Positions 1 to 64,000 of a DNA stretch of 64,000 bases are shown here, in pieces. The stretch's first letter is position 1. Each line of letters opens with the position of its first letter. Made by a program: the position numbers and the translations under genes. This stretch comes from a bacterium. GTDB lineage: Bacteria; CG2-30-53-67. The notes below the pieces were generated by a model. It was not told where the DNA came from, did not search any database, and was given only the letters and a program-made list of their open reading frames with translations. The stretch is from NCBI GenBank assembly GCA_919901565.1, contig CAKKPE010000035.1, positions 6,396-70,395 on the forward strand, in the 5' to 3' direction.

Positions 1-2
1 CA

Positions 3-683
3 GTTGCACTCGCATTGGATTACGTGCACTCGGGTCATATCCCCATAACCAACTTCCAGGAAGGAATGTCCTTCTTCTCCTGGACCATCATCCTGGTTTT
101 TCTCATACTGGAATATCAGTACAAAATCCTGATTCTCGGGTCATTTATCATCCCCATGGCCTTTATTTTTCTGCTCTATCCGGCCCTGCTGCCCCACGAA
201 ATCAGCGACATCTCGCCGCTGCTCAAGAGTTACTGGCTCGCGATCCATGTGAGCCTGGCCTTTCTGGGGGACGCGGCCTTCACCCTGGCATTTGCCATCA
301 GCATCATGTACATCATGCAGGACAATCAGCTGAAGGGCCGCCATTTCGGGCCAACCTTCCGCAAACTCCCATCTCTGGAGGTTCTGGATGCACTGAATCA
401 CAGGGTCATCACCGTCGGCTTCCTGCTCCTGACCCTCGGCATCATCACAGGAGCCCTGTGGGCCCGGGTTGCCCTCGGCAGCTACCTTCAAGGGGACCCC
501 AGAGAGATCTGGTCGATCATCACCTGGCTGATCTACGCCGCCCTTCTCCACGGCAGACTGACCGTGGGCTGGCGGGGCAGGCGGTCTGCCATCATGGCCA
601 TTATCGGCTTTTCCGTGCTGGTCTTCGCCTTCGTGGGAGTAAACCTGTTTCTCTCCAGCTATCATAATCCGGAGCGGTTTTAA
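3..683 (+). CDS. cytochrome c assembly protein (CcsA/ResC-like, heme-cluster-associated membrane protein), 5' partial (frame open to window start)
   Basis: Multi-TM hydrophobic protein directly upstream of hemA, a position often taken by a CcsA-like gene. Starts with TTG at 15 and the frame stays open upstream to the window edge. Confidence 0.55.
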   Translation, partial: VALALDYVHSGHIPITNFQEGMSFFSWTIILVFLILEYQYKILILGSFIIPMAFIFLLYPALLPHEISDISPLLKSYWLAIHVSLAFLGDAAFTLAFAISIMYIMQDNQLKGRHFGPTFRKLPSLEVLDALNHRVITVGFLLLTLGIITGALWARVALGSYLQGDPREIWSIITWLIYAALLHGRLTVGWRGRRSAIMAIIGFSVLVFAFVGVNLFLSSYHNPERF

Positions 684-1957
684 TGGGCATTTTACTGGTC
701 GGAATGAGCCACAAGACAGCACCGGTGGAACTCCGGGAGAAATTCTCCATACCCGAAGACTCTCTTTCCGGCCTGCTCGAAAGGCTGAAGAGCCAGGCCA
801 TACAGGAATGCATGATCCTCTCTACATGCAACCGTGTGGAAATTCTCACACACAGCACCCATCCTGAGGAGGGTATCCATGAGATCAAAAACTTCCTCGG
901 ATCGGGAAACAATACATCCTTGATTTCACTCGACCCGCATATCTATGTCCTGCAGGGAGAGGAAGCGATCCGGCATCTATTTCGGGTCTCATCATCGCTG
1001 GACTCCATGATGGTCGGCGAACCTCAGATCCTGGGCCAGATCAAGAACGCCTACACCATCGCATCTGAAAACCAGGCCACGGGCCCGATCCTGAACCGGC
1101 TGATGCACAAGGCCTTTGCCGTGGCCAAACGGGTCAAAACAGAAACCGAAATTGCAAAAAACGCCGTCTCCATCAGCTATGCGGCCGTGGAACTCGCCAA
1201 AAAAATCTTTGAGGACATCACAGACAAGACCGTGATGCTGATCGGAGCCGGGGAGATGAGCGAACTCGCCGCAAAACATCTCATGAAGAACGGCGCCGGA
1301 AAGATCCTGGTCACCAACCGGACATACAGCCGGGCCGTGGAACTGGCGCAGGAGTTCAGCGGAAGCGCCATCCGCTTCGAAGACTTCGTCAACTCCCTGA
1401 TACGGACCGATATCATCATTACCTCGACCGGCTCCCCTGATTATATCCTCCACCATCACCAGGTCAAAGATATCCTGCACACGAGACGGAATAAACCGAT
1501 CCTCATGATCGACATCGCCGTGCCCCGTGACCTGGACCCGGAGATCAACAAAATCGACAACGTCTACCTCTATGACATCGACGATCTGCAGTCGGTGGTC
1601 AACACTAACATCGAGGGACGGGAAAAGGAAGCCGAGAAAGCCGGCACCATCATCTCCGAGGAGGTAAAGGCCTTCCTTAAATGGATGGCATCTCTGGAGG
1701 TCACGCCCCTCATCGTGCAACTCAGGGAACGGCTGGATCAGATCCGGCAGGAAGAACTGGGAAAGACCCTCCCCCGGTTAAACGGCATATCGGAGCAGGA
1801 CAAAAAGGCCATCGAATCCATGTCCATGTCCATGATCAACAAGATCCTGCACGGCCCCACGCAGGCCTTGAAAATGTACAGCCACAGGCAGGAAAAGGAG
1901 ACCCTCATACGAATCCTCAAGGAGATCTTCCGGCTGGATGAGTCCAAAGAAGACTGA
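683..1957 (+). CDS. hemA: glutamyl-tRNA reductase
   Basis: 424 aa. N-terminal MGILLVGMSHKTAPVELREKF with the catalytic Cys region STCNRVEI and an NADPH-binding GAGEM motif, all typical of HemA. First gene of the heme operon. Confidence 0.9.
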   Translation: MGILLVGMSHKTAPVELREKFSIPEDSLSGLLERLKSQAIQECMILSTCNRVEILTHSTHPEEGIHEIKNFLGSGNNTSLISLDPHIYVLQGEEAIRHLFRVSSSLDSMMVGEPQILGQIKNAYTIASENQATGPILNRLMHKAFAVAKRVKTETEIAKNAVSISYAAVELAKKIFEDITDKTVMLIGAGEMSELAAKHLMKNGAGKILVTNRTYSRAVELAQEFSGSAIRFEDFVNSLIRTDIIITSTGSPDYILHHHQVKDILHTRRNKPILMIDIAVPRDLDPEINKIDNVYLYDIDDLQSVVNTNIEGREKEAEKAGTIISEEVKAFLKWMASLEVTPLIVQLRERLDQIRQEELGKTLPRLNGISEQDKKAIESMSMSMINKILHGPTQALKMYSHRQEKETLIRILKEIFRLDESKED

Positions 1958-2037
1958 ATCCACCTGCAAGTCATCCTGCAGGGCAATCAAACAACAACCC
2001 CGGCCTGAACCCGGCGAAGGGACGATAAGGACATATA

Positions 2038-2970
2038 ATGGAGAAAAGAAAAGAGATACGGATCGGAACGCGGGCAAGCCAGCTTGCACTCTGGCAGGCC
2101 AACTGGGTCAAACAATCCCTGGAATCAAGGTACAAAGACCTGACGGTCACCCTGACCAAGATCAAGACCACCGGTGACAAGATCCTGGATGTGCCCCTGG
2201 CCCGGGTGGGCGGCAAAGGTCTTTTCGTCAAGGAGATTGAAGAAGCCATGGTGGACGGGAAGATCGACATCGCCGTGCACAGTATGAAGGACGTCCCCAC
2301 CGACCTCCCGGACATGCTCCACCTTCCGGTCATGTCCAAACGGGAAGACCCCAGGGACGCCCTCCTTTCCCACGGTCAGACCTTTGCTATCCTGCCCAAA
2401 GGCGCCAAAGTAGGGACCAGCAGCCTCCGCCGGCAGGCCCAGCTCCTTCACCTGCGCCCGGACCTCAAGATGGTCACCCTGCGGGGCAACCTGGACACCC
2501 GTATCCGCAAACTCGGAACCGACAACCTGGATGCCGTGATCCTTGCTGCAGCAGGGATCCGGAGGATGGGCTGGAGCGACAAGATCACCGAACTGCTCTC
2601 CACGGAGATCTCGCTTCCGGCCATCGGCCAGGGGGCTATCGGCATCGAGTGCCGCAGGGATGATACCTGGGTCAACAACCAGATCGCTTTTCTCCTGCAC
2701 CCCGAGACCTTTGAGGCAGTGTCATCGGAGCGAGCCCTGCTGAAAAGACTTGAAGGGGGATGCCAGGTCCCCATCGCGGCATACGCCGAGATCCAGGACC
2801 ATACCATACGCCTGAGAGGACTGGTTGGAAGCGTGGACGGGAAGACCCTGATCCGGGACGAGATCACGGGGCCCCGGTCCCAGGGAGATGCTATCGGGGT
2901 CGAGCTTGCCGAACGGCTCCTCAAGGCAGGCGCAGGCAAGATCCTGAAAGAGGTCTATGAACAACAATAA
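2038..2970 (+). CDS. hemC: hydroxymethylbilane synthase (porphobilinogen deaminase)
   Basis: 310 aa. N-terminus IRIGTRASQLALWQA and dipyrromethane cofactor Cys region (LEGGCQVPIA) match HemC. Confidence 0.9.
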   Translation: MEKRKEIRIGTRASQLALWQANWVKQSLESRYKDLTVTLTKIKTTGDKILDVPLARVGGKGLFVKEIEEAMVDGKIDIAVHSMKDVPTDLPDMLHLPVMSKREDPRDALLSHGQTFAILPKGAKVGTSSLRRQAQLLHLRPDLKMVTLRGNLDTRIRKLGTDNLDAVILAAAGIRRMGWSDKITELLSTEISLPAIGQGAIGIECRRDDTWVNNQIAFLLHPETFEAVSSERALLKRLEGGCQVPIAAYAEIQDHTIRLRGLVGSVDGKTLIRDEITGPRSQGDAIGVELAERLLKAGAGKILKEVYEQQ

Positions 2971-3026
2971 CCATCTTTTTTTTCAAACTTATCGCGAGAT
3001 TTTGAATATTTCTGCAGCCGCTATAT

Positions 3027-3092
3027 GTTTGAAACCGTTCAAACAGTTTAAACCGTTCAAACAGTTTAAACGGCTTGAACGGTTTGAACGGT
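3027..3092. repeat. 9-bp alternating-orientation tandem repeat (GTTTGAAAC/CGTTCAAAC/AGTTTAAAC...), locus A, inside the hemC-cobA/hemD intergenic spacer
   Basis: 7 units. Same family as loci B-F. Confidence 0.8.
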
Positions 3093-4646
3093 ATATCTGG
3101 AGGATCTGCTTTGAGTCGTGAAAGGCCCAAGAGCGGAAAGGTCTATCTGATCGGGGCCGGACCGGGACATCCCAAACTGATCACCCTCAGGGCCATCGAG
3201 TGCATCCAGGACTCCGATGTCATTCTCTATGACCATCTGGCCAATCAGAAATTTCTCCAGTACGCAAGAAAAGACTGCGAGATCATCTATGCCGGAAAGA
3301 CCGGCGTGCATCACACCCTGCACCAGGACGAGATCAATCAGATCCTGATCGAGAAGACCCGCCAGGGCCGCACCGTGGGCCGGCTCAAGGGCGGGGACCC
3401 GCTCCTCTTCGGCCGGGGAGGCGAAGAGGCCGAGGAACTCGCAAAACAGGGGATTGACTTCGAAATTGTGCCGGGAGTCCCTGCAGCCACGGCCGCAGCG
3501 GCCTACGCAGGGATCCCCCTGACCCATCGGGACTTCTCCTCGACCGTAGCCTTCGTAACCGGACATGAGGGATCTGAAAAAACCGGCCCGGCCGTGGATT
3601 GGGCAAAACTCAGTACCGGCGTCGGGACCCTGGTAATCTACATGGGGATCGGGAACCTCAAGGAAAACGTCCGGAAGATCATGGCCCACGGCCGCTCCCC
3701 TGAAACCCCGGTGGCCCTGATCCGCTGGGCAACCACCCCGGACCAGGAAACCCTGTGCGGAACCCTCTCCGACATCTACGAGAAGGCGCAGGCCGCTGAC
3801 TTCAGGGCCCCGGCCATCATGATCGTAGGAGAGAGCGTCACCCTGCGGGACAAGCTCCAATGGGCGGAGCGGCTCCCCCTCTTCGGAAAACGGATCGTCC
3901 TTACACGGGAGAGGGAGCAGGCCGGGGATTTCTCCGAGCATCTGGAGCGTTTCGGAGCAGAGATATTCTATCTGCCGACCATCCGGATCGTCCCGCCTGA
4001 AAGCTTTGAGATCCTGGACCGGGCCATGGATGAACTTTCGTCCTTTCATTGGGCGGTCTTCACCAGCGCCAACGCAGTCCGGGGATTCATGGACCGGCTC
4101 CTGGAGCGGGGCCGTGATGTGCGCGACCTCAAGGGGATACGGATCGTGACCGTGGGAACGGCCACGGCACAGGCCCTCCTCAAAAAGGGGATACGCGCGG
4201 ACCTGATTCCCGAAGAGTTCCGGGGCGAAGGGGTGATCCAGGCACTGAAGGCACAGGGGGATCTGCACGGCACAAAGATCCTGATCCCGAGGGCGGAAAA
4301 GGCTCGGGAAATCCTTCCCGACACCCTGAGGGATGAAGGAGCCGAGGTAGTGGTCGCCGCGGTCTACCGCAACGTCCCGCTGGAGATCGACCCCAAGGAC
4401 CTCCAGGAGATCCTGGTCACGAGAAAGGCCCATCTGATCGTATTCACCAGTCCTTCCAATGTAAACAATTTCATGAGGGCTGTGGAGAAAGAAGGGCTGA
4501 GCGGGGCTCTCCATGGGATCAAGATCGCCTGTATCGGGCCGGTGACAGGAGACGCTGCCAGAAAACGAGGATTAGAGGTGGCGCTGGAACCAGAAGCCTC
4601 CACCCTGAGGTCGCTGTCTGATTCAATCTTGCGTTTGTTTGGATAA
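3075..4646 (+). CDS. bifunctional uroporphyrinogen-III C-methyltransferase / uroporphyrinogen-III synthase (CobA/HemD fusion)
   Basis: 523 aa. The N-terminal half (VYLIGAGPGHPKLITLRA...GGDPLLFGRG) has the SUMT/CobA signature. The C-terminal ~270 aa is HemD-like. This fusion is common in sulfate reducers. Confidence 0.85.
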   Translation: MNGLNGISGGSALSRERPKSGKVYLIGAGPGHPKLITLRAIECIQDSDVILYDHLANQKFLQYARKDCEIIYAGKTGVHHTLHQDEINQILIEKTRQGRTVGRLKGGDPLLFGRGGEEAEELAKQGIDFEIVPGVPAATAAAAYAGIPLTHRDFSSTVAFVTGHEGSEKTGPAVDWAKLSTGVGTLVIYMGIGNLKENVRKIMAHGRSPETPVALIRWATTPDQETLCGTLSDIYEKAQAADFRAPAIMIVGESVTLRDKLQWAERLPLFGKRIVLTREREQAGDFSEHLERFGAEIFYLPTIRIVPPESFEILDRAMDELSSFHWAVFTSANAVRGFMDRLLERGRDVRDLKGIRIVTVGTATAQALLKKGIRADLIPEEFRGEGVIQALKAQGDLHGTKILIPRAEKAREILPDTLRDEGAEVVVAAVYRNVPLEIDPKDLQEILVTRKAHLIVFTSPSNVNNFMRAVEKEGLSGALHGIKIACIGPVTGDAARKRGLEVALEPEASTLRSLSDSILRLFG

Positions 4647-4684
4647 CCGTATAATATAACGGGGGAAAAGGAGGCATAATCATC

Positions 4685-5659
4685 ATGTTCTATCCCAGCT
4701 ACCGCCCGCGAAGGATGCGGAAAAATCCCCAGTTCCGGCGAATGGTCCGTGAAACCGCCCTCTCCGTGGATAACCTGATCTATCCCATGTTCGTGATACA
4801 CGGCAAGAATGTGCGAAAGGAGATATCCTCCATGCCAGGGAACTTCCAGCTATCCGTGGACAACCTGGTCAAGGATGCCAGGGCCGTGCATGGACTCGGC
4901 ATCCCGGCTGTCATCCTCTTCGGCATCCCCAAGACCAAGGACGAGATGGGCACTGGCGCCTATGATGACAAGGGGATCATCCAGACGGCTGTGCGGGCGC
5001 TCAAGGACAAGGTCCCGGACCTCATGGTCATCACCGACGTATGCCTCTGCGAATATACCAGCCACGGCCATTGCGGCATTGTGGAGAACGGAGAGATCCT
5101 CAATGACCCGACCCTGGAGCTTCTGGCCAGGGAAGCGGTGTCCCATGCCCGCGCAGGCGCCGATATGGTCGCTCCGTCGGACATGATGGACGGCCGGGTC
5201 GGAGCGATCCGGGACGCCCTGGATGAAGAAGGGTTGGATCAGATCCCCATCATGTCCTATGCGGTCAAGTATGCCTCGGCCTTTTACGGCCCCTTCCGCG
5301 ATGCGGCCGAATCTCCCCCTAAGTTCGGAGACCGGTCCTCCTACCAGATGGACCCGGCCAATACACGGGAGGCCATGCGCGAGGCCGAACTCGATGTGGC
5401 TGAAGGAGCGGACATCCTCATGGTCAAGCCCGCCCTTCCTTATCTGGACATCATCCACCGCGTGCGGGACGAATTCGATCTTCCGGTCGCTGCCTACAAC
5501 GTGAGCGGGGAATACTCCATGATCAAGGCCGCGGCCAGGCTCGGATGGCTCGATGAAAAGAAAGCCATGATGGAGTCGCTCACGGCCATCAAACGGGCCG
5601 GCGCGGACCTGATCCTGACCTACTGGGCCAGGGAGGCGGCGAAGCTCCTCCATGAATGA
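4685..5659 (+). CDS. hemB: porphobilinogen synthase (delta-aminolevulinic acid dehydratase)
   Basis: 324 aa. [23 protein letters not shown] start, Cys-rich metal site ([12 protein letters not shown]) and the active-site region match HemB. Confidence 0.9.
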
Positions 5660-5704
5660 AGGGCTGTAAGGTAGAAGAGTTTAACGGTTCAAAAAATCAC
5701 GTGA

Positions 5705-6532
5705 TTAGAACTGTGCCAAGGACCCTTGTTCCTTGGCACGGGACAGGGCCCTGTTGAAGAGAAACAAGCTCATGGGGATGCCGACTGCTGCATAGAGAAT
5801 GAGCACGGCAATGTCCGGGCCGAGTTTCGTAACCGGCTCCCCCAGCAGGATGGCGTGCCGCATGGCGCGAAGCGAGTAGGTCAACGGGATGAAATCCGAA
5901 CCGCGCTGCAGAAACTCCGGAAGAATCGTCACCGGATAATAGACCCCTCCGAGAAGCGCAGAAAGGGTGCCGAAGATAAAAGAGACCGGGTCTCCCCGCT
6001 TGTAAATCAGCACAAAAGCCGCGGAGAGTATCCCAAAGGATGAGAAGGCCAGTATGGTCGTCAGCAGAACCACGAATACGGAGAACAGGTTGGCCTGGCC
6101 GATCCGGAGGCCGAAGAAGACAACACCGAAAAACAGATAGACCGCCACCTCGAACGTAGCGTAAATGAAACTCCAGAGGCTGGAGTAAATCAAAAGTAAA
6201 ATCGGCCTCGTGGGCATGGTCAGCATGGTCTCCAACGTGCCGGTCATCTGGCCTTCCCGGATGGTGCTGGAGAAAATGGAGAGGGCCACGCCCATATAGC
6301 GGTAAAAAGCGATCCCGATCAGGACAAAGGGAAAATACTCTCCTCCGTAAGCTGAAAGGGAGCGGCTGGCAGACTCCCCGAAAAGGCGGGAGATATAATA
6401 AAACATCACCACGGAAAAGAAGACCCCTGCGATCTGGGATACAAACGAGAGCCGATAGCTGATTTCTCCCAGAAAATCCCGCCGGAGGAAGGCCATCGGT
6501 TTATGGACCATGGAGAGAGAGAGTACGCTCAT
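5705..6532 (-). CDS. ABC-2 type transporter permease
   Basis: 275 aa, 6-TM hydrophobic profile. Translationally coupled to the downstream ATPase (4-nt overlap). Confidence 0.7.
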   Translation of the reverse strand: MSVLSLSMVHKPMAFLRRDFLGEISYRLSFVSQIAGVFFSVVMFYYISRLFGESASRSLSAYGGEYFPFVLIGIAFYRYMGVALSIFSSTIREGQMTGTLETMLTMPTRPILLLIYSSLWSFIYATFEVAVYLFFGVVFFGLRIGQANLFSVFVVLLTTILAFSSFGILSAAFVLIYKRGDPVSFIFGTLSALLGGVYYPVTILPEFLQRGSDFIPLTYSLRAMRHAILLGEPVTKLGPDIAVLILYAAVGIPMSLFLFNRALSRAKEQGSLAQF

Positions 6533-7299
6533 CTTACCCTGCCTCCCTGCTGATGGCCCTGGAAAAGATCGTCTTCTATGCTCCCGTCGCAGACCAGCCG
6601 TCCTCGGTCGAGGATTCCGATCCGGTCGCAGAAGTTTCTTGCTTCAGCAAGTCTGTGGGTCACCATGACGATCGTCGTCTGTTTATTCAAAGCCAGGTAA
6701 CGGATCTGCTTCAATAAACTTTCGGCCATGGCCGGATCCAGACCCCGGGTCGGTTCATCCATAAGCAGGACGGCAGGCTCCCGCAGCATGGCCCGGGCCA
6801 CAAGAAGCCTCTGTTTCATCCCTGTGGAATAGGCGTCATACCGGTCGTCCAGAAAATTGTCCATGTTCATGAGCGAGGAGAGTTCCCTGGTCCTGCGGTC
6901 GATCTCCCTGATGGATAGGTTCAACAAAGATCCGAAGAAGCGCAGGTTCTCCCTGCCGCTCAGACGCCAGTAAAAGCTCCTTTCATCCGGATAAACCATG
7001 CCGACCCTCTCCTTGATCCTGTATTCGTCCCGAACCAGGTCGTACCCCAGGATGCGCACGCTCCCCCGGTCCGGCCGGATCAGGGTGGAGAGGACCTTGA
7101 GAAGCGTGGTCTTGCCCGCCCCGTTGGGGCCGAGCAGTCCGAAGACCTCTCCGGCCTGCACATGCAGGGTCACATCGTCGAGCACTTTGATATCATGAGA
7201 GATGGAGGATGAGGAGAACCACCTCCGGATTCCTGTTTGGGGCCTGAAGATCTTGGTGAGTTGTTCTATCTCGATGGCATGGGGCATCAGGGTCTTCAA
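6529..7299 (-). CDS. ABC transporter ATP-binding protein
   Basis: Walker A GPNGAGKTT, ABC signature YSTGMKQRL, Walker B LLMDEPTRGLD. Confidence 0.85.
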   Translation of the reverse strand: MKTLMPHAIEIEQLTKIFRPQTGIRRWFSSSSISHDIKVLDDVTLHVQAGEVFGLLGPNGAGKTTLLKVLSTLIRPDRGSVRILGYDLVRDEYRIKERVGMVYPDERSFYWRLSGRENLRFFGSLLNLSIREIDRRTRELSSLMNMDNFLDDRYDAYSTGMKQRLLVARAMLREPAVLLMDEPTRGLDPAMAESLLKQIRYLALNKQTTIVMVTHRLAEARNFCDRIGILDRGRLVCDGSIEDDLFQGHQQGGRVR

Positions 7300-7346
7300 T
7301 TTCTGAAAAGGTGCCGGTTAAAACAAGACTGCCGCAGACGTCCAGC

Positions 7347-8573
7347 CTACGGATTGCGGTGGTGTTTCGCTGTGGCGTGCAGGTTCCAGCCGTTTTTCTC
7401 GCCAAGGATGTCCTCCTCATAGACCGAACTGGTAATATAGATCAGCGGATTGTCCTTCAGGCTGATGGTCCTCGGGACCTTAAGCTTCTGCCCTTCTGCC
7501 TGATACAGGATCTCCACCGTAGGCCTGAGAGGACGCTCCTCGCTGGTTTCAACCACCTTGCCGATCTCGTTGGTATTCAGCTTCACAAACCCCTCCAAAG
7601 GGAAAACGGAGATCTTCCGAAGAAGCGTCTTGATCAGCTTCTGGGCGAACACACCCTTCTCCTGCTCCACAATAATCTTGATGGCATCGTAAGGAAGAAA
7701 GCGCCTTCGCTGCGGGCGGGTATGGGTGAGAGCCTCATAAAAGTCGACCAGACCGATGATCTGCGCATACTCGTGCAGGTCTTGCCCTGAAAGGCCTCTC
7801 GGATAACCCTTGCCGTTGATCCGTTCATGCTCCTGACGCACCACGGTTGCGATCCATTCATACTGACGTCCGAGACGGGTGAGCATTTCATAACTGTATT
7901 CGGGGTGACGCTTCATCTCCTCATACTCTTCCTTGGTCAGCACATCTTCCTTGTTGATGATTCCGGCGTCCAGTTTGGCCATACCGATGTCGTGCAGGAG
8001 GGCCACGGTCCCGAGGCGGATGAGTTGATTCTCGCTGTATGAGAGCCCCATCCCGACTTTCAGGGCGAAGATCGCCACATTCAAGGAATGGGAGATGAGA
8101 TCGGTGGAGGAGTGGCGGGTATAAACCGCTTTGAGATAGAGTCTGTCTCCAGCCATCAGGCTTTGAACCATCCGGGCGGTACACTCAGCAACCTCGTCCA
8201 CGGAAAAGGTTTGACCCGATTTCCCGTGGTCCATGGCGAGGCCGACCTGTTTCTTGGCATCCTCGTAGATCTTATCCACATCTCCGTAGATCCAATCCCC
8301 GTCCTCGCTTTTGCTGTCAGACTTTTCGTCCAGCATACCGGACGATTTCCTGCGCAGTTCATCCTTGGATATGAGCGTGGAGACCCCCTTATCCTCGCTG
8401 TCCTTGAGCAGTTCGTCCACGGAAAGAATCTCACTCATCTTCAGGTTTTCTTCCTTCCTGGGAGACGATGCCGTCTGCTTTCTGAAAGGGACCTGCTGCA
8501 CGGCTACGGATGGTTTTTCTTCTTCGCCTGAACTGCCTTTTGACTTGCGCAGGATTTCGGTAATTCTTGCCAT
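7347..8573 (-). CDS. HD-GYP domain phosphohydrolase (putative c-di-GMP phosphodiesterase)
   Basis: 408 aa. HD motif (LLHDIGM) and GYP-like motif (INGKGYPRGL) in the C-terminal half. N-terminal acidic/Ser-rich region. Confidence 0.75.
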   Translation of the reverse strand: MARITEILRKSKGSSGEEEKPSVAVQQVPFRKQTASSPRKEENLKMSEILSVDELLKDSEDKGVSTLISKDELRRKSSGMLDEKSDSKSEDGDWIYGDVDKIYEDAKKQVGLAMDHGKSGQTFSVDEVAECTARMVQSLMAGDRLYLKAVYTRHSSTDLISHSLNVAIFALKVGMGLSYSENQLIRLGTVALLHDIGMAKLDAGIINKEDVLTKEEYEEMKRHPEYSYEMLTRLGRQYEWIATVVRQEHERINGKGYPRGLSGQDLHEYAQIIGLVDFYEALTHTRPQRRRFLPYDAIKIIVEQEKGVFAQKLIKTLLRKISVFPLEGFVKLNTNEIGKVVETSEERPLRPTVEILYQAEGQKLKVPRTISLKDNPLIYITSSVYEEDILGEKNGWNLHATAKHHRNP

Positions 8574-8585
8574 AGGTCTGCTCCC

Positions 8586-9383
8586 TTAAAAGGAACCGTT
8601 AGCCGATTTATCCACGATCGCGGTATTGATGAACTTGACGCTCTCTCCGCAGCCGAGCAACAGGCTGAGATCACAGATATTATTGATCTTCCTTGGAATA
8701 CCAGAGCTGTGTTCATAGATCCGTCTAAAGGCGTCATTGGTAAACATATTCCGTTTGGCCCCGGCCTTCTTGAGCCTGAAGAAGATGAACTTGACCATCT
8801 CCTGAATGTCCAGGGGCCTGAGGTGGTAACGGATGGCGATCCTCTGGTCCAATTGCGGCATATTTTCGATCTTCTGCTTGAGTTCGGGCTGGCCGATCAG
8901 AACCAGCGTCAGCAGGAAACGGTCGTTCAACTGAAAATTCAGCAGGAGCCTCAGCTCCTCGAAGGTTTCACTGCTGTTGATCAGTTGTGCCTCATCCACA
9001 ATGATCACCGTGTTCTTCCCTTCCTTGAGATTCTGATAAAGGTAATCGTTCAGCTGGTGGATCATCTCGCTCTTGGATTGGGACGGGGTCTTCAGCCCGA
9101 ACTGATACATGATCTCCTTTAAGAAATCGTCAGCCGGCAGGCATGGATTCTCGATCAGGGCCAGTTGATAATTCCTCTGGCCGAGCCGCTGCACCAGGAG
9201 CCGGCTGATCGTAGTCTTGCCGCAGCCGATCTCACCGGTTAGCAAGGCCGCACCCTTCCGGTTTTCAATGGCATAGATCAGCCGTGTCAGGGCCTCTTCG
9301 TGAATGGGAGATTTATAGAGATAGGCAGGATTTGGTAGATTTTCAAATGGATATTCTGTTAAGCCCCAATAATCCTTGTACAT
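8586..9383 (-). CDS. ExeA/MshM-like AAA ATPase
   Basis: P-loop GEIGCGKTT and DEAQ Walker B. ExeA-family N-terminus MYKDYWGLTEYPF (start chosen at the internal Met rather than the 9410 ORF start). Confidence 0.65.
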   Translation of the reverse strand: MYKDYWGLTEYPFENLPNPAYLYKSPIHEEALTRLIYAIENRKGAALLTGEIGCGKTTISRLLVQRLGQRNYQLALIENPCLPADDFLKEIMYQFGLKTPSQSKSEMIHQLNDYLYQNLKEGKNTVIIVDEAQLINSSETFEELRLLLNFQLNDRFLLTLVLIGQPELKQKIENMPQLDQRIAIRYHLRPLDIQEMVKFIFFRLKKAGAKRNMFTNDAFRRIYEHSSGIPRKINNICDLSLLLGCGESVKFINTAIVDKSANGSF

Positions 9384-9649
9384 ATGCAATATTCTCCGGT
9401 TAAAAGTCAATTTTTATGATAATTGACAAACAGCATCTGGAGTCTTATTTCATAAGATCAAAATACAGGAAAATCCTTTACTATTGATATGTTAATGTGA
9501 CAAGCCGATTTTTGTCAAGATTTAATTTGCCAGGTTTTGACAGCGAGAATTTGAAGAAACCCCTCTCGATTATCCAGATTTTTTATGCAGAAGGGCAAGA
9601 ATCTCTTATTCAAAGACTCCCAGGTCAGCCCCATTCATCCCTATCCGCC

Positions 9650-10378
9650 CTACCCGAACCGTGACAGGGAGGGGAAGAGCTTCATGATCCAGATGGATAG
9701 ATAACCCAGGCGGTTCATGAAGATCATCACCCCAATGGTGATCAGCAGCATTCCGGATACCACTTCCACGGCCTTGAAATGTTTTCTGAACCGGTTGATG
9801 AGGGAGAGCGACCAGCCGGTCGCAACACCTGCAAGGATGAAGGGGATACCGAGTCCCATGGCGTAAACCAGGAGAAGGAGGATCCCGGTCTTGATACTCT
9901 CCTGGGTCCCGGCCATGGCCAGGATCCCCGCCAGAATGGGCCCGATACAGGGGGTCCAGCCGAATGCGAATACCACCCCGATGACAAAGGCCTGGAGATA
10001 GGAGATCCGTTTTGTCCTGACATGGAACCTTTTCTCATAATTCAAAAAACTAATCCTGAAAATACCCATGGTATGCAGGCCCAGGACCATCAGGGCCAGG
10101 CCCGAGATCTTCCGCATCAAACCCATATGGCCGGTAATCATATGCCCAATCAGAGTGGCCGATGCCCCGAGCAGAGTGAAGACCAGAGAGAAACCGGCCA
10201 CAAAAAACAAGGAGCTGGCGAGGACGCCGGGGAGCAGGGACGAAGGATTCTCCTCACCCGCCAGTTGTTCCACCGAAACACCTGAAATATAAGAGATGTA
10301 CGCCGGGACCAGAGGCAGGACACAGGGTGAGATAAAAGAAAGCAGACCGCCCAAAAATGCAAACAGAAACTGATCCAT
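9650..10378 (-). CDS. ccdA: cytochrome c-type biogenesis protein CcdA (DsbD-like thiol-disulfide transporter)
   Basis: 242 aa, 6 TM helices. Conserved Cys in TM1 (SPCVLPLVPAY) and a second Cys (GWTPCIGP) are the CcdA hallmarks. Confidence 0.8.
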   Translation of the reverse strand: MDQFLFAFLGGLLSFISPCVLPLVPAYISYISGVSVEQLAGEENPSSLLPGVLASSLFFVAGFSLVFTLLGASATLIGHMITGHMGLMRKISGLALMVLGLHTMGIFRISFLNYEKRFHVRTKRISYLQAFVIGVVFAFGWTPCIGPILAGILAMAGTQESIKTGILLLLVYAMGLGIPFILAGVATGWSLSLINRFRKHFKAVEVVSGMLLITIGVMIFMNRLGYLSIWIMKLFPSLSRFG

Positions 10379-10384
10379 ATAGAT

Positions 10385-10548
10385 TTACCTTTGAATTTCA
10401 AAATTCTAAGTTCTAAATCCTAAACAATTTCAAATGACCAAAATTCTAAACAGTACGATTCATGCATTTAAATGTTTTGGACATTTGGATTTTGAATTTT
10501 GAATTTGTTTAGAATTTCGACATTAGGATTTAGAATTTATATATGATC
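10385..10548. repeat. AT-rich low-complexity region with imperfect dyad symmetry (TTCTAAA/TTTAGAA, AATTCAAA words in both orientations)
   Basis: Occupies the whole intergenic region between the 10556 gene stop and the ccdA start. Confidence 0.4.
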
Positions 10549-10555
10549 CTCGGCT

Positions 10556-11293
10556 TCACCGTACCGGCACTCCAGGAAATGTCATACTCACTTCATGGAT
10601 TCCGGCACGGGCGAGCTGATCCGCCGTGAGCCAGCGTAACCGGATCCTGGACCAGTGAAAGAGCCTTTGCGGCTCATCGCTCAGCGGCTTCTGGGTTTCG
10701 TCATACAAGACCTTATAGAACTCCATCCCATCCTGCACGCGTACCATCTTCAGATGAAACGCAACCGAGGCCGGACTGATGATTGAATACTTTCCTCCCA
10801 CCCGTTCATGTATCCGAAGAACCTCGCCCACCACCACGGCATCCACGTCAAGTTTTTTCCCTATCTCCATTATGAACGGGATGTCATTGAAAAGGCCCTC
10901 GGACCTCTCCTGGAGATTGAACATCGAGTAGGCCTGCTCCAGGGGGACAATCTCATAAGGGGCCGACTTTTTCAGATCCTCATACAGGTACTCCGCAAGA
11001 AGCCCGCCTTCCCTTGAGAAGTCTTTGTGCTCACGAATGGGATGGCCGCAGAAGGAACAGACCACATCCAGCCCCTTGTCCGCCTGACTGACTTCGGGTG
11101 CAGCCCATGGGAGAATCGCGATCCGTTCGATCCGAATCTTCCGGATATCCGGCGAATACCATGGTTGCAGATCCTTTTGAAGCCGGGCATCCTCCATGAT
11201 CCCCCTGCCCGTCGCACATGACAGGAATACCACGGAAAGCATCAGCATCAAAACCGCACGAAAGATATGGATAAGGAAACGATGAACATGCAT
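10556..11293 (-). CDS. hypothetical secreted protein (signal peptide)
   Basis: Start chosen at the internal Met (MHVHRFLIHIFRAVLMLMLSVVFLSCATG), which gives a signal-peptide-like N-terminus. No recognisable domain. Confidence 0.4.
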   Translation of the reverse strand: MHVHRFLIHIFRAVLMLMLSVVFLSCATGRGIMEDARLQKDLQPWYSPDIRKIRIERIAILPWAAPEVSQADKGLDVVCSFCGHPIREHKDFSREGGLLAEYLYEDLKKSAPYEIVPLEQAYSMFNLQERSEGLFNDIPFIMEIGKKLDVDAVVVGEVLRIHERVGGKYSIISPASVAFHLKMVRVQDGMEFYKVLYDETQKPLSDEPQRLFHWSRIRLRWLTADQLARAGIHEVSMTFPGVPVR

Positions 11294-11414
11294 ATATAAC
11301 CTCTTGACTGCAAGGGCCGCCACAGCTGTCATCCCGGACCTGACCCGAAACAAAATCCTTGTATCATCGTAGCACAAAACCACGGGATGTCAAACCCGAG
11401 GTTCCGGATACGGA

Positions 11415-12857
11415 TCAGAATCCGTACGCTTTCCAGCGGGACGTGACCAGATTCCGGATTTCTTCGATCATGACAATATCCTCGGGCCATTCCCGTGTAT
11501 GCCCTTCGGTGGGCCACTTCTTGGTTGCATCGATCCCGATCTTGGCCCCGTACTTGGGCAGGGGGGAGGCGTGGTCCAGGGCATCAAGAGGACCTTCCAC
11601 GACCTCCACGTCCCTTTTCCAGTCCACGTTGTTCCCCAGGCGCCAGAGGACCTCGGAGGTGTTTTGCACATTCACATGGGCATCCACAACCACGATCATC
11701 TTGGTGAACATCATCTGGCCGGTCCCCCAGATCGAATGCATGACTTTGCGGGCATGTCCCGGATACCGCTTGTCGATGGAGATGAAGACCATGTTGTGGA
11801 AGATCCCCTCAAGAGGGAGGTTCATGTCCACGACCTCAGGCAGCTGCTTTCTCAGCAGGGGAAGAAAGATCCGTTCCGTGGCCTTGCCCAGATAGCAGTC
11901 CTCCATGGGCGGCTTCCCCACGATGGTCGTGGGATAGAGCGGGTTTTTCCTGCGCGTGATGCAGGTGATGTGAAAGACCGGATAGGGCTCTGACAGGGAG
12001 TAATAGCCCGTATGGTCGCCGAAGGGGCCCTCGACCCTGCTCTCGCCCGGGTCCACATACCCTTCCAGAATGATCTCGGCATGGGCCGGCACCACCAGGT
12101 CCACGGTCTCGCAGGAAACCATCTCCACCGGTTCCCCGCGCAGGAATCCGGCAAAGAGCATCTCGTCGAACTCGTCCGGAAGCGGGGCCGTGGCTGAATA
12201 GATAACCGCTGGGTCCGCCCCGAGCGCCACGGCCACGGGGAGCCGCTCATGCCGGCGCCCGGAATCCTGATAATGGCGGGAGCCGTGCTTGTGGATGTGC
12301 CAGTGCATGCCCGTGGTCCGGTCATCATAGACATGCATGCGGTACATCCCGCAATTCTGGGTCCCGGTAACGGGGTTTTTGGTAAAGACCAGAGGAAGGG
12401 TGATGAATCGTCCCCCGTCCAGAGGCCAGCACTTGAGGATTGGAAAGGACGAAAGTGAAGGACGGTCCTTCTCGATGACCTCCTTGACCGGTCCCGTCTT
12501 CACCTTCTTGGGGATAAAATTGGCCAGCCTTTTCAGCTTAGGGAGCTGTTTGATCTTTTCGATCAGGTTGGTGGGGATCTCCGGCTCGATGATATCCAGT
12601 ATCCTCCGGGCGATCTCCTCCAGGGAACCCACCTCAAGGGCGAGGCAGATCCTCTCCATGCTCCCGAAGGCATTGATCAGTAGCGGATAGGGGGACCCTT
12701 TGACCTTTTCGAAGAGCAGGGCCGGCCCCCCCTCCTTGGAGATGCGGTCCGTGATCTCAGTGATCTCCAGTTCCGGGTCCACCTCGACCTGGATCCTCCT
12801 GATAAGAGATCTCTGTTCCAGGACCCGTACAAAATCCCGCAAATCTTTATAGGCCAT
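11415..12857 (-). CDS. UbiD family decarboxylase (menaquinone/ubiquinone-biosynthesis decarboxylase-like)
   Basis: 480 aa. The N-terminus MAYKDLRDFVRVLEQRSLIRRIQVEVDPELEITEI is typical of UbiD. Confidence 0.85.
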   Translation of the reverse strand: MAYKDLRDFVRVLEQRSLIRRIQVEVDPELEITEITDRISKEGGPALLFEKVKGSPYPLLINAFGSMERICLALEVGSLEEIARRILDIIEPEIPTNLIEKIKQLPKLKRLANFIPKKVKTGPVKEVIEKDRPSLSSFPILKCWPLDGGRFITLPLVFTKNPVTGTQNCGMYRMHVYDDRTTGMHWHIHKHGSRHYQDSGRRHERLPVAVALGADPAVIYSATAPLPDEFDEMLFAGFLRGEPVEMVSCETVDLVVPAHAEIILEGYVDPGESRVEGPFGDHTGYYSLSEPYPVFHITCITRRKNPLYPTTIVGKPPMEDCYLGKATERIFLPLLRKQLPEVVDMNLPLEGIFHNMVFISIDKRYPGHARKVMHSIWGTGQMMFTKMIVVVDAHVNVQNTSEVLWRLGNNVDWKRDVEVVEGPLDALDHASPLPKYGAKIGIDATKKWPTEGHTREWPEDIVMIEEIRNLVTSRWKAYGF

Positions 12858-12925
12858 CCTGCGTCCGTCCTGAAAGTCTCGGAGTTATCCCGTCAAAGGC
12901 CTGGGCCCAAAGGTGGAAAGAACCA

Positions 12926-13000
12926 TGGAGCCGCTGAGAGGGATTGAACCTCCAACCTACTGATTACGAATCAGTTGCTCTACCATTGAGCTACAGCGGC
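12926..13000 (-). tRNA. tRNA-Thr (anticodon CGU)
   Basis: The reverse complement folds as a cloverleaf: 7-bp acceptor stem GCCGCTG/CAGCGGC, anticodon stem ACTGA/TCAGT with loop TTCGTAA (CGT at 34-36), T-loop GTTCAATC, encoded CCA. 75 nt. Confidence 0.8.
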
Positions 13001-13325
13001 ATCGGTTCCGGCCTCTTCATCAACCGACAAAAATTTGTAACATGTTTACCCTTGCCGGTCAAGAACTTTCATGACAATGCAAAAATCCGACAGCCGGGTT
13101 TCATGATTCGCATCTGCCTGACGGCTTTTTATGTACAGAGGTGTTCATAGAGGTAGTGTGAGGGGAAACCGGGGCAATAGGATGGAGAAAGCCCTTATAA
13201 ACGTACAGCCGCAGCACAAGGGACGGCCACGGATACGGTAGGCACAGCCATGCGGGCCACCTGGGTAATGACTACCAGGCGGCCCGCATGTGCAAAATAA
13301 ATAATTCCCTTTTGAAGCTGAAGCC

Positions 13326-13958
13326 CTACTTGCGCCGGCGCAGGAAGGACAGACCCAGAATCCCCAGACCCATCAATGAGAGACTCCCGGGCTCCGGTAC
13401 CGGTACAATGGTCATAGACGTCAGATAAACTGGGCCGTCATTCGCTGTCATCGTAAAATGGCTGCCGGAGTACGAAACCGCGTTCACAGAGAGTAGTGCG
13501 ACGCGGGGGGCCAAGGTCAGGTTAGAAGGAATGGCGTCAGCAGTAATCCCGACCGCAGTGGTAATTCCCGCAAAAGCGTGGTTGCTGAATACGAGTTCCG
13601 TAATGTCAACATCCTGATTAAATACAAAATCCAGCATCTCACCAGGTGTCATGTTGTCCTCACCCAGAGGCTTGCACAGGTTTGACCCATTCACGTCCTT
13701 GCAGACCCCGAGGCCGCCCGGACCGTTGATATCACCATTATCGGTGTACGCATAATACTGGATCAGATCGTCATCAGGAGCAGTCGCCGTGATCGTAAGT
13801 GTAAGCGATCCGGATGGCCATACAAGCGTCTGATACCCTTTTTCGCCGTTCACATTCGCATAATCCATAAAGTTAAACGTGATCGGAGCGGCATTGGCGG
13901 ACTGAATCCCCAAACCTAAAACTAACACTAACACTGCAACTAACTTTTTGATGCTCAT
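13326..13958 (-). CDS. PEP-CTERM sorting domain-containing protein (secreted)
   Basis: N-terminal signal peptide. C-terminal VPEPGSLSLMGLGILGLSFLRRRK is a PEP-CTERM anchor: PEP motif, a TM stretch, then a basic tail. Confidence 0.8.
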   Translation of the reverse strand: MSIKKLVAVLVLVLGLGIQSANAAPITFNFMDYANVNGEKGYQTLVWPSGSLTLTITATAPDDDLIQYYAYTDNGDINGPGGLGVCKDVNGSNLCKPLGEDNMTPGEMLDFVFNQDVDITELVFSNHAFAGITTAVGITADAIPSNLTLAPRVALLSVNAVSYSGSHFTMTANDGPVYLTSMTIVPVPEPGSLSLMGLGILGLSFLRRRK

Positions 13959-14387
13959 AAAAACCTCCTTCTATAAAAATGTTTTGCACCAAGTCTCTGA
14001 CTATTATTAATCAGTGAGTTCTCATTTCTATTGTAATAGTGGTTTTTGGATGGCAAAGGTCGCGAAAAAAGTTTGTTTTTCGGGGGTTTTTATCGATATA
14101 AACTGAAAATTAGCTCTTAAGTTTAATAAATGCGGGGTTAAGCCTCTAACTCACCCCTGTCAAAAACCGAACATCTCTTGTTTTAAGACTGTTTATCAGC
14201 CATATCTGTTTGAATCTTGTTTCCATGTTTACCGCCCCACCCTATCCCGCTAAAAAATATAAAAGTTGGTAAATCAATGCGTTACTGATTAGAATGGAAC
14301 AATGGAAAGGTTTGACAAGACCATTCACACATTCTATGCTAAGGACAGAAAATTACTTGAAAAACAAGGTTTTGTTCAAACATGATG

Positions 14388-14541
14388 GACTCGTAAAAAA
14401 GTCCTCAAATGAGGCGGCAAAGTAAAAAGCTCCAGATGCAAGGCGCGCAAGTCCTGAGGAATGAGGCGTACTTACAGCTACGCCGCAATGACGAAGGACG
14501 CAGCGCAACGACGCAGATGGACTTTTTACGAAGCCGTCAAA
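14388..14541. mobile_element. MITE-like element copy 1 (~150 bp, 11-bp terminal inverted repeats GTAAAAAGTCC / GGACTTTTTAC)
   Basis: About 85% identical to 56734-56880. Terminal inverted repeats are present, plus an internal hairpin conserved through compensatory changes. Ends 1 bp before the ATG of the CBS-DHH-PAP gene. Confidence 0.5.
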
Positions 14542-14542
14542 C

Positions 14543-17167
14543 ATGGACGTAATCACCACCCATATCAATGCGGACTTCGACTGCCTGGCCTCCATGGTGG
14601 CGGCCCGTAAGTTCTATCCTGAGGCCAGGATGGTCTTCCCCGGTTCGCAGGAGCACGGCCTTCATCAGTTCTTTCTGCATTCCGCGAGTTATGCCCTGGA
14701 TTTTGAACGGATCAGGAACATCCGGATGGAAGAGGTCACCCGGTTGATCCTCGTGGACACCAAGTCGTCCAGCCGGATCGGGAAATTCGCCGAACTAATC
14801 GGCAAGCCCGGCGTCACGGTTCATATCTTCGATCACCATCCGGTAACAGCGGGGGATATCCCGGCCGACTATGCGGTCATCCGGGACCGGGGCTCCAACA
14901 CCACCATCTTCGTGGAGCTGATCCGGAAGGAGGGGATCCCCATCACGCCCATGGAGGCGACGATCATGGCCATCGGGATCTATGAAGACACGGGCTCCTT
15001 CACCTTTGCATCGACCCGCAGGGAGGACCTGGATGCAGCCGCATATCTTCTGACCCAGGGTGCGGACCTCAACATGGTCTCGGATTTCATCACCAAGGAA
15101 CTCACGGTCGAGCAGTTCAGCCTCCTGAACGATCTGATCCAGTCGGCAAGGACCTATACCATTCGGGGGGTCGACGTGGTCCTGGCAACATCCTCCACGG
15201 AGCAGTACATCGGCGACCTCTCGGTTCTGGCCCATAAGCTCAGAGACATAGAAAACATCAATGTATTATTCGTCCTGGTCCGGATGGGAGACCGGGTCCA
15301 TCTCATCGCCCGGTCCAGGCTCCCCGAGGTAAATGTCGGGGAGATCATGGCCGAGATGAGCGGAGGGGGACACCCCACAGCAGCGTCGGCCACGGTCAAG
15401 GAAAAGACCCTGCTTCAGATCCAGGATGAGCTCCTGCAGCTCCTGAAAAAGCACATTCTCCCGGTCCGGTGTGCGGAAGAGATCATGACCTCGCCGGTCA
15501 TCATGATCCAGGCGGATAAAAGCCTTGCCGAGGCATCTGAAATCATGACCCGCTACAATATCAACGCCATTCCGGTTGTGGAAGACGAAAAATTCGCGGG
15601 CGTTGTGACACGAGAGGTCGTGCAGAAAGGGATCTTCCACGAACTGCAGCAGACGCCGGTCCGGGATTTCATGAGCACCGAGGTTCTAACGGCGGACAAG
15701 AAGACATCGCTTTTCACCATAGAAGAGAGCATGATCGAAAAGAACCAGCGCATGATGCCGGTACTCGAAAACGGCCGGATCATCGGGGCCGTCACCCGGA
15801 CCGACCTCCTGATGGCGCTTTATGAGGATATCCGCAAGAAACCCCAGCCGCCCTACGCCCTGAACGAGGAGAACGAATATCTCTTCAGCAAGAGCGTACG
15901 AAAGCTCATGGATGAAATGATCCCCTCCCCGCTCATCAAGATCCTCCGGGATGTGGGAAAGACCGCCGACGCACTCGGCTATTCCGCTTACGTGGTCGGG
16001 GGCTTTGTCCGGGACCTGCTTCTGGGGATTGAAAATCTGGACATCGATATCGTGGTCAAAGGGGACGGGGTCAAACTGGCCAATGCCTTTGCCGAACGCT
16101 TCAAGGCAAGGGTCAAGAGCCATCCCAGGTTCGGGACCGCTGTGGTCATCCTACCGGACGGGTTCCGGGTGGACATGGCCACGGCAAGGACCGAATACTA
16201 TGAGTATCCTGCGGCCCTTCCCAGGGTCGAGATCAGTTCCGTGAAAAAAGACCTCTACAGAAGGGACTTCACCATAAACACCCTGATCATCCAGCTCAAC
16301 AGCAAGGCATTCGGACGGCTGATCGACTATTTCGGAGGGCAAAGGGACCTCAAGGACCGGGCCATCCGTATCCTGCATAACCTGAGTTTCGTGGAAGACC
16401 CCACGCGGGCCTTCCGGGCCATCCGCTTCGAGACCAGGTTCCACTTCAACATCGGCCGGCAGACTGCAGGCCTGATCAAGAGTGCAGTCCGCATGAATCT
16501 TTTTCAGAAACTCTCAGGCAAGCGCCTCTTCATCGAGTTAAAATATCTCTTCCAGGAGGGGAACCCCTTCCCTTCGATCAGGCGCATGGAATCGTTCGAC
16601 CTTCTCCAGTTCATTCATCCCAGCCTCAAATTGACATCCGCCTCGGAGCAGCTCTTCTCTTCCATCAAGAACGTCCTGGCCTGGTTCGAGCTCCTTTTTC
16701 TGGATATCCGGGCCGAGGCCTATCTGGTCTACCTCATGGGTCTCCTTCTCTCTCTCAAAAAAGAGGAAATCCGTCAGGCGGAAAAGACCCTGGACCTCGG
16801 CAGGGAGTTCTTCAGCAAATATCTGATCGGGACCGATAAATTTTCAGAGATCATCAACCGTTTCAAGAACCGCAAGAAAATCCTCCCGAGCGAGATTCAT
16901 GGGATGCTCTCTCCTGTCCCGACCGAAACAATCCTCCTGATGATGGCCTCCACGACATCATTGATCGCGAAAGAACGTTTTTCCATTTTCCTGACCAGGC
17001 TCAGGAACATCAAATCGGAGCTCACCGGACAGGATATCCGCAAACTCGGGTTCAAACCAGGGCCCATCTACCAGAAGATCCTGAACCGGTTGAGGGACGC
17101 GCATCTGGACGGAAAGGTTAAAACCAGGGAAGAGGAGATCCGCCTGGTCAGGAAGGAGTTCCTTTAA
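14543..17167 (+). CDS. CBS domain-containing DHH/DHHA1 phosphoesterase - poly(A) polymerase/tRNA nucleotidyltransferase fusion protein
   Basis: 874 aa. N-terminal DHH motif (HINADFDCLAS...DHH), a central CBS pair, then a nucleotidyltransferase head (GGFVRDLLLGIENLDIDIVVKGDG) and a C-terminal HD-like tail. Confidence 0.8.
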   Translation: MDVITTHINADFDCLASMVAARKFYPEARMVFPGSQEHGLHQFFLHSASYALDFERIRNIRMEEVTRLILVDTKSSSRIGKFAELIGKPGVTVHIFDHHPVTAGDIPADYAVIRDRGSNTTIFVELIRKEGIPITPMEATIMAIGIYEDTGSFTFASTRREDLDAAAYLLTQGADLNMVSDFITKELTVEQFSLLNDLIQSARTYTIRGVDVVLATSSTEQYIGDLSVLAHKLRDIENINVLFVLVRMGDRVHLIARSRLPEVNVGEIMAEMSGGGHPTAASATVKEKTLLQIQDELLQLLKKHILPVRCAEEIMTSPVIMIQADKSLAEASEIMTRYNINAIPVVEDEKFAGVVTREVVQKGIFHELQQTPVRDFMSTEVLTADKKTSLFTIEESMIEKNQRMMPVLENGRIIGAVTRTDLLMALYEDIRKKPQPPYALNEENEYLFSKSVRKLMDEMIPSPLIKILRDVGKTADALGYSAYVVGGFVRDLLLGIENLDIDIVVKGDGVKLANAFAERFKARVKSHPRFGTAVVILPDGFRVDMATARTEYYEYPAALPRVEISSVKKDLYRRDFTINTLIIQLNSKAFGRLIDYFGGQRDLKDRAIRILHNLSFVEDPTRAFRAIRFETRFHFNIGRQTAGLIKSAVRMNLFQKLSGKRLFIELKYLFQEGNPFPSIRRMESFDLLQFIHPSLKLTSASEQLFSSIKNVLAWFELLFLDIRAEAYLVYLMGLLLSLKKEEIRQAEKTLDLGREFFSKYLIGTDKFSEIINRFKNRKKILPSEIHGMLSPVPTETILLMMASTTSLIAKERFSIFLTRLRNIKSELTGQDIRKLGFKPGPIYQKILNRLRDAHLDGKVKTREEEIRLVRKEFL

Positions 17168-17507
17168 TATAGAGATTAAAGATAAAGAATCAAAAATCAA
17201 AATGACAGATTAAAAATCAGAAATGAATTCTGTAGAATTATTCATAATCGGATACTTCGGCGTCTTTATCGGTTGGAAACTCATGTCCTGAATCCAAGGC
17301 AGGCTTTCCAAAAGAGGCTGCGCTATTTTTATATTTTGATTTGTCATTTTGATTTTTTATCTTTGATCTTTGATTCTTAAGGGTTTGCAAGAGATGCTTC
17401 GATTCCCAATTTCTGCGTGGTTCAACTTGTCCCGGCGTATGATAAAGGATGCACCACAAAATCAGATTGCACCTGTTTTGCAATATTGTTATAGTACCTG
17501 ACCAGGT

Positions 17508-18170
17508 GTGAGCCCTGTTAGAGGCCTCAAGGTCTTTTACGGGATAGAAGGAGGAACCCTCTTGAAATGGCATTACCTCATGATCCCGGTGATCGGCGCC
17601 GTCATCGGGTGGGTCACAAACTACATAGCCATCAAGATGCTCTTCAGGCCTTACCGGCCCGTGCGCATCCTCGGGTTCACCTTTCAGGGCCTGCTTCCGA
17701 AGAGGAGAAAAGAATTCGCCCTGAGCATAGCGAGGACCGTGGAGAGGGACCTGCTGACCGTCGAGGACATCACCCGTTTCTTTGAGGGCGTCAACTGGGA
17801 GGAAGAGGTGGAACTGGCTGTGGCCCAGACCATCGAGGCCCGTAAAAAAAGCAAAAGCCTCTCCAGAATACTGAAGACCCCGATCCTGGGACTGATCGGA
17901 AACGAGATCCTCCGTCAGGTCCAGAAAAACCTGACCCATAAGATCATCGCCAAGATTGAAGAGCAAAAAGGCCGGCTGATCGAAAAATTCCAGAACGCCA
18001 TCGAACTCAAGGAAGTGGTTTCCAGGAAGGTGGATGGATTCAAAATAGAGAAGGTCGAGTCCCTGCTCATGGATCTGATCTCCCAGGAACTCACCTATAT
18101 CGAAGCCGTGGGGGCCGTTCTCGGTTTTATCATCGGATTGGCCCAGATGATTTTCATGATCCTCTACTAA
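17508..18170 (+). CDS. DUF445 family membrane protein
   Basis: N-terminal TM segment (HYLMIPVIGAVIGWVTNYIAIKMLFRP) typical of DUF445/YheB-like proteins, plus a C-terminal TM. The true start may be the TTG/LKW slightly downstream. Confidence 0.65.
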   Translation: MSPVRGLKVFYGIEGGTLLKWHYLMIPVIGAVIGWVTNYIAIKMLFRPYRPVRILGFTFQGLLPKRRKEFALSIARTVERDLLTVEDITRFFEGVNWEEEVELAVAQTIEARKKSKSLSRILKTPILGLIGNEILRQVQKNLTHKIIAKIEEQKGRLIEKFQNAIELKEVVSRKVDGFKIEKVESLLMDLISQELTYIEAVGAVLGFIIGLAQMIFMILY

Positions 18171-18187
18171 TATGCGGATAGAAAGAA

Positions 18188-19021
18188 ATGGAGAAAGGGA
18201 AACTCTACATCGTGGCCACACCCATCGGGAATCTGGAGGATATGACCCTGCGTGCGATCCGCATCCTGAAATCCGTGGGACTCATCGCAGCCGAGGATAC
18301 GAGACATTCATTGAAGCTCCTGAAGCACTACGACATCACCACACCCATGACCAGCTACCATAACTTCACTAACGAAGGGAAACGGAATCAGCTCATCCGG
18401 AAAATGCTGGAAGGAGAAGATCTCGCCCTCATCTCCGATGCAGGAACCCCCGGCATCTCAGATCCGGGATACCGTCTGATCGAAGGGGCCATCGGGCAGG
18501 GGATCACGGTCTGCGCGGTGCCAGGGCCTTCGGTCGCCGCAGCGGCGCTCTCCGTTGCCGGGCTCCCCACGGATTCTTTTTTCTTCAATGGGTATCTCCC
18601 GAATCGGGTCGGCCAGCGGAGGGCGTGTCTGCAAAAACTCAAGACAAGAACAGAGACACTGGTCCTCTACGAGACACCGCACCGGATCCTTGCGGCCCTT
18701 CAGGACATGCTAAATATCCTGGGAGACCGCCGGATCGCTGTAGCCCGGGAACTCACCAAGCTCCATGAAGAGGTCTTCCGGGGAAGCACCATGCAGGCCC
18801 TTGATCATTTCCGGGCCAAGGAGAGGATACGGGGCGAGTTCACGCTCGTTGTCAAGGGCTTCAACCCGGAAGAGGGCCCGAAGATTGAGATCGATCTTGC
18901 CGGGGAGATCAGGAAGGTGATGCGGGAGCAGAAGGTCTCCCGCAAGGATGCGGTCCGGATCGTGTCCGAGGCATACAGCCTTCCCAAAAAAACAGTCTAC
19001 CGGGAGAGCCTTAAAAAATAA
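18188..19021 (+). CDS. rsmI: 16S rRNA (cytidine1402-2'-O)-methyltransferase
   Basis: 277 aa. The N-terminus GKLYIVATPIGNLEDMTLRAIRILKSVGLIAAEDTRHS is the RsmI signature. Confidence 0.85.
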   Translation: MEKGKLYIVATPIGNLEDMTLRAIRILKSVGLIAAEDTRHSLKLLKHYDITTPMTSYHNFTNEGKRNQLIRKMLEGEDLALISDAGTPGISDPGYRLIEGAIGQGITVCAVPGPSVAAAALSVAGLPTDSFFFNGYLPNRVGQRRACLQKLKTRTETLVLYETPHRILAALQDMLNILGDRRIAVARELTKLHEEVFRGSTMQALDHFRAKERIRGEFTLVVKGFNPEEGPKIEIDLAGEIRKVMREQKVSRKDAVRIVSEAYSLPKKTVYRESLKK

Positions 19022-19024
19022 TTC

Positions 19025-19128
19025 GGTTCAAAGGGTTAAAAGAGTTCAAAGGGTTCAAACGGTTTAAACGGTTCAAACGGTTCAAACGGTTTGAACGATT
19101 TAAACGGTTTGAACGATTTGAACGATTT
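19025..19128. repeat. 9-bp tandem repeat array (GGTTCAAAC units switching to GGTTTGAAC/GATTTGAAC midway), locus B
   Basis: About 11 consecutive 9-10-bp units fill the whole rsmI-DUF362 intergenic region. Unit orientation flips in the middle, giving the array overall dyad symmetry. Confidence 0.85.
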
Positions 19129-19148
19129 TTTAACACAAGGAGTTCATC

Positions 19149-20273
19149 ATGGAACCGAGTCAGGTCTACTTCATATCGGCAAGGGCCACCAAGTGGTCTT
19201 ACAAGCTCAGTCTGGCAGGACGGTTCGAAACCCTGCTCAAGGAGATCCCCCTCTCCAGGTATATCAAGAAAAAAGAGCCGGTGGCCATAAAAATGCATTT
19301 CGGTTCCGAAGGGGCGCATCGTGTAGTCCGGCCCCTCTTCATCCGCAAGGTGGTCCAGGCCGTGCTTGATAGCGGGGGAAAACCGTTTGTCACCGATACG
19401 GTCCGGATCAAGGGCCTTGACTACCTGCAGGTGGCCAGCGAAAACGGGATTAACACGCTCTCCTGCGGTGCGCCGGTTTTGCTCGCGGACGGGATCTTCG
19501 GCAATGACAATGTCCCTGTCCCATCGGGGGACCTGCAGGGTGAGGTCTTCGTGGCATCGGCCATCTACGACACACCGGCCATGGTGGTCCTCTCCCATTT
19601 CAAGGGCCACTTCACTGCAGGGATCGGAGGCGCCATAAAAAACCTGGCCATGGGGTGCCTCTCCGGGTCCAGCAGGAGCCGGGACTGGAAACATGGCCGG
19701 GGAGGAATGCACGCCCACATGGATGGCCAGATCCAATGGGACAAGGAGAAATGCAGCCTGTGCAGCCAGTGCGTGGAGGTCTGTCCCCTCTTCGCCTGCA
19801 GTTTTGAGAACGAGCTGTTTGTCTACGACACCAAGAAATGCTGGCGCTGCGGAAGATGTGTGCGGGTCTGTCCTGAACAGGCGCTGGACCTCCCCGTGGA
19901 TGAAGAGCGCTTCCACAAGGGACTTGCCGAATCCACTCGTGCGGTCCTCTCCACGTTCAAGGAGAAGAAGATCCTGTATGCGAATTTCCTTCTCGAGATC
20001 CAGCCCGAATGCGACTGTATGCCCGCAGCCGACGTGCCTGTGATCCAGGATCTCGGCATCCTGGTCTCGGATGACGCCGTAGCCGTGGACCAGGCCTCAC
20101 TGGACATGCTCCGCGAAAGCCCCCCGCTTCCCGGATCAGCGGCCCAGGACAAGGGGATACAGCCCGGAGAGGACATCATGCTCAGACTGCACGAGATCAA
20201 CGGCCAGAAACAGATAGATTATGCCTTTGAACTCGGCCTGGGTAATAAAAAATATACTCTGGTCACCCGCTGA
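19149..20273 (+). CDS. DUF362 domain-containing iron-sulfur protein (with 2x[4Fe-4S] ferredoxin motif)
   Basis: 374 aa. DUF362-like N-terminal half. Two CxxCxxCxxxCP motifs (CSLCSQCVEVCP; CWRCGRCVRVCP). Confidence 0.75.
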   Translation: MEPSQVYFISARATKWSYKLSLAGRFETLLKEIPLSRYIKKKEPVAIKMHFGSEGAHRVVRPLFIRKVVQAVLDSGGKPFVTDTVRIKGLDYLQVASENGINTLSCGAPVLLADGIFGNDNVPVPSGDLQGEVFVASAIYDTPAMVVLSHFKGHFTAGIGGAIKNLAMGCLSGSSRSRDWKHGRGGMHAHMDGQIQWDKEKCSLCSQCVEVCPLFACSFENELFVYDTKKCWRCGRCVRVCPEQALDLPVDEERFHKGLAESTRAVLSTFKEKKILYANFLLEIQPECDCMPAADVPVIQDLGILVSDDAVAVDQASLDMLRESPPLPGSAAQDKGIQPGEDIMLRLHEINGQKQIDYAFELGLGNKKYTLVTR

Positions 20274-20295
20274 TTCCATAAAACCAAATGTTTTA

Positions 20296-20335
20296 TCTTG
20301 AACCCTTTGAGCTATTTGAACCTTTTGAACCAAAG
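20296..20335. repeat. short tandem repeat (TTTGAACC-type units), locus C
   Basis: 4-5 units: cttgaaccc tttgagcta tttgaacct tttgaacca. Same family as loci A, B, D, E and F. Confidence 0.7.
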
Positions 20336-20359
20336 GTTTACACAACTAAATAGAAATAC

Positions 20360-20387
20360 TTGACAAAACCTATTAAAACGTTATAGA
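20360..20387 (+). promoter_or_regulatory. putative sigma70 promoter (TTGACA-16 nt-TATAGA) for the REC-DHp gene
   Basis: cTTGACAaaacctattaaaacgtTATAGAagt sits ~60 bp upstream of the ATG at 20446. Confidence 0.3.
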
Positions 20388-20445
20388 AGTTGCTTTACCA
20401 TAACAGTATTTATGTCATTAACAACACGAACGAGAAGCGCTTATC

Positions 20446-21117
20446 ATGCCTGCAAAGATCCTGGTCGCAGATGACTCGAAAGACAATGTCGAAGTTCTGA
20501 AGACCGTGCTCGAGTACAATCATTATCAAATCCTCTCGGCATCCAACGGCGATGATGCCATCAGGAGCGCCAGGGAACTCCAGCCGGACCTGATCCTGAT
20601 GGATGTGATCATGCCCGGCATGGACGGCATCACCGCCTGCCGCACCCTGCACAATGACGAGAAGACCCGGGGGATCCCGGTCATCATGATCACAGCCAAA
20701 AATGATCCTGAAGACCTGAAAATCGGCCTTGAGGCCGGGGCCGTGGATTACGTGAGAAAACCTTTCATAATTGTTGAGCTGCTTGCCCGGGTCAACGCCG
20801 CGCTTCGCCTCAAACAGGCCCAGGACAAGCTGGTGGAACAGGAGAAAAAACTCGCCATCATGGAACTCGCCGGGGCAGCAGCCCACGAGCTGAATCAGCC
20901 CCTGACCGTCATCAACTGCCAGATCAAACTCATGGAAGAATCCATAGCCTCATTAAAGGACAAGCCGACCCGCGAAATCGAAATCATTCATGAATCCGTA
21001 AGAAGGATGACCGAAATCATCCGGAAGATCGGAAACATCACCAGGTACAGGACCAAAGACTATCTGCTGGGTGACAAAATCATCGATCTGGAGCAGGCCA
21101 GCGAGGATGAGGAATAA
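20446..21117 (+). CDS. response regulator receiver protein with C-terminal HisKA-like (DHp) segment, no kinase ATPase domain
   Basis: REC domain (DD...D...K: ADDSKDNVE...LILMDVIMPGMDG...MITAK). The C-terminal ~90 aa carries an H-box-like AAHELNQPLTVI motif within a coiled coil. Confidence 0.75.
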   Translation: MPAKILVADDSKDNVEVLKTVLEYNHYQILSASNGDDAIRSARELQPDLILMDVIMPGMDGITACRTLHNDEKTRGIPVIMITAKNDPEDLKIGLEAGAVDYVRKPFIIVELLARVNAALRLKQAQDKLVEQEKKLAIMELAGAAAHELNQPLTVINCQIKLMEESIASLKDKPTREIEIIHESVRRMTEIIRKIGNITRYRTKDYLLGDKIIDLEQASEDEE

Positions 21118-21197
21118 CCCCCTTTTTTCTTGACATAAAATTTTCAAACGTTTACTTTATTAATTGAATCAAAGTTGTCTTTTTTTGATAGGTTGAC

Positions 21198-21626
21198 ATG
21201 GAACTGACGCGTGCAGCAGATTACGCCCTGAGAGGGGTTTTATATCTTTCGATCCAGCCCGGGAACAACATCTGCATCATCAGTGAGATTGCAGAACGGA
21301 TGGATATCCCTGAAGGGTTTCTGGCCAGGATCTTCCAGATCCTGGCAAAAAACGGGGTTATCCGGTCCCACCGCGGCAAAAAAGGCGGGTTCTCCCTGGC
21401 CAAACCCCCTGAACAGATCAACATGAAGGACGTCATCGAAGCCGTGGAAGGACCCATTCTCCTGAACCGGTGCCTGTCCGACTTCGGCGATTGCGGAAGA
21501 GAGGAACTCTGCTCACTTCACGAGGTTTGGGTTGAAGTGCAAAGAACCTCGATAAAAATCCTGGAAGAGACAAATTTCACCCAGTTGGCAAAAAGAACCG
21601 CTGAAAAGCTCGCCGGCAAGACATAG
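21198..21626 (+). CDS. Rrf2 family transcriptional regulator (IscR-like, Cys-containing)
   Basis: 142 aa. N-terminal wHTH (ADYALRGVLYLS...ISEIAERMDIPEGFLARIFQILAKNGVIRSHRGKKGG) and three Cys (C-x6-C-x5-C) in the usual Rrf2 cluster-ligand position. Confidence 0.8.
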   Translation: MELTRAADYALRGVLYLSIQPGNNICIISEIAERMDIPEGFLARIFQILAKNGVIRSHRGKKGGFSLAKPPEQINMKDVIEAVEGPILLNRCLSDFGDCGREELCSLHEVWVEVQRTSIKILEETNFTQLAKRTAEKLAGKT

Positions 21627-21690
21627 ATGACCCGTCTTCTGAAGCCCGTTCCTCTCTTTGCCTCCAAGAGAACAAACAGTATGGGGTTGT

Positions 21691-22641
21691 ATGATGCAGA
21701 TCATCCGGGATCTTAACCAACTCAACAAACCGTTTCCATACCCGGTGGTCACTCTGGGAAACTATGACGGCGTCCATCTCGGGCACCGGCAAATCTTCGG
21801 TCAGGTCATTGAAAGCGCCCGCGGTCACAACGGGACCGCCATCATCTTCACCTTCGAGCCCCATCCGCTACAGGTCCTCTCCCCATCCACATGCCCCCCT
21901 CTTCTGAATACCTTCCGCCGAAAAATGGAACTCTTTGAGTCTTACGGCATTGATCTGGTCATATGCGCCGAGTTCACCCGTGAGTTCGCGTCCACCTCCC
22001 CGGAGGATTTCGTAAAGAAGATCCTTGTAGGGAAAATCGGCGCCAAAGAACTCTTTGTGGGCTACGACTACGCATTCGGAAGAGGCAAGCAGGGAACCAC
22101 AGAGGCCCTCATTCAGATGAGCGGGCAGTACCACTTCAAGGTCTCGGTCGTCCAGGCCTACACACTGGATGATGAGGTCGTGAGTACCACCCGCATACGC
22201 GAACTGGTCCAGCAAGGGCGCATGGAAGAGGTGGAAAGGATGCTTGGCCGCTCCTATGCCACCGAAGGGACCGTGGTACCGGGCGATCACCGGGGCAAGT
22301 CTCTGGGATTCCCCACGGCCAATATCAATCCGCACAACCAGATCTACCCTAAACCTGGGGTCTATGCCGTCCAGGTGGAACACCGCGGGCGCCGCTGGAA
22401 CGGCGTGGCGAATATCGGGACCCACCCGACCTTTGGGAAAGGCAAGGTCACCATTGAAGTCCATGTATTTGACTTTCATGAAGAAATCTACGGCCAGTTC
22501 GTCAGAATCCTGTATGCAAAGAGGATCCGGAATGAAATCACCTTCAAGGACAAGGAAGCCCTGGTCCGTCAGATCCGGGAAGATATAAAAGTCGCCATGG
22601 AAATCCTGAAAATGAAAAAACCACAAGAAGCGCATCCATGA
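21691..22641 (+). CDS. ribF: bifunctional riboflavin kinase / FMN adenylyltransferase
   Basis: FAD synthetase N-terminus (VVTLGNYDGVHLGHRQI) and riboflavin kinase C-terminal half (GRSYATEGTVVPGDHRGKSLGFPTANI). Confidence 0.85.
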   Translation: MMQIIRDLNQLNKPFPYPVVTLGNYDGVHLGHRQIFGQVIESARGHNGTAIIFTFEPHPLQVLSPSTCPPLLNTFRRKMELFESYGIDLVICAEFTREFASTSPEDFVKKILVGKIGAKELFVGYDYAFGRGKQGTTEALIQMSGQYHFKVSVVQAYTLDDEVVSTTRIRELVQQGRMEEVERMLGRSYATEGTVVPGDHRGKSLGFPTANINPHNQIYPKPGVYAVQVEHRGRRWNGVANIGTHPTFGKGKVTIEVHVFDFHEEIYGQFVRILYAKRIRNEITFKDKEALVRQIREDIKVAMEILKMKKPQEAHP

Positions 22642-23675
22642 AAACATCCCATAAACAGATCTGGTTCGGGGCCGTCCTGAGCCTGGCCCTGGTCATCCTC
22701 CTCCTGAAGAGTACCGATTTCCACGCGCTTTCCGAGGCGTTCCGGCATGCCAACTATTATTACTGCATCCCCATGATCGCGATATCCCTGATCGGCATAC
22801 TCATCAGGGCCTACCGGTGGAAATTCATCATGGCCCCACTCCACAGGGCATCCATGTCCAACCTCTTCTCCGCGACCATGGTGGGTTTCATGGCCATCGA
22901 CCTGCTCCCCGCCCGGATCGGAGAGGTCATCCGTGCCCACCTGATCGGGGAAAAGGAAGGGATCCCCAAGAGCGCGGCCTTCGGCACGATCGTGGTGGAG
23001 AGGCTCTTCGACATATTCACCGTCCTGCTGATCCTGGCGTGGATCCTCGTCATCGTCTCCCTTCCCGGGAGCCGGATCCAGGGGGTCTATGCCAAGGCCC
23101 TCCGTGGAGCGGCCCTGGTCTTCTTCCCCTTCTTCGTGGTCTTAATCTGCTTCCTCATCCTGATCATGAGGAAGACCGGGCTGGCCATCTCCTGGGCCCG
23201 TACATGCCTTAGGCCGTTACCGGAATCATGGAGGAACAAGATCCTCTCGATGCTAAACTCCTTTGCCTCCGGACTCGGCGCCATCCGCATGGGCATGCAC
23301 CTTGTCCCCATTATTTTCTATTCTCTTATCATGTGGGGGTTGTTCGGCCTGGGAAACGGGCTCATGCTCAAGGCCTTCCAGATCGATCTCCCGGTCTACG
23401 CCTTTTTCTACCTCCTTGTAGTCCAGGCGGTAGCGGTGGCCGTCCCGGCCTCGCCAGGATTTGTAGGGACTTACCACGCGGCCGTGGTCGCTGGGCTGGC
23501 CGCTTTTCAGATTCCCAAGGAGGTTGCCCTCAGCTTTGCGATCCTCTCCCACTTCCTCATATTTATCCCTGTGATCCTGTACGGGTTGGTCCTTCTATGG
23601 AAGGATCACCTCTCCCTGAGCACCCTGAAGACCAAGGCGGACGACGGCCAAAACGGTATTCCCAAAACAAAATGA
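22638..23675 (+). CDS. lysylphosphatidylglycerol synthase-like transmembrane (flippase-like, UPF0104) protein
   Basis: 345 aa, ~8 TM helices. The start (N-terminal TM then RAYRWKFIM) resembles MprF-TM/UPF0104 family proteins. Confidence 0.65.
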   Translation: MKTSHKQIWFGAVLSLALVILLLKSTDFHALSEAFRHANYYYCIPMIAISLIGILIRAYRWKFIMAPLHRASMSNLFSATMVGFMAIDLLPARIGEVIRAHLIGEKEGIPKSAAFGTIVVERLFDIFTVLLILAWILVIVSLPGSRIQGVYAKALRGAALVFFPFFVVLICFLILIMRKTGLAISWARTCLRPLPESWRNKILSMLNSFASGLGAIRMGMHLVPIIFYSLIMWGLFGLGNGLMLKAFQIDLPVYAFFYLLVVQAVAVAVPASPGFVGTYHAAVVAGLAAFQIPKEVALSFAILSHFLIFIPVILYGLVLLWKDHLSLSTLKTKADDGQNGIPKTK

Positions 23676-23682
23676 GGGGGAT

Positions 23683-23934
23683 ATGGGACGCCTGCTGTTT
23701 CTTTTACTCTGCGGAATCATTTTTTACTTTTTTTGGAAGATCTTCTTCATTTTTGTCGGAATGGGCCGGCACCAGGACAGTCCAGGCCAGGTCATCGATA
23801 CCATGGTCCTCGACCCGAACTGCAACACCTACATCCCAAGGAGCAGCGCCATCCGTAAAAGGGTCAAAGGCCAGGAGCATTATTTCTGCAGCAAGACCTG
23901 CATGAAGGAATACCGGAGGAAAATAAAATCCTGA
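23683..23934 (+). CDS. small membrane-anchored protein with C-terminal TRASH/YHS-like Cys motif (hypothetical)
   Basis: 83 aa. N-terminal TM, C-terminal HYFCSKTCMKEY. Tightly spaced after the flippase-like gene. Weak support. Confidence 0.35.
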   Translation: MGRLLFLLLCGIIFYFFWKIFFIFVGMGRHQDSPGQVIDTMVLDPNCNTYIPRSSAIRKRVKGQEHYFCSKTCMKEYRRKIKS

Positions 23935-23940
23935 TGAGTT

Positions 23941-24648
23941 TCACCAAACTGGAACCTGATTTTCCATGATGGCCTGCCTGAGTCGTTCAGTGAAACCATT
24001 ACGGCTGTCTTCATGCGTCCCCTGTACCCGCATGGGCCTGCCGATGACCAGATGGATGGTCCCGGGATTGACCCGAAAGTTTCTCTTGGACATGATTTCA
24101 AAACTCCCGGATATACTGATCGGAACGACCGGCGCCCTCGAGGCCTCTGCCAGATGGAAACACCCCTTCTTGAAAGGAAGAAGCCTGCCGTCGATGGAAC
24201 GGGTCCCTTCGGGAAAGATGATGATCGACTGCCCTTCCCGTATCTTCCTGGCTGCAGCCTGCAGGCCTTCCCGGGCATTTTCTTTATTCGACCGGTCGAT
24301 CCGGATATTTCCGAAACGCTTCATGGCATACCCGAAGATAGGGATCCGGAAGAGCTCTTTCTTGGTAATCCACCCGAACCGGATGGGGACATAGGCGAAA
24401 AGGGCAAAGATATCAAAGAACCCCTGGTGATTGGATGCAAGGATCAAGGGAGATCCCAAAGTGAGGTTTTCCAAACCCTGCACATCTACTTTTATCCCGG
24501 CTGCGGCCAGGATGCCCCGCGCCCAGATTCTTGCAAAGAGATGGATCATCCTCCCGGTCGGGTCCACAAAAGAGAAAAGGATCACAAGGACCCCGCAGAC
24601 CACCGTAAGGAATACCCCTGCCGACCAGACCCACAATGAACGAATCAT
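23941..24648 (-). CDS. plsC: 1-acyl-sn-glycerol-3-phosphate acyltransferase (lysophospholipid acyltransferase)
   Basis: HxxxxD motif (NHQGFFD) and FPEGTRS motif. Confidence 0.8.
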   Translation of the reverse strand: MIRSLWVWSAGVFLTVVCGVLVILFSFVDPTGRMIHLFARIWARGILAAAGIKVDVQGLENLTLGSPLILASNHQGFFDIFALFAYVPIRFGWITKKELFRIPIFGYAMKRFGNIRIDRSNKENAREGLQAAARKIREGQSIIIFPEGTRSIDGRLLPFKKGCFHLAEASRAPVVPISISGSFEIMSKRNFRVNPGTIHLVIGRPMRVQGTHEDSRNGFTERLRQAIMENQVPVW

Positions 24649-24784
24649 TTCTTTTCTCTCCCATATTCCCTATTATAGGATTATAAAAAAGTTTACGGAC
24701 GATTACAAGGGTGAAAACGACAGGAACGGGAGATTGACTTTGTATTGGACCTTACGTTAAAGTGATAGATACAAGGATAAAACC

Positions 24785-26470
24785 ATGCAGACGCACAAAA
24801 AACAGAGGCCCAAAAAAGAAAAAACCCTGCACGTCATCCGCGACTCCATCCAGAAGAAGAGAAAGGAATGGAAGGGGATAGACCGGGGGAACGGCTTCAT
24901 CATCATCCAGATCGATGGTCTCCCCCACCAGATCCTGATCAAGGCCCTTTCAGAAGGATACATGCCATTCATGAAGAACACCCTGGCCTCCGGACGGTTC
25001 AGGCTCAGCCGGTATCACTGCGGCATCCCCGGGAGCACCCCTTCTGCCCAAAGCGGCATCATGTACGGAGATAACGAGGAGATCCCGGGATTCCGGTGGC
25101 TGAACAAGGAAAACGATATCCTGGTCAGTTTCAAGAACCCCATGTCGGCCTCCATGATCGAATCCGGGATCGCATCAAAAAGAAGAGGCATCCTGAAGAA
25201 CGGGAGCAGTTATGTGAACCTCCTCTCCGGCGGCGCCGCCCGTTCGGTCTTCACCCTGAGCACGTTTCTGACCCAGGACATGCAAAAGAGGTTATCGGGA
25301 CTCGCCATCTTCAGTCTCTTTTTCCTGAACATTGCCCCGGTGCTCCGCATGATCGTCTCCACCATAGTCGAGCTGGTCCACGAATTACTGGAATATCTTG
25401 AAGTCAGCCTGAAAGGGGAAATTCAAAAGAGCGAGGGGTTCTTCCCCGTTGTGCGGATATTCTCAAACGTTCTTTTTTATGAGGTGGCAACCGTGGGAAC
25501 GGTCATCGACATCAGCCAGGGCCGGCCCTCCATATACCTCACCTACAACGGATATGACGAGGCCGCTCACCAGCGCGGGCCCGAGACCAAGTACGCCCTC
25601 AAATCCCTCAAGGTCATAGACCGCGGGATCAAAAGGGTCGTCAGGCAGGCCATCAAAAAAAAGAAGGGGATGCGCTACGACATCTATATCCTATCGGATC
25701 ACGGCCAACACCCATCCATTCCTTTCAGCTATCAGTACGGTGAAAGCCTGGAGAGCTTCATCCGTTCCAAGGTCAAGGAGGGGCGTATCATCAAGTACGA
25801 TGCCGGAGGCGGGCAAGTGAAAGACTACCTCATGACGGCGTTCTCATCCACACTGCGGGGCTTCTCGGACCAGAACCTCTTTTTCATGCGCAGGGTCTTC
25901 AAGCAGATTGCAAGCTACATCGACAAGCATATCGGGCTGGAAGAGAAGCAGAAGAAGACCCTGGAGAACATCTCGATCGTGAATTCAAGCACCATGTCCA
26001 ATCTCTATTTCAACGTCTCCAAGAACAGGCTGGACATCGAAGAGATCGAACGGATCTATCCCGGACTGGTCGGCGCCCTGGTCCGGCATGACGGCGTCGG
26101 ACTGGTGGCAGGAAGGTCCAACGGAGACGTGGTGCTCCTTTCGCGCAAAGGGAGGGTCTTTTTCAGGAATGGCGCTAAAGAGGTCGATGGACAAGACCCT
26201 CTTGAAGACTTTCATGATTCGGACGCCATCGAGAAGGAGGTCTACCACCAGTTCGGCATGACTCATGCCGGGGACCTGGTCCTCTACGGGGCCATGAAGG
26301 ATGACCATGTCATCAATTTTGAGGAGCAGATGGGCGGCCACGGCGGTATCGGCGGGATGCAGAACACCCCCTTTATCCTCTACCCGGAAAAGATCCATTT
26401 TTCATTCAGCGAGGTGAAAAACTCCAGGGAACTCTACCCGGTCTTCTCAGGCTACCAGGGCCCGGAGTAG
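24785..26470 (+). CDS. alkaline phosphatase superfamily protein (nucleotide pyrophosphatase/phosphodiesterase-like)
   Basis: 561 aa. N-terminal metal-site region (IIQIDGLPHQ...GIPGSTPSAQSG) and C-terminal His-rich region (ILSDHGQH, GGHGG). Confidence 0.7.
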   Translation: MQTHKKQRPKKEKTLHVIRDSIQKKRKEWKGIDRGNGFIIIQIDGLPHQILIKALSEGYMPFMKNTLASGRFRLSRYHCGIPGSTPSAQSGIMYGDNEEIPGFRWLNKENDILVSFKNPMSASMIESGIASKRRGILKNGSSYVNLLSGGAARSVFTLSTFLTQDMQKRLSGLAIFSLFFLNIAPVLRMIVSTIVELVHELLEYLEVSLKGEIQKSEGFFPVVRIFSNVLFYEVATVGTVIDISQGRPSIYLTYNGYDEAAHQRGPETKYALKSLKVIDRGIKRVVRQAIKKKKGMRYDIYILSDHGQHPSIPFSYQYGESLESFIRSKVKEGRIIKYDAGGGQVKDYLMTAFSSTLRGFSDQNLFFMRRVFKQIASYIDKHIGLEEKQKKTLENISIVNSSTMSNLYFNVSKNRLDIEEIERIYPGLVGALVRHDGVGLVAGRSNGDVVLLSRKGRVFFRNGAKEVDGQDPLEDFHDSDAIEKEVYHQFGMTHAGDLVLYGAMKDDHVINFEEQMGGHGGIGGMQNTPFILYPEKIHFSFSEVKNSRELYPVFSGYQGPE

Positions 26471-26518
26471 GTAAACTGATCTATTGCCATTCCTCTTAGG
26501 ATGTGATATTTTTTAATT

Positions 26519-27646
26519 ATGATCACACAGGAAATCAAGCTGGAGGGGAACCTTTCCGAGATATCGGTCCCGCAGGTCTTCCATGCCCTCTCTATCTCCA
26601 ATGCCACAGGTATCTTCACCTGGAAGCACAGCACACAGGAAAGAATGGTTTACATCGCCCAGGGGAAGATCGTCTTCGCCATTTCAAACGACAAAGAAGA
26701 GCGGCTCGGAGAGGCCCTGCTGCGTTCAGGGAAGATCCGGGTCAAGGACTTCATCGAAGGCTCCAGACAGATCAGTGAGAAGAAAAGGCTGGGGCAGATC
26801 CTCATCGAGATAGGGGCCCTGAGCAAGGAGGAGATCAAGAACGGCGTCACCGATCAGGTCCGGGAGATCATCTTCAACCTGTTCAAGGAATCACAAGGGA
26901 GCTACACCTTCAATGAGAAAAAGGAACTCCCCAGGGAGATCATCACCCTCAACATCAATACCGGGGAGCTGATCCTGAGGGGAGTCCAGAAGATCATGGA
27001 ATGGAACCGGATCTTCCAGACCATCTCCGGGATCGATACCGTGTTTGAGCCCGCCTCCGGCGCCCAGAAGAAACTCCAGGAGGTCTCTCTCACCCCGGAG
27101 GAGAAGAAAATATTCGAACAGGTCAACGGGAAAAATCCGGTTGAAAAGATCTGCAGCCTCGTCGGCGGAAATGATTTTGAAACATGCCGGACCCTCATGG
27201 CCTTCCTGTGCGCCAACCTGATCCGCAGGATCACGGATTCCGAGATCAGCATAGCCGAAGAAAAGAAGGCCGCTGACTTCTTCGATAAAACCACCCGATG
27301 CTACAACCGGCTCTACTCATATATCTACCGGTATCTCGTGGAGAAAGTCGGCCGCATGGGCGACAAGAACCTCTGTTACTACCTCGAGGAGGTCAAAGAG
27401 GATCATCCGGTGATCATGAAAGGGATTTTTCTCCTGCCCGACGGCACCCTTGCGGCCGAGGTTCTCAAGGAGAACTTTGAAAGGGTCTCAGCGGACAGGA
27501 AGAAAGAGGCGCTCCTGGCCGGGCTCAAGGCCCTGCTTTCCTCTGAACTGGCCGCTATACAGGAATCCCTGGGCGAAACCGAAAAGGCCTTTGTATCAAG
27601 CCGCCTGGCAGGGATCATCGAAGGGATGAAGAAGGAAAAACCCTGA
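26519..27646 (+). CDS. DUF4388 domain-containing protein
   Basis: N-terminal DUF4388/PATAN-like segment (PQVFHALSISNATGIFTWKHSTQERMVYIAQGKIVFA). Confidence 0.65.
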   Translation: MITQEIKLEGNLSEISVPQVFHALSISNATGIFTWKHSTQERMVYIAQGKIVFAISNDKEERLGEALLRSGKIRVKDFIEGSRQISEKKRLGQILIEIGALSKEEIKNGVTDQVREIIFNLFKESQGSYTFNEKKELPREIITLNINTGELILRGVQKIMEWNRIFQTISGIDTVFEPASGAQKKLQEVSLTPEEKKIFEQVNGKNPVEKICSLVGGNDFETCRTLMAFLCANLIRRITDSEISIAEEKKAADFFDKTTRCYNRLYSYIYRYLVEKVGRMGDKNLCYYLEEVKEDHPVIMKGIFLLPDGTLAAEVLKENFERVSADRKKEALLAGLKALLSSELAAIQESLGETEKAFVSSRLAGIIEGMKKEKP

Positions 27647-27734
27647 CAGACGGCCCTCACAAAAGGCCCTCATCAGGCGGTCCGGCTCTCCGCCGCCTTC
27701 CCCATGGAAACAGATGTTCATCCATGAGGTATAT

Positions 27735-27800
27735 TGGGTTCAAGAGTTCAAGGGTTCAAGGGTTCAAGGGTTCAAGGGTTCAAGGGTTCAAGGGTTCAAG
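27735..27800. repeat. perfect 9-bp tandem repeat (GGGTTCAAG)x7, locus D
   Basis: Seven near-identical head-to-tail copies lie directly downstream of the DUF4388 gene. Confidence 0.9.
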
Positions 27801-28011
27801 GATCGTGTCACGTCTAAAATGACGTATCCCATTTCCCCCCTCACCTCAATCCTCCCCAAGGGGAGAGGAAGTTCAAACATCCCTTCTCCCCACAGGGGAG
27901 AAGGTTAGGATGAGGGGGCGGCACCAAAAGACACAACAAGGTTGACACGACACCAGAGAGTGATGCCCCGAACTCACAGGAACTCCTCACCGGCATGGTA
28001 TGTTTTACAAA

Positions 28012-29058
28012 TCAGAACAGCGTCGGGTGATCCTCGTCTTTGTCTGACGGAGATGAAGGCGCTTCGAGCCCGCCGGGCTCCGCATCGTCTCTCCCGGCCC
28101 CCTGCCCGTCTTCCGTCGCAAAACCCTTGAAGACAAACTGCCCCAGACGCTTATGATACGCACTCCACCGTTCATCCCCCTGAGAACCCTCCATCATCCC
28201 GCGGAAGGCCTGCGTCTTGGCATCCAGGTCATCCATCATATTCAGGATCAGGGCCTCCAGGATCATGGGCTTCACAGGAGACCCGAACTCCTCTTTGCCG
28301 TGATGGGAGAGTAGCAGGTGCTTGAGAAGGATCGCCTTCTCGTCCGGGAATCCGGGTATGGCGCGGATGCATTCCGAGACCTGTTCCAGTTCCAATGCGA
28401 TATGGCCGATAAGGCGCCCCCGGTCCGTGTATCCCAAGTTCCTGGAATACTCAAGCTCATCCACCTTTCCGATATCGTGCAGGAGCACCCCGGCAAACAG
28501 CAGGTCCCGGTCCACCTCCGGGAAACGGGGCGCCACATCCTCACAGAGACGGAACACGGAGAGGGTATGCTCCAGAAGGCCGCCCAGATAGGCATGGTGC
28601 ATGGCCTTGGCCGCAGGGGCCGTGGAAAATTTCTCCTTGAACGCGGGGGCCTGGAAGATCATCAAAAGAAGTTTCGCGAGGTGCGGGTCCTTGACCTTGC
28701 GGATGCAGGCCGAGAGTTCGGCCGCCATTTCATCGGCCCCCCTTTTGGAGGAGGGGAGGAAATCCCTGGGATTGATGTCGGCCCCCTCCACCCGTTTGAC
28801 CGACTGGAGGGTCAGTTGAAGCTTCCCGTTGTATTCGTTCACCTGCCCCGCTGCCTTCACAAAATCACCCGTGGAGCATTCCTTAGAGGCCTTCTCCGCC
28901 CCCTCCCAGACCTTGGCCTCCATCTCTCCGGACCGGTCTCCCAGCTTCAGGGTCAAAAACGTTTTCCCCGCCCGGGTCGTCCCGATACTCTTGCTCCGGA
29001 CAAGATAGATCCCCTCCACAGCCTTCCCTTCCCGCATCTCGGAAATCAGGATTCCCAT
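28012..29058 (-). CDS. OB-fold + HD domain protein (YhaM-like 3'-5' exoribonuclease family)
   Basis: 348 aa. N-terminal OB-fold segment, central HD motif (HHAYLGGLLEHT...LLHDIGK) and a C-terminal acidic tail. Confidence 0.6.
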   Translation of the reverse strand: MGILISEMREGKAVEGIYLVRSKSIGTTRAGKTFLTLKLGDRSGEMEAKVWEGAEKASKECSTGDFVKAAGQVNEYNGKLQLTLQSVKRVEGADINPRDFLPSSKRGADEMAAELSACIRKVKDPHLAKLLLMIFQAPAFKEKFSTAPAAKAMHHAYLGGLLEHTLSVFRLCEDVAPRFPEVDRDLLFAGVLLHDIGKVDELEYSRNLGYTDRGRLIGHIALELEQVSECIRAIPGFPDEKAILLKHLLLSHHGKEEFGSPVKPMILEALILNMMDDLDAKTQAFRGMMEGSQGDERWSAYHKRLGQFVFKGFATEDGQGAGRDDAEPGGLEAPSSPSDKDEDHPTLF

Positions 29059-29405
29059 GAAATAGTCCCTCCTAAAAAACCATTCAAACCATTTTGTTTT
29101 TTCGTACTATACCTTTTTCATGCCGCAAGATCAACCCCGTTAGAAGCCCCCATATTTCCACCAGAATCCGCCAACAAAATCTGTGAACCACAGAGCACAC
29201 AGATGATTTTCTCTGCGTTCTCAAAACGATTGATAAAATAAGGCAAACTTAATCTTTCAGAAAAGAGTGCACAGAGATGAGGAACTTGTTTAATGTTTTA
29301 TCTCTATTATCCATCAGTTATTCTGTGCCCTCTGTGGTTTGATGGTGAATTTGGGTTCCACTTTTCCCCTTGACACCGTTTCCTCTTTGTTATTAGATTA
29401 CCTGC

Positions 29406-30434
29406 ATGGAGGATTCTCTCGTGAACGCAGGCCAGATCGAAAGACAATGGGGGATTATCAACACCCTCTGCCGGCGAAGCAGAACCACCCTTGATGAACT
29501 GGCCGAAGAATATGAAGTCTCCAAACGGACCATCCTGCGTGACTTGGACAAACTCAGCCTGATCTTTCCTCTCGTAGACAAGAAAGAAGGGAGACACAAA
29601 TACTGGTCCCTGATCGACGGCTACAAGGACGTCCCCCCCATCACCTTCCTTCCCACCGAGTTTTACGCCATCCAGGAAGGCACACGATTTCTCAAGGCCC
29701 TGGGCGATCCCTTTCTCAGGCCCACCTTAGAGTCTATCAGCCACAAAATCAGGGCCACCTTTGATCAGAGCAGGATCGAATCCTTCGAGAACCTCCGAAA
29801 AATCTTTTCAATCAACCTGAGCGCGGCTAAAGACTACTCCGGCAAGAGAGGTTTTTTGAGTCAGATCTTTTCGGCCGCAGCCGAACAGCGCCGTGTGGAG
29901 ATCGGCTACCAGGGCCTCAAAGATACTAAACCTCTGGTCAGAAAAGTTGACCCCTACAAACTCTGGTACCGGGACGGCACAGTCTATCTTGTGGGGCTAT
30001 GTCATCTGAGAAACAAGATCCGCATGTTCGCCGTGGACAGGATCACCCTCTTGAACCTTACGGATGATAACTTCCTGACCCCTGAAAACTTCGACTTCAA
30101 CGAATATATTGAACACGCCTTCAGCGTCATGATCGAAGACCCCATTCACGTCAAGGTAAGATTCAACCCCGAAATTGCCCGCTACATCGAAGAGCGTGAG
30201 TGGCATCCGAGCCAGAAGATAAAGAAATACAAGGACGGCTCGCTCCTCATGGAACTGACCGTGGGCGGGACATTGGAGATCAAACGGTGGATCTTAAGCT
30301 TCGGCTCCCAGGCCGAGGTCATCGAACCGGAAGCGCTCGTTGAGGAACTCCGGGCAGATCTGGAGAGAATGAGGCAGGTCTATAGTTTGGACAGTTCAAA
30401 CCGTTCAAGCAGTTTAAACCGGTCAAGTAGTTGA
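29406..30434 (+). CDS. WYL domain-containing transcriptional regulator (HTH + WYL)
   Basis: N-terminal HTH (TTLDELAEEYEVSKRTILRDLDKL) and WYL motif (KLWYRDGTVYLVGLCHLRNKIRMFAVDRI). The last ~17 codons are encoded by the tandem-repeat array E, so the native C-terminus is uncertain. Confidence 0.8.
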   Translation: MEDSLVNAGQIERQWGIINTLCRRSRTTLDELAEEYEVSKRTILRDLDKLSLIFPLVDKKEGRHKYWSLIDGYKDVPPITFLPTEFYAIQEGTRFLKALGDPFLRPTLESISHKIRATFDQSRIESFENLRKIFSINLSAAKDYSGKRGFLSQIFSAAAEQRRVEIGYQGLKDTKPLVRKVDPYKLWYRDGTVYLVGLCHLRNKIRMFAVDRITLLNLTDDNFLTPENFDFNEYIEHAFSVMIEDPIHVKVRFNPEIARYIEEREWHPSQKIKKYKDGSLLMELTVGGTLEIKRWILSFGSQAEVIEPEALVEELRADLERMRQVYSLDSSNRSSSLNRSSS

Positions 30435-30600
30435 AACGCCTGAACTCTTAAACAGCTTAAACCCTTTGAACGGTTTGAATCAAAGGTTTTGAACTTGAAC
30501 TGTTTAAACAATTTGAACCACTTGAACTTTTTGAACCAAATGTTTTTTTTTGAACGGTCCATTCTCTTTGAACGACTTGAACCCTTTGAACCAGAGGTTC
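30386..30600. repeat. degenerate 9-10-bp tandem repeat array (GTTCAAAC/GTTTGAAC/GTTTAAAC units), locus E
   Basis: About 20 units with the unit orientation alternating. Overlaps the WYL 3' end and runs up to the four-helix-bundle gene start. Confidence 0.8.
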
Positions 30601-30605
30601 TTAAA

Positions 30606-31067
30606 ATGACTGTCAAGTACTTCGAAGATCTCGAAATCTGGCAACGAGCGAGAGATCTGACAAACAAAATCTACCGACTCACCAGCAACGGCAAATTCGC
30701 CAAGGACTACGGCCTTCGAGACCAGATCCGGCGGGCAGCGGTTTCCGTCATGTCCAACATCGCCGAAGGCTATGAGCGGGGAGGCAACCAAGAGCTGATC
30801 CAGTTTCTCTCCATTGCCAAAGGCTCCTGCGGAGAAGTGAGATGCCAACTGCATATAGCCGGTGACCAAGGCTATGCGGAAACAAAAGAAACCGCTCACC
30901 TCATCGATTCATTCAAAAAGCTCTCCGTCATGATCCACAATTTTATGGACTATATCAAAAAAAGCCCCTACAAAGGCGCCAAGTACAAACAGCCGAAACA
31001 AAAAAGCATGAAAGAAAAACTCGATGAGATCCTAAAAGACCATGGAATGGATAATAACAAGGTTTGA
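30606..31067 (+). CDS. four helix bundle protein (TIGR02436 family; '23S rRNA intervening sequence protein')
   Basis: [22 protein letters not shown]...[41 protein letters not shown] matches the family consensus. Flanked on both sides by tandem-repeat arrays. Confidence 0.85.
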
Positions 31068-31312
31068 ACCATTTGATCTTTTTGATCTTTTTGAACCCCT
31101 TGAACTATTTGAACTTTTTGACCCCTTTGAACAAAATATTTTATCTTGAACGATTTGAACTTATTGAACAAAATCTCTTATCTTGAACCCTTTGAACCAA
31201 AAGGTTTTATCTTGAACCCTTTGAACTATTTGAACTTTTTGACCTCTTTGAACCAAATGTTTTATCTTGAACGGTTTGATCTTATTGAACAAAATGTCTT
31301 AACCTTGAACAT
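31068..31312. repeat. tandem repeat array (TTGAAC-core units) with a ~105-bp higher-order duplication, locus F
   Basis: Units such as ctttgaacc / atttgaact / cttgaacg. The segment ~31075-31195 is repeated at ~31205-31310. Confidence 0.8.
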
Positions 31313-31400
31313 TTTCTTAATACTTGACATAATCTGTCCACTATCAGCAGTATACTCATCCACGTTAACTCCGCCCCTTTCCCCGCAGTGGGAGACCAGG

Positions 31401-31440
31401 GTGAGGGCCAGCCCCGTTAGACAAGAACTGTCTAACGGGG
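31401..31440. repeat. 50-bp repeat containing an 11-bp-stem hairpin (CCCCGTTAGAC-N-GTCTAACGGGG), copy H1
   Basis: About 90% identical over ~50 bp to 32866-32914 (copy H2, inside the 3' end of the ORF6N gene). Confidence 0.7.
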
Positions 31441-31444
31441 TGAG

Positions 31445-31545
31445 GGGGGAAACAGAACTGGATCCTTGCACTCAGGAGAAAGGTTTAATAGGAGATCATG
31501 ACGACCAAACCCGACCCCATCGCCCACGTAACTGAAGACGGACGA
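31445..31545 (+). repeat. ~101-bp direct repeat copy R-A (promoter/RBS plus first 17 codons of a cas3-like gene)
   Basis: About 94% identical to 34868-34969. Encodes the mini-ORF MTTKPDPIAHVTEDGRTHS (31499-31558) immediately before the RBS of the pRiA4b-ORF3-like gene. Confidence 0.8.
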
Positions 31546-31575
31546 ACTCATTCGTAAAATAAAAAAGGAGAAACC

Positions 31576-32142
31576 ATGCCAAAACGTATCAATAAGAAAC
31601 CTGTTGTATATCAGTTGAAAGTGACCTTGAAGAATTCCAAGCCGCCGATATGGAGAAGGATTCAGGTCGCCAGTGATACGAGTCTGGAGAAGCTTCATTG
31701 GATACTTCAGAGCGTCATGGGCTGGACGAATTCGCATCTTCATCAGTTCAAGGTGGGGCGAGAGTACTATGGCGAACCCTCCCCGGACTATGATTTCGAT
31801 GTCGAGGATGAACGGAAAATAACACTTGCTGAAGCGGCGCCCGGATTAAAGAAGAAGTTTATCTATGAATACGACCTCGGCGACGGATGGGAGCACGAGG
31901 TACTCGTGGAAAAGGTTCTGGAGCCCGAGCCCGGTGTGCGCTATCCTTTCTGCGCCGATGGCCTACGCGCCTGTCCGCCGGAGGATTGCGGAGGAATCTG
32001 GGGCTATGAGGAATTCCTGGAAGCTATTCGTGATCCGAAGCACCCTGAGCACGATGAGATGCTGGAATGGATCGGCGGGAAATTTGATTCTGAACAATTC
32101 CATCTGGAGTATGTTAATCAGGAATTGAAGCGCTTGAAGTGA
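31576..32142 (+). CDS. plasmid pRiA4b ORF-3-like family protein (PF07929-like)
   Basis: YQLKVTLKNSKPPIWRRIQVASDTSLEKLHWILQSVMGWTNSHLHQF...YEYDLGDGWEHEV matches the family signature. Confidence 0.85.
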   Translation: MPKRINKKPVVYQLKVTLKNSKPPIWRRIQVASDTSLEKLHWILQSVMGWTNSHLHQFKVGREYYGEPSPDYDFDVEDERKITLAEAAPGLKKKFIYEYDLGDGWEHEVLVEKVLEPEPGVRYPFCADGLRACPPEDCGGIWGYEEFLEAIRDPKHPEHDEMLEWIGGKFDSEQFHLEYVNQELKRLK

Positions 32143-32255
32143 ACTATCGAACGCACCGCGCAGTTAGCCTCGGAATTCGACTTCGCCGGGTGGGGAAGGC
32201 TGGCCGGGATGGCATGATATTGCCTGTCAACAAATGATGTCAACAGGAGGGACGC

Positions 32256-32885
32256 ATGAAGGGACTCATTCCACAGGACGTGATTGAGCGGAAAATCTAC
32301 TTGATTCGAGGGCAGAGGGTCATGTTAAGTATGGACCTATCCGAACTTTACGGAGTAACAACAAAACGACTGAACGAACAGGTGAAGCGCAACAAGGGCC
32401 GATTTCCTGGGGATTTCATGTTTCAGCTTACGTCTGAAGAAAAAGCAGAGGTGGTCGCAAATTGCGACCACCTCTCGAAGCTCAAGTTTGCTTCGGTCCT
32501 CCCCTATGCTTTTACTGAGCACGGCGCGATCATGGTCGCCAGTGTTCTTAATACCAAACGGGCCATTGATGTAAGCATCTATGTAGTCCGAGCATTCGTA
32601 AAACTTCGTGGAATACTCTCGACGAATAAAGAGTTTGCACAGAAATTAGCCGAGTTAGAGACAAAACTCGAATCCCATGACGGAGCAATTCGTACCCTGG
32701 TCAGAGCCATCCGCCAACTCATGGCGGAGCCGGAGCCGCCAAGAAAAAGAATCGGATTCCAGGCCAAAGAAGGCAGCGTCAGGTACAGAAGATCGGCTTC
32801 GACGGTTTCTTCTCATCGCCGATGGAAAGCGAGTCAGCCTCGCGTCCCCTCGCCCCCTAAAGGGGGTGAGTGCCAGCCCCGTTAG
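32256..32885 (+). CDS. ORF6N domain-containing protein (KilA-N-related DNA-binding)
   Basis: IYLIRGQRVMLSMDLSELYGVTTKRLNEQVKRNKGRFPGDFMFQLTSEE is the ORF6N signature. The C-terminal tail runs into hairpin repeat H2. Confidence 0.8.
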   Translation: MKGLIPQDVIERKIYLIRGQRVMLSMDLSELYGVTTKRLNEQVKRNKGRFPGDFMFQLTSEEKAEVVANCDHLSKLKFASVLPYAFTEHGAIMVASVLNTKRAIDVSIYVVRAFVKLRGILSTNKEFAQKLAELETKLESHDGAIRTLVRAIRQLMAEPEPPRKRIGFQAKEGSVRYRRSASTVSSHRRWKASQPRVPSPPKGGECQPR

Positions 32886-33254
32886 ACAAGAACGGTCTAA
32901 CGGGGAGAGGGGGCATGGCCGAGCAGAGCAGCCATTGAAGCATTGGAAGTGAACAACGGTGAGGGTGATGCGATGAGTAATGAACTGGTCGGATGGGATG
33001 ACGGCAAGATCTACTTTTACGATAGGAACGGAACAGAGTTTTGCGTGAACGATCACCCTGATCTCTTGCAAAAGATGGTCGAGATATGTGCCGGATATTT
33101 TATGCGGGGTGAAGACTGAGGTCATATGGGCACTGAGAATCCTTTGGCACACTTTGAAGCCGACGGCATTTGCTGACGGAGCACCGGACTGATACCGCCG
33201 AACGGGCTGCACGGTTTTCTGTCAAAGACTGGAAAGAAAAAGCAGAGGTGTGAA

Positions 33255-34607
33255 ATGAGTCACGATGAAATCGGAGTGTTGCTCGGAAAGGGCGAATCCG
33301 AGAAAATAGAGTTTAAGGAAAAATTCGACAGAGAAGCTATCGAAACCGCGGCTGCGTTTGCCAACACGAAAGGCGGAGTGATTCTTATCGGGTTTTCGGA
33401 TAAAGGAAGAGTCAAAGGCATTCAAATCGGAAAAGAGACGCTCAAAGACTGGGCAAATCAGATTTCTCAGTGCACGGAGCCCAGCATCGTACCGGAAATC
33501 AAACAGGCCGAAATAGAGGGTAAGGATGTTGTGATGATATGGATCAAAGAAGTCCCTATTAAGCCTGTATCCGTGAGAGGCAGATGCCTCAGGAGGGTGG
33601 GAAACAGCAACCGGATAATGACGCCGAACGAAGTTGCCCAAGTGCATCTCGCCACCACCGGCACGAGCTGGGACAAGCTTCCGGCAAAAGATGCTTCTGT
33701 TGATGCCATAGATCTTGCGAAGGTCAAGCGATATGTCAACAAGGCAAACCAATCCGGCAGGAGAAAGATCGGTAATGATGAGACGCCTCTGCAGGTTCTC
33801 GAAAAGCTCGATCTGATAAAAGACGGACAAGCCACCTGGGCGGCAATCCTTCTCTTTCGCAAGGACGGCAAGCGTTTCCTCTCCCAGACAGCGGTACACT
33901 GCGGCAGATTCAAGGAAGAGACCATCGTTATCGATGACAGGATGATCGAAGGCACCATCATAGAGCAGATAGACGATGCAATGGATTTCATCCGCAAAAA
34001 CATCAACGTTCGTTTTGTCATGACCGGAAGGCCCGCAAGAGAGGAAATATGGGACTATCCCATCGAAGCGCTGAGAGAGGCTTTGATCAACGCGGTCTGC
34101 CATCGAGATTATACCATTCCATCGAACACCGAAGTAAGGATATATGACGACAGGTTGATTGTGTGGAATCCGGGAGGACTCCCTCTCGGGATAACCATGG
34201 ATGACCTTTACAAGCCCCATCCCTCTGTGCTCAGGAACAAGGGTATAGGGGAGATATTCTATGACGTAGGCCTCATTGAACAGTGGGGCAGCGGAATAGA
34301 CAAGATGCGAAGTGCCTGCCTGAAATCAGGACTTCCTGAGCCGCAGTTTGAAGAGTATCAGGGATTCAGGGTGATCTTCAGAAAAGACGTCTATACAGAA
34401 GAATATCTCCGCAACCTTGGCTTGAATGAAAGGCAGATCAAGGCAGTGATGTATGTAAAGGAGAAAGGGAAGATTACGAACAAGGAGTATCGTGAAATAA
34501 CCGGGCTTTCTGATGAGGGAGTCAGGATAGACGTGAATGGGCTAATTGGAAAAGGGGTATTATTGTCAAAAGGTAGAGGCAGGAACGTTCATTATGTTCT
34601 TAAGTAA
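33255..34607 (+). CDS. AlbA_2 (Schlafen-like) + HATPase_c_4 + C-terminal HTH ATP-binding protein (putative DNA-binding / defence-associated)
   Basis: N-terminal ESEKIEFKEKFDREAIETAAAFANTKGGVILIGF (AlbA_2). Central ALREALINAVCHRDYTIPSNTEVRIYDDRLIVWNPGG (HATPase_c_4, RecG C-terminal-like). C-terminal wHTH-like region. Confidence 0.8.
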   Translation: MSHDEIGVLLGKGESEKIEFKEKFDREAIETAAAFANTKGGVILIGFSDKGRVKGIQIGKETLKDWANQISQCTEPSIVPEIKQAEIEGKDVVMIWIKEVPIKPVSVRGRCLRRVGNSNRIMTPNEVAQVHLATTGTSWDKLPAKDASVDAIDLAKVKRYVNKANQSGRRKIGNDETPLQVLEKLDLIKDGQATWAAILLFRKDGKRFLSQTAVHCGRFKEETIVIDDRMIEGTIIEQIDDAMDFIRKNINVRFVMTGRPAREEIWDYPIEALREALINAVCHRDYTIPSNTEVRIYDDRLIVWNPGGLPLGITMDDLYKPHPSVLRNKGIGEIFYDVGLIEQWGSGIDKMRSACLKSGLPEPQFEEYQGFRVIFRKDVYTEEYLRNLGLNERQIKAVMYVKEKGKITNKEYREITGLSDEGVRIDVNGLIGKGVLLSKGRGRNVHYVLK

Positions 34608-34867
34608 CTTGGCGATTGGTTGGCATCTACTTGGCGATTATGGCGATTATCTGGCGGTTGGCTAATCGAGCCAAAGGGGCGCCCATGGGGCAATGCTTCA
34701 TATCTGGTGGGCAAGGCACCCACTTGCCTCTTCGAAAAATCGTATTGGGCATAAGGAATTATGATTCTAAGCGAGAAGGAACATAAGAACTTGAGGTCGC
34801 ATTTTGTGACCTTAAAGCGGGGGCGTGGGCAGCACCGGAAGTATCTCCCACTGGCCTTTACCGAATA

Positions 34868-34969
34868 GGGGGGAAACAGAACTGGACCCTTGCACTCAGG
34901 AAAAAGGTTGAACAGGAGATTCATGACGACCAAACCCGACCCCATCGCCCACGTAACCGAAGACGGACG
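34868..34969 (+). repeat. ~101-bp direct repeat copy R-B (native context: 5' region of truncated cas3)
   Basis: Pairs with R-A at 31445-31545. Six mismatches and one indel. Confidence 0.8.
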
Positions 34970-35084
34970 CGTGCATCCGCTCCGGGATCACCTGAACGGA
35001 ACATCTGAGATGGCTGCGAAATTCGCTTTTGACTTTGGCTGTACCGAGTGGAGACGGCTGGCGGGGCTGTGGAGTTGGAATTGA
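34923..35084 (+). pseudogene. cas3: cas3 N-terminal remnant (HD-domain start, ~50 codons, truncated before the HD motif)
   Basis: MTTKPDPIAHVTEDGRVHPLRDHLNGTSEMAAKFAFDFGCTEWRRLAGLW follows the Cas3 N-terminal pattern (HL..V...A..FA..FG...W..LAGLWHDxGK) and stops where HD(L/I)GK should be. It lies directly upstream of cas5c, which is the canonical I-C cas3 position. Confidence 0.55.
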
Positions 35085-35114
35085 TGTGAACAAACGGGGG
35101 AGAAAGGAGCGTAT

Positions 35115-35750
35115 ATGCAAACCTACTCAATTCAAATGGAGGTATCCGGTCCCACGGCTATGTGGACACGCCCAGACACGGGTGACTCGCCGGTGAGTTA
35201 TCCTGTACCGACGTATTCAGCGGCAAAAGGTCTGTTTGAGGCGGTTGTCAGGATTGAGACAGTGGAGATCGTACCGGTCAAGGTGGAAATTTGTAAGCCG
35301 ATCGTTTTCCACAACTACGCGACCAATTACGGGGGGCCATTACGGAAAACAGCAATTATGCCACACAGTAGTTATCAGTTGCTGGCAACAACTCTGATCA
35401 ATGTGTGCTACCGGCTTTATGCGGAGATAAAACCGGCGCGATTTGCCGGGACGTTATCCGAAAAAGCGCGTTTGCAGGCAAGTAAAGGACTCAATGCGCT
35501 GCACGCCTGCCAGGATATGTTCAACCGCCGCTTGAAAAAAGGGCAGTGGCATGATACGCCTTTCCTTGGCTGGCGTGAATTTGTACCAGACTATATCGGG
35601 CCATTTCGGGAGGGTACGCAGATACAGGAAGATATTTCACTCGACCTGCCAAGTTTTCTTTTTTCTGTGTTTGAACCATCAGGGAGCAAACAACCAGTTT
35701 ACAAGCCTGATGCTAAAGTGAGAAACGGAGGGCTTGTCTATGCTGAATGA
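35115..35750 (+). CDS. cas5: type I-C CRISPR-associated protein Cas5c (Cas5d)
   Basis: 211 aa. MQTYSIQMEVSGPTAMWTRPDTGDSPVSYPVPTYSAAKGLFEAVV is the Cas5 Dvulg-type N-terminus. No cas6 in the locus. Confidence 0.85.
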   Translation: MQTYSIQMEVSGPTAMWTRPDTGDSPVSYPVPTYSAAKGLFEAVVRIETVEIVPVKVEICKPIVFHNYATNYGGPLRKTAIMPHSSYQLLATTLINVCYRLYAEIKPARFAGTLSEKARLQASKGLNALHACQDMFNRRLKKGQWHDTPFLGWREFVPDYIGPFREGTQIQEDISLDLPSFLFSVFEPSGSKQPVYKPDAKVRNGGLVYAE

Positions 35751-37797
35751 GCTTCGTGAACTATCGATATGCCTGGAAAAAGCAGGAATAAACCCTCCGG
35801 ACTATCACCCCAAGTTTACTTTATGTCCAAAGAGAACAGCTTGCTCTGTATACTTGGATAAAGATGGAAATATCTCAAGCATCAGCTCGATGGCCATTGA
35901 TCAGGTACAGACAGTTCGAAAATGGGATGGTGTCGGATCATATGGGGTTTCCTTTCCGTCGGTTAACTTGCCACCATTGTTGAAAGTGACTGATGACGAA
36001 TGCAAAAAGAAATTAATCACCATGAAAAAAAGCAGCAACATGTCGCGAGATGAAATTCAAAAAATTGTCACCTGTTCCACAAATCTGTGGCTGGATAACT
36101 TGGGTAAGAAGACAAATGCATTCGATAAAATCAACGAATGTCTTGATAAACCAGTAAACGACTTGTTTGCAAAACTTACTGATGTCCCTGATGAGTTTTC
36201 GTCAATTACTGAACTTCTTGCGAGAGCGAAAAAAATTGATTCAAAGAGATTCCATGGTCAATTGTATGGCGAGTTGATTAAGAATATTGAAGAAGGCAAG
36301 TCATGGCCAATAGATGTGTTGTTTTACTATAGTGGCGCAAAACCATTAGACTTTCAGATTGTTTTCGAAATTAGTGATTGGAAACAATTCCCTGCAAATC
36401 ATCCGGAAGTTCAAAAATGGATGAACTCAAAACTGCTGTCATCAACGACAACGAAAGTTTCTGCGGAAGTAGACGCGTTTGGCTGTAATGCTTCCGGGAA
36501 TGACGAGAAATTTCCAGATGTCGGTTTTAAAAACGCACTTGGTAATGTAAAGCTTCGGGCCATGACCAAAGACTCTCCTTGTCAGATGCGATACGGAATG
36601 ATTGAGCACGAATCTTTTTCTGTCGGGAATGATGTGCGGAAAGAAATGAAGCGTGCACTGGAATGGCTTGGAGACGACGATCGTAAAGGGAAAACATGGT
36701 GTGACCTCAGCCGTAGGATGGAACGACCGATGCTATTATTTGCCTATCCAACCCAAATTCCAGATAGTTTGCCTGACTTGGCTGGCATAATGGGAGATGC
36801 GGAAGACGAATTAGCTGAAATAGGGCAAGCGCGGTTTGCTGCGCTCGCTGAGAGAGTAACGGTTGCCTTGCGGGGTAGGACAAAGGAAACGGTAGATTCC
36901 GGGGTTCGTGTATTTGTTCTTGCGAAAAGACCGGGCGACGCGCGCACCAAGGTACTGGCGAGCAGGCGATATTCTGCCGATCATGTTATTCATGCGGCTC
37001 AGCTTTGGCAGGAGGGCAGCAGGAATGGTCCTACAATCAAGATACGGAGTTTCGGAAAAAACAAGGGTGATACGCCAGTTTGGATTGAAACGCTGATACC
37101 ATTTCCGGCAGAGGCGGTTTGGTGTCTGAATACGGTTTGGTCCCGTCAGGGCACCCGTGCGGAAGGGGCGCACGGATTCTCCGTCAATGATGCATTAATT
37201 CTGCTGCTGGGGGATGGTCACGAACTCCACCAGGTTGCCACAAGGGCGCTGAACGTAGCCCTTCGCAACAGTTTACCGTTGTTTCTGGCGCTTGGACAGG
37301 CAAATGCACAAGGGCTTGTGCATATGATCGATAAAAAATACACGAAGAAATATGAGAAACAAAAATTGTTGCTCCCGTCAATTATAAGTTTGAGCTTACA
37401 TAAACTGGGACACACGAAAGGAGAAATTATGACATCCTCTGCTTTTCTGGTCGGCAGGTTACTAAACCTCGCCGACAGTCTGCACCTCGAATACTGCAAA
37501 GGACCGCGTAAAGGGTCCGTTCCGCCGCAGCTAGTTGGCAATGCGCTTATGGCAACTGCTCTTGAAACTCCTGAAAAAGCCCTTTCAATGCTATCTCAGA
37601 GGGTTTTGCCCTATCAGGCATGGGCACGAACAGTGAAGGAGGGCGATAGGGTGGGCCTGGTAAAAACTTTTCTTAAGCAGCTTAGCGAGGTATCAGAGCA
37701 GTTGAAGGAAGCCCCATTGCCGCAGCGGTCCAGTGATACAGATAAAGCACAGATGCTGCTCGGGTATCTTGCCCGCGTAGAATCAGAAAAGAATTAA
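35734..37797 (+). CDS. cas8c: type I-C CRISPR-associated protein Cas8c (Csd1), large subunit
   Basis: 687 aa. 17-nt overlap with cas5c. Position and size match Csd1. Called mostly by synteny. Confidence 0.7.
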   Translation: MSMLNELRELSICLEKAGINPPDYHPKFTLCPKRTACSVYLDKDGNISSISSMAIDQVQTVRKWDGVGSYGVSFPSVNLPPLLKVTDDECKKKLITMKKSSNMSRDEIQKIVTCSTNLWLDNLGKKTNAFDKINECLDKPVNDLFAKLTDVPDEFSSITELLARAKKIDSKRFHGQLYGELIKNIEEGKSWPIDVLFYYSGAKPLDFQIVFEISDWKQFPANHPEVQKWMNSKLLSSTTTKVSAEVDAFGCNASGNDEKFPDVGFKNALGNVKLRAMTKDSPCQMRYGMIEHESFSVGNDVRKEMKRALEWLGDDDRKGKTWCDLSRRMERPMLLFAYPTQIPDSLPDLAGIMGDAEDELAEIGQARFAALAERVTVALRGRTKETVDSGVRVFVLAKRPGDARTKVLASRRYSADHVIHAAQLWQEGSRNGPTIKIRSFGKNKGDTPVWIETLIPFPAEAVWCLNTVWSRQGTRAEGAHGFSVNDALILLLGDGHELHQVATRALNVALRNSLPLFLALGQANAQGLVHMIDKKYTKKYEKQKLLLPSIISLSLHKLGHTKGEIMTSSAFLVGRLLNLADSLHLEYCKGPRKGSVPPQLVGNALMATALETPEKALSMLSQRVLPYQAWARTVKEGDRVGLVKTFLKQLSEVSEQLKEAPLPQRSSDTDKAQMLLGYLARVESEKN
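37429..37797 (+). CDS. candidate Cas11c small subunit from an internal in-frame start within cas8c
   Basis: AAAGGAGAAATT-ATG at 37429, in frame, yields 122 aa (MTSSAFLVGRLLNL...). Internal translation of a Cas11 from the I-C cas8c 3' end is a published mechanism. Confidence 0.45.
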   Translation: MTSSAFLVGRLLNLADSLHLEYCKGPRKGSVPPQLVGNALMATALETPEKALSMLSQRVLPYQAWARTVKEGDRVGLVKTFLKQLSEVSEQLKEAPLPQRSSDTDKAQMLLGYLARVESEKN

Positions 37798-37828
37798 ACC
37801 AACACATTTAAGGAAAAGGAGACAGACC

Positions 37829-38689
37829 ATGTCAAACGAAGCTAAAAAGATCATGCGCGCAACTGGCCTTCTCGTCATCGAGGCCATCAATTCCAACCCC
37901 AACGGCGACCCAGATCGCGAGAGCGATCCTCGCCAGCGTCCCGATAGACTGGGGGAAATTTCACCGGTGTCATTCAAACGGAAACTGCGAGACCTTGTAG
38001 AGGATAAAGAGGGGCCAGTCTGGAAGGAACTCAAGCAGCATCTTGGTCTTGCTGACGGGGAGTTTGAAGTCCTTGAATCACGTGGACGCGATCGGGGTAA
38101 GATCAAGAAAGAGCTTGAAGACAACGGCAAGATTTTCAAACAGAAATACTGGGATGCCAGGATTTTCGGCAATACCTTTCTTGAAGAGGGAGCAGCCAAT
38201 ACCATTAAAACCGGCGTTGTGCAATTTGGCATGGGGCTTTCGGTAGCACCAATCATCATCGAGCGCCACACGAACACTAACAAGGCCGGTGTCGAGGGGG
38301 ACAAGGATCGTGGCATGGCGCCAATGGCCTACCGTATCGTCCAGCATGGCATCTATTGCATGCCGTTTTTTGTGAATCCCAGTGCGGCGCACAAATCTGG
38401 GTGTACGGCAAAAGATATTGAATTACTGTTGGCCTTGATCCCCCACGCTTATGCCCATTCACGCTCATATGTGCGGCCAAACGTAGAGATCCTGAATGCT
38501 TGGTACATGGAGCACAAATCGGCAATCGGCTCTTGCTCGGATTTCAAGCTGATTGACTCGCTCACGCCGACGAAACTGGAACATTCGGATAGTGCATCAA
38601 ACAACAGGAAAGAGTATGACATTCCGTCTACTCTTCCTGCCGAGCTTCAGGGGAAAGTCGCTCCTTTGAAAGACCTGATGGAGTTCTAA
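37829..38689 (+). CDS. cas7: type I-C CRISPR-associated protein Cas7c (Csd2)
   Basis: 286 aa. ...LLVIEAINSNPNGDPDRESDPRQ...KRKLRD matches the Csd2 N-terminal signature. Confidence 0.85.
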   Translation: MSNEAKKIMRATGLLVIEAINSNPNGDPDRESDPRQRPDRLGEISPVSFKRKLRDLVEDKEGPVWKELKQHLGLADGEFEVLESRGRDRGKIKKELEDNGKIFKQKYWDARIFGNTFLEEGAANTIKTGVVQFGMGLSVAPIIIERHTNTNKAGVEGDKDRGMAPMAYRIVQHGIYCMPFFVNPSAAHKSGCTAKDIELLLALIPHAYAHSRSYVRPNVEILNAWYMEHKSAIGSCSDFKLIDSLTPTKLEHSDSASNNRKEYDIPSTLPAELQGKVAPLKDLMEF

Positions 38690-40891
38690 ATGAGCGAATA
38701 TCTCGCCCATAGCGCCAAGGACGGCATAGCGGAACAGACATATAGGCAGCATGTCTCGGAAGTCCTACGCATGGCGCGCGAGTATGCGAAGAGGGCGGCG
38801 GCGTATTCTCCGCTTGGCCCGCTTTTGCTGGCGGCTGTGGAGTACGCCGCTGCATACCATGATCTGGGAAAACTGGACGATGACAATCAGACTGTGCTGC
38901 GAACTGGCAGCAAGGGAAGCTTGCCGGTGAAGCATTGGGATGCGGGGACGGCTTATCTTCTGACCGACTCGAAGCGGTGGGCAAATCTTATTGGTGCCTT
39001 TCTGGTAGCTTGCCATCACAAAGGCTTGCTTTCGTTGCCGGATGAACAGGTCAGAGGACCTGATATGTTTCGTGAGGCTTCGGCTAAAGGCAGCACCGCT
39101 CTCGGCCTGTCCGGTTATCTTGCTGTTCATGCAGCAGAGATTGGTGTTGGCGTTTCAGAACAGGATTGGAAGGGCAAAGCCGCAACACCGCTCTTCATGC
39201 GTATGGCACTGTCATGCCTCGTAGATGCAGATCACACCGACACTGCGCGGCATTATGGAAATGTCGTACCCGAAGGCGATATGCCGCTTGCAGCCGAACA
39301 GCGGCTTCTGGCGCTCGACCAATATGTTGACGGTCTGACAACTGACGACAATAGCAGGAAGGAACGAGATGAAGTCCGGCGACAGGTATATGATGCATGC
39401 CGAACTGCCCAACCGAACGAAGGCGGCATGATTGCCTGTGACAGCCCGGTCGGAACTGGCAAGACAACAGCTGTCATGGCTCATCTTCTAAAGGCTGCAA
39501 AGGAGAAAGGTCTGCGGCGCGTGTTTGTTGTATTGCCGTTCACCAACATAATTGACCAGTCAGTTGATGTCTACCGCAAGGCGCTGGTACTGGATGGCGA
39601 AGAGTCGGAAAGAGTAGTTGCTGCTCACCACCACAAGGCAGAATTTGAAGAGGAGGCGAACCGAGCATTTTCCTTTCTTTGGAATGCGCCGATAACCGTC
39701 ACGACTGCCGTACAGTTCTTTGAGACCCTTGCAAGCAAACACCCCGCAACGCTTCGTAAGCTACATCAGTTGGCTGGTTCAGCCATTTTCATCGATGAAG
39801 CCCACGCAGCATTGCCCGCACATCTCTGGCCACAGGCCTGGAAATGGCTCCAGGAACTCGTGAAAGATTGGGGCTGTTATATCGTCATGGCTTCCGGTTC
39901 CCTTACGCGCTTTTGGGAGTTTGAGGAGTTTTCGGCACCACCGGCTCGGCTTGCAGAACTGGTCAGTCTTGATGTGCGTTCGTCGGCAATGCATACCGAA
40001 ACATCAAGAATCACCTACAGAATCAAAAACGAGGCGCATTCTCTCACGGATTTGTGTGACTGGATAGTCCAATTGCCGGGACCGCGTCTTGTTATCCTTA
40101 ACACTGTTCAGTCGGCTGCGGCAGTGGCCAGGGAGCTTGCCGGAGCAGAGCAGAAGAACAGGCAAAAGGTTGAACACCTATCAACAGCGCTGGCCCCGAT
40201 TGATCGCAAGGGAGTCCTGGAAAGGGTAAAAAAACGTCTGGGTGATAAGAATGACACCGATTGGACGCTGGTTGCTACCTCATGCGTTGAGGCGGGAGTT
40301 GATTTATCATTCCAGTCCGCAGCCCGCGAAATGTGCAGTCTGGTCAGCACCATTCAGACAGCCGGTCGTGTGAATCGTTCGGGAGAGTTCGGAACCTGCG
40401 AGCTGTGGAGTTTCAGGATTAAGGCAAGTGAACTCCTCAGAGAACATCCCGCGTTCACTGTTTCTTCAAGAATACTTGCGGACCTCTATGAGAAGGGGCA
40501 CGTTTCTCCCTATTACTGTAAAGAGGCCATGAGACGGGAGGTAAGAGACCGCAACAGGGGACGTTGTGAGGATGACCCAATTGTAAAGGCTGAGAAAAAA
40601 CGGGAATTCCCCGAGGTTGATGAGAAATTTAAGGTCATCGATTCAAACACGATTACTGTTGTTGTGGATGATGATTTGCGCCAACGCCTTGAGCGTCGTG
40701 AAAGAGTTGAACCGTTTGAATTGCAGCAAAAAAGCATCAATATTTACTCGTCAAAGGAAAGGACGTATGGCGTAGCGCCAATTCATGGGTTTGAAAAACT
40801 ATACCGTTGGACCCTGAAATATGACGACTTTCTTGGCTATATGGCTGGTGTGCTCCCCTTGACGAACTTTGCTGATAATTGCTGCATTTGA
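38690..40891 (+). CDS. cas3: CRISPR-associated helicase/nuclease Cas3 (HD + SF2 helicase)
   Basis: 733 aa. HD motifs (YHDLGK; LVDADHTDT). Helicase motifs I (DSPVGTGKT), II (FIDEAHA), V-like (SCVEAGVDLSF) and VI (QTAGRVNRSG). Its ATG directly abuts the cas7 stop. Confidence 0.9.
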   Translation: MSEYLAHSAKDGIAEQTYRQHVSEVLRMAREYAKRAAAYSPLGPLLLAAVEYAAAYHDLGKLDDDNQTVLRTGSKGSLPVKHWDAGTAYLLTDSKRWANLIGAFLVACHHKGLLSLPDEQVRGPDMFREASAKGSTALGLSGYLAVHAAEIGVGVSEQDWKGKAATPLFMRMALSCLVDADHTDTARHYGNVVPEGDMPLAAEQRLLALDQYVDGLTTDDNSRKERDEVRRQVYDACRTAQPNEGGMIACDSPVGTGKTTAVMAHLLKAAKEKGLRRVFVVLPFTNIIDQSVDVYRKALVLDGEESERVVAAHHHKAEFEEEANRAFSFLWNAPITVTTAVQFFETLASKHPATLRKLHQLAGSAIFIDEAHAALPAHLWPQAWKWLQELVKDWGCYIVMASGSLTRFWEFEEFSAPPARLAELVSLDVRSSAMHTETSRITYRIKNEAHSLTDLCDWIVQLPGPRLVILNTVQSAAAVARELAGAEQKNRQKVEHLSTALAPIDRKGVLERVKKRLGDKNDTDWTLVATSCVEAGVDLSFQSAAREMCSLVSTIQTAGRVNRSGEFGTCELWSFRIKASELLREHPAFTVSSRILADLYEKGHVSPYYCKEAMRREVRDRNRGRCEDDPIVKAEKKREFPEVDEKFKVIDSNTITVVVDDDLRQRLERRERVEPFELQQKSINIYSSKERTYGVAPIHGFEKLYRWTLKYDDFLGYMAGVLPLTNFADNCCI

Positions 40892-40900
40892 GAAAAGGCT

Positions 40901-41530
40901 ATGGACAATCAAGAGCCGATCATGATTTCCGCTCTGAATCATTACCTCTACTGCCCGCGGCGTTGCGGGCTGGTGCACGTTGAACAGGTCTGGAGTGAGA
41001 ACCTGTACACCATGCGCGGGCGCGACATGCATGAGAATGTTCACGAAGACTCCTCGCATTCTTTGGCTGGTGTACGATATGAACGAGCTCTTCCGATTTG
41101 GTCAAAGCGGCTGCATCTGGTCGGCAAGGCAGATTTGGTAGAGTTTCATGGAGAAATTCCATATCCTGTTGAGTATAAATCGGGAAGACATAAAACATTT
41201 CAGAATGATTACGTTCAGCTCTGCGCACAGGCCATGTGTCTTGAAGAGATGCTGGGGGTGAAGGTGGAGAAGGGCGCTCTTTACTGGCACGGGTCACGGG
41301 AACGGAAAGAGGTAGTCTTCACCGATGAGCTGCGGGGTCGGGTAGAGGAGGTGGCTGCCGAAGTCCATGCCATGATCGCGGAGAAGCGGCTTCCGCCGCC
41401 GGTGAACGACGGGAGGTGCGAAGATTGTTCTTTGAAGGATTCCTGCATGCCGGGAGCGATTGCCAACAAAGGAATGAGAAAGAAGGCGGAAATGGAGTTG
41501 TTTACAATGCCTCATAGGACGGAGGAATAG
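40901..41530 (+). CDS. cas4: CRISPR-associated exonuclease Cas4 (RecB-like, Fe-S)
   Basis: 209 aa. N-terminal Cys (YLYCPRRCGL) and C-terminal CEDCSLKDSC give the 4-Cys cluster. PD-(D/E)xK-like core. Confidence 0.85.
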   Translation: MDNQEPIMISALNHYLYCPRRCGLVHVEQVWSENLYTMRGRDMHENVHEDSSHSLAGVRYERALPIWSKRLHLVGKADLVEFHGEIPYPVEYKSGRHKTFQNDYVQLCAQAMCLEEMLGVKVEKGALYWHGSRERKEVVFTDELRGRVEEVAAEVHAMIAEKRLPPPVNDGRCEDCSLKDSCMPGAIANKGMRKKAEMELFTMPHRTEE

Positions 41531-41532
41531 GA

Positions 41533-42360
41533 ATGGGAAAAAGCATCGCGGTTTTCAAGGGGAAGGAAATCAGGAGAACGCTGTACAAGAACGAGTGGTG
41601 GTTTTCTGTCTCTGATGTTGTAGAAGCGTTAACCGATAGCGCTGATCCAAAGCAGTATATCAAGAAAATAAGACAGCGGGATACAGAGCTTAATTCCTAC
41701 TGGGGTACAATTTGTACCCCCCTTGAAATTATGGCGCCGGACGGGAAAACGCGTGAGACAAACTGCGCAAATACCGAGGGTGTTTTTCGCATCATCCAGT
41801 CCATTCCTTCTCCCAAGGCGGAGCCCTTCAAACGTTGGCTCGCCAAAGTCGGCTATGAGCGGGTGCAGGAGATTGAAGACCCGGAACTCGGTTCGAAGAG
41901 GACGCGGGCGCTCTATAAGGCCAAGGGCTACTCCGACGACTGGATCGAGAAGCGGATGAGGGGTATCGCCATCAGGGAAGAGCTTACGGATGAATGGAAA
42001 AAGCGGGACGTGCGAGAGAAAAGGGAATATGAGATCCTTACCGCGGAAATTGCCAAGGCTGCTTTCGGCATTACGCCTGGGAAACACAAGAAGATCAAAG
42101 GTCTGAAGCGTGAAAACCTGCGGGACCATATGAACGACCTTGAGCTGATCTTCTCGATGCTCGGCGAGGCGGCGACGACCGAGATTACGCGGGTTGATGA
42201 TGCCAAGGGATTTCATGAAAGCAAACATGCTGCTCGCAAGGGCGGAGAAGTTGCCGGAAAGGCGCGAAAAGACCTTGAACAAAAAACCGGGAAACGAGTA
42301 GTGTCGCGCGAAAACTACCTGACGACATCAGAAAGCCGGAAGAAGATCGAGAGGAAGTAA
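41533..42360 (+). CDS. Bro-N domain protein (DNA-damage-inducible protein D / phage antirepressor-like)
   Basis: FKGKEIRRTLYKNEWWFSVSDVVEALT...GVFRIIQSIPSPKAEPFKRWLAKVGYERVQE matches the Bro-N consensus. Starts 2 bp after the cas4 stop. Confidence 0.7.
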   Translation: MGKSIAVFKGKEIRRTLYKNEWWFSVSDVVEALTDSADPKQYIKKIRQRDTELNSYWGTICTPLEIMAPDGKTRETNCANTEGVFRIIQSIPSPKAEPFKRWLAKVGYERVQEIEDPELGSKRTRALYKAKGYSDDWIEKRMRGIAIREELTDEWKKRDVREKREYEILTAEIAKAAFGITPGKHKKIKGLKRENLRDHMNDLELIFSMLGEAATTEITRVDDAKGFHESKHAARKGGEVAGKARKDLEQKTGKRVVSRENYLTTSESRKKIERK

Positions 42361-42412
42361 TGCCGTCATGAATGAACTAATTTTTCATCAGGATCATTGA
42401 GGAGTTTCCTTT

Positions 42413-43555
42413 ATGCCGCAACCACTTGTCCAATACGCCGAACTGCTCGGCCAGATCAAACAGCGGATCAGGCAGGGACAGACCCGCGCCATGCTGTCCG
42501 CTAATGCTGAAATGATCCTGACCTACTGGGATATTGGACGGATGATTCTGGAAAGACAGGAACGGGAAGGATGGGGGACCTCTGTCATTCCACGGTTGTC
42601 CCGTGATCTTCGCAACGAACTGCCGGAAGTAAAAGGATTTTCCGAACGGAATATCAAGCTTATGGTGCAGTTTTATCGTGAATACCCGTCTCTTTCTCCA
42701 ATTGGGCAACGGCCGGTTGCCCAATTGACGGATAAGAACTCGACAGACCAGGAACAGGGTGACGCCGAATTAATGCAACGGCTCGTTGCCCAATTGCTAT
42801 GGGCGCAGAATGTGCTGCTGATGCAAAAAGTCAAAGATATACCGACCCGTTGCTGGTACGCTCAAACCGCAATAGAGCAGGGTTGGAGCCGGGACATTCT
42901 GCTTCATATGATTCAAGGTCGGGCGCACGAACGCCAGGGCAAGGCAATACACAACTTTGAGAGCCGCTTGCCTTCTCCTCAATCTGACTTGGTACAACAG
43001 GCTTTAAAGGACCCCTACATCTTCGATTTCCTCACCCTTGAAGAGCCGTTTCACGAGCGTGAGCTGGAAACTAGCCTGATACGGCATCTGGAGAAATTTC
43101 TGCTGGAGCTCGGGCAGGGGTTTGCCTTTGTCGGACGGCAGTATCATCTCGACATCGGAGAAGAGGATTTTTACATTGACCTTCTTTTCTATCATCTGCG
43201 GCTCCGTTGCTTCGTGGTGATCGAATTGAAGAAGGGCGGTTTCAAACCGGAATACGCGGGCAAGATGAACTTCTACTGCAATGTGGTGGATGACCGGTTA
43301 AAACATGCGGGCGATAATCCTACCATCGGGCTGATTCTCTGTCAGGACAAGAAGTCCGTGCTGGCCGAATACACGTTGCGAGGCGTTTCCAAACCGATCG
43401 GTATTTCTGAATATGAACTGACTCGGGCGCTACCACACAGCCTGAAATCGGCGCTTCCCAGCGTTGAGGAGATTGAACGCGAATTGAGCGAAGATGTTGA
43501 AGGCGTACCTAAGAAGCGCAACAGGAAGAAGTCCGGAAAGAGGATCGCGCAATGA
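42413..43555 (+). CDS. DUF1016 (YhcG-like) PD-(D/E)xK nuclease family protein
   Basis: The N-terminal region matches DUF1016. Nuclease core IDLLFYH...CFVVIELKKGGFKPEYAGKMNFY (D...ExK). Confidence 0.75.
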   Translation: MPQPLVQYAELLGQIKQRIRQGQTRAMLSANAEMILTYWDIGRMILERQEREGWGTSVIPRLSRDLRNELPEVKGFSERNIKLMVQFYREYPSLSPIGQRPVAQLTDKNSTDQEQGDAELMQRLVAQLLWAQNVLLMQKVKDIPTRCWYAQTAIEQGWSRDILLHMIQGRAHERQGKAIHNFESRLPSPQSDLVQQALKDPYIFDFLTLEEPFHERELETSLIRHLEKFLLELGQGFAFVGRQYHLDIGEEDFYIDLLFYHLRLRCFVVIELKKGGFKPEYAGKMNFYCNVVDDRLKHAGDNPTIGLILCQDKKSVLAEYTLRGVSKPIGISEYELTRALPHSLKSALPSVEEIERELSEDVEGVPKKRNRKKSGKRIAQ

Positions 43556-43669
43556 ATACGGAAGTGAAGTCGTGACACTATGTCACGGGTTCTCCATATA
43601 TTCAATTCCTTCTCCGTGCGCTCTGTGGTAAAACTTGACAATACTGAAAAAGCTGAAGGGTGATGATAT

Positions 43670-44728
43670 ATGAAAAAAAGGAATCAAGATGACCCAATGA
43701 AAAGCGATCTGATTCTCTATCAGACGGACGACGGCAGAACCAGAATCGAAGTCCGGTTGCAGGATGAAACGGTATGGATGAGCCAACTGGCCATGGCGGA
43801 GTTGTTTCTAACAACTGTTCCTAACATCAATATCCACTTGAGCAATGTATATAAAGAAGGCGAGCTTTCAGAGACGGCAACGGTTAAGGATTACTTAATA
43901 GTTCGACAGGAAGGTTCCCGGCGGGTTAAGCGTGCGGTCAGGCACTACAATCTTGAAGCCATTATAGCGGTTGGCTACCGGGTTAAATCCAACCGTGGCA
44001 CGCAGTTCCGAAAATGGGCTACCGAAAGACTGAATGAGTATCTCGTAAAGGGCTTTACTCTGGACGACGAACGCCTGAAAGAAGGCAGTAATATTGGTTC
44101 CGACTACTTTGATGAACTGCTGGAGCGGATTCGTGACATACGGTCGAGCGAAAAGCGCTTCTATCAGAAAATTCGCGACATTTATAGGCTTGCGGCTGAT
44201 TACGATCCGAAGGCAGAGGAAACGCTCGAGTTTTTCCGTATCGTCCAGAATAAACTGCACTTTGCCATATCCCATAAGACGGCAGCGGAAATTATTTCTG
44301 AACGGGCGGATTCGTCGAAGCCCAATATGGGATTGACCTCATGGAAGGGATCCAAAGTCCGCAGGGGGGATGTGACAATCGCCAAGAATTACCTGAATCA
44401 GGATGAGTTAGAGCAACTCAATCGCATTGTAGAAATGTATCTGAACTATGCTGAAGACCAGGCTAAACGCCGAAGGCAGGTTTTCATGCGCGACTGGCGG
44501 AAAAAACTGGATGCCTTCCTGCAACTTAACGAAAGAGAGATTCTCGCTGATGCCGGCAAAGTGGCCAAGGAGATAGCAGACAAACTGGCGCTTGATCAAT
44601 ACGATATCTTTAATCACAATCGGCTTGTTATCGAAGCGAAAGAGGAAGCCCTTGCCGATGATGAAGAGTTGAAGCATATAGAATCAGCTATTGAAAACAA
44701 AAAGAAGCAGTGGCGCAAAAATGACTGA
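43670..44728 (+). CDS. RhuM family protein
   Basis: LILYQTDDGRTRIEVRLQDETVWMSQLAMAELF and VGYRVKSNRGTQFRKWATERLNEYLVKGF are characteristic of the RhuM family. Confidence 0.8.
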   Translation: MKKRNQDDPMKSDLILYQTDDGRTRIEVRLQDETVWMSQLAMAELFLTTVPNINIHLSNVYKEGELSETATVKDYLIVRQEGSRRVKRAVRHYNLEAIIAVGYRVKSNRGTQFRKWATERLNEYLVKGFTLDDERLKEGSNIGSDYFDELLERIRDIRSSEKRFYQKIRDIYRLAADYDPKAEETLEFFRIVQNKLHFAISHKTAAEIISERADSSKPNMGLTSWKGSKVRRGDVTIAKNYLNQDELEQLNRIVEMYLNYAEDQAKRRRQVFMRDWRKKLDAFLQLNEREILADAGKVAKEIADKLALDQYDIFNHNRLVIEAKEEALADDEELKHIESAIENKKKQWRKND

Positions 44729-44762
44729 ACCCATACTTCCTCCACTAATGCATGATGGAAAG

Positions 44763-45149
44763 TTACCACTCCGCCCTGATGGGATATTTTGTTATGCGAG
44801 GATCGGGCGTGAGGATGACCAGTCCTCCGGCAATTGCTTGGCAGATGAGAATTCTGTCGAAGGGGTCCTTGTGATAATCCGGGAGTCGGGAAAGCTGCAA
44901 TACCGCCGCTTCGTCCAGCGGCAATGAATCGATATCATGGCGGGTGCGCCACTTCTTGATGAATTCGTGGGGAGTGCCCGGGAGCGGCAACTTGCCCAGC
45001 TTGTGTTTGACGATGATCTCCCATGCGGAGGCAACGCTCAGGTAGACCTCATTGGCGGGATCAGAAAAAAGCCGACGGGCAGTGTCGGACAACTCGGGAC
45101 CTCCCGACACGATCCAAAGAAACGTGCAGGTGTCCAGAAGGATGTTCAC
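44763..45149 (-). CDS. vapC: type II toxin-antitoxin system VapC family toxin (PIN domain)
   Basis: 128 aa. MNILLDTCTFLWIV... PIN-domain acidic residues (D6, E, D). 4-nt overlap with the upstream antitoxin gene. Confidence 0.8.
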   Translation of the reverse strand: MNILLDTCTFLWIVSGGPELSDTARRLFSDPANEVYLSVASAWEIIVKHKLGKLPLPGTPHEFIKKWRTRHDIDSLPLDEAAVLQLSRLPDYHKDPFDRILICQAIAGGLVILTPDPRITKYPIRAEW

Positions 45150-45397
45150 GATTCGGCACCGCCAAACATCGCGAGCATGTCCTCCGGCAACTCCTCGAAG
45201 AACGAGGCAGGCACTGTAAATTTGCCTTTGGACAAGCCTATGGGACGCGGCTTATTCCGATGGGGAGCAAGGGGACGTATTTCAGCGACCGGCTGGTTCC
45301 GCCTGCACACGACGACGATTTCCCCATGCTCCACTTCTTCAAGGTAGTGTGAGAGATGGGTTTTTGCTTCATGAATATTGATTTTTTTCATGGTCAA
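45146..45397 (-). CDS. type II antitoxin (Phd/YefM-like)
   Basis: 83 aa. INIHEAKTHLSHYLEEVEHGEIVVVCRRNQPVAEIRPL matches the Phd/YefM fold pattern. Translationally coupled to vapC. Confidence 0.7.
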   Translation of the reverse strand: MTMKKINIHEAKTHLSHYLEEVEHGEIVVVCRRNQPVAEIRPLAPHRNKPRPIGLSKGKFTVPASFFEELPEDMLAMFGGAES

Positions 45398-45414
45398 ATA
45401 TTAAACCAAGTAGT

Positions 45415-45427
45415 TGACTAAGTCAAG
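45415..45427. promoter_or_regulatory. perfect palindrome TTGACT-A-AGTCAA in the divergent vapB/cas1 promoter region (candidate antitoxin operator overlapping a -35-like hexamer)
   Basis: Sits in the 61-bp intergenic region between the vapB start (45397, minus) and the cas1 start (45459, plus). Confidence 0.3.
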
Positions 45428-45458
45428 GGAAAATTCTCTAAAGCAGAGGGCCATAAAC

Positions 45459-46493
45459 ATGAAACAACTCCTGAATACGCTCTACGTCATGACCCAGGGG
45501 GCATACGTCAATCTTGATCATGAGACCCTGAAGGTGGAAGTGGAAGGCAAGGTGCAGATGCAGGTGCCGCTTCATCATCTTGGGGCTATCGTGACCATGG
45601 GAAACGTGATGATGAGCCCGTTTCTTCTGGGACGCTGTGCGGACGACGGGAGAGCGGTCGTGATCCTGGATCGGAACGGCCAGTTCAAATGCCGAATGGT
45701 AGGCAAGACCACAGGAAACGTCCTGCTCAGACAGGCACAGTATGAGTTTGTCAGGGATAAAGAGAAGTCGACAGGGGTTGCCCGGAACATCGTGGCGGGA
45801 AAGGTTAGAAATTCCCGTGAGGTGCTTCTTCGCGGAGCCAGGGAAACCGAGAATCAGGAAGAGATCTCAGCTCTCAAGAAGGCTGCCGATATTCTCGCCG
45901 ATGCGCTCTTTCGTCTGAAGGATACGCACGATATCGATGTGGTGCGGGGTTATGAAGGTGAGTCGGCTAATGCCTATTTCGGTGTTTTTGACCGGATGGT
46001 GAAGGAGGACGCACGCAAAACGTTCAAGATGAATGGACGAAACAGAAGGCCGCCCCTCGATCCGGTGAACGGCCTGTTGTCGTTTCTCTATACGCTTGTG
46101 CTCAATGATTGCATCTCTGCATTGGAAGGGGTGGGACTTGATTCACAGATGGGTTTTCTCCATGCCCTCAGACCGGGAAGACCTTCCTTGGGCCTGGATT
46201 TGATGGAAGAGTTCCGTTCGCTGCTGGCCGACAGGCTTGCACTGACGCTGATCAATCGCAAACAGATAACGTCAAAGGATTTTGAAGTACGGCCAGGCGG
46301 CGCAACCCTGCTGAACGACGAGGGACGAAAGACTGTCGTGGTGGCGTATCAAAAGAGGAAGCAGGATGAATTCAAACATCCTGTATTAAATGAGAAGGTT
46401 TCGTTTGGTCTGCTCCCCCATGTTCAGGCACGGCTTTTGGCAAGACACCTGAGAGGCGATCTGGAAGTCTATCCACCTTTCTTGTATTCATAG
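45459..46493 (+). CDS. cas1: CRISPR-associated endonuclease Cas1 (type I-C)
   Basis: MKQLLNTLYVMTQGAYVNLDHETLKVEV is a typical Cas1c N-terminus. The 45414 ORF start is probably an over-extension. Conserved acidic and His residues are present. Confidence 0.9.
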   Translation: MKQLLNTLYVMTQGAYVNLDHETLKVEVEGKVQMQVPLHHLGAIVTMGNVMMSPFLLGRCADDGRAVVILDRNGQFKCRMVGKTTGNVLLRQAQYEFVRDKEKSTGVARNIVAGKVRNSREVLLRGARETENQEEISALKKAADILADALFRLKDTHDIDVVRGYEGESANAYFGVFDRMVKEDARKTFKMNGRNRRPPLDPVNGLLSFLYTLVLNDCISALEGVGLDSQMGFLHALRPGRPSLGLDLMEEFRSLLADRLALTLINRKQITSKDFEVRPGGATLLNDEGRKTVVVAYQKRKQDEFKHPVLNEKVSFGLLPHVQARLLARHLRGDLEVYPPFLYS

Positions 46494-46507
46494 GGAGGAA
46501 ATGATAT

Positions 46508-46798
46508 ATGTGGATCATCGTTGCTTATGATGTGTCAACGGATACTAAGTCCGGACGCCGAAGGCTTCGCCGCGTGGCTCAGGCATGTAAGAACTACGGC
46601 CAGCGTGTTCAAAAATCGGTCTTTGAATGTCAGGTGGATGAGATGAAGTATGAGGCTCTGCGAAAGAAACTCCTGGAAGAAATTAATAAAGAAGAGGATA
46701 ATCTGCGTTTATATCGCCTGACAGAGCCAAGAGATGAACATGTGGAAGAGTATGGGATGGCAAGAACTATTTTCTTTGATGAACCTCTGATCATTTAG
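46508..46798 (+). CDS. cas2: CRISPR-associated endoribonuclease Cas2
   Basis: 96 aa. [41 protein letters not shown]. Confidence 0.9.
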
Positions 46799-46975
46799 TG
46801 CGAACCTGATGCGCTATCGAAAAAGCCGTAAGATTCGTGAAAGATAAAAAACAGCTTTTATCAATATGTTAGGTGATAGTGAAGTGTTTGCATCGAGAAT
46901 ATTTAAGACCGATTTTATGATTTCGCAGAATATGTTTCTCAACATATTGAAATCAAAGCAAAAAAAACAAGAACA
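46799..46975 (+). promoter_or_regulatory. CRISPR leader (AT-rich, between cas2 and first repeat)
   Basis: 177 bp, AT-rich relative to its flanks. Lies at the opposite end of the array from the degenerate terminal repeat. Confidence 0.6.
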
Positions 46976-48949
46976 GAAGCACCCGCCCACGTGGGCGGGT
47001 GAGGATTGAAACTCTGCAGCGGCCAAGGAACTCAGATGCAATGGGATGAAGCACCCGCCCACGTGGGCGGGTGAGGATTGAAACAGCTTTATTGATCTGG
47101 ATGGCCCTCCCCGTTGCCGGAAGCACCCGCCCACGTGGGCGGGTGAGGATTGAAACTGGAACGTCTGCGACTGATCCGGTCCCAGGCCCGGAAGCACCCG
47201 CCCACGTGGGCGGGTGAGGATTGAAACTGAACCCATGATGGTCGATGTCTCGGCCTTTTCACGAAGCACCCGCCCACGTGGGCGGGTGAGGATTGAAACT
47301 CCGAAGCGGTCGGGACCATCCACGCCCTGGCCCGAAGCACCCGCCCACGTGGGCGGGTGAGGATTGAAACAATTCGTCGAGAGTCCCGTTGTGGTGGATA
47401 TTGTGAAGCACCCGCCCACGTGGGCGGGTGAGGATTGAAACAAAGGAACAATGCTGATATCATCTAACGCCAACTGAAGCACCCGCCCACGTGGGCGGGT
47501 GAGGATTGAAACTTTTTTGATATTGATCTTGTCCACCGGGACCACGGGAAGCACCCGCCCACGTGGGCGGGTGAGGATTGAAACCTGATACATCATATAT
47601 CTCCGTCGCCTGGCCCTCGAAGCACCCGCCCACGTGGGCGGGTGAGGATTGAAACAAGATCACGGATGCCAAGGGTATAGCAGGCCCGTCGAAGCACCCG
47701 CCCACGTGGGCGGGTGAGGATTGAAACAGTTTGGCATGATGGTATGAACTCCTTGCCTCAGGAAGCACCCGCCCACGTGGGCGGGTGAGGATTGAAACAG
47801 AGTGTCCCATATCCCGTCATTGACGATCAGGTCGAAGCACCCGCCCACGTGGGCGGGTGAGGATTGAAACATCCCCTCCAGCAGTTCAGCCGCTGCCAGA
47901 AGAAAGAAGCACCCGCCCACGTGGGCGGGTGAGGATTGAAACCTGTAAGACCTTACCGTTAAAGACCGGCCTCCCAGGAAGCACCCGCCCACGTGGGCGG
48001 GTGAGGATTGAAACAATATTATGGTAAGAAAGTACGTCACCTCTCCCGGCGAAGCACCCGCCCACGTGGGCGGGTGAGGATTGAAACCAAGTAGGATCGC
48101 AGAACTTCGCCAAATCCAAAGGAAGCACCCGCCCACGTGGGCGGGTGAGGATTGAAACGGGTTTGACCCCCCGGGGGGCTCGGCCGATGGGTCGAAGCAC
48201 CCGCCCACGTGGGCGGGTGAGGATTGAAACAATCTGCCTGTGTAGTTTAACCCATCCATTGCCCAGAAGCACCCGCCCACGTGGGCGGGTGAGGATTGAA
48301 ACGGGTTTGACCCCCCGGGGGGCTCGGCCGATGGGTCGAAGCACCCGCCCACGTGGGCGGGTGAGGATTGAAACAGATGCGACAATGCTTTGCCTCGACG
48401 ATCTCGGTAGAAGCACCCGCCCACGTGGGCGGGTGAGGATTGAAACCCCGGTACGACCGGGAGAAGGAAGACTTTTATATGAAGCACCCGCCCACGTGGG
48501 CGGGTGAGGATTGAAACCCAGCCCGGGTGACGGGATCTTTGCGTGGGATAATGAAGCACCCGCCCACGTGGGCGGGTGAGGATTGAAACTTTACAGCGTG
48601 GACATGTCATGGTCGGCTCTCCTTCGAAGCACCCGCCCACGTGGGCGGGTGAGGATTGAAACGAAAACCACTTACTCACAGTCTGGCGATGCCGATTGAA
48701 GCACCCGCCCACGTGGGCGGGTGAGGATTGAAACGCGGAGTGCAGCCGCAGGACGATATCCTCCAAGCCGAAGCACCCGCCCACGTGGGCGGGTGAGGAT
48801 TGAAACCATAAATGTTTGATCCCTTGGCCGCCCGAACCCGGGAAGCACCCGCCCACGTGGGCGGGTGAGGATTGAAACATGCGATCTCAGGCGGAGGCCT
48901 CCGGGGAATACGAAGCACCCGCCCACGTGAGCTGGTGAGGATTGAAACT
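46976..48949 (+). CRISPR. CRISPR array, 28 repeats / 27 spacers; repeat GAAGCACCCGCCCACGTGGGCGGGTGAGGATTGAAAC (37 nt), spacers 34-36 nt
   Basis: Period ~72 bp. The repeat holds a perfect 22-nt palindrome, CACCCGCCCACGTGGGCGGGTG, and ends in the ATTGAAAC 5'-handle sequence. The last repeat (48913-48949) is mutated (GGGCGGGTG to GAGCTGGTG). Spacers 17 and 19 are identical. Confidence 0.95.
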
Positions 48950-49097
48950 TTCTCTGACACATCCGAATTGGATGCTCCGTGTGAAGAGCCATCAACTCCG
49001 TTTACACGGTGGCGAAACCTTGATCCATCATCCGCCCAGGAAATAGCAGACGCGGCGTGGAACGAACTTTGTTTCAGGGGTCTATTGGAGGAAAAAA

Positions 49098-49373
49098 ATG
49101 AAACGATCTGAAAGAAACGAAATAAGGATTTGCCCCAAGTGCCTCCATTCTAAGTATCTCGAGGCGACAGCCGTCATGCAACGGGGGAAGCTTGTCACAA
49201 CCCGCTTGCCGAGACACACCCTGGACGACCGGGGAATCAAATGGTGGCCAAGCACCAGGTGTATCACATGCGATTACGTCGGCATGGTAGAAGACGTGAT
49301 CGCCGACCGAAACTTTATAAGGATCATAAAGGAAGCACCCGCCCACGTGGGGATGAACTGCATGATATGGTGA
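49098..49373 (+). CDS. small zinc-ribbon protein (CPxC...CxxC), hypothetical, embedded between the array's terminal repeat and an orphan partial repeat
   Basis: GGAGG sits 7 nt upstream of the ATG. MKRSERNEIRICPKCLHS...WWPSTRCITCDY. The last ~13 codons read through the partial repeat at 49332, so the true C-terminus is uncertain. Confidence 0.35.
   Translation: MKRSERNEIRICPKCLHSKYLEATAVMQRGKLVTTRLPRHTLDDRGIKWWPSTRCITCDYVGMVEDVIADRNFIRIIKEAPAHVGMNCMIW
49332..49352 (+). repeat. orphan partial CRISPR repeat (first 20 nt of the repeat)
   Basis: GAAGCACCCGCCCACGTGGG matches repeat positions 1-20 exactly, then diverges. Confidence 0.7.
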
Positions 49374-49423
49374 ATGGGAAAGAGGGTATTTCAGGATCTG
49401 AGGCCTGATTCGGCCAAACTTTT

Positions 49424-49556
49424 TTATTCCCCGTAATGGGTCCTGGCCCTTTCGAGGTAAACGATCCTTTTCTTTTCGTCAATACTGTAAACAATCCTGT
49501 CCTTATAGGTCAGACGATAAGAATAACGGACGCTTTGACGTGGATGCCCCGAAGCT
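49424..49556 (-). pseudogene. RelE/ParE-family toxin C-terminal remnant (no start codon)
   Basis: Minus-strand translation ...RQSVRYSYRLTYKDRIVYSIDEKKRIVYLERARTHYGE* matches the RelE/ParE C-terminal consensus (YRxxYxxD...IxIxRIGHRxDVY-like). The upstream part is absent. Confidence 0.5.
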
Positions 49557-49583
49557 CATCCCGCCTCCTCAAAAATTGAAACT
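49552..49583 (+). repeat. highly degenerate CRISPR repeat relic (GAAGC...CCCGCC...AATTGAAAC)
   Basis: Shares the 5' GAAGC, an internal CCCGCC and the 3' ATTGAAAC with the array repeat. About 3 periods from the orphan partial repeat. Confidence 0.4.
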
Positions 49584-49696
49584 TCTTGATTTTGCCTCTT
49601 CACACTGATAGATTAAGCGAAACAGACGCAGATGGGAAATGGATCTTATTGAAATCTCGAATCCGAATTGGGAATAATTGACATCGCTTGTTTCAA

Positions 49697-51409
49697 ATGG
49701 AATCCTTAACGCACAACAACATAACGATCTTCTTCCTCGCAATCGGCATACTGCTGGCATCGGCGCGGCTTTTCGGTGAGATCGCCCACCGGATTCACCA
49801 GCCTGCCGTGCTCGGCGAGATTCTTGCGGGGATACTGCTGGGGCCGACCGTCCTCGGATTCTTCGCTCCGGACGTGAGCGTCAACCTGTTCCCCATGCAA
49901 GGACCGGTCACCATCGGGATTGACAGCCTGACCACACTCGCCATTGCCCTGTTCCTGCTGGTGGCGGGGATGAAGGTAGATCTTTCCACGGTCTGGCGCC
50001 AGGGACGATCCGCCCTCACCGTCGGCATCGCAGGCATCGTCATCCCCTTTACTCTTGGATTCTGCGCGGCCTGGCTGATCCCCCGGCTTATGGGAAGCGA
50101 ACCCGGCACCGACACGATGATCTTCGCCCTGTTCTTTGCCACTGCACTCTCTATTACCGCACTGCCCGTGGTGGCCAAGATCCTCCTTGAGATCAATCTC
50201 TTCCGCACGGACCTCGGCATGATCATCGTTACTGCGGCGATTTTAAATGACCTGATCGGATGGATCATCTTCGCGGTCATACTCGGCATGATCGGGGGAG
50301 GGGCATCTTCAGGACACGGCCTCGGACAGACCATTATGTTGACGCTTGGATTCTCAGTCCTGATCCTGACCATCGGGCGATGGCTGATCGACCGCATTCT
50401 CCCATGGATACAGGCGCACACAAGGGGGCCCGGCGGCATCCTGGGCTTTTGCATCTCGGCTGCCCTCTTATGTGCCGCCTTCACCGAGTGGATCGGCATC
50501 CACGCGATCTTCGGCGCATTCCTCTGCGGCGTGGCCCTGGGAGACTCGCCCCATCTGCGTGAACACACGCGTACCACGTTCGATCAGTTCATTTCGTTCA
50601 TCTTTGCACCGTTATTCTTTGCCAGTATCGGGTTGAAAGTAAATTTCATTCAAAATTTCGATCTCCCCCTTGTCCTCACCGTTATCGTGATCGCCACGGC
50701 AGGAAAGGTCTTCGGCTGCGGGTTCGGGGCGATCTGGAGCGGACTGACGCAGAGAGAGGCATGGGCCATCGGTTTCGGTATGAACGCCAGAGGCGCCATG
50801 GAGATCATCCTCGGCCTCCTCGCCCTTCAGGCGGGAATTATCCGGGAGCCCATGTTTGTCGCCCTCGTGGTCATGGCCCTTCTCACATCCATGACGAGCG
50901 GCACGATCATGCAGAAAATTCTCCGCCGCAAGGCGCCGGTCCGCTTGACTGACTTCCTCTCTCCAAAAGTTTACCGCAGGGATCTTCAGGCCAGGGACCG
51001 AGGGGAGGCTATCCTGAAACTCTGCACAATCGCCTGCGAAGGGAGCGGGCTGGTTCCTGAAAATGTATATGAGGCCGTATGGAAGCGGGAACAGATCGTC
51101 TCCACCGGCGTGGGCCACGGTGTCGCCATTCCCCACGCCCGGATCGACGCCCTGAAGCAGCCGCTCCTTGCGCTTGGAATTTCAAAGAACGGCGTGGATT
51201 TCAACGCCCCGGACGGACAGCCGGCCCGCCTGATCTTCCTTATTATCATCCCCGGCCATGATCCTGAGTCGCAGCTCGAACTCCTCTCGGATATCAGCCG
51301 CACATTCCAGGACCCGGCTATGGTCAAGCGGGCCCTTGAGGCGGATAACTACACCGAACTGCTCGCCCTCATCAACACCGCCGAACCGGCGATAAAGAGC
51401 CCGGTCTGA
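49697..51409 (+). CDS. cation:proton antiporter (CPA2/Kef-like) fused to a C-terminal PTS EIIA(Ntr)-type domain
   Basis: About 12 TM helices (MESLTHNNITIFFLAIGILLASARLFGEIAHRIHQPAVLGEILAGILLGP). The C-terminal ~150 aa has the EIIA type-2 His region (GHGVAIPHARI). Start at 49688 or 49697. Confidence 0.8.
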   Translation: MESLTHNNITIFFLAIGILLASARLFGEIAHRIHQPAVLGEILAGILLGPTVLGFFAPDVSVNLFPMQGPVTIGIDSLTTLAIALFLLVAGMKVDLSTVWRQGRSALTVGIAGIVIPFTLGFCAAWLIPRLMGSEPGTDTMIFALFFATALSITALPVVAKILLEINLFRTDLGMIIVTAAILNDLIGWIIFAVILGMIGGGASSGHGLGQTIMLTLGFSVLILTIGRWLIDRILPWIQAHTRGPGGILGFCISAALLCAAFTEWIGIHAIFGAFLCGVALGDSPHLREHTRTTFDQFISFIFAPLFFASIGLKVNFIQNFDLPLVLTVIVIATAGKVFGCGFGAIWSGLTQREAWAIGFGMNARGAMEIILGLLALQAGIIREPMFVALVVMALLTSMTSGTIMQKILRRKAPVRLTDFLSPKVYRRDLQARDRGEAILKLCTIACEGSGLVPENVYEAVWKREQIVSTGVGHGVAIPHARIDALKQPLLALGISKNGVDFNAPDGQPARLIFLIIIPGHDPESQLELLSDISRTFQDPAMVKRALEADNYTELLALINTAEPAIKSPV

Positions 51410-51498
51410 CTTGACAACCCTGCGGTATCCTGATAACGTTACACCCTGAGAGCTTAGATAAACGTAAAATATAACCGACTGAAATAAATAACATCGCG

Positions 51499-52464
51499 GT
51501 GGTCATGGACCCAAGAATTGCTTTACTGATCCCATGCTTCAATGAAGAAGCCACCATCGAAAAGGTTGTAAGGGATTTCAGGAAGATCCTTCCAAAAGCG
51601 GAAATCTACGTTTACGACAACAACAGCACGGATAAAACAGCGGAAGCCGCCCTCAAGGCCGGAGCAATCGTACGGCATGAATCCCATCAGGGCAAAGGAT
51701 ATGTAGTCCGCCGCATGTTCAGAGAGGTGGATGCGGATATTTACGTCATGGTGGATGGAGACGGCACCTATCCGGCCGATGATGTCCATTCACTCATCCA
51801 GCCGGTTTCTTCGGGTAGGGCCGATATGTGTGTTGGAGGCAGAATTGCAGAAAAACATAGCGGAGCCTTCAGAAGATTTCACATTGTTGGAAACCACCTG
51901 ATAAAAAATGTCGTAAACAGTCTCTTCGGAGCAGACTTATCTGATATTCTTTCCGGCTACCGATGTTTCAATCATCATTTTGTTACGTCCATACCCCTGC
52001 TGAGCAAGGGGTTTGAGGTCGAAGTGGAAATGACGATCCAGGCGCTGGACAAGGGGCTGGTCATCCAGGAAATCGAACTTCCCTACAGAGAACGGCCTTC
52101 CGGAAGCTCGTCTAAACTTCGAACCTTCAGAGACGGTTTCCGTGTGTTGCTGACCATATTTAATATTTTCAAGGATTACAAACCCCTCGCATTTTTTTTC
52201 GCTGTCTCTATATTTCTCCTCCTCCTGAGTCTTGTTCTTGGATGGAACGCCTTCCATGAATTTTCCGAAACAGGCCGGGTGATTCATCCTGCAACCACGG
52301 TTGCGGCCGCATGTCTGGCTGTCTTCTCTGTAATTTCCCTGGTAACAGGCATTCTGCTGGATACCATTAATCGGCGCTACAAAGAATTGTATGTTTTGAT
52401 GACACGCCGTTCTCCTGATCATAAAGACAGTATCCCGGCAGGCTTCCCTGATCACAGAACCTGA
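51499..52464 (+). CDS. family 2 glycosyltransferase (dolichyl-/polyprenyl-phosphate sugar transferase-like) with C-terminal TM segments
   Basis: ALLIPCFNEEATIEKVV...YVYDNNSTDKT...VMVDGDGTY gives the GT2 DxD context. Confidence 0.8.
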   Translation: MVMDPRIALLIPCFNEEATIEKVVRDFRKILPKAEIYVYDNNSTDKTAEAALKAGAIVRHESHQGKGYVVRRMFREVDADIYVMVDGDGTYPADDVHSLIQPVSSGRADMCVGGRIAEKHSGAFRRFHIVGNHLIKNVVNSLFGADLSDILSGYRCFNHHFVTSIPLLSKGFEVEVEMTIQALDKGLVIQEIELPYRERPSGSSSKLRTFRDGFRVLLTIFNIFKDYKPLAFFFAVSIFLLLLSLVLGWNAFHEFSETGRVIHPATTVAAACLAVFSVISLVTGILLDTINRRYKELYVLMTRRSPDHKDSIPAGFPDHRT

Positions 52465-52606
52465 CGTAGACGGCTTATGAACAAGGGAAATGGGCTCCTG
52501 CATGAGCGTGACCCCGATCCGGTCCTTCGGCAGTTTGTGGATCAGTGCCTGAGGGACAGGGGATACATGCCTGTGGGCTGGCGTTAGCCAAAAACCCCGT
52601 CATACT

Positions 52607-53911
52607 TTAGCCTTTTCTTCCTCTCTCAATCAGGGCGCGGATCGGCTGCAATCCGTAGGGGCTCCCTTTTTCGATGGCGGTCAGCACGGTCCCGCCCCCG
52701 GTGAAGAAATAATATCTCGCATTGTCCATCACGGAGAGATAAAGACCCGGGCAGAGATTCTTGAATTCCTGAAGCGTATCCCCGCCGCCGTACATCTTGA
52801 TCGCATCCCTGTTCTCGTCAATTGCATGGTCCAGGGCCTGGGAACCCCCGGTGAAATGCGGGGTGAACCCCATCACCGCATTGACGAGGATCGTACGGGC
52901 ATCGAGAATGGTCCGGTGCACCTTTTCGTCTCCGAACGAAGCCGGGTCGATGTCCACCCCATAGCCGTATTCGCGTCCGGCTTCAAGGTCTGTAACAGAG
53001 ATGGTCTTGTAGTGCCCCTCTTTTTTCCCTTCAAGCGTATCCGACTCCACGATAAACGGAAGTTCGATGATCTTCTTTGTGACCTTGTCCTTTTCAACGA
53101 GTTCCCGGGCAAGGTTGATGTCTGAATCGGAAACGCCCCTGATCCTGACGCCGTATTTTGCACAGAGATAGGTATTGTAGATCACACCGCCCAGGATGAT
53201 CCGGTCGACCTTGTCATAGATGGCATAGAGCGGCCCGATCTTGGTATCGTATTTCGACCCGGCCACCACGGCGAGAAAGGGCCTTTCTGGTTCGAGCACC
53301 CGTTCCAGGTTCTTGATCTCCTGCTGCATGAGAAACCCGGCGCACGAAGGCAGGTGGCTGACGATGTCATAGGTGGATGCATGGGGCTGCCATGAGCCGA
53401 ATGCGTCATTGACATAGATATCGGCAAGCCCGGCGAGCTGGAGGGCGAACCTCTCCCGCTCGGCGCCCTTGGACTCCTCCCCGAAAAACCATCTGGTGTT
53501 GGGAAGATAGATGCCGCTGACCTTCCTGCTCCGCAGATTCCGTATGGCGATGTTGATGGAGGTATCAATGCCCATGATTCCTTTTCCAGGGTCAATTTCA
53601 AATTCGGGGACGAAGAACCGTGTATGCAGCTTCTGTTCGATATAGTCGACAATCGGTCTCACCGACTCCCCTTCCCTGCATTCGATCTTCCCTGTCTCCT
53701 TGTCGCGGGGCCGCCCGATATGGGTCATGAGGATGGGCCGACCGCCCCTCTCGACAATGTGGAAGAGGGTACCGATGGTTCGGTCTATCCTGTAGGGGTC
53801 TTTGATCTCGCCGTTCTTCACCACATTGTGGTCAAATCGTACAAGGACTGTCTTGTCCTCCAGCTCGGCATCCTGAATGGATGGAAGCACATCTCCTTTT
53901 GTCCTGTCCAT
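52607..53911 (-). CDS. divergent phosphoglycerate kinase family protein
   Basis: VLVRFDHNVVKNGEIKD...PILMTHIGRP, YVNDAFGSWQPHAS, AVVAGSKYDTKIG...ILGGVIYNT, YGGGDT and YFFTGGG align with the PGK N-terminal and C-terminal domain motifs. The usual FGTAHRAH substrate Arg context is altered. Start placed at the internal Met; the ORF extends to 53944. Confidence 0.6.
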   Translation of the reverse strand: MDRTKGDVLPSIQDAELEDKTVLVRFDHNVVKNGEIKDPYRIDRTIGTLFHIVERGGRPILMTHIGRPRDKETGKIECREGESVRPIVDYIEQKLHTRFFVPEFEIDPGKGIMGIDTSINIAIRNLRSRKVSGIYLPNTRWFFGEESKGAERERFALQLAGLADIYVNDAFGSWQPHASTYDIVSHLPSCAGFLMQQEIKNLERVLEPERPFLAVVAGSKYDTKIGPLYAIYDKVDRIILGGVIYNTYLCAKYGVRIRGVSDSDINLARELVEKDKVTKKIIELPFIVESDTLEGKKEGHYKTISVTDLEAGREYGYGVDIDPASFGDEKVHRTILDARTILVNAVMGFTPHFTGGSQALDHAIDENRDAIKMYGGGDTLQEFKNLCPGLYLSVMDNARYYFFTGGGTVLTAIEKGSPYGLQPIRALIERGRKG

Positions 53912-53953
53912 GAAGCCTCCTCTATCTAATGTTCGTATTCTCAAAACCTGCCG

Positions 53954-54424
53954 TCACATCGGAAGGATACGTCGCGCGGTCCAGTAATAATTCCGCCAGT
54001 AAGGATCATTGACGTTTGAGATCATGACACCTCTGCTGCTGGACACATGCACAAATTCCCCGCGGCTCAGATAGATCCCCACATGGGGTTTCTTTGAAGA
54101 CAGCAGAAAGAATACGAGGTCCCCGGCTTTAAGCCGCTTTCCGGAGACCGGCGTGCCCATACGGGCCTGCTCTTCTGCTCTACGGGGGAGTTCAATCCCA
54201 AATAGCTTCTGATTGAGCACCTTCACAAAACCGGAGCAGTCTATGCCGTCCCTGCCGTTCCCGCCCAGGAGGTGCGGGGCCTTCTCCCATGCTTCGGTCT
54301 CGGCCCGGAGGCGTATCTCAACATCACTCGTGCGCAGGGCGCCGTGCGCCTCGGGCCGGACCAGAGGCCTGGGGGCGCAGCCCATGAGGATAATAAACAG
54401 GAGAACGACCATTCCCCCGATCAT
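53954..54424 (-). CDS. NlpC/P60 (C40) family peptidase, lipoprotein
   Basis: Lipoprotein signal MIGGMVVLLFIILMGCAP. Catalytic Cys context GIDCSGFV and the His region HVGIYL. Confidence 0.75.
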   Translation of the reverse strand: MIGGMVVLLFIILMGCAPRPLVRPEAHGALRTSDVEIRLRAETEAWEKAPHLLGGNGRDGIDCSGFVKVLNQKLFGIELPRRAEEQARMGTPVSGKRLKAGDLVFFLLSSKKPHVGIYLSRGEFVHVSSSRGVMISNVNDPYWRNYYWTARRILPM

Positions 54425-54716
54425 TCCTGAAGTGCGGGCCGGACTGCTGATACAAGGGGGCAATGGGATGCACCTCATTATGGGCCTTGAAGGGATATGC
54501 AATCTGCGCTCCTGAAGCCGCCATTGCGGCCGTACACCTGGACCGGGACACATCTCAATTATATGAAGGGTCATGCATAATATTCAAGCATAAAGTTCGA
54601 CCGGGGGAAATGAGACTGATTTATTATTTGTGCATTGTAAATCAGCATTTAGGATGGTATGATCCTTCAAGGCTCGTATCAGCCGGCCTTTCGTCAGGTT
54701 CCCTAATCCATGGGCC

Positions 54717-55403
54717 ATGGGAAAAATGAAAAACAGAACATGGTTCTCTTCAGTCTGCATTTCTCTCCTGTTCGCTGCCCAGCCCCTTCCAGGATTCGCC
54801 GGAGAACCCTTTGTCCTCATCGACGATTTCGAAGCAGGCCTCAGGCCCCGTTGGGAGAAGAAAATCTTCAAGGGGGAGACCCGGTATACGGTCATCCGGA
54901 TGGAAGGGAGCGGCTGCCTCAAGGCCGAGAGCCATGCAGCGGCTTCGGGCCTTGTCTACAAGATTAAATACGACACAAGGGATTATCCGGTCCTGGCCTG
55001 GCGATGGAAGGTGGAAAATATCCTTCATAAAGGGGATGAGAGGACCCGCCGGGGGGATGATTATGCGGCACGGGTCCATGTGGTTTTCCCGCACTTCATC
55101 CCGGCCCTGACCAGAAGCATCAACTATGTCTGGGCCAATAGACTCCCCAGGGGGGAGAGATGGCCCAACCCGTACTATTCAAGGGCCATGATGATCGCTC
55201 TGGAGAGCGGAGAAGAAAAAACCGGGGCGTGGGTCCCGGAAAAAAGAAATGTCTTCGAGGATTACAGAACATGCTTTGGGGAAGCCCCCCCCTTTGCAGG
55301 CGCCATCGCCATCATGACCGATACGGACAACACCGGAGAATCCGCGGTGGCCTATTACGATGACATTAAGCTTGAGACCATCTTTCCCGCCTCAGAACCA
55401 TAA
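54717..55403 (+). CDS. DUF3047 domain-containing protein (secreted)
   Basis: Signal peptide, then FVLIDDFEAGLRPRWEKKIFKGETRYTV... typical of DUF3047. Confidence 0.75.
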   Translation: MGKMKNRTWFSSVCISLLFAAQPLPGFAGEPFVLIDDFEAGLRPRWEKKIFKGETRYTVIRMEGSGCLKAESHAAASGLVYKIKYDTRDYPVLAWRWKVENILHKGDERTRRGDDYAARVHVVFPHFIPALTRSINYVWANRLPRGERWPNPYYSRAMMIALESGEEKTGAWVPEKRNVFEDYRTCFGEAPPFAGAIAIMTDTDNTGESAVAYYDDIKLETIFPASEP

Positions 55404-55439
55404 CATCGGTTATGACCGCTTAAGCGGTACGGCAGCGTC

Positions 55440-56213
55440 CTAAGAGCGCTTTTCCTGGAAAAATTTTTCACCGAACAGGGTTGATTTGAGCCAGCGTAAC
55501 CCGAACCTCTGCAGTTCCTCGTCATTGTTCCGCATCTTTTCTATAAATGTTTCAGGAATTTCATATTTTTCGAGAAAAGAACTTTCAAAGACAAAGCGCC
55601 TGAACTGGTCCAGGTCATAGGATACCATGAAAAAAAGCTGAAGTGACTTGTCGGGGATCTCGACCGGCCCCATGGTCTGCTTCTTCATCAGGATCTCGGT
55701 CCAGTCCTTGTTCATCCGGTCGTAGAGATCAGGTTCCTGGTCATCGCGCCAGCTCTGGACCGTCCACTCCTTGTCCTCCTCAAATCCGCGGCAGTGGTCC
55801 TCTTTCACGAAAAAGAAGAATTCCTCCTTTTTATCGGCATTCTCTTCCTTGATCATGGCAAAACCGATGGGGTAATAGCGGCAGGTGGCCGGCCGGTCCG
55901 AATAGATGGTGCATCCCCCGGACGTGACAAAAGGGCAGCTCTTGTTCTCGTCTTCCTGCATTTTCAGGGTGGCCACCGGAAGCCCGCTCGGCTCCAGGGT
56001 TTCGGGGAACGTATATTTGAGCAGGAAATCTCCGGAAGTCATATTCAGTCTTTTCTTCATCCGCAGGATATCGTACGGGGTCAGAACGATCTTGATGCCG
56101 CTGCAGCACTTGGTAAAGCAGGAGATCTCCTTGTGGCACCTGAACTTGAACTTGCTGTCCCGGGTCAGTTGATGAAGGGTGCTTATGTTCTTTTTCTGGT
56201 CATTTGTTTCCAT
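55440..56213 (-). CDS. YkgJ family cysteine cluster protein (UPF0153)
   Basis: CHKEISCFTKCCSG Cys cluster near the N-terminus and a second Cys cluster (CPFVTSGGCTIYSDRPATCRYYP). Confidence 0.7.
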   Translation of the reverse strand: METNDQKKNISTLHQLTRDSKFKFRCHKEISCFTKCCSGIKIVLTPYDILRMKKRLNMTSGDFLLKYTFPETLEPSGLPVATLKMQEDENKSCPFVTSGGCTIYSDRPATCRYYPIGFAMIKEENADKKEEFFFFVKEDHCRGFEEDKEWTVQSWRDDQEPDLYDRMNKDWTEILMKKQTMGPVEIPDKSLQLFFMVSYDLDQFRRFVFESSFLEKYEIPETFIEKMRNNDEELQRFGLRWLKSTLFGEKFFQEKRS

Positions 56214-56294
56214 CAGCAGGGAACTCCTTTAATAACAAAATTCGAATATGATTATACATCATTTGACCGACCCATTGCAAAGATTTTATTCGCC

Positions 56295-56588
56295 TCAGAT
56301 ATCTCCGGCCTTGGCGAGCATCTTGTCGAATTTTTCCACGCTGAGTGCCGGCGAGGTAGCGAACGAAATCCCGGTCAGCTTGTTCACGCCGATTGAGGCC
56401 ACCATGGCCTCTTCCATGGTGGGGAAATCCACGATAAAAACCAGATCGTGCTCACCCAGCAGGGCATACATGGCTTTAATGTTCCCGCCATGTCTCTTGA
56501 TCAGGGCCACGGCCTTGTCTGTCCGGTCCGGGCTGACATGATTCAATGACTCCGAAGAATATTTGCCGAACATTAAAAATGCAGGCAT
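56295..56588 (-). CDS. GYD domain-containing protein
   Basis: 97 aa. MPAFLMFGKYSSESL...MYALLGEHDLVFIVDFPTMEEAM matches GYD family proteins. Confidence 0.75.
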   Translation of the reverse strand: MPAFLMFGKYSSESLNHVSPDRTDKAVALIKRHGGNIKAMYALLGEHDLVFIVDFPTMEEAMVASIGVNKLTGISFATSPALSVEKFDKMLAKAGDI

Positions 56589-56733
56589 ATGCCTCCCTCC
56601 TTTCGCTCAAGAAAACACCTTGTTAAGAAACGTATTTTAAACGAATATTGTTTTGGACTATACATCCGGCTCCTCTGATTGGCAAATCCGGGGCAGTAAT
56701 TTGCCTATGCTGCCATGAAATTTGATGGGCTTC

Positions 56734-56880
56734 TAAAAAGTCCACAAGTGGGACGGCACAGTAAAAAGCTCCGGATGCAAGGCGCGCGAATTCTGAGGAA
56801 TGAGGCGTACTTAGAAGTACGTTGCAATGACGAAGAATGAAGCGCAACGCCGCAGACGGACTTTTTACGAAGCCGTCAAA
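56734..56880. mobile_element. MITE-like element copy 2
   Basis: Same orientation as copy 1, with the same terminal inverted repeats (TAAAAAGTCC...GGACTTTTTAC). Lies 90 bp upstream of the 56970 gene. Confidence 0.5.
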
Positions 56881-56969
56881 TTTGATTCATTGCGGCACCA
56901 CTCTGTTTCACGTATAATAATGAAACCGCTGAGGAAGCGGGGCCAACCTTACATAGGAAAATAAGCAGA

Positions 56970-57794
56970 ATGAAAAGCCCGGCATCCATATTGCTTGTTA
57001 TTTCAGCATGGTCCGTACTCCAGGCATGCGCAGGACATCCTGGCCAGAAGGCACACCTGCGGGAACTCATGGAATTGTCCGGACTTCAGCAGCAGGTCGA
57101 CCAGATCCCGGCACACGCTTTTTCTTTTCTGGAAGAAGAAAAGGAGAGGCTCCCCCCGGTCCAGTATGCCCTGCTGACCCGTGTCTTTCAGGAAACCTAT
57201 GACACAAATAAACTGCTGAGCGGGGTCCAGGACAGGATAGAAATAAATTTTGATGCCGCATATGCAGGCAGGGCGCTCGAATGGATGCGCTCACCCCTGG
57301 CGCAAAAGATTACAAGGCTCGAACAGGACTCATCCGCACCCCAAGCACTGGAACAGATGCAGGTCCTTGCCGAAGAGCTCCGAATAACCCCTGCCCCGGA
57401 ACCGCGCCTGAAGCTCATCCGGCAACTGGACAAGGCCACCAGGGGCACGGAAATGGCGACCGACATGGTCATCCTCAGTGCGTGGGGGGTGGAGCTCGGA
57501 TTGAATGCGCTTCTCCCGGCAAAGGGCCGGTCAACGCCGGACATGCTTTTACGTCAGGCGGCATTTGCGCATTCACAGATCATCCGGGAGCAGAAAGAGA
57601 TCATGAAGATCGGCTTTCTCTATACGTACCAGACCCTGGCCGATTCCGAAATCGAACGCTATGCCGACTTTGCAGAGTCCGGTGCCGGACAGTGGTATTA
57701 CCGGACGATCCGCCAGGCCTTCAAAGACGTGCTCTCTAAGGCCGCCCTGGACACAGGCAAAGGTGTGGACAGGGGGCTGCCCGAGCCTCCTTGA
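56970..57794 (+). CDS. hypothetical periplasmic protein (signal peptide, DUF2059-like?)
   Basis: Lipoprotein-like signal (MKSPASILLVISAWSVLQAC). Helical, Q/L-rich. Family assignment uncertain. Confidence 0.4.
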   Translation: MKSPASILLVISAWSVLQACAGHPGQKAHLRELMELSGLQQQVDQIPAHAFSFLEEEKERLPPVQYALLTRVFQETYDTNKLLSGVQDRIEINFDAAYAGRALEWMRSPLAQKITRLEQDSSAPQALEQMQVLAEELRITPAPEPRLKLIRQLDKATRGTEMATDMVILSAWGVELGLNALLPAKGRSTPDMLLRQAAFAHSQIIREQKEIMKIGFLYTYQTLADSEIERYADFAESGAGQWYYRTIRQAFKDVLSKAALDTGKGVDRGLPEPP

Positions 57795-57883
57795 CAAACC
57801 GGAAAACTGAGCTATATTTTAATTTTTGACATTCCATATGATTTGGTGTAATTTATCACCACATAGAATAAGGAATCCAAAAT

Positions 57884-59848
57884 ATGGATAAAGCCGATCA
57901 AAGCAAGACCCCATGGCAGCAGATCCGGGATGCCATGCGTATCGGATTCTATTTCGGGTTATTCTGGGGAGCGGTGGAAACCCTGGCGGTCTTCGCCGCC
58001 TACCCTTATCTCAGTGCATTAAGCAAGATCTGGCTGTTTCTGTCCGGAGAGTTACTTTATGCATCAGCCTCCGTGCTGATCGTCTTCGTGACATGCATCC
58101 CCTTCGCTCTGTCTAAAAAACTGCGGGCGTTTCTGGAGCCAAAGGACCGGTTGGAGATTCTGGGACTCCTGGCTTTGTCTATAAGCACCTCTATCCTTTA
58201 CAACATTTTCTGGTGGTTCAAGCGGCTCATCCTGCTGATAGATGTCTCTCCACCGGCCGGATGGTCGGCCAGAATTGTACTGCTGGGGTTAGACACGGCC
58301 GTCTTCTTCCTGATCGTGCTTCTCTTGTATGCGATTTTGAAAAAGATCTTTTCCCGGTTGTCCCCCCGCTTTGTATTCCGGACCGTGCTTTTCCTGCTTC
58401 TCCTCACCGCTGCCGGCGCCGGATCAGCCGAACTGGTGAAGGTTTTGCATCCGCATGACCTGATCCCGCTGGCGGCTAACAAGGGATTGGAGAATAAACC
58501 GAATGTTCTCCTGATCACGATTGATACCATGCGTGCGGATTATCTATCCTGCTACGGACATCCTCAGAAGACAAGCCCTCATATCGACAGGATTGCCGAG
58601 GAGGGGGTGACCTTCCTTCAGGCATTTTCCCAGGCCTCTATGACAGCACCATCGCATGCTTCCATGTTCACATCCCTGTATCCTTTCCGTCATGGCGTGC
58701 GAAGGAACAACCATCCCTACCTTGGCAAGGAGAAAACCATTGCGGAAATCCTGCAGGCCAAAGGATACAGGACGGCGGCATTTATCAGCGCGGAACCGCT
58801 TAAGTCAACCCTTTGTCGTCTGAACAAAGGCTTTGACGTCTACGACGAGAAGTTCACTTCCCGCCTCTTTGCCGTTGATGAGGTGGCCAGATTCATGCTG
58901 ATTGAATTCATAGACGAATCCGGCATCCTCGGTTCGGTGGAGATGGACCCCATTGAACGGAGGGCATCGGATACGAACCAGGACGTGATAAAATGGCTGG
59001 CAAAAAAACGCAACCCCCCCTTCTTCGCATGGATTCACTACTACGACCCGCATTCGCCCTATAGAGCGCCGAAGAAACTGGTGGATAAGTTCTACTCCGG
59101 CGGGGACCCTTACGATCCCAAAAAGACAAGCATGCGCAATATGGAGATCCCGGATGACATGCGTTCGGAGTTAAGGGGGATAACCGACCTTGATTACGTT
59201 CGGGCGAATTATGCGGCCGAGGTGAACTACACTGACCAGTATATCGGTGAACTCCGGCAGACCCTCGAAGAACTGAAGCTCCTTGACAACACCATACTCG
59301 TTATCGTTGGGGACCATGGCGAAGGACTGGGCGAGCACAACTATATGGAACACGCAGCAAAGATCTACGAGGAACAACTGTGGATACCCCTGATCGTCCG
59401 GTTCCCGCAGAGGTTTACCGGGGGCCTGAAGATCAGGGAGATGGTCGCGTCCGTGGACATTGCGCCTACCGTACTGGACCTTATTGGGTTTGAAGGAATA
59501 TCCGGATCGGATGGAAGGAGTTTCCTGCCTCTGACGCAGGAGGGGTACAAGAAGGAGAATTCGAGGCATCTCTATGCGGAGACCGTCAAATGGGACGAGA
59601 GGAGTATGAGAAGTGACCGGTATAAGCTGATCAGGAACGGGAAAAGCGAGCAGAGATTCGAGTTGTACGATCTCATTGAGGATCCGGATGAGTCCAGAAA
59701 TCTGTCTGCGGACAGAAAAGAAGTGTTCTCTGCACTCCAGAAAGAACTGGACGAGATTATTAAAAAAGATCCGGTCCCGGATTTGACCAAAAACGCGACG
59801 ACAAACCAGAGAACGCTGGACAGATTGAAGAGTCTTGGTTATTTGTAG
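57884..59848 (+). CDS. sulfatase-like hydrolase/transferase (alkaline phosphatase superfamily) with N-terminal multi-TM domain
   Basis: About 5 N-terminal TM helices, then NVLLITIDTMRADYLSCYGH...SQASMTAPSHASMFTS...GDHGE (sulfatase/LTA-synthase-like catalytic core). Confidence 0.8.
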   Translation: MDKADQSKTPWQQIRDAMRIGFYFGLFWGAVETLAVFAAYPYLSALSKIWLFLSGELLYASASVLIVFVTCIPFALSKKLRAFLEPKDRLEILGLLALSISTSILYNIFWWFKRLILLIDVSPPAGWSARIVLLGLDTAVFFLIVLLLYAILKKIFSRLSPRFVFRTVLFLLLLTAAGAGSAELVKVLHPHDLIPLAANKGLENKPNVLLITIDTMRADYLSCYGHPQKTSPHIDRIAEEGVTFLQAFSQASMTAPSHASMFTSLYPFRHGVRRNNHPYLGKEKTIAEILQAKGYRTAAFISAEPLKSTLCRLNKGFDVYDEKFTSRLFAVDEVARFMLIEFIDESGILGSVEMDPIERRASDTNQDVIKWLAKKRNPPFFAWIHYYDPHSPYRAPKKLVDKFYSGGDPYDPKKTSMRNMEIPDDMRSELRGITDLDYVRANYAAEVNYTDQYIGELRQTLEELKLLDNTILVIVGDHGEGLGEHNYMEHAAKIYEEQLWIPLIVRFPQRFTGGLKIREMVASVDIAPTVLDLIGFEGISGSDGRSFLPLTQEGYKKENSRHLYAETVKWDERSMRSDRYKLIRNGKSEQRFELYDLIEDPDESRNLSADRKEVFSALQKELDEIIKKDPVPDLTKNATTNQRTLDRLKSLGYL

Positions 59849-60303
59849 ACACCCGATCCTTTACAGGCGTGGAACTTTTTACTGGTCAAGGGGTGTTTGC
59901 CATGTGTCTTTTCATGTGCTGGTCTCTTCATACCTTCTAACAAGATCCATGTATAATTTTACATACAATGATCGAATAACGCATCCCCACCCGTGCATGC
60001 CTACTATTTTTTTCCATTATAATAACAATGGGTTCTCCGGATAAGATTCATTAAATTAAAACCGGCAACTTACTTGCTGATCAGGGGGGGAAACCTGCCG
60101 GACCTGTCAATGCCGATTATTGACATTGACAAACCTGATGAACCACCCTTATGCTTGAATCAGTACCACCGATAAAGGCAGCCTGGCCTGGAAGGGTCAG
60201 GTCGCAGAGTTGTGAGGCCTTATACCGCAATACAACAAGGCCGGTCATAACCTCCCGAAGTGGAACAGTCGTCATTGGGCATTTCCAAGCTCAAGGAATT
60301 CCA

Positions 60304-60338
60304 CCCATCATGCCTTTATCGGAATGATGGGTTTTTTT
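60304..60338 (+). terminator. rho-independent terminator-like hairpin (CCCATCAT...ATGATGGG + T7)
   Basis: 8-bp stem followed by TTTTTTT, about 450 bp downstream of the sulfatase stop. May terminate an unannotated transcript from the 59.85-60.3 kb gap. Confidence 0.4.
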
Positions 60339-60620
60339 ATTTGCCCGGTCAGAACAGACCCATCTTCTGATGAGGGGCGAAAGGAGAGTATCACTGATTC
60401 AAGAGTAACTCAAAACCCGCCCTGACATGTTCAATGGGGGTGCGAGTTACACGGCACGTAAAACAGAATTCTATTTTTTCCTTTGCTCAGAGCAAACTGT
60501 GGGAAACCGCGGGACGCAGAGCTACGGGACTAAAAGAACAGGGTCAATGGCGCGTGTCGGTGCCCGTGGTAACCACGAACAACGGACACGAATCACTGAC
60601 ACTGCACTTATGTCAGCCGC

Positions 60621-60653
60621 GCCGCCAGAGAAAGTTTTTCTGGCGGTTTTTTA
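60621..60653 (+). terminator. terminator/attenuator-like hairpin (CCGCCAGA-loop-TCTGGCGG + T6) in the 5' leader of the 60735 gene
   Basis: GC-rich 8-bp stem plus a T-run, 80 bp upstream of the oxidoreductase ATG. A 6-codon mini-ORF (MKSNYG) follows it. Confidence 0.4.
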
Positions 60654-60734
60654 TTTGCATGATAAGAGGCATAGAGGAGGGAAACATGAAGAGCAACTAT
60701 GGATAGTCAACAGACTGGGAATTGGTGATTCAAC

Positions 60735-62045
60735 ATGTTTTCTGCAGTACCCATGAGCCTGGCCATTTATCTCGTACCTGTTCTGGTCATATGGAGTCTC
60801 TATCTCGGCCAAAGGGCAAGACAAGAGAGACGGAATCTGGCCATGCGCAGCGAGGCGCTTGAAGCCGGGCTCACAGAACCTGCATCCTTACACCCCGTGA
60901 TTAACCGGAACCGCTGCATGGGGTGCGGTTCCTGCGTCAACGCCTGTCCGGAACGGGATGTGCTGGGCATTATCAACGGCAAATCCGAACTGATCAACCC
61001 TACGCACTGCATCGGCCACGGCGCCTGCAAGACAGCCTGCCCTCAGGAGGCCATTACCCTGGTCTTCGGCACGGAAAAAAGAGGCGTGGATATTCCGGTC
61101 CTCAAACCGACCTTCGAAACTGAGGTGTCCGGTATCTTCATTGCCGGAGAACTGGGCGGCATGGGGCTGATCCGCAACGCCATTGAACAGGGCCGGCAGG
61201 CCATGGAGTCCATATCAAAGATGAAAGGCATGGGGCAGGGGGACCCGCTGGACGTGGTGATTGTCGGTGCAGGCCCGGCAGGATTCTCCGCATCCCTCTT
61301 CGCCATGCAGAGCAAACTTCGGTTTGTCACGGTGGAGCAGGATACCCTGGGAGGGACCGTGGCCCATTATCCCAGGGGAAAGATTGTCATGACAGCGCCC
61401 GTAGTGCTCCCCATGATCGGCAAGGTCAGGTTCAGTGAAACCACCAAGGAAGACCTCCTCTCCTTTTGGCAAAAGGTGGAGAAGGAGACCAGCATCACCA
61501 TTCACTGCAATGAACGCGTGGAAACCATCGACAGGACCGATCAGGGTTTCGTGGTCATCACCACCCGCAACACCTATATGGCACGGGCCGTGCTGCTGAC
61601 CATCGGACGGCGCGGGACCCCGAGGAAGCTGGGCGTTCCCGGAGAAGAGCTCCCCAAAGTGGTTTACCGCCTCATCGATCCTGAACAATACCGGGACCAG
61701 CATGTTATGGTCGTGGGCGGGGGCGACAGTGCGCTGGAGGCCGCCGTCAGTATTTCTCAAATAGACGGTACCTCCACGACCATCTCCTATCGTTCCGAAG
61801 CCTTCAGCCGGGCCAAGGAAAAAAACCTGCAAAGCGTCAAGGAGGCTGAGGCATCCGGAAGGCTGAGCGTATTGATGAAGTCCGACGTGACCATGATCGG
61901 GGAAGAGCACGTGGAACTTCAGCAAGGGGAAGAAACATTCAGATTGCGTAATGATGCCGTCATTGTTTGCGCGGGCGGAATCCTGCCAATGCCCTTTCTC
62001 AAGAAGATCGGGATCACCGTGGAGACCAAATATGGGACACTGTAA
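60735..62045 (+). CDS. 4Fe-4S dicluster + FAD/NAD(P)-binding oxidoreductase (thioredoxin-reductase-like fold), N-terminal TM anchor
   Basis: CMGCGSCVNACP and CIGHGACKTACP ferredoxin motifs. GXGXXG (VVIVGAGPAGFSAS) and a second nucleotide-binding motif (VMVVGGGDSALEAA). Confidence 0.75.
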   Translation: MFSAVPMSLAIYLVPVLVIWSLYLGQRARQERRNLAMRSEALEAGLTEPASLHPVINRNRCMGCGSCVNACPERDVLGIINGKSELINPTHCIGHGACKTACPQEAITLVFGTEKRGVDIPVLKPTFETEVSGIFIAGELGGMGLIRNAIEQGRQAMESISKMKGMGQGDPLDVVIVGAGPAGFSASLFAMQSKLRFVTVEQDTLGGTVAHYPRGKIVMTAPVVLPMIGKVRFSETTKEDLLSFWQKVEKETSITIHCNERVETIDRTDQGFVVITTRNTYMARAVLLTIGRRGTPRKLGVPGEELPKVVYRLIDPEQYRDQHVMVVGGGDSALEAAVSISQIDGTSTTISYRSEAFSRAKEKNLQSVKEAEASGRLSVLMKSDVTMIGEEHVELQQGEETFRLRNDAVIVCAGGILPMPFLKKIGITVETKYGTL

Positions 62046-63597
62046 GCCGGGCAAGATCATCGCGGCCAGAGCGGCCTTTTTCATCACGGCCGCCTTCATG
62101 GTTCTGATCAGCACAGCGGTTCCAGTCCGGGCTGACATGCCCGAAGAGGTGAAGGCTGCAGCCCGGATCAAGGACTATGCAGCCATGGCCAGCTTGCTGA
62201 TGCCCCTCGCAGAAAAGGGTGATGCCCAGGCCCAGTATCAAATGGGTCTGCTCTGCCGCTCAGGGCAGGGCATGCCCAAGGATCCTGAAATGGCCTTTTC
62301 CTGGCTTCAAAAGGCCGCCCAACAGGGGCATGCCCCTGCCCAGTATAACCTTGGAGTCCTCTATGAAAAAGGCTGGGGCGTGAAGGCCAGCACCCGGGAA
62401 GCCATTTCCTGGTTCCAGGCCGCAGCCGCGCAGAACCATGCCCTGGCCAAAGCCAGGCTCAAGCAGCTGCAAACCGCAGGACCGGAAAAGAGCGTTGCTG
62501 AGTCACACGGCACCGAACTTACCAAAGGCCCCGTGATTTTGCCCGGGGATCTTCAATCGCCCTCCCAGTCTGAAACGTCAGACCCGGCTCAGAATGAAAG
62601 ACTCTACCAGGGATGGTCGACATTGATGATTTCCGCGTGGCGCGGCCAGACGGAAATCGTACAGACCCTTCTCTCCCATGGGGCCGAAGTCAATTGGAAA
62701 GACAAAGACGGCCATACGGCGCTCAGCCGTGCAGCCAGGCAGGGCCATGACTCTGTTGCAGCCGTCTTGCTAACTGCAGGCGCCAATCCCGAGGCCGCAC
62801 AGCAAGACGGCAAGACTCCCTTGCTATGGGCGGCTGAGTACGGTCATTCCGGGGTTGTTAAACGATTACTCACGGCCGGCGCCAAAGTAAACGCGCGGCA
62901 AACGGATGGGTCCACAGCCCTGCTCTACGCTGTCCGAGGGGCCTTTGACAAAATTGCAGCAACGCTTCTGGATGCAGGGGCCGATGCGGACATGGCGGAT
63001 CAGGCCGGGACCACTGCGCTGATCCATGCCGCACGCCTTGGTCACACTGGAATGATCACCTTGCTGATCGAGCACGGCGCCTCCCTGAATGCCGCAAACA
63101 GCAGCGGTGATTCCGCTCTCATATGGGCCGCAAAAGATGGTCACATCGAGGCAGCGGCCGTACTGCTCCGCAGCGGGGCCGATCCGGACAGGCACGGTAC
63201 GGACGGACATACGGCATTGACGTACGCTGCGTCAATGGGCCACGAGAAGATCGTGCGGCTACTCCTGGATGCGGGCGCCAGAATCAACGTTACAACGGCC
63301 ACCGGCAACACCCCTTTGATTCTTGCATCCTCCCGGGGCCAGGCGTCTATCGTACGGAAGCTCATTTCCGGAGGATCGGATGTGAATGCAAAAAACCGGA
63401 TCGGCAATACGGCCCTGATCCTTGCTGTTCTGGGAGGCCATGCAGATACGGTCCGGACCCTGCTGAGAAACGGCGCCAATCCCAATCTCAGGAATAAGAA
63501 ACGCGAACAGGCCATTGGGCTGGCACAGGCTGCCGGTAACGAAGAGATCCTGAGTCTCCTGAAAAATCAGAAAAAAGAGTTCATGGGCCTTCTGTGA
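62032..63597 (+). CDS. secreted Sel1-repeat + ankyrin-repeat protein
   Basis: Start placed at the internal Met (62032) rather than the ORF start. Signal peptide (MGHCKPGKIIAARAAFFITAAFMVLISTAVPVRA). Three Sel1-like repeats (AQYQMGLLCRSGQG..., AQYNLGVLYEKGWG...), then about 9 ankyrin repeats (G-TAL--AA--GH---V--LL--GA). Confidence 0.8.
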   Translation: MGHCKPGKIIAARAAFFITAAFMVLISTAVPVRADMPEEVKAAARIKDYAAMASLLMPLAEKGDAQAQYQMGLLCRSGQGMPKDPEMAFSWLQKAAQQGHAPAQYNLGVLYEKGWGVKASTREAISWFQAAAAQNHALAKARLKQLQTAGPEKSVAESHGTELTKGPVILPGDLQSPSQSETSDPAQNERLYQGWSTLMISAWRGQTEIVQTLLSHGAEVNWKDKDGHTALSRAARQGHDSVAAVLLTAGANPEAAQQDGKTPLLWAAEYGHSGVVKRLLTAGAKVNARQTDGSTALLYAVRGAFDKIAATLLDAGADADMADQAGTTALIHAARLGHTGMITLLIEHGASLNAANSSGDSALIWAAKDGHIEAAAVLLRSGADPDRHGTDGHTALTYAASMGHEKIVRLLLDAGARINVTTATGNTPLILASSRGQASIVRKLISGGSDVNAKNRIGNTALILAVLGGHADTVRTLLRNGANPNLRNKKREQAIGLAQAAGNEEILSLLKNQKKEFMGLL

Positions 63598-63695
63598 TCA
63601 AGAAATTTATTTTGTGGCATGTTGAGAAAGGAATACAAGATGAACAGACAGGAGACCGGAAGAGGGCTGACCTGGAGCTCCGTAAAATTCAGGAG

Positions 63696-64000
63696 ATGAA
63701 CACCCTGAACATGGAGCCGCTCAAGTCCCCTGCCCCTGCTTCCGGCGATCTCCATGCAGCCCCGACTGCGCGTGTTTCCGGATTTATCTTCTTCCTTGCT
63801 GTGGTCCTGTCGCTCGTCCTGGGATGGAGGATGCGGGACCAGGAATATCTGACTTCGGAGTCGGGCCCAGGCTATGCATTGGGCATTGCAGGCTCCGTGA
63901 TGATGCTTCTTCTTCTCTTGTACCCGCTCCGGAAGAAAATGCGCTTCATGCAGAACTGGGGACCGGCCAAGTACTGGTTTCAGTCACACATGGTCCTGGG
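63696..64000 (+). CDS. hypothetical membrane protein, 3' partial (runs off window end)
   Basis: MNTLNMEPLKSP...SGFIFFLAVVLSLVLGW...ALGIAGSVMMLLLLLYPLRKK. At least two TM helices, frame open to the window end. Confidence 0.4.
   Translation, partial: MNTLNMEPLKSPAPASGDLHAAPTARVSGFIFFLAVVLSLVLGWRMRDQEYLTSESGPGYALGIAGSVMMLLLLLYPLRKKMRFMQNWGPAKYWFQSHMVL

Follow-up and report, generated by a model that had tools for sequence, protein, structure and literature searches.

Single genes nested within larger immune operons are the closest described counterparts of the genes analyzed here. The PADLOC candidates PDC-S13, PDC-S02 and PDC-S05 come from a 'guilt-by-embedding' study (Payne et al., bioRxiv 10.1101/2024.01.29.577857) in which the candidates were defined solely by their embedding in BREX, DISARM and type I restriction-modification (R-M) loci; CRISPR is absent from its main text. 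PDC-S05 (RhuM) reduced the efficiency of plating of T7 and T5 ~1000-fold in E. coli, and PDC-S02 (DUF1016) gave no protection in its sole published test (PMC12881386). We found no published test of PDC-S13 (Bro-N) in the literature. The PrrC and RloC anticodon nucleases and RhuM or Doc in type I R-M loci (Anantharaman et al. 2013, PMC3710099) are likewise accessory effectors inside a DNA-targeting immune operon, and that work lists RhuM as a probable toxin within a multilayer defence. In the type II-C system of Bacteroides fragilis, RhuM open reading frames lie between cas9 and cas1, also at the effector/adaptation junction (Tajkarimi and Wexler 2017, PMC5704556).

We analyzed a 64,000-nucleotide stretch of a bacterial contig (the window) in which five genes lie between cas4 and cas1: Bro-N, a DUF1016/YhcG nuclease, RhuM, and then a convergent PIN/Phd toxin-antitoxin (TA) pair. 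The three + strand proteins match PDC-S13, PDC-S02 and PDC-S05 over their full length and, like those candidates, are encoded by single genes nested co-directionally in a multi-gene immune operon. They differ in their host operon, which encodes a type I CRISPR-Cas system, in their specific place within it (just before cas1 or cas4), and in being stacked, three candidates along with a TA pair. Unlike PrrC and RloC loci, the window has no HEPN or ABC ATPase gene and its host is CRISPR-Cas; latency or activation by an anti-defence protein is only hypothetical in the window. The B. fragilis case, in contrast, is class 2, is a descriptive report that was not generalized, and is without Bro-N or DUF1016. 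The features of the locus are:

35115-41530, + strand: type I-C-like interference genes and cas4 (Pfam, NCBIfam; identical gene calls on the source contig, L001)
35115-35750, + strand: cas5 (Pfam, NCBIfam)
35734-37797, + strand: cas8 (Pfam, NCBIfam)
37829-38689, + strand: cas7 (Pfam, NCBIfam)
38690-40891, + strand: cas3 (Pfam, NCBIfam)
40901-41530, + strand: cas4 (Cas4 PF01930)
41533-42360, + strand: Bro-N protein, 275 aa (Pfam PF02498, 9.5e-15; PADLOC PDC-S13, 6.6e-118)
42413-43555, + strand: DUF1016_N and YhcG_C PD-(D/E)xK nuclease, 380 aa (Pfam, 6.4e-39 and 4.1e-67)
43670-44728, + strand: RhuM family protein, 352 aa (Pfam, 7.7e-115; PADLOC PDC-S05, 1.1e-148)
44763-45149, - strand: PIN-domain toxin, 128 aa, convergent with RhuM (Pfam PF01850, 1.4e-11)
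45146-45391, - strand: Phd/YefM-type antitoxin, 81 aa, divergent from cas1 (Pfam PF02604, 1.4e-09; TIGR01552)
45392-45458, no strand: antitoxin/cas1 divergent spacer, 67 nt, with a palindrome and a promoter-like site
45459-46798, + strand: adaptation genes cas1 and cas2 (Pfam, NCBIfam)
45459-46493, + strand: cas1 (PF01867; NCBIfam Cas1c TIGR03640, 518 bits versus a cutoff of 385)
46508-46798, + strand: cas2 (Pfam, NCBIfam)
46799-46975, + strand: CRISPR leader
46976-48948, + strand: CRISPR array, 27 perfect 37-nt repeats (GAAGCACCCGCCCACGTGGGCGGGTGAGGATTGAAAC) and one degenerate terminal repeat, with spacers of 34-36 nt

The gene content given in a preliminary description of this DNA was confirmed. 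All five genes are present between cas4 and cas1 with domain calls above Pfam gathering scores, and the homology calls for RhuM, DUF1016 and Bro-N hold in profile searches. As had been described, the Bro-N ATG (41533) follows the cas4 stop codon (TAG, 41528-41530) by 2 nt, with GGAGGA shortly 5' of the ATG. The statement that cas4 and cas1 are normally adjacent agrees with the 4-nt overlap of the two genes in the relatives L005 and L006, and RhuM and DUF1016 are documented as type I R-M passengers (PMC3710099; PMC9881135 Table 2; bioRxiv 10.1101/2024.01.29.577857). The DUF1016 protein contains IDLLF...VVIELK and matches PADLOC PDC-S02 at 1.1e-146 and the model 'PD_DExK, CAS associated' at 9.6e-36. 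An alternative start of RhuM gives 343 aa, as in the gene call on the source contig. Translation of cas1 most likely begins with the ATG at 45459 (MKQLLNTLYV) rather than with the TTG at 45414.

The Bro-N protein consists of a Bro-N domain (approximately residues 10-105) and a helical C-terminal domain, and had no sequence match to any PDB chain. The sole strong structural match of its model was DdrC of Deinococcus radiodurans (PDB 7QVB, 7UDI, 8U0G; PMC11347143), at 12% identity and 7.7 A rmsd. DdrC is induced by damage and has been described as restricted to Deinococcus, whereas the window gene is in a cas operon; break binding by the window protein is only inferred. Escherichia coli DinD (b3645) is nearly the same length (274 versus 275 aa) and shares the architecture, with a Bro-N domain at residues 10-105 (32.4 bits in Pfam) and a weak common C-terminal motif, KGLK..x..DHM..EL. 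However, the similarity is not significant (BLASTP E of 0.018 over 66 aa; hhalign probability of 0.6%), and dinD is a solitary SOS gene outside immune operons.

The closest relatives of each of the three + strand genes sit singly in the matching position of many unrelated type I loci, and this finding is new. They are immediately 5' of cas1 or cas4, or 5' of cas3, in loci of types I-B, I-C and I-E from many phyla. The slot before the adaptation genes, and a second one before cas3, hold Bro-N, DUF1016, RhuM, Fic or a 23S_rRNA_IVP four-helix protein, alone or mixed and in variable order and combination. The genes are always oriented like the cas genes and often translationally coupled, mostly abutting or overlapping the next cas gene. 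The recurrence inside immunity operons, CRISPR-Cas included, that had been suggested earlier was seen for all three families. We sampled the best-scoring 80 loci per scan and many contigs were short, so the frequencies are rough.

Among the best 80 species-level Bro-N loci, cas genes were present in 21, all co-directional with Bro-N. A cas gene was within 300 nt in 16 loci. At identities of at least 75%, the count was 10 of 14. The gap from Bro-N to the downstream cas gene was mostly -8 to +16 nt. Bro-N was between cas6e and cas1e in eight loci, between cas7 and cas4 in seven, and between cas4 and cas1 in L022, L060 and the RefSeq-annotated type I-B locus of Arcobacter cloacae pACLO; the last arrangement still held at 46% identity, where the locus is of type I-B. 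All three close homologues that were looked up were within cas loci. The CRISPR-embedded genes form two or three clades, with 21 of 25 members in cas loci and I-E and I-C contexts interleaved; R-M-linked members fall in other clades. Only 4 of 50,697 phage records contained Bro-N relatives, indicating that this is not a phage gene. For DUF1016, all six contexts of close relatives that were looked up were in or beside cas loci (three between cas6e and cas1e, one between cas4 and cas1). In the RhuM scan, six of the best 80 loci had this placement. RhuM was between cas4 and cas1 in L029, L091, L092 and L103, before cas1e in L094, and in the order cas4, RhuM, Bro-N, cas1 in L095. Most of the sampled RhuM loci and about three quarters of the Bro-N loci were outside cas loci, next most commonly beside type III and type I R-M genes and in many cases solitary. 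Association with CRISPR-Cas is therefore a subfamily-specific trait and not universal.

The cassettes are independent of the host operon. Across loci in which the Cas proteins share 26-56% identity, Bro-N shares 89-92%; for RhuM the figure is 81%, against 48% for Cas4 and 49% for Cas1. The preliminary description had proposed one portable Bro-N/DUF1016/RhuM module that homes into immunity operons. The three genes are together in the window, and pairs occur occasionally (Bro-N-DUF1016 in L021; DUF1016-RhuM in L175, L112 and L120; Bro-N-RhuM in L057 and L095). However, they correspond to three separate single-gene PADLOC candidates, each far more common alone, and none of the other loci fetched (more than 170) had the triplet. 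DUF1016 was within 10 kb in four and RhuM in three of the 80 Bro-N loci, with DUF1016 directly after Bro-N only in L021; among 80 RhuM loci, a Bro-N relative was present in two and DUF1016 in four, in either order. Pairs occur in both orders (L095 has the opposite of the window order) with divergent partners: DUF1016 partners were only 29-41% identical where RhuM or Bro-N was 66-79% identical. The 3.9-kb block showed neither flanking direct repeats nor a recombinase nor a break in composition, and thus no sign of homing by a mobile element. These results already contradict the single module, to which we give almost no credence.

The window probably descended from a cas4, Bro-N, cas1 state like that of L060, a Geobacter metagenome-assembled genome whose Cas1, Cas2 and Cas4 are 80%, 76% and 66% identical to those of the window. 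There, Bro-N begins 10 nt after cas4 and overlaps cas1 at an ATGA. DUF1016, RhuM and the opposite-strand TA pair probably joined later, between Bro-N and cas1, and the usual coupling to cas1 was thereby lost.

The pair next to cas1 had been called VapBC. It is a convergent PIN toxin-antitoxin pair with a 4-nt overlap between the genes, but the antitoxin is of the Phd/YefM type, making this a PIN/Phd pair and not one with a canonical VapB. For the antitoxin, the most likely start codon is the ATG at 45391 rather than the TTG at 45397. The palindrome reported in the spacer is real, although it lies one base from where it had been placed (TTGACTAAGTCAA, 45414-45426). It is not statistically remarkable: the window has 154 perfect palindromes with 6-nt arms, or ~0.15 expected per 62-nt spacer, and by itself TTGACTAAGTCAA is no excess over chance. 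It overlaps the -35 of the antitoxin gene's only promoter-like site (TTGACT-17 nt-TAATAT on the minus strand, ending 6 nt before the ATG), a position consistent with a putative TA operator. For the coupling of TA autoregulation to cas1-cas2 expression that had been suggested, the + strand of the spacer offered no acceptable -10 downstream of TTGACT.

We considered whether these subfamilies are CRISPR-specific accessory factors that work with the adaptation machinery and not as independent defences. A DdrC-like Bro-N dimer would bind nicks or ends made by Cas3 and hold fragments for Cas1-Cas2(-Cas4), and the DUF1016 nuclease would trim prespacers, mattering most in type I-E, which is without Cas4. 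The genes always adjoin cas1 or cas4, and the stop codon of one gene often overlaps the start codon of the next. The cas-linked Bro-N clades apart from R-M-linked ones, the persistence of cas4, Bro-N, cas1 at 46% identity, the close DUF1016 relatives (three immediately before cas1e) and the 'CAS associated' model all fit this reading, as does DdrC as the only strong structural match, since that protein binds single- or double-strand breaks in pairs (PMC11347143). Bro-N is also under strong purifying selection (92% amino-acid identity; dN of 0.05 with dS saturated, giving dN/dS below ~0.02), pointing to a conserved, universal ligand, for example DNA ends. However, the same families are also in R-M and BREX operons and alone (bioRxiv 10.1101/2024.01.29.577857), DUF1016 is alongside Cas4 in I-C loci including the window, and some copies are 5' of cas3, distant from cas1. 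In the window, 3 kb and an antisense TA pair lie between Bro-N and cas1, and the likeness to the DdrC fold is at 12% identity and 7.7 A rmsd. Overall, we think this explanation rather unlikely.

A role as PrrC-like guards appears improbable. The proteins would be latent toxins kept inactive by the Cas (or R-M) machinery and released for back-up abortive infection when a phage anti-CRISPR or anti-restriction protein disables it. Like PrrC in type Ic R-M, they lie inside operons that encode nuclease-helicase immune systems; RhuM takes the position of Doc toxins at R-M loci and is a proposed toxin (PMC3710099); and Bro-N, DUF1016 and RhuM each are without a cognate antitoxin. A subfamily-specific tie to one host system would be expected given physical interaction, and high conservation agrees with a conserved cellular target. 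But toxicity and Cas interaction are purely hypothetical for the embedded proteins, many homologues are solitary, and near-identical Bro-N proteins are in I-E, I-C and I-B loci with Cas proteins that share 26-56% identity or are non-homologous, which is hard to reconcile with a specific protein-protein latch. We consider it highly improbable that the cassettes, TA pair included, are neutral or selfish hitchhikers that persist by addiction or cost-free expression, with no immune contribution, at module boundaries of long operons, which would tolerate insertions. The slots coincide exactly with the borders of functional modules (the 5' end of the operon and the junction of interference and adaptation genes), TA pairs are a classic means of addiction, and the block composition is fully ameliorated. 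Yet the dN/dS of Bro-N and the identity of RhuM relative to Cas indicate strong selection on protein function, the same few families recur rather than random genes, and an anti-phage phenotype of RhuM has been demonstrated (PMC12881386).

Based on these comparisons, we favor, with moderate confidence, the view that four independent accessory cassettes (Bro-N, DUF1016, RhuM and PIN/Phd) are stacked in the block, in a recurrent CRISPR slot. Against it stand the failure of PDC-S02 to protect, the many relatives outside cas loci, and the extreme purifying selection on Bro-N, which is unusual in a stand-alone defence effector. The TA pair may stabilize the locus, and its autoregulated promoter would lie in the spacer from which cas1-cas2 would now have to be expressed, or across which they would be read. 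The three + strand genes would be transcribed along with the cas operon, with RhuM as an anti-phage effector, DUF1016 as a DNA nuclease, and Bro-N as a dimeric DNA-binding protein that recognizes DNA breaks. They would thus be extra self-contained immune or immune-support factors, the same role that was earlier suggested for genes nested within R-M, BREX and DISARM loci (bioRxiv 10.1101/2024.01.29.577857).

The type I-C-like CRISPR-Cas operon on the plus strand of the window (Pfam, NCBIfam) carries five genes between cas4 and cas1, each scoring above its Pfam gathering cutoff. Type I-C systems are marked by Cas1c, Cas5c and Cas8c (Csd1), by the absence of Cas6, and by the order cas3-cas5-cas8c-cas7-cas4-cas1-cas2. 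Cas1 was clearly of the I-C type (NCBIfam Cas1c, 518 with a cutoff of 385); Cas5c was below threshold (47, cutoff 85) and Csd1 (Cas8c) far under it (25.5, cutoff 218.65). The gene order, cas5-cas8-cas7-cas3-cas4, was unusual, with cas3 after cas7 instead of first, a variant shared with L005 and L022, two of the loci fetched for their Bro-N homologues. The contig's record, a Hainich groundwater metagenome assembly, has identical gene calls. The genes are as follows.

Genes of the CRISPR-Cas operon and of the block between cas4 and cas1
35115-35750, plus strand, cas5 (Pfam/NCBIfam)
35734-37797, plus strand, cas8 (no Pfam match; weak Csd1 C-terminal match)
37829-38689, plus strand, cas7 (Pfam/NCBIfam)
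38690-40891, plus strand, cas3 (Pfam/NCBIfam)
40901-41530, plus strand, cas4 (Pfam/NCBIfam)
41533-42360, plus strand, Bro-N (Pfam PF02498; PADLOC PDC-S13)
42413-43555, plus strand, DUF1016_N/YhcG_C nuclease (Pfam PF17761 and PF06250; PADLOC PDC-S02)
43670-44728, plus strand, RhuM (Pfam PF13310; PADLOC PDC-S05)
44763-45149, minus strand, PIN toxin (Pfam PF01850)
45146-45391, minus strand, Phd/YefM antitoxin (Pfam PF02604; TIGR01552)
45459-46493, plus strand, cas1 (Pfam/NCBIfam; likely start 45459)
46508-46798, plus strand, cas2 (Pfam/NCBIfam)

A leader of 178 nt is followed by an array of 27 perfect 37-nt repeats and one degenerate repeat. In the stretch 46976-49351, the terminal repeat (48912-48948) had 2 mismatches, a 35-nt spacer (GGGTTTGACCCCCCGGGGGGCTCGGCCGATGGGTC) occurred twice in the array, and an isolated 20-nt partial repeat was found at 49332, ~380 nt beyond the terminal repeat. 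Upstream of cas5 were genes for PRiA4_ORF3 (31576-32142), ORF6N (32256-32885) and a SLFN_AlbA_2/HATPase_c_4 protein (33255-34607). PRiA4_ORF3 and ORF6N also lie before cas3 in locus L008, PRiA4_ORF3 lies before cas3 in L021, and ORF6N is upstream of the cas locus in L005; this may represent another group of genes that recurs at the edges of cas loci.

The three plus-strand proteins of the block matched, over their full length, three different single-gene PADLOC phage defence candidates (PDC). The Bro-N protein matched PF02498 at residues 13-105 (55.4 bits, cutoff 25.6) and the PDC-S13 model at residues 3-271 of 275 (E 6.6e-118). The calls of DUF1016 and RhuM in the preliminary description held in profile searches (Pfam, PADLOC): the DUF1016 protein scored 133.6 bits with PF17761 and 225.4 bits with PF06250 and has the catalytic D...(D/E)xK motif, read as ...FYIDLLFY...FVVIELKKG..., and the RhuM protein matched profile positions 1-248 of 252 of PF13310 (382.9 bits) and PDC-S05 (E 1.1e-148). 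The minus-strand genes had been described as a VapBC pair. A PIN toxin (PF01850, 45.5 bits) is indeed encoded, and its gene overlaps by 4 nt that of the antitoxin, which is the upstream gene, but the antitoxin is of the Phd/YefM type. A search of NCBIfam returned no family for the three plus-strand proteins or the PIN toxin. The genes were where they had been placed, with likely starts for cas1 and the antitoxin gene revised to 45459 and 45391 and the position of the palindrome before cas1 revised to 45414-45426.

Bro-N, DUF1016 and RhuM genes occupy a recurrent slot in cas loci that is co-directional with the cas genes, often translationally coupled to them, and filled by interchangeable conserved genes. 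We fetched the best 80 species-level loci from a Bro-N scan, called and clustered their ORFs and mapped each locus, and did a reciprocal scan with RhuM (best 80 metagenome loci). The samples are thus the best 80 matches per scan, on many short contigs, with genes called by our own ORF heuristics and checked in part by tblastn and Pfam. The first three close Bro-N homologues looked up were all in or beside cas loci, at differing positions and in differing subtypes. Cas genes were present in 21 of the best 80 Bro-N loci, co-directional with Bro-N every time, and were within 300 nt of it in 16; the corresponding count at 75% identity or more was 10 of 14. The order was cas6e-BroN-cas1e in eight I-E loci, cas7-BroN-cas4 in seven I-C loci and cas4-BroN-cas1 in L022 and L060, and a second slot, 5' of cas3 or cas5, was used in L005, L012, L021 and L029. 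Gaps between Bro-N and the downstream cas gene were mostly -8 to +16 nt. In the window, the reported start of Bro-N 2 nt past the cas4 stop was confirmed, with GGAGGA ahead of the ATG. Away from cas loci, Bro-N most often had type III restriction-modification (R-M) genes as neighbours: of 110 flanking proteins, 8 had ResIII and 5 had N6_N4_Mtase.

The other two genes also occur in this slot, and a cultured strain has a Bro-N example. Close DUF1016 relatives (69-89% identity) were in cas loci in all six contexts looked up: cas6e-DUF1016-cas1e in three, cas4-DUF1016-cas1 in one, just upstream of cas3 in one, and in the sixth next to a cas6e fragment and followed by RhuM. The order cas4-RhuM-cas1 was found in L029, L091, L092 and L103, and RhuM-cas1e in L094; in B. 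fragilis, RhuM ORFs lie between cas9 and cas1 (PMC5704556). Fic and a 23S_rRNA_IVP four-helix protein take the same slot in other loci. Plasmid pACLO of Arcobacter cloacae LMG 26153, cultured and annotated in RefSeq, has cas7-cas5b-cas3-ATPase-cas4-BroN-cas1b-cas2, with a Bro-N protein 46% identical to that of the window.

Some of these genes had further features. The ATPase between cas3 and cas4 of pACLO (type I-B; L178, 4227-5486) is of the AAA_14/DUF4143 type and is a further embedded gene. Some close DUF1016 relatives (P0156 and P0162), 552-556 aa long and 73-74% identical, carry a Fic domain inserted between DUF1016_N and YhcG_C, so that two slot-occupying families (DUF1016, Fic) are fused in one protein. 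In the DUF1016 ORF of the window, the stretch 42699-42796 contains a 22-nt segment repeated 69 nt apart and a perfect palindrome with 12-nt arms (CAATTGGGCAAC / GTTGCCCAATTG); the repeated segment codes for QRPVAQL...QRLVAQL, as if part of the DUF1016_N domain had been duplicated.

The three genes were not a portable unit. The preliminary description had proposed that Bro-N, DUF1016 and RhuM travel together as a fixed triplet, as their adjacency in the window might suggest, and DUF1016 does directly follow Bro-N in one of the best 80 Bro-N loci (L021). In those 80 loci, DUF1016 was within 10 kb in only 4 and RhuM in 3; in the best 80 RhuM loci, Bro-N was found in 2 and DUF1016 in 4, in both orders, and L095 (cas4-RhuM-BroN-cas1) reverses the order of the window. 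The direct repeats expected at the flanks of such a unit did not appear: direct and inverted repeats around the block or its single genes were chance-level matches only. Pfam found no recombinase in the block, and the inserted genes have the same GC and GC3 as the cas genes. Because co-occurrence is rare, the order varies, and repeats, recombinase and compositional break are all lacking, we give the fixed triplet almost no credence.

Bro-N was much more conserved than the Cas proteins around it. It was 89-92% identical across loci whose Cas proteins were 26-56% identical or of another subtype. Between the window and L002, the Bro-N genes had 80% nucleotide identity, a third-position identity of 0.52, a dN of 0.05 and saturated dS, a pattern of substitution indicating that the protein is under very strong purifying selection. 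Recent horizontal transfer as the cause of the high identity was ruled out by the saturated synonymous sites. Relatives were found in many bacterial phyla, candidate phyla radiation (CPR) lineages and one Methanosarcinales MAG, making a family of 773 clusters (50% identity, E up to 1e-30), and in 4 of 50,697 phage genome records. The label 'prophage antirepressor' is misleading for this family because it is near-absent from phage genomes. A prophage or anti-CRISPR origin was likewise ruled out: Bro-N runs in the direction of the cas genes, is coupled to them and is near-absent from phages, and the arrays of the host loci are long and their repeats intact. The copies embedded in CRISPR loci formed two or three clades in a neighbour-joining tree; cas loci accounted for 21 of the 25 members of two such clades, with I-E and I-C contexts interleaved.

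The predicted fold of the Bro-N protein resembles that of DdrC, a DNA-break sensor of Deinococcus. With a shallow alignment (79-92% identical) the C-terminal half of the AF2 model was unusable (pLDDT 56.8), and we used a diverse one (38-91% identical), which gave a confident model (pLDDT 92.4). Like DdrC (PDB 7QVB, 7UDI, 8U0G), the model has two domains, an N-terminal DNA-binding domain and a C-terminal helical bundle, and this fold would be common to the Bro-N/PDC-S13 family. As an asymmetric homodimer, DdrC senses DNA nicks or double-strand breaks in pairs and holds them; it has been described as having no homologues outside Deinococcus (PMC11347143). Sequence homology to DdrC was not detected: phmmer with the Bro-N protein found no match among all PDB chains at E up to 1. 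The C-terminal 169 residues had no Pfam match at E up to 10. E. coli DinD, a protein under SOS (LexA) regulation that modulates RecA, is equal in length to the Bro-N protein and has its Bro-N domain equally placed; overall similarity was not significant (hhalign probability 0.6%), with a BLASTP E of 0.018 over 66 C-terminal residues. In the window, the 2 nt between cas4 and the Bro-N start leave this gene no space for a LexA-controlled promoter of its own. The three 'DNA-damage' proteins (DdrC, Bro-N/PDC-S13 and E. coli DinD) may form one superfamily. The profiles of the Bro-N family and of RhuM did not match significantly (probability 0.2%), and a shared N-terminal domain is therefore unsupported.

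The palindrome in the spacer between the antitoxin gene and cas1 is a plausible candidate operator of the antitoxin promoter. This palindrome (TTGACTAAGTCAA), previously suggested to tie the toxin-antitoxin pair to cas1-cas2 expression, is real and lies at 45414-45426. Its minus-strand half is the -35 of the sole promoter-like site for the antitoxin gene (TTGACT-17-TAATAT, ending 6 nt ahead of the ATG), and the matching -10 on the plus strand is poor. Such palindromes are common (154 in the window, 0.15 expected per spacer). The gene just before cas1 is on the opposite strand, and cas1-cas2 must therefore be expressed from the 67-nt spacer or by read-through. Scanning for promoters and terminators showed no enrichment over shuffled sequence (7 vs 5.6 and 7 vs 5.9), and we therefore claim no internal promoters or terminators. 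The 114-nt spacer between DUF1016 and RhuM contains a perfect palindrome (CGTGACA-cta-TGTCACG, 43571-43587); the predicted folding of this spacer as a whole was ordinary (z -1.4).

The simplest reading of the history of the locus is that the ancestral state was cas4-BroN-cas1, and that DUF1016, RhuM and the antisense toxin-antitoxin pair were inserted later between Bro-N and cas1. The closest adaptation module is that of L060, from a Geobacter MAG (Cas1 80%, Cas2 76% and Cas4 66% identical), in which Bro-N follows cas4 after 10 nt and overlaps cas1 by ATGA. A toxin-antitoxin-like pair at the same position was seen in only one other locus, L002. That contig (1-12849) has two adaptation sets, cas1-cas2-cas4 with a long array and an I-E set in which Bro-N is followed by a 95-aa ORF and then, immediately ahead of cas1e, by an HTH/MqsA-like pair in the opposite orientation. 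The minus-strand genes called before cas1 in L012, L031 and L036 were antisense ORF-calling artefacts over cas4, and recurrent toxin-antitoxin pairs before cas1 are therefore unsupported beyond the window and L002.

We infer all the functions assigned here to the inserted genes. Probably, they would be co-expressed with the cas operon and contribute further immune or immune-supporting functions, in line with proposals for genes embedded elsewhere, while the toxin-antitoxin pair would stabilise the locus. The PDC candidates were defined by 'guilt-by-embedding', a screen for genes lying within BREX, DISARM and type I R-M loci; the main text of that paper does not mention CRISPR (Payne et al., bioRxiv 10.1101/2024.01.29.577857). 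That RhuM and DUF1016 are passengers of R-M loci, as the preliminary description stated, is documented (PMC3710099; PMC9881135). In E. coli B, a representative of PDC-S05 gave protection against T7, T5 and T4, and one of PDC-S02 gave none (PMC12881386); PDC-S13 was not mentioned in the literature searched on the candidates. That the inserted genes are neutral hitchhikers is very improbable, given the selection on Bro-N and how often a few families recur. It is also improbable that their products are latent toxins of the PrrC kind guarding the Cas machinery, a role that would fit their place among cas genes. Another explanation, that the CRISPR-linked subfamilies cooperate with the adaptation machinery at breaks generated by Cas3, would suit a break-sensor fold next to cas1 or cas4 and is rather unlikely.

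More broadly, and tentatively, the Bro-N protein with its DdrC-like fold, the CRISPR-linked DUF1016 clade and RhuM might constitute an unrecognised accessory of type I systems (I-B, I-C, I-E), placed at the junction of interference and adaptation because they act on breaks and fragments made by Cas3. As such an accessory, they could feed or police spacer acquisition; alternatively, blocking of the Cas machinery could trigger them as a back-up. The components and the embedding principle are already known. In the literature searched, no ultra-conserved protein of DdrC-like fold was described as embedded at a defined slot of CRISPR-Cas loci across I-B, I-C and I-E.

Genes nested in R-M, BREX and DISARM operons are a productive source of new defence systems, and CRISPR-Cas operons were outside the scope of that embedding screen. 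In type I CRISPR-Cas operons, a position directly ahead of cas1 or cas4 is preferred and gathers the same few highly conserved genes; this slot is a simple rule for finding further such genes, and pACLO of A. cloacae LMG 26153 offers an annotated example in a cultured strain. The annotation of the Bro-N family as prophage antirepressors is corrected. A biochemical lead is that Bro-N, with its predicted break-sensor fold, adjoins the machinery that captures DNA fragments. If the relationship is true, DdrC would be not unique to Deinococcus but a divergent member of a family found across bacteria and in some archaea.

Follow-up and report, generated by a model that had tools for sequence, protein, structure and literature searches.

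A half CRISPR repeat, a truncated zinc-ribbon gene and a toxin remnant in the far flank of a type I-C array

The terminal repeats of CRISPR arrays can be degenerate or truncated (PMC8047081), toxin-antitoxin pairs are found scattered through CRISPR-cas loci (PMC4390879), and mobile elements, including Tn7-like array-targeting transposons, insert into arrays (PMC11837452). The 64,000-nt stretch of bacterial DNA analysed here (hereafter the window; contig CAKKPE010000035.1) carries a type I-C array followed by a small zinc-ribbon gene, a piece of a toxin gene and sequences resembling the repeat, which raises the question of what the DNA between the last repeat and the next housekeeping gene represents. 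A sequence-only reading had seen in it the distal end of a dying array, with genes lodged in former spacer positions and one candidate array-associated factor. The features that bear on this question are the following, in positions of the window.

46799-46975: array leader, directly after cas2
46976-48948, plus strand: type I-C CRISPR array, 28 repeats of 37 nt (27 identical) and 27 spacers of 33-36 nt
48912-48948, plus strand: terminal repeat, 35/37 to the consensus (G19A, G22T)
48949-49331, plus strand: non-repeat segment of 383 nt, with the terminal repeat on its left and the half repeat on its right
49098-49373, plus strand: zinc-ribbon ORF of 91 codons, with a Shine-Dalgarno (SD) sequence at 49087-49091
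49332-49351, plus strand: half repeat, exact repeat positions 1-20 (5' arm, loop and 3 nt of the 3' arm)
49424-49534, minus strand: 3' remnant of a Txe/YoeB-like toxin gene, last 33-36 codons plus stop (49426-49424)
49551-49582, plus strand: possible decayed repeat 1, GAAGC TCAT CCCGCC TCCTCAAAA ATTGAAAC, 32 nt; equivocal
49619-49655, plus strand: possible decayed repeat 2, 20/37 ungapped, ending in ATTGAAAT; not significant alone
49649-49678, plus strand: promoter-like site TTGAAA-18-AATAAT, at the end of the scar region
49688-51409: Na+/H+ exchanger-EIIA fusion, the first housekeeping gene past the scar, behind the promoter-like site

The array and an exact half repeat beyond it

The repeat consensus is GAAGCACCCGCCCACGTGGGCGGGTGAGGATTGAAAC (37 nt), and the locus is assigned to type I-C by a complete cas set (cas5d, cas8c/csd1, cas7, cas3, cas4, cas1 and cas2, identified with Pfam and NCBIfam) together with a repeat ending in ATTGAAAC; Cas8c, at 25.5 bits versus a cutoff of 218.65, is highly divergent, and cas3 is placed after cas7, an atypical gene order. 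The Rfam family CRISPR-DR9 (RF01322) matches the 27 identical repeats at 54.5 bits and the terminal repeat at 37.7 bits (E 6.7e-7), the latter under the gathering score of 45 bits. G19A and G22T each disrupt one stem pair of the terminal repeat, whose mutated state had been recognized correctly but located 1 nt off, at 48913-48949. No self-targeting spacer is present among the 27. The description of the array as dying is contradicted by the identity of 27 of its 28 repeats and by the full type I-C cas set, degeneracy being confined to the flank past the last repeat; the array looks outwardly active and healthy.

In that flank, positions 49332-49351 match the consensus at 20 of 20 positions; the next base differs from repeat position 21. 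A given 20-mer is expected by chance ~1e-7 times in 128 kb, so this copy of the first 20 nt, already seen in the earlier reading, is real and repeat-derived; all other matches outside the array to any part of the repeat are 12 nt or shorter. Its exact identity to the present consensus assigns it to this repeat family, from which, judging by its letters, it was probably derived recently. The 20-nt sequence is absent from viral contigs, and its three non-array matches in JGI metagenomes are consistent with chance at the size of that collection. As it has neither the 3' arm of the hairpin nor the ATTGAAAC handle, the half repeat should not be processable by Cas5d; it gives no match to the CRISPR-DR9 covariance model at E ≤ 1. 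A candidate degenerate 3' part (GGTGA...GAAAG, 49369-49382) was rejected, an extra colinear 5-mer being expected by chance in about 1 case in 3.

Such junctions could in principle have been made by a chimeric join at CRISPR repeats during metagenome assembly, the source being a MAG contig, and the only ~7x coverage of a second contig, from an ENA assembly, which breaks inside the array, would fit this explanation. This second contig is nevertheless 100% identical over 48177-59001, and the junctions are thus not the product of a single assembly: two separately deposited assemblies agree over 10.8 kb across all of them. A misjoin in the repeat would, moreover, restore the complete repeat instead of leaving 20 nt of it next to unique DNA, and 20 nt is below typical assembly k-mers. 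We regard an artefact as very unlikely.

A rare zinc-ribbon gene ending in the half repeat, and a toxin remnant

The gap that follows the terminal repeat is, as had been proposed, far above the 33-36 nt of the spacers, with a corrected length of 383 nt instead of 381. The zinc-ribbon gene fills all but its first 149 nt, for which no homologue was detectable. An open frame of 53 codons, which spans the stretch from the terminal repeat to 49111, likewise lacks homologues anywhere and matches no PHROG. We confirmed the 91-codon ORF and its good SD (GGAGG, then 6 nt, then ATG). The encoded protein carries two CxxC pairs, C12xxC15 and C55xxC58, and has a sole homologue in a search covering 1.84 billion cluster representatives and about 15 billion proteins: P0002, of 82 aa, 47% identical (E 6.7e-19) without gaps over residues 1-79. 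All four cysteines are invariant in this two-member alignment, which agrees with the earlier zinc-ribbon assignment; the family is genuine but very rare, an orphan with two members among ~15 billion proteins.

At the protein level, homology to P0002 extends as far as E79, the codon with which the repeat begins, and DNA similarity ends at AAAGGA, a gene-native microhomology at the left junction whose final GA forms the first two repeat bases (GAAGC...). Since homology breaks off where the half repeat enters the frame, the final 12 codons (80-91), encoded by the half repeat and the DNA that follows it, are repeat-derived or junk. The native gene is thus retained over 79 of its 82 codons, its C-terminus swapped for repeat-derived codons. 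If the reading as an ordinary scar is right, annotators should treat the C-terminal 12 codons of this 91-aa "hypothetical protein" as a repeat-junction artefact, and array-finding tools should stop the array at the terminal repeat.

Could this protein be a working CRISPR-linked factor, whether regulator, accessory or captured anti-CRISPR, made from array read-through? Its SD and start are intact, its four cysteines conserved and its gene almost full-length; no plus-strand terminator is predicted from the leader through the array to the ORF, which could therefore still be translated from read-through. On the other side stand the replacement of the native C-terminus and the single homologue, which lies on a 977-bp contig with no CRISPR repeat; the proposed comparison of homologues for proximity to arrays thus yields one member and no array on its short contig. 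That contig holds an Lcl_C/DUF1566 gene upstream of P0002 and two tiny ORFs downstream, one encoding 70 Cys-rich residues and the other a small membrane protein. These neighbours left no trace beside the window ORF (tblastn, E ≤ 1), their only match in the window being a weak Lcl_C hit (E 0.011) ~47 kb away. Searches against PADLOC, PHROGs, phage, plasmid and viral-contig collections and a PDB profile search gave no match for the zinc-ribbon protein, Pfam and NCBIfam yielded none above threshold, and no HTH/aca-like neighbour is found here or on the contig of the homologue, just as no spacer of the array is self-targeting. The similarity to RNHCP (PF12647; 16.5-17.1 bits, E 0.006-0.008) is under the 24-bit gathering threshold, and P0002 does not match that family. 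An AF2 model built from the two-sequence alignment (mean pLDDT 48.9) was too poor for a fold search. We found no evidence of a functional tie of the protein to CRISPR, and such a role, advanced in the earlier reading as regulator, anti-CRISPR or array-associated factor, appears improbable; the family would gain interest only with more members beside CRISPR loci or with an effect on type I-C activity.

The fragment on the minus strand, described earlier as the C-terminal end of a RelE/ParE toxin with no start codon, is real, but its homologous part comprises 33-36 codons and not 44, and its affiliation can be refined to Txe/YoeB. The open frame has 43 codons (49555-49427) behind an in-frame stop at 49556-49558, with homology only over ~49534-49427. 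Against Txe/YoeB-like toxins its protein identity is 72-88% (best E 1.1e-11 in 5.8 billion sequences), and identity at the DNA level, of 74-75%, is limited to 49426-49527. It matches residues 52-88 of 89 of a YoeB structure (PDB 7v6w, E 0.0027); from the family profiles PF06769 and TIGR02116, the latter is matched at positions 49-80 of 80 (E 0.0016), its 18.6 bits remaining below the cutoff of 51.8 since no more than part of the gene is left. No start codon or N-terminal half was found, and no frame showed N-terminal similarity. Relatives (contigs L088-L091) carry a Phd/YefM antitoxin gene (PF02604) upstream of the toxin; tblastn with two antitoxins gave only chance matches in 48900-49800, and no such antitoxin was found in the window. 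The toxin fragment is to be annotated as a pseudogene.

Possible decayed repeats past the half repeat

The degenerate relic of the earlier reading lies at 49551-49582 and not at 49552-49583, and the evidence for it is split. On one side, relic 1 is the sole non-array match to the end-anchored pattern GAAGC-N12-36-ATTGAAAC, for which 0.06 occurrences per window are expected. On the other, its colinear block score (≥19) is reached at 5 other window sites and 2.2 times per shuffle, it is not among the top matches of a Smith-Waterman scan, a periodic pair score as high as its own occurs at 381 background loci, and neither it nor relic 2 (49619-49655) matches CRISPR-DR9 at E ≤ 1. With four generic measures unremarkable, relic 1 is equivocal. 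For relic 2, a score of at least 20/37 is also reached at 21 background positions. A second end-anchored pattern, GAAG-N20-32-GAAAC, has 2 matches in the 740-nt trailer versus ~0.07 from background, one of which begins 34 nt after the terminal repeat; both patterns were picked after inspection of the sequence.

These elements bear on the view that the array was once longer, or was split, and was invaded by mobile DNA, the half repeat and the relics (48983-49018, 49551-49582 and 49619-49655) being former repeats and the gene fragments occupying former spacer positions of a region that is non-functional today. The half repeat shares its strand with the array, the end-anchored patterns are enriched in the trailer, and the spacings are near multiples of 72-73 nt. 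Against this, the relics are inseparable from background in the generic tests and missed by the covariance model, and they would need to have decayed to 40-55% identity while the half repeat is at 20/20 and the terminal repeat at 35/37. The patterns were, in addition, chosen post hoc, and a similar "relic", the ATGAAAC at the start of the ORF, proved to be native gene sequence since P0002 carries ATGAAAC too. We hold a longer array to be unlikely, albeit the most probable of the alternatives, and an older array whose cas genes have since disappeared may apply to the weak relics only. The earlier reading is borne out insofar as foreign, gene-bearing DNA does separate the terminal repeat from a genuine piece of the repeat; the relic at 49551-49582, on which the idea of several former spacer positions rests, is not statistically secure.

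Ectopic repeat pieces could also specify a crRNA-like regulatory RNA (CreA, CreR, crlRNA) or a repeat-mimic anti-CRISPR RNA that, loaded on Cascade, represses a promoter by partial complementarity. Isolated degenerate repeats that act in regulation are known from within or beside cas loci (PMC8501985, PMC9458426, PMC10120712, PMC10651486) and, as in CreTA, CreR, crlRNA mini-arrays and the solitary repeats of phage Racr described there, repeat-derived sequence is found here outside the array and beside the cas locus. Relic 1 has an intact ATTGAAAC handle, and an 11-nt stretch after the array (48961-48971) exactly matches the exchanger promoter region (49661-49671). Unlike in those systems, however, the half repeat is without the 3' arm and the crRNA-handle part. 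The 11-nt match falls at spacer positions 13-23, with no seed and TTA at the PAM position, and one such match is near chance expectation for the region (~0.08). For five candidate pseudo-spacers, no TTC-flanked 12-nt seed match with up to 2 mismatches, at a promoter or elsewhere, exists in the 64-kb window. No Rfam family or stable RNA structure was found in the trailer (z-scores -0.95 to +1.9), and the relics have no predicted hairpin. We give this explanation hardly any weight.

Origin of the scar and comparison with known systems

From the features, homologies and breakpoints observed, we infer an order of events, a mechanism and an absence of function, and consider it reasonably probable (about 0.6) that the 740 nt from the last repeat to the exchanger gene are a non-functional patchwork of mobile DNA insertions and later illegitimate-recombination deletions. 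A first piece is a fragment of a mobile or accessory gene cluster with a nearly complete zinc-ribbon gene, whose last three codons and stop were lost at the junction with the CRISPR repeat. The second, the 20 nt of repeat, marks a breakpoint, either as the leftover of a genuine array unit, the rest of which was deleted from a point inside the palindrome, or as a short copy from the neighbouring array made by template switching at the hairpin-forming repeat. The third is a yoeB-type toxin gene reduced to its 3' third, in opposite orientation and with its antitoxin gone. That 79 of 82 codons, the SD and the start were kept is a mild coincidence for a random deletion end, and could reflect selection for function.

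Two further observations were counted against the patchwork. The right boundary of the segment falls on a repeat edge, as a spacer boundary would, and the distances from the half repeat to relic 1 (219 = 3 x 73 nt) and from the ATTGAAAC of relic 1 to the ATTGAAAT end of relic 2 (73 nt) are near-whole periods, as would fit a once-longer array.

A capture of gene-sized foreign DNA exactly between repeat edges as "giant spacers", by Cas1-Cas2-Cas4 or repeat-guided recombination, with the zinc-ribbon gene now a CRISPR-linked factor through read-through, seems very improbable. We rejected a double crossover between spacer and protospacer as the source of the segment: at 33-36 nt before its right boundary there is no TTC PAM, and the spacers match neither the segment, the contig of P0002 (L002) nor the toxin contigs. 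The segment has no similarity to the leader, as a second array with its own leader might have shown, and inverted or direct repeats around it are short and at chance level, with no transposon-like ends. The best match to the exchanger among 185,579 species genomes is ~60% identical, too distant for a synteny comparison, and the ancestral state is accordingly not reconstructable.

The patchwork has partial counterparts among known systems. As in degenerate terminal repeats (PMC8047081), the 3'-half substitutions of the last repeat break its dyad symmetry while internal repeats are identical; in those cases only the last repeat is concerned, whereas here an exact half repeat follows 383 nt further on, with a gene between. 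As with mobile elements in arrays (insertion sequences, or Tn7-like transposons, PMC11837452), foreign coding DNA has repeat sequence of this array, on the array's own strand, at both ends; here, however, it is a 383-nt fragment that shows no transposase, no transposon ends and no target-site duplication, and one of the two flanking repeats breaks off at position 20. As in toxin-antitoxin modules at CRISPR-cas loci (PMC4390879; type II Phd/YefM-YoeB/Txe), YoeB/Txe sequence adjoins the array, with the C-terminal ...RARTHYGE motif common to full-length relatives; unlike working modules, it consists of 33-36 codons with no start and no antitoxin, that is, a pseudogene fragment. The whole looks like ordinary genome scarring and not a new CRISPR accessory module, and would, if this is true, document the far flank of an array in a defence island gathering and eroding mobile DNA.

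The array lies in a defence island with further rearrangement scars, in line with the patchwork. Three candidates for defence or hitch-hiker genes (Bro-N, YhcG and RhuM) sit, together with an orphan ORF, between cas4 and cas1. Upstream of cas5d, truncated starts of a second cas3 are contained in a 105-nt direct repeat, which flanks an accessory block of 3.4 kb.

The type I-C locus and its array

The array belongs to a type I-C CRISPR-Cas locus, in which an AT-rich leader lies directly 3' of cas2 and is followed by the repeats.

Features of the locus (window coordinates)
35115-35750, cas5d
35734-37797, cas8c, very divergent
37829-38689, cas7
38690-40891, cas3
40901-41530, cas4
41533-42360, Bro-N/PDC-S13, PADLOC candidate defence singleton
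42413-43555, YhcG-DUF1016/PDC-S02, PADLOC candidate defence singleton
43670-44728, RhuM/PDC-S05, PADLOC candidate defence singleton
44937-45347, orphan ORF (136 aa), 3' of RhuM/PDC-S05
45414-46493, cas1
46508-46798, cas2
46976-48948, + strand, CRISPR array of 28 repeats (37-nt unit GAAGCACCCGCCCACGTGGGCGGGTGAGGATTGAAAC) and 27 spacers of 33-36 nt

The repeats are assigned to CRISPR-DR9 (Rfam), and their 3' end, ATTGAAAC, implies that the array is read on the + strand, which places the trailer (the ~740 nt between the terminal repeat and a Na+/H+ exchanger gene) at the leader-distal end. The sequence-only reading took the array to be dying. This does not hold, because 27 of the 28 repeats share one sequence and the set of cas genes is complete; degeneration is confined to the flank past the last repeat.

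Two further observations concern this locus. A 35-nt spacer, GGGTTTGACCCCCCGGGGGGCTCGGCCGATGGGTC, is present twice (48159-48193 and 48303-48337), the copies standing two units apart, and the next spacer differs after each copy, contrary to a simple two-unit block duplication. In cas8c, only the C-terminal 110 residues match Cas8c/Csd1 (23.5 bits for Pfam and 25.5 for NCBIfam), far under the family cutoffs, which makes the large-subunit gene extremely divergent.

A repeat-truncated gene and a toxin fragment in the trailer

Most coordinates of the sequence-only reading were one base too high.

Features of the trailer
48912-48948, + strand, terminal repeat, with two changes against the consensus, G>A at position 19 and G>T at position 22
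48949-49331, gap of 383 nt after the terminal repeat
48983-49018, third putative relic, of form GAAG...GAAAC, starting exactly 34 nt after the terminal repeat
49098-49373, + strand, zinc-ribbon ORF with GGAGG six bases 5' of ATG and two CxxC pairs
49332-49351, + strand, half repeat, exact copy of repeat positions 1-20
49555-49427, - strand, frame of the toxin remnant, reading ASGHPRQSVRYSYRLTYKDRIVYSIDEKKRIVYLERARTHYGE to a stop
49551-49582, + strand, "degenerate relic" with the anchored pattern GAAGC-N12-36-ATTGAAAC
49619-49655, + strand, second putative relic, 20/37 ungapped, ending in ATTGAAAT

Each substitution in the terminal repeat breaks a pair in the 9-bp stem, and its CRISPR-DR9 score is 37.7 bits versus 54.5 for the other array repeats. 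The exact 20-nt copy noticed past the array is confirmed, and it certainly derives from the CRISPR repeat, since a given 20-mer is expected only ~1e-7 times in 128 kb; elsewhere outside the array, matches to any part of the repeat reach at most 12 nt in the whole window. An assembly artefact is an unlikely source of the junctions: a second public contig (L001, from ENA) is 100% identical across 48177-59001, and a misjoin within a repeat would regenerate a whole repeat, not half of one.

A word-indexed search of 5.8 billion proteins matched the zinc-ribbon protein solely to its own entry, which is annotated as hypothetical and comes from an unclassified groundwater MAG. Exhaustive phmmer against 1.84 billion cluster representatives yielded a single true homologue, P0002, of 82 aa (47% identity, E 6.7e-19); the remaining matches were spurious, to repetitive proteins. 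The alignment of the window protein with P0002 is gapless over residues 1-79, and they have in common the four Cys, an N-terminal MKRSER and a C-terminal FIRI(I/L)KE, which identifies them by sequence as members of a real, extremely rare family. P0002 ends in ...KEGMK, the window protein in ...KE-APAHVGMNCMIW; the codon for E79, GAA, coincides with bases 1-3 of the half repeat, and DNA-level similarity stops at AAAGGA. From where homology ends, it follows that the native 3' end of the gene has been replaced at the junction with the repeat. The 91-codon ORF thus stands as to its Shine-Dalgarno sequence, ATG, CxxC pairs and family, but its last 12 codons are, on this comparison, repeat-derived or random. 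In Pfam the window protein had a below-threshold RNHCP match and P0002 no relevant one; searches of NCBIfam, PHROGs, PADLOC, PDB profiles, phages, plasmids and viral contigs gave no match to the zinc-ribbon protein, and its AlphaFold model (mean pLDDT 48.9) is too poor for use. Expression by read-through from the putative leader promoter is plausible, because no + strand terminator-like site is predicted ahead of the ORF.

The toxin remnant matches S. aureus YoeB (PDB 7v6w; residues 52-88 of 89, E 0.0027), TIGR02116 Txe/YoeB (profile positions 49-80 of 80, E 0.0016) and a PHROG RelE-like toxin family. The decisive match is to a set of Txe/YoeB-like proteins, 72-88% identical (best E 1.1e-11 among 5.8 billion sequences). 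Compared with these relatives, homology begins only at ~49534 (...S-x-x-YSYRL), and DNA similarity is 74-75% over 49426-49527, stopping at both ends. The relatives carry a Phd/YefM antitoxin just upstream; neither an antitoxin nor the N-terminal half of the toxin left a trace in the window. The remnant is a pseudogene fragment of 33-36 codons; within the RelE superfamily it falls with YoeB/Txe, not with RelE/ParE as first read.

The three putative decayed repeats are less secure. The anchored pattern is expected 0.06 times per window, and 49551-49582 is its only match outside the array. Tests not tailored to the observed relic were all unremarkable, and do not set it apart: colinear exact-block chains scoring at least 19 occur at five further window sites (2.2 per shuffle), the relic is missing from the top Smith-Waterman matches, and a search of 841 nt with the CRISPR-DR9 covariance model missed it at E<=1. 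The ATTGAAAT end of the second relic lies exactly 73 nt past the ATTGAAAC of the first, and a looser anchored pattern has 2 matches in the trailer versus ~0.07 expected from the background rate. A repeat origin of all three is possible but unproven, because the 20/37 level is reached 21 times in background, the score of the observed periodic pair is equalled or exceeded at 381 background loci, and a look-alike "ATGAAAC" at the start of the zinc-ribbon ORF is native gene sequence, as P0002 shares it.

Origin of the trailer mosaic

The trailer runs from the terminal repeat through 149 nt of unassigned origin, the zinc-ribbon gene without its last three codons, the 20-nt repeat, 72 nt of unassigned origin and the reversed yoeB 3' end to ~150 nt, holding the weak relics and a predicted exchanger promoter (TTGAAA-18-AATAAT), before the exchanger gene. 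In the simplest account, mobile DNA, comprising a cassette of small genes and a TA cassette, would have inserted in or beside the distal array end and afterwards been trimmed by illegitimate-recombination deletions. The half repeat would mark one deletion junction, and may be either the stump of a real array unit or filler from the neighbouring array, produced by template switching at the palindromic repeat. It breaks just past the hairpin loop, and its left junction has 2-6 nt of microhomology. Its exact agreement with the present consensus, against a mutated terminal repeat and heavily decayed putative relics, argues for a recent event.

P0002 is encoded on a 977-bp groundwater contig (L002), which contains no repeat. 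Its gene stands in a compact run of small genes: Lcl_C/DUF1566 precedes it, and a Cys-rich ORF of 70 aa (ATGA overlap) and an ORF for a small membrane protein come after. A weak match of the Lcl_C product to a phage PHROG (E 7e-6) hints that the run comes from a mobile element. No trace of these neighbours was found near the window ORF; the only match at E<=1 is a weak one to Lcl_C (E 0.011), ~47 kb away.

A history of rearrangement of this kind can also be read from other parts of the locus. Three hitch-hiker or candidate defence genes and the orphan ORF (41533-45347) separate cas4 from cas1. Just upstream of cas5d, a 3.4-kb accessory block with pRiA4_ORF3, ORF6N and Schlafen/AlbA_2 genes is flanked by a direct repeat of 105 nt, whose copies (31443-31544 and 34867-34969) lie 3.42 kb apart and are 93-98% identical. 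Within the repeat are truncated starts of another cas3, different from the intact one (a cas3-HD-like ORF, MTTKPDPIAHVTEDGR...): a 53-codon copy just upstream of cas5d (34923-35084) and, at 31498, a stub of 19 codons. The intact cas3 stands, atypically, after cas7, and its N-terminus is unlike these starts, which suggests that the interference module was replaced or rearranged.

Documented cases exist of degenerate terminal repeats (PMC8047081), of toxin-antitoxin genes scattered among CRISPR-cas modules (PMC4390879) and of arrays with inserted mobile elements (PMC11837452), and the present locus is a further, somewhat untidy example. Specific to it is the gene-repeat fusion, which gives an orphan zinc-ribbon protein an artificial C-terminal tail.

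Possible functions and other window features

A role for the trailer repeat pieces as a crRNA-like regulator (CreTA, CreR, crlRNA) or repeat mimic has real precedent in ectopic degenerate repeats (PMC8501985, PMC9458426, PMC10120712, PMC10651486). Against it, the half repeat is missing both the 3' arm and the handle, RNA structure prediction gave nothing unusual, and a TTC-flanked seed match at <=2 mismatches within the window was found for none of five candidate pseudo-spacers. A single 11-nt match connects the trailer with the exchanger promoter: the exact direct repeat ATCCGAATTGG, at 48961-48971 (just after the terminal repeat) and 49661-49671 (exchanger promoter spacer region). It falls outside the seed, the PAM position is occupied by TTA, and the match was judged to be chance. 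Nothing found speaks positively for the zinc-ribbon protein as an anti-CRISPR or accessory factor: an aca-like neighbour, a self-targeting spacer and a CRISPR-adjacent homologue are all lacking. That gene-sized DNA was captured between repeat edges, with the ORF serving CRISPR, is highly improbable.

Some 5 kb upstream of cas5d and the other cas genes lies a gene (29406-30434) for an HTH-WYL-WCX regulator, a type often linked to defence loci. At 30470-31314, a ~49-nt unit with many TTGAAC motifs is present six times, overlapping or flanking a 23S-rRNA-IVP-family ORF and the next ORF; a palindromic element of 50 nt has copies at 31399-31448 and 32864-32913. Rfam also reports, at the gathering threshold, two features.

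60481-60629, + strand, c-di-GMP-I riboswitch (48.3 bits)
12929-13000, - strand, tRNA gene
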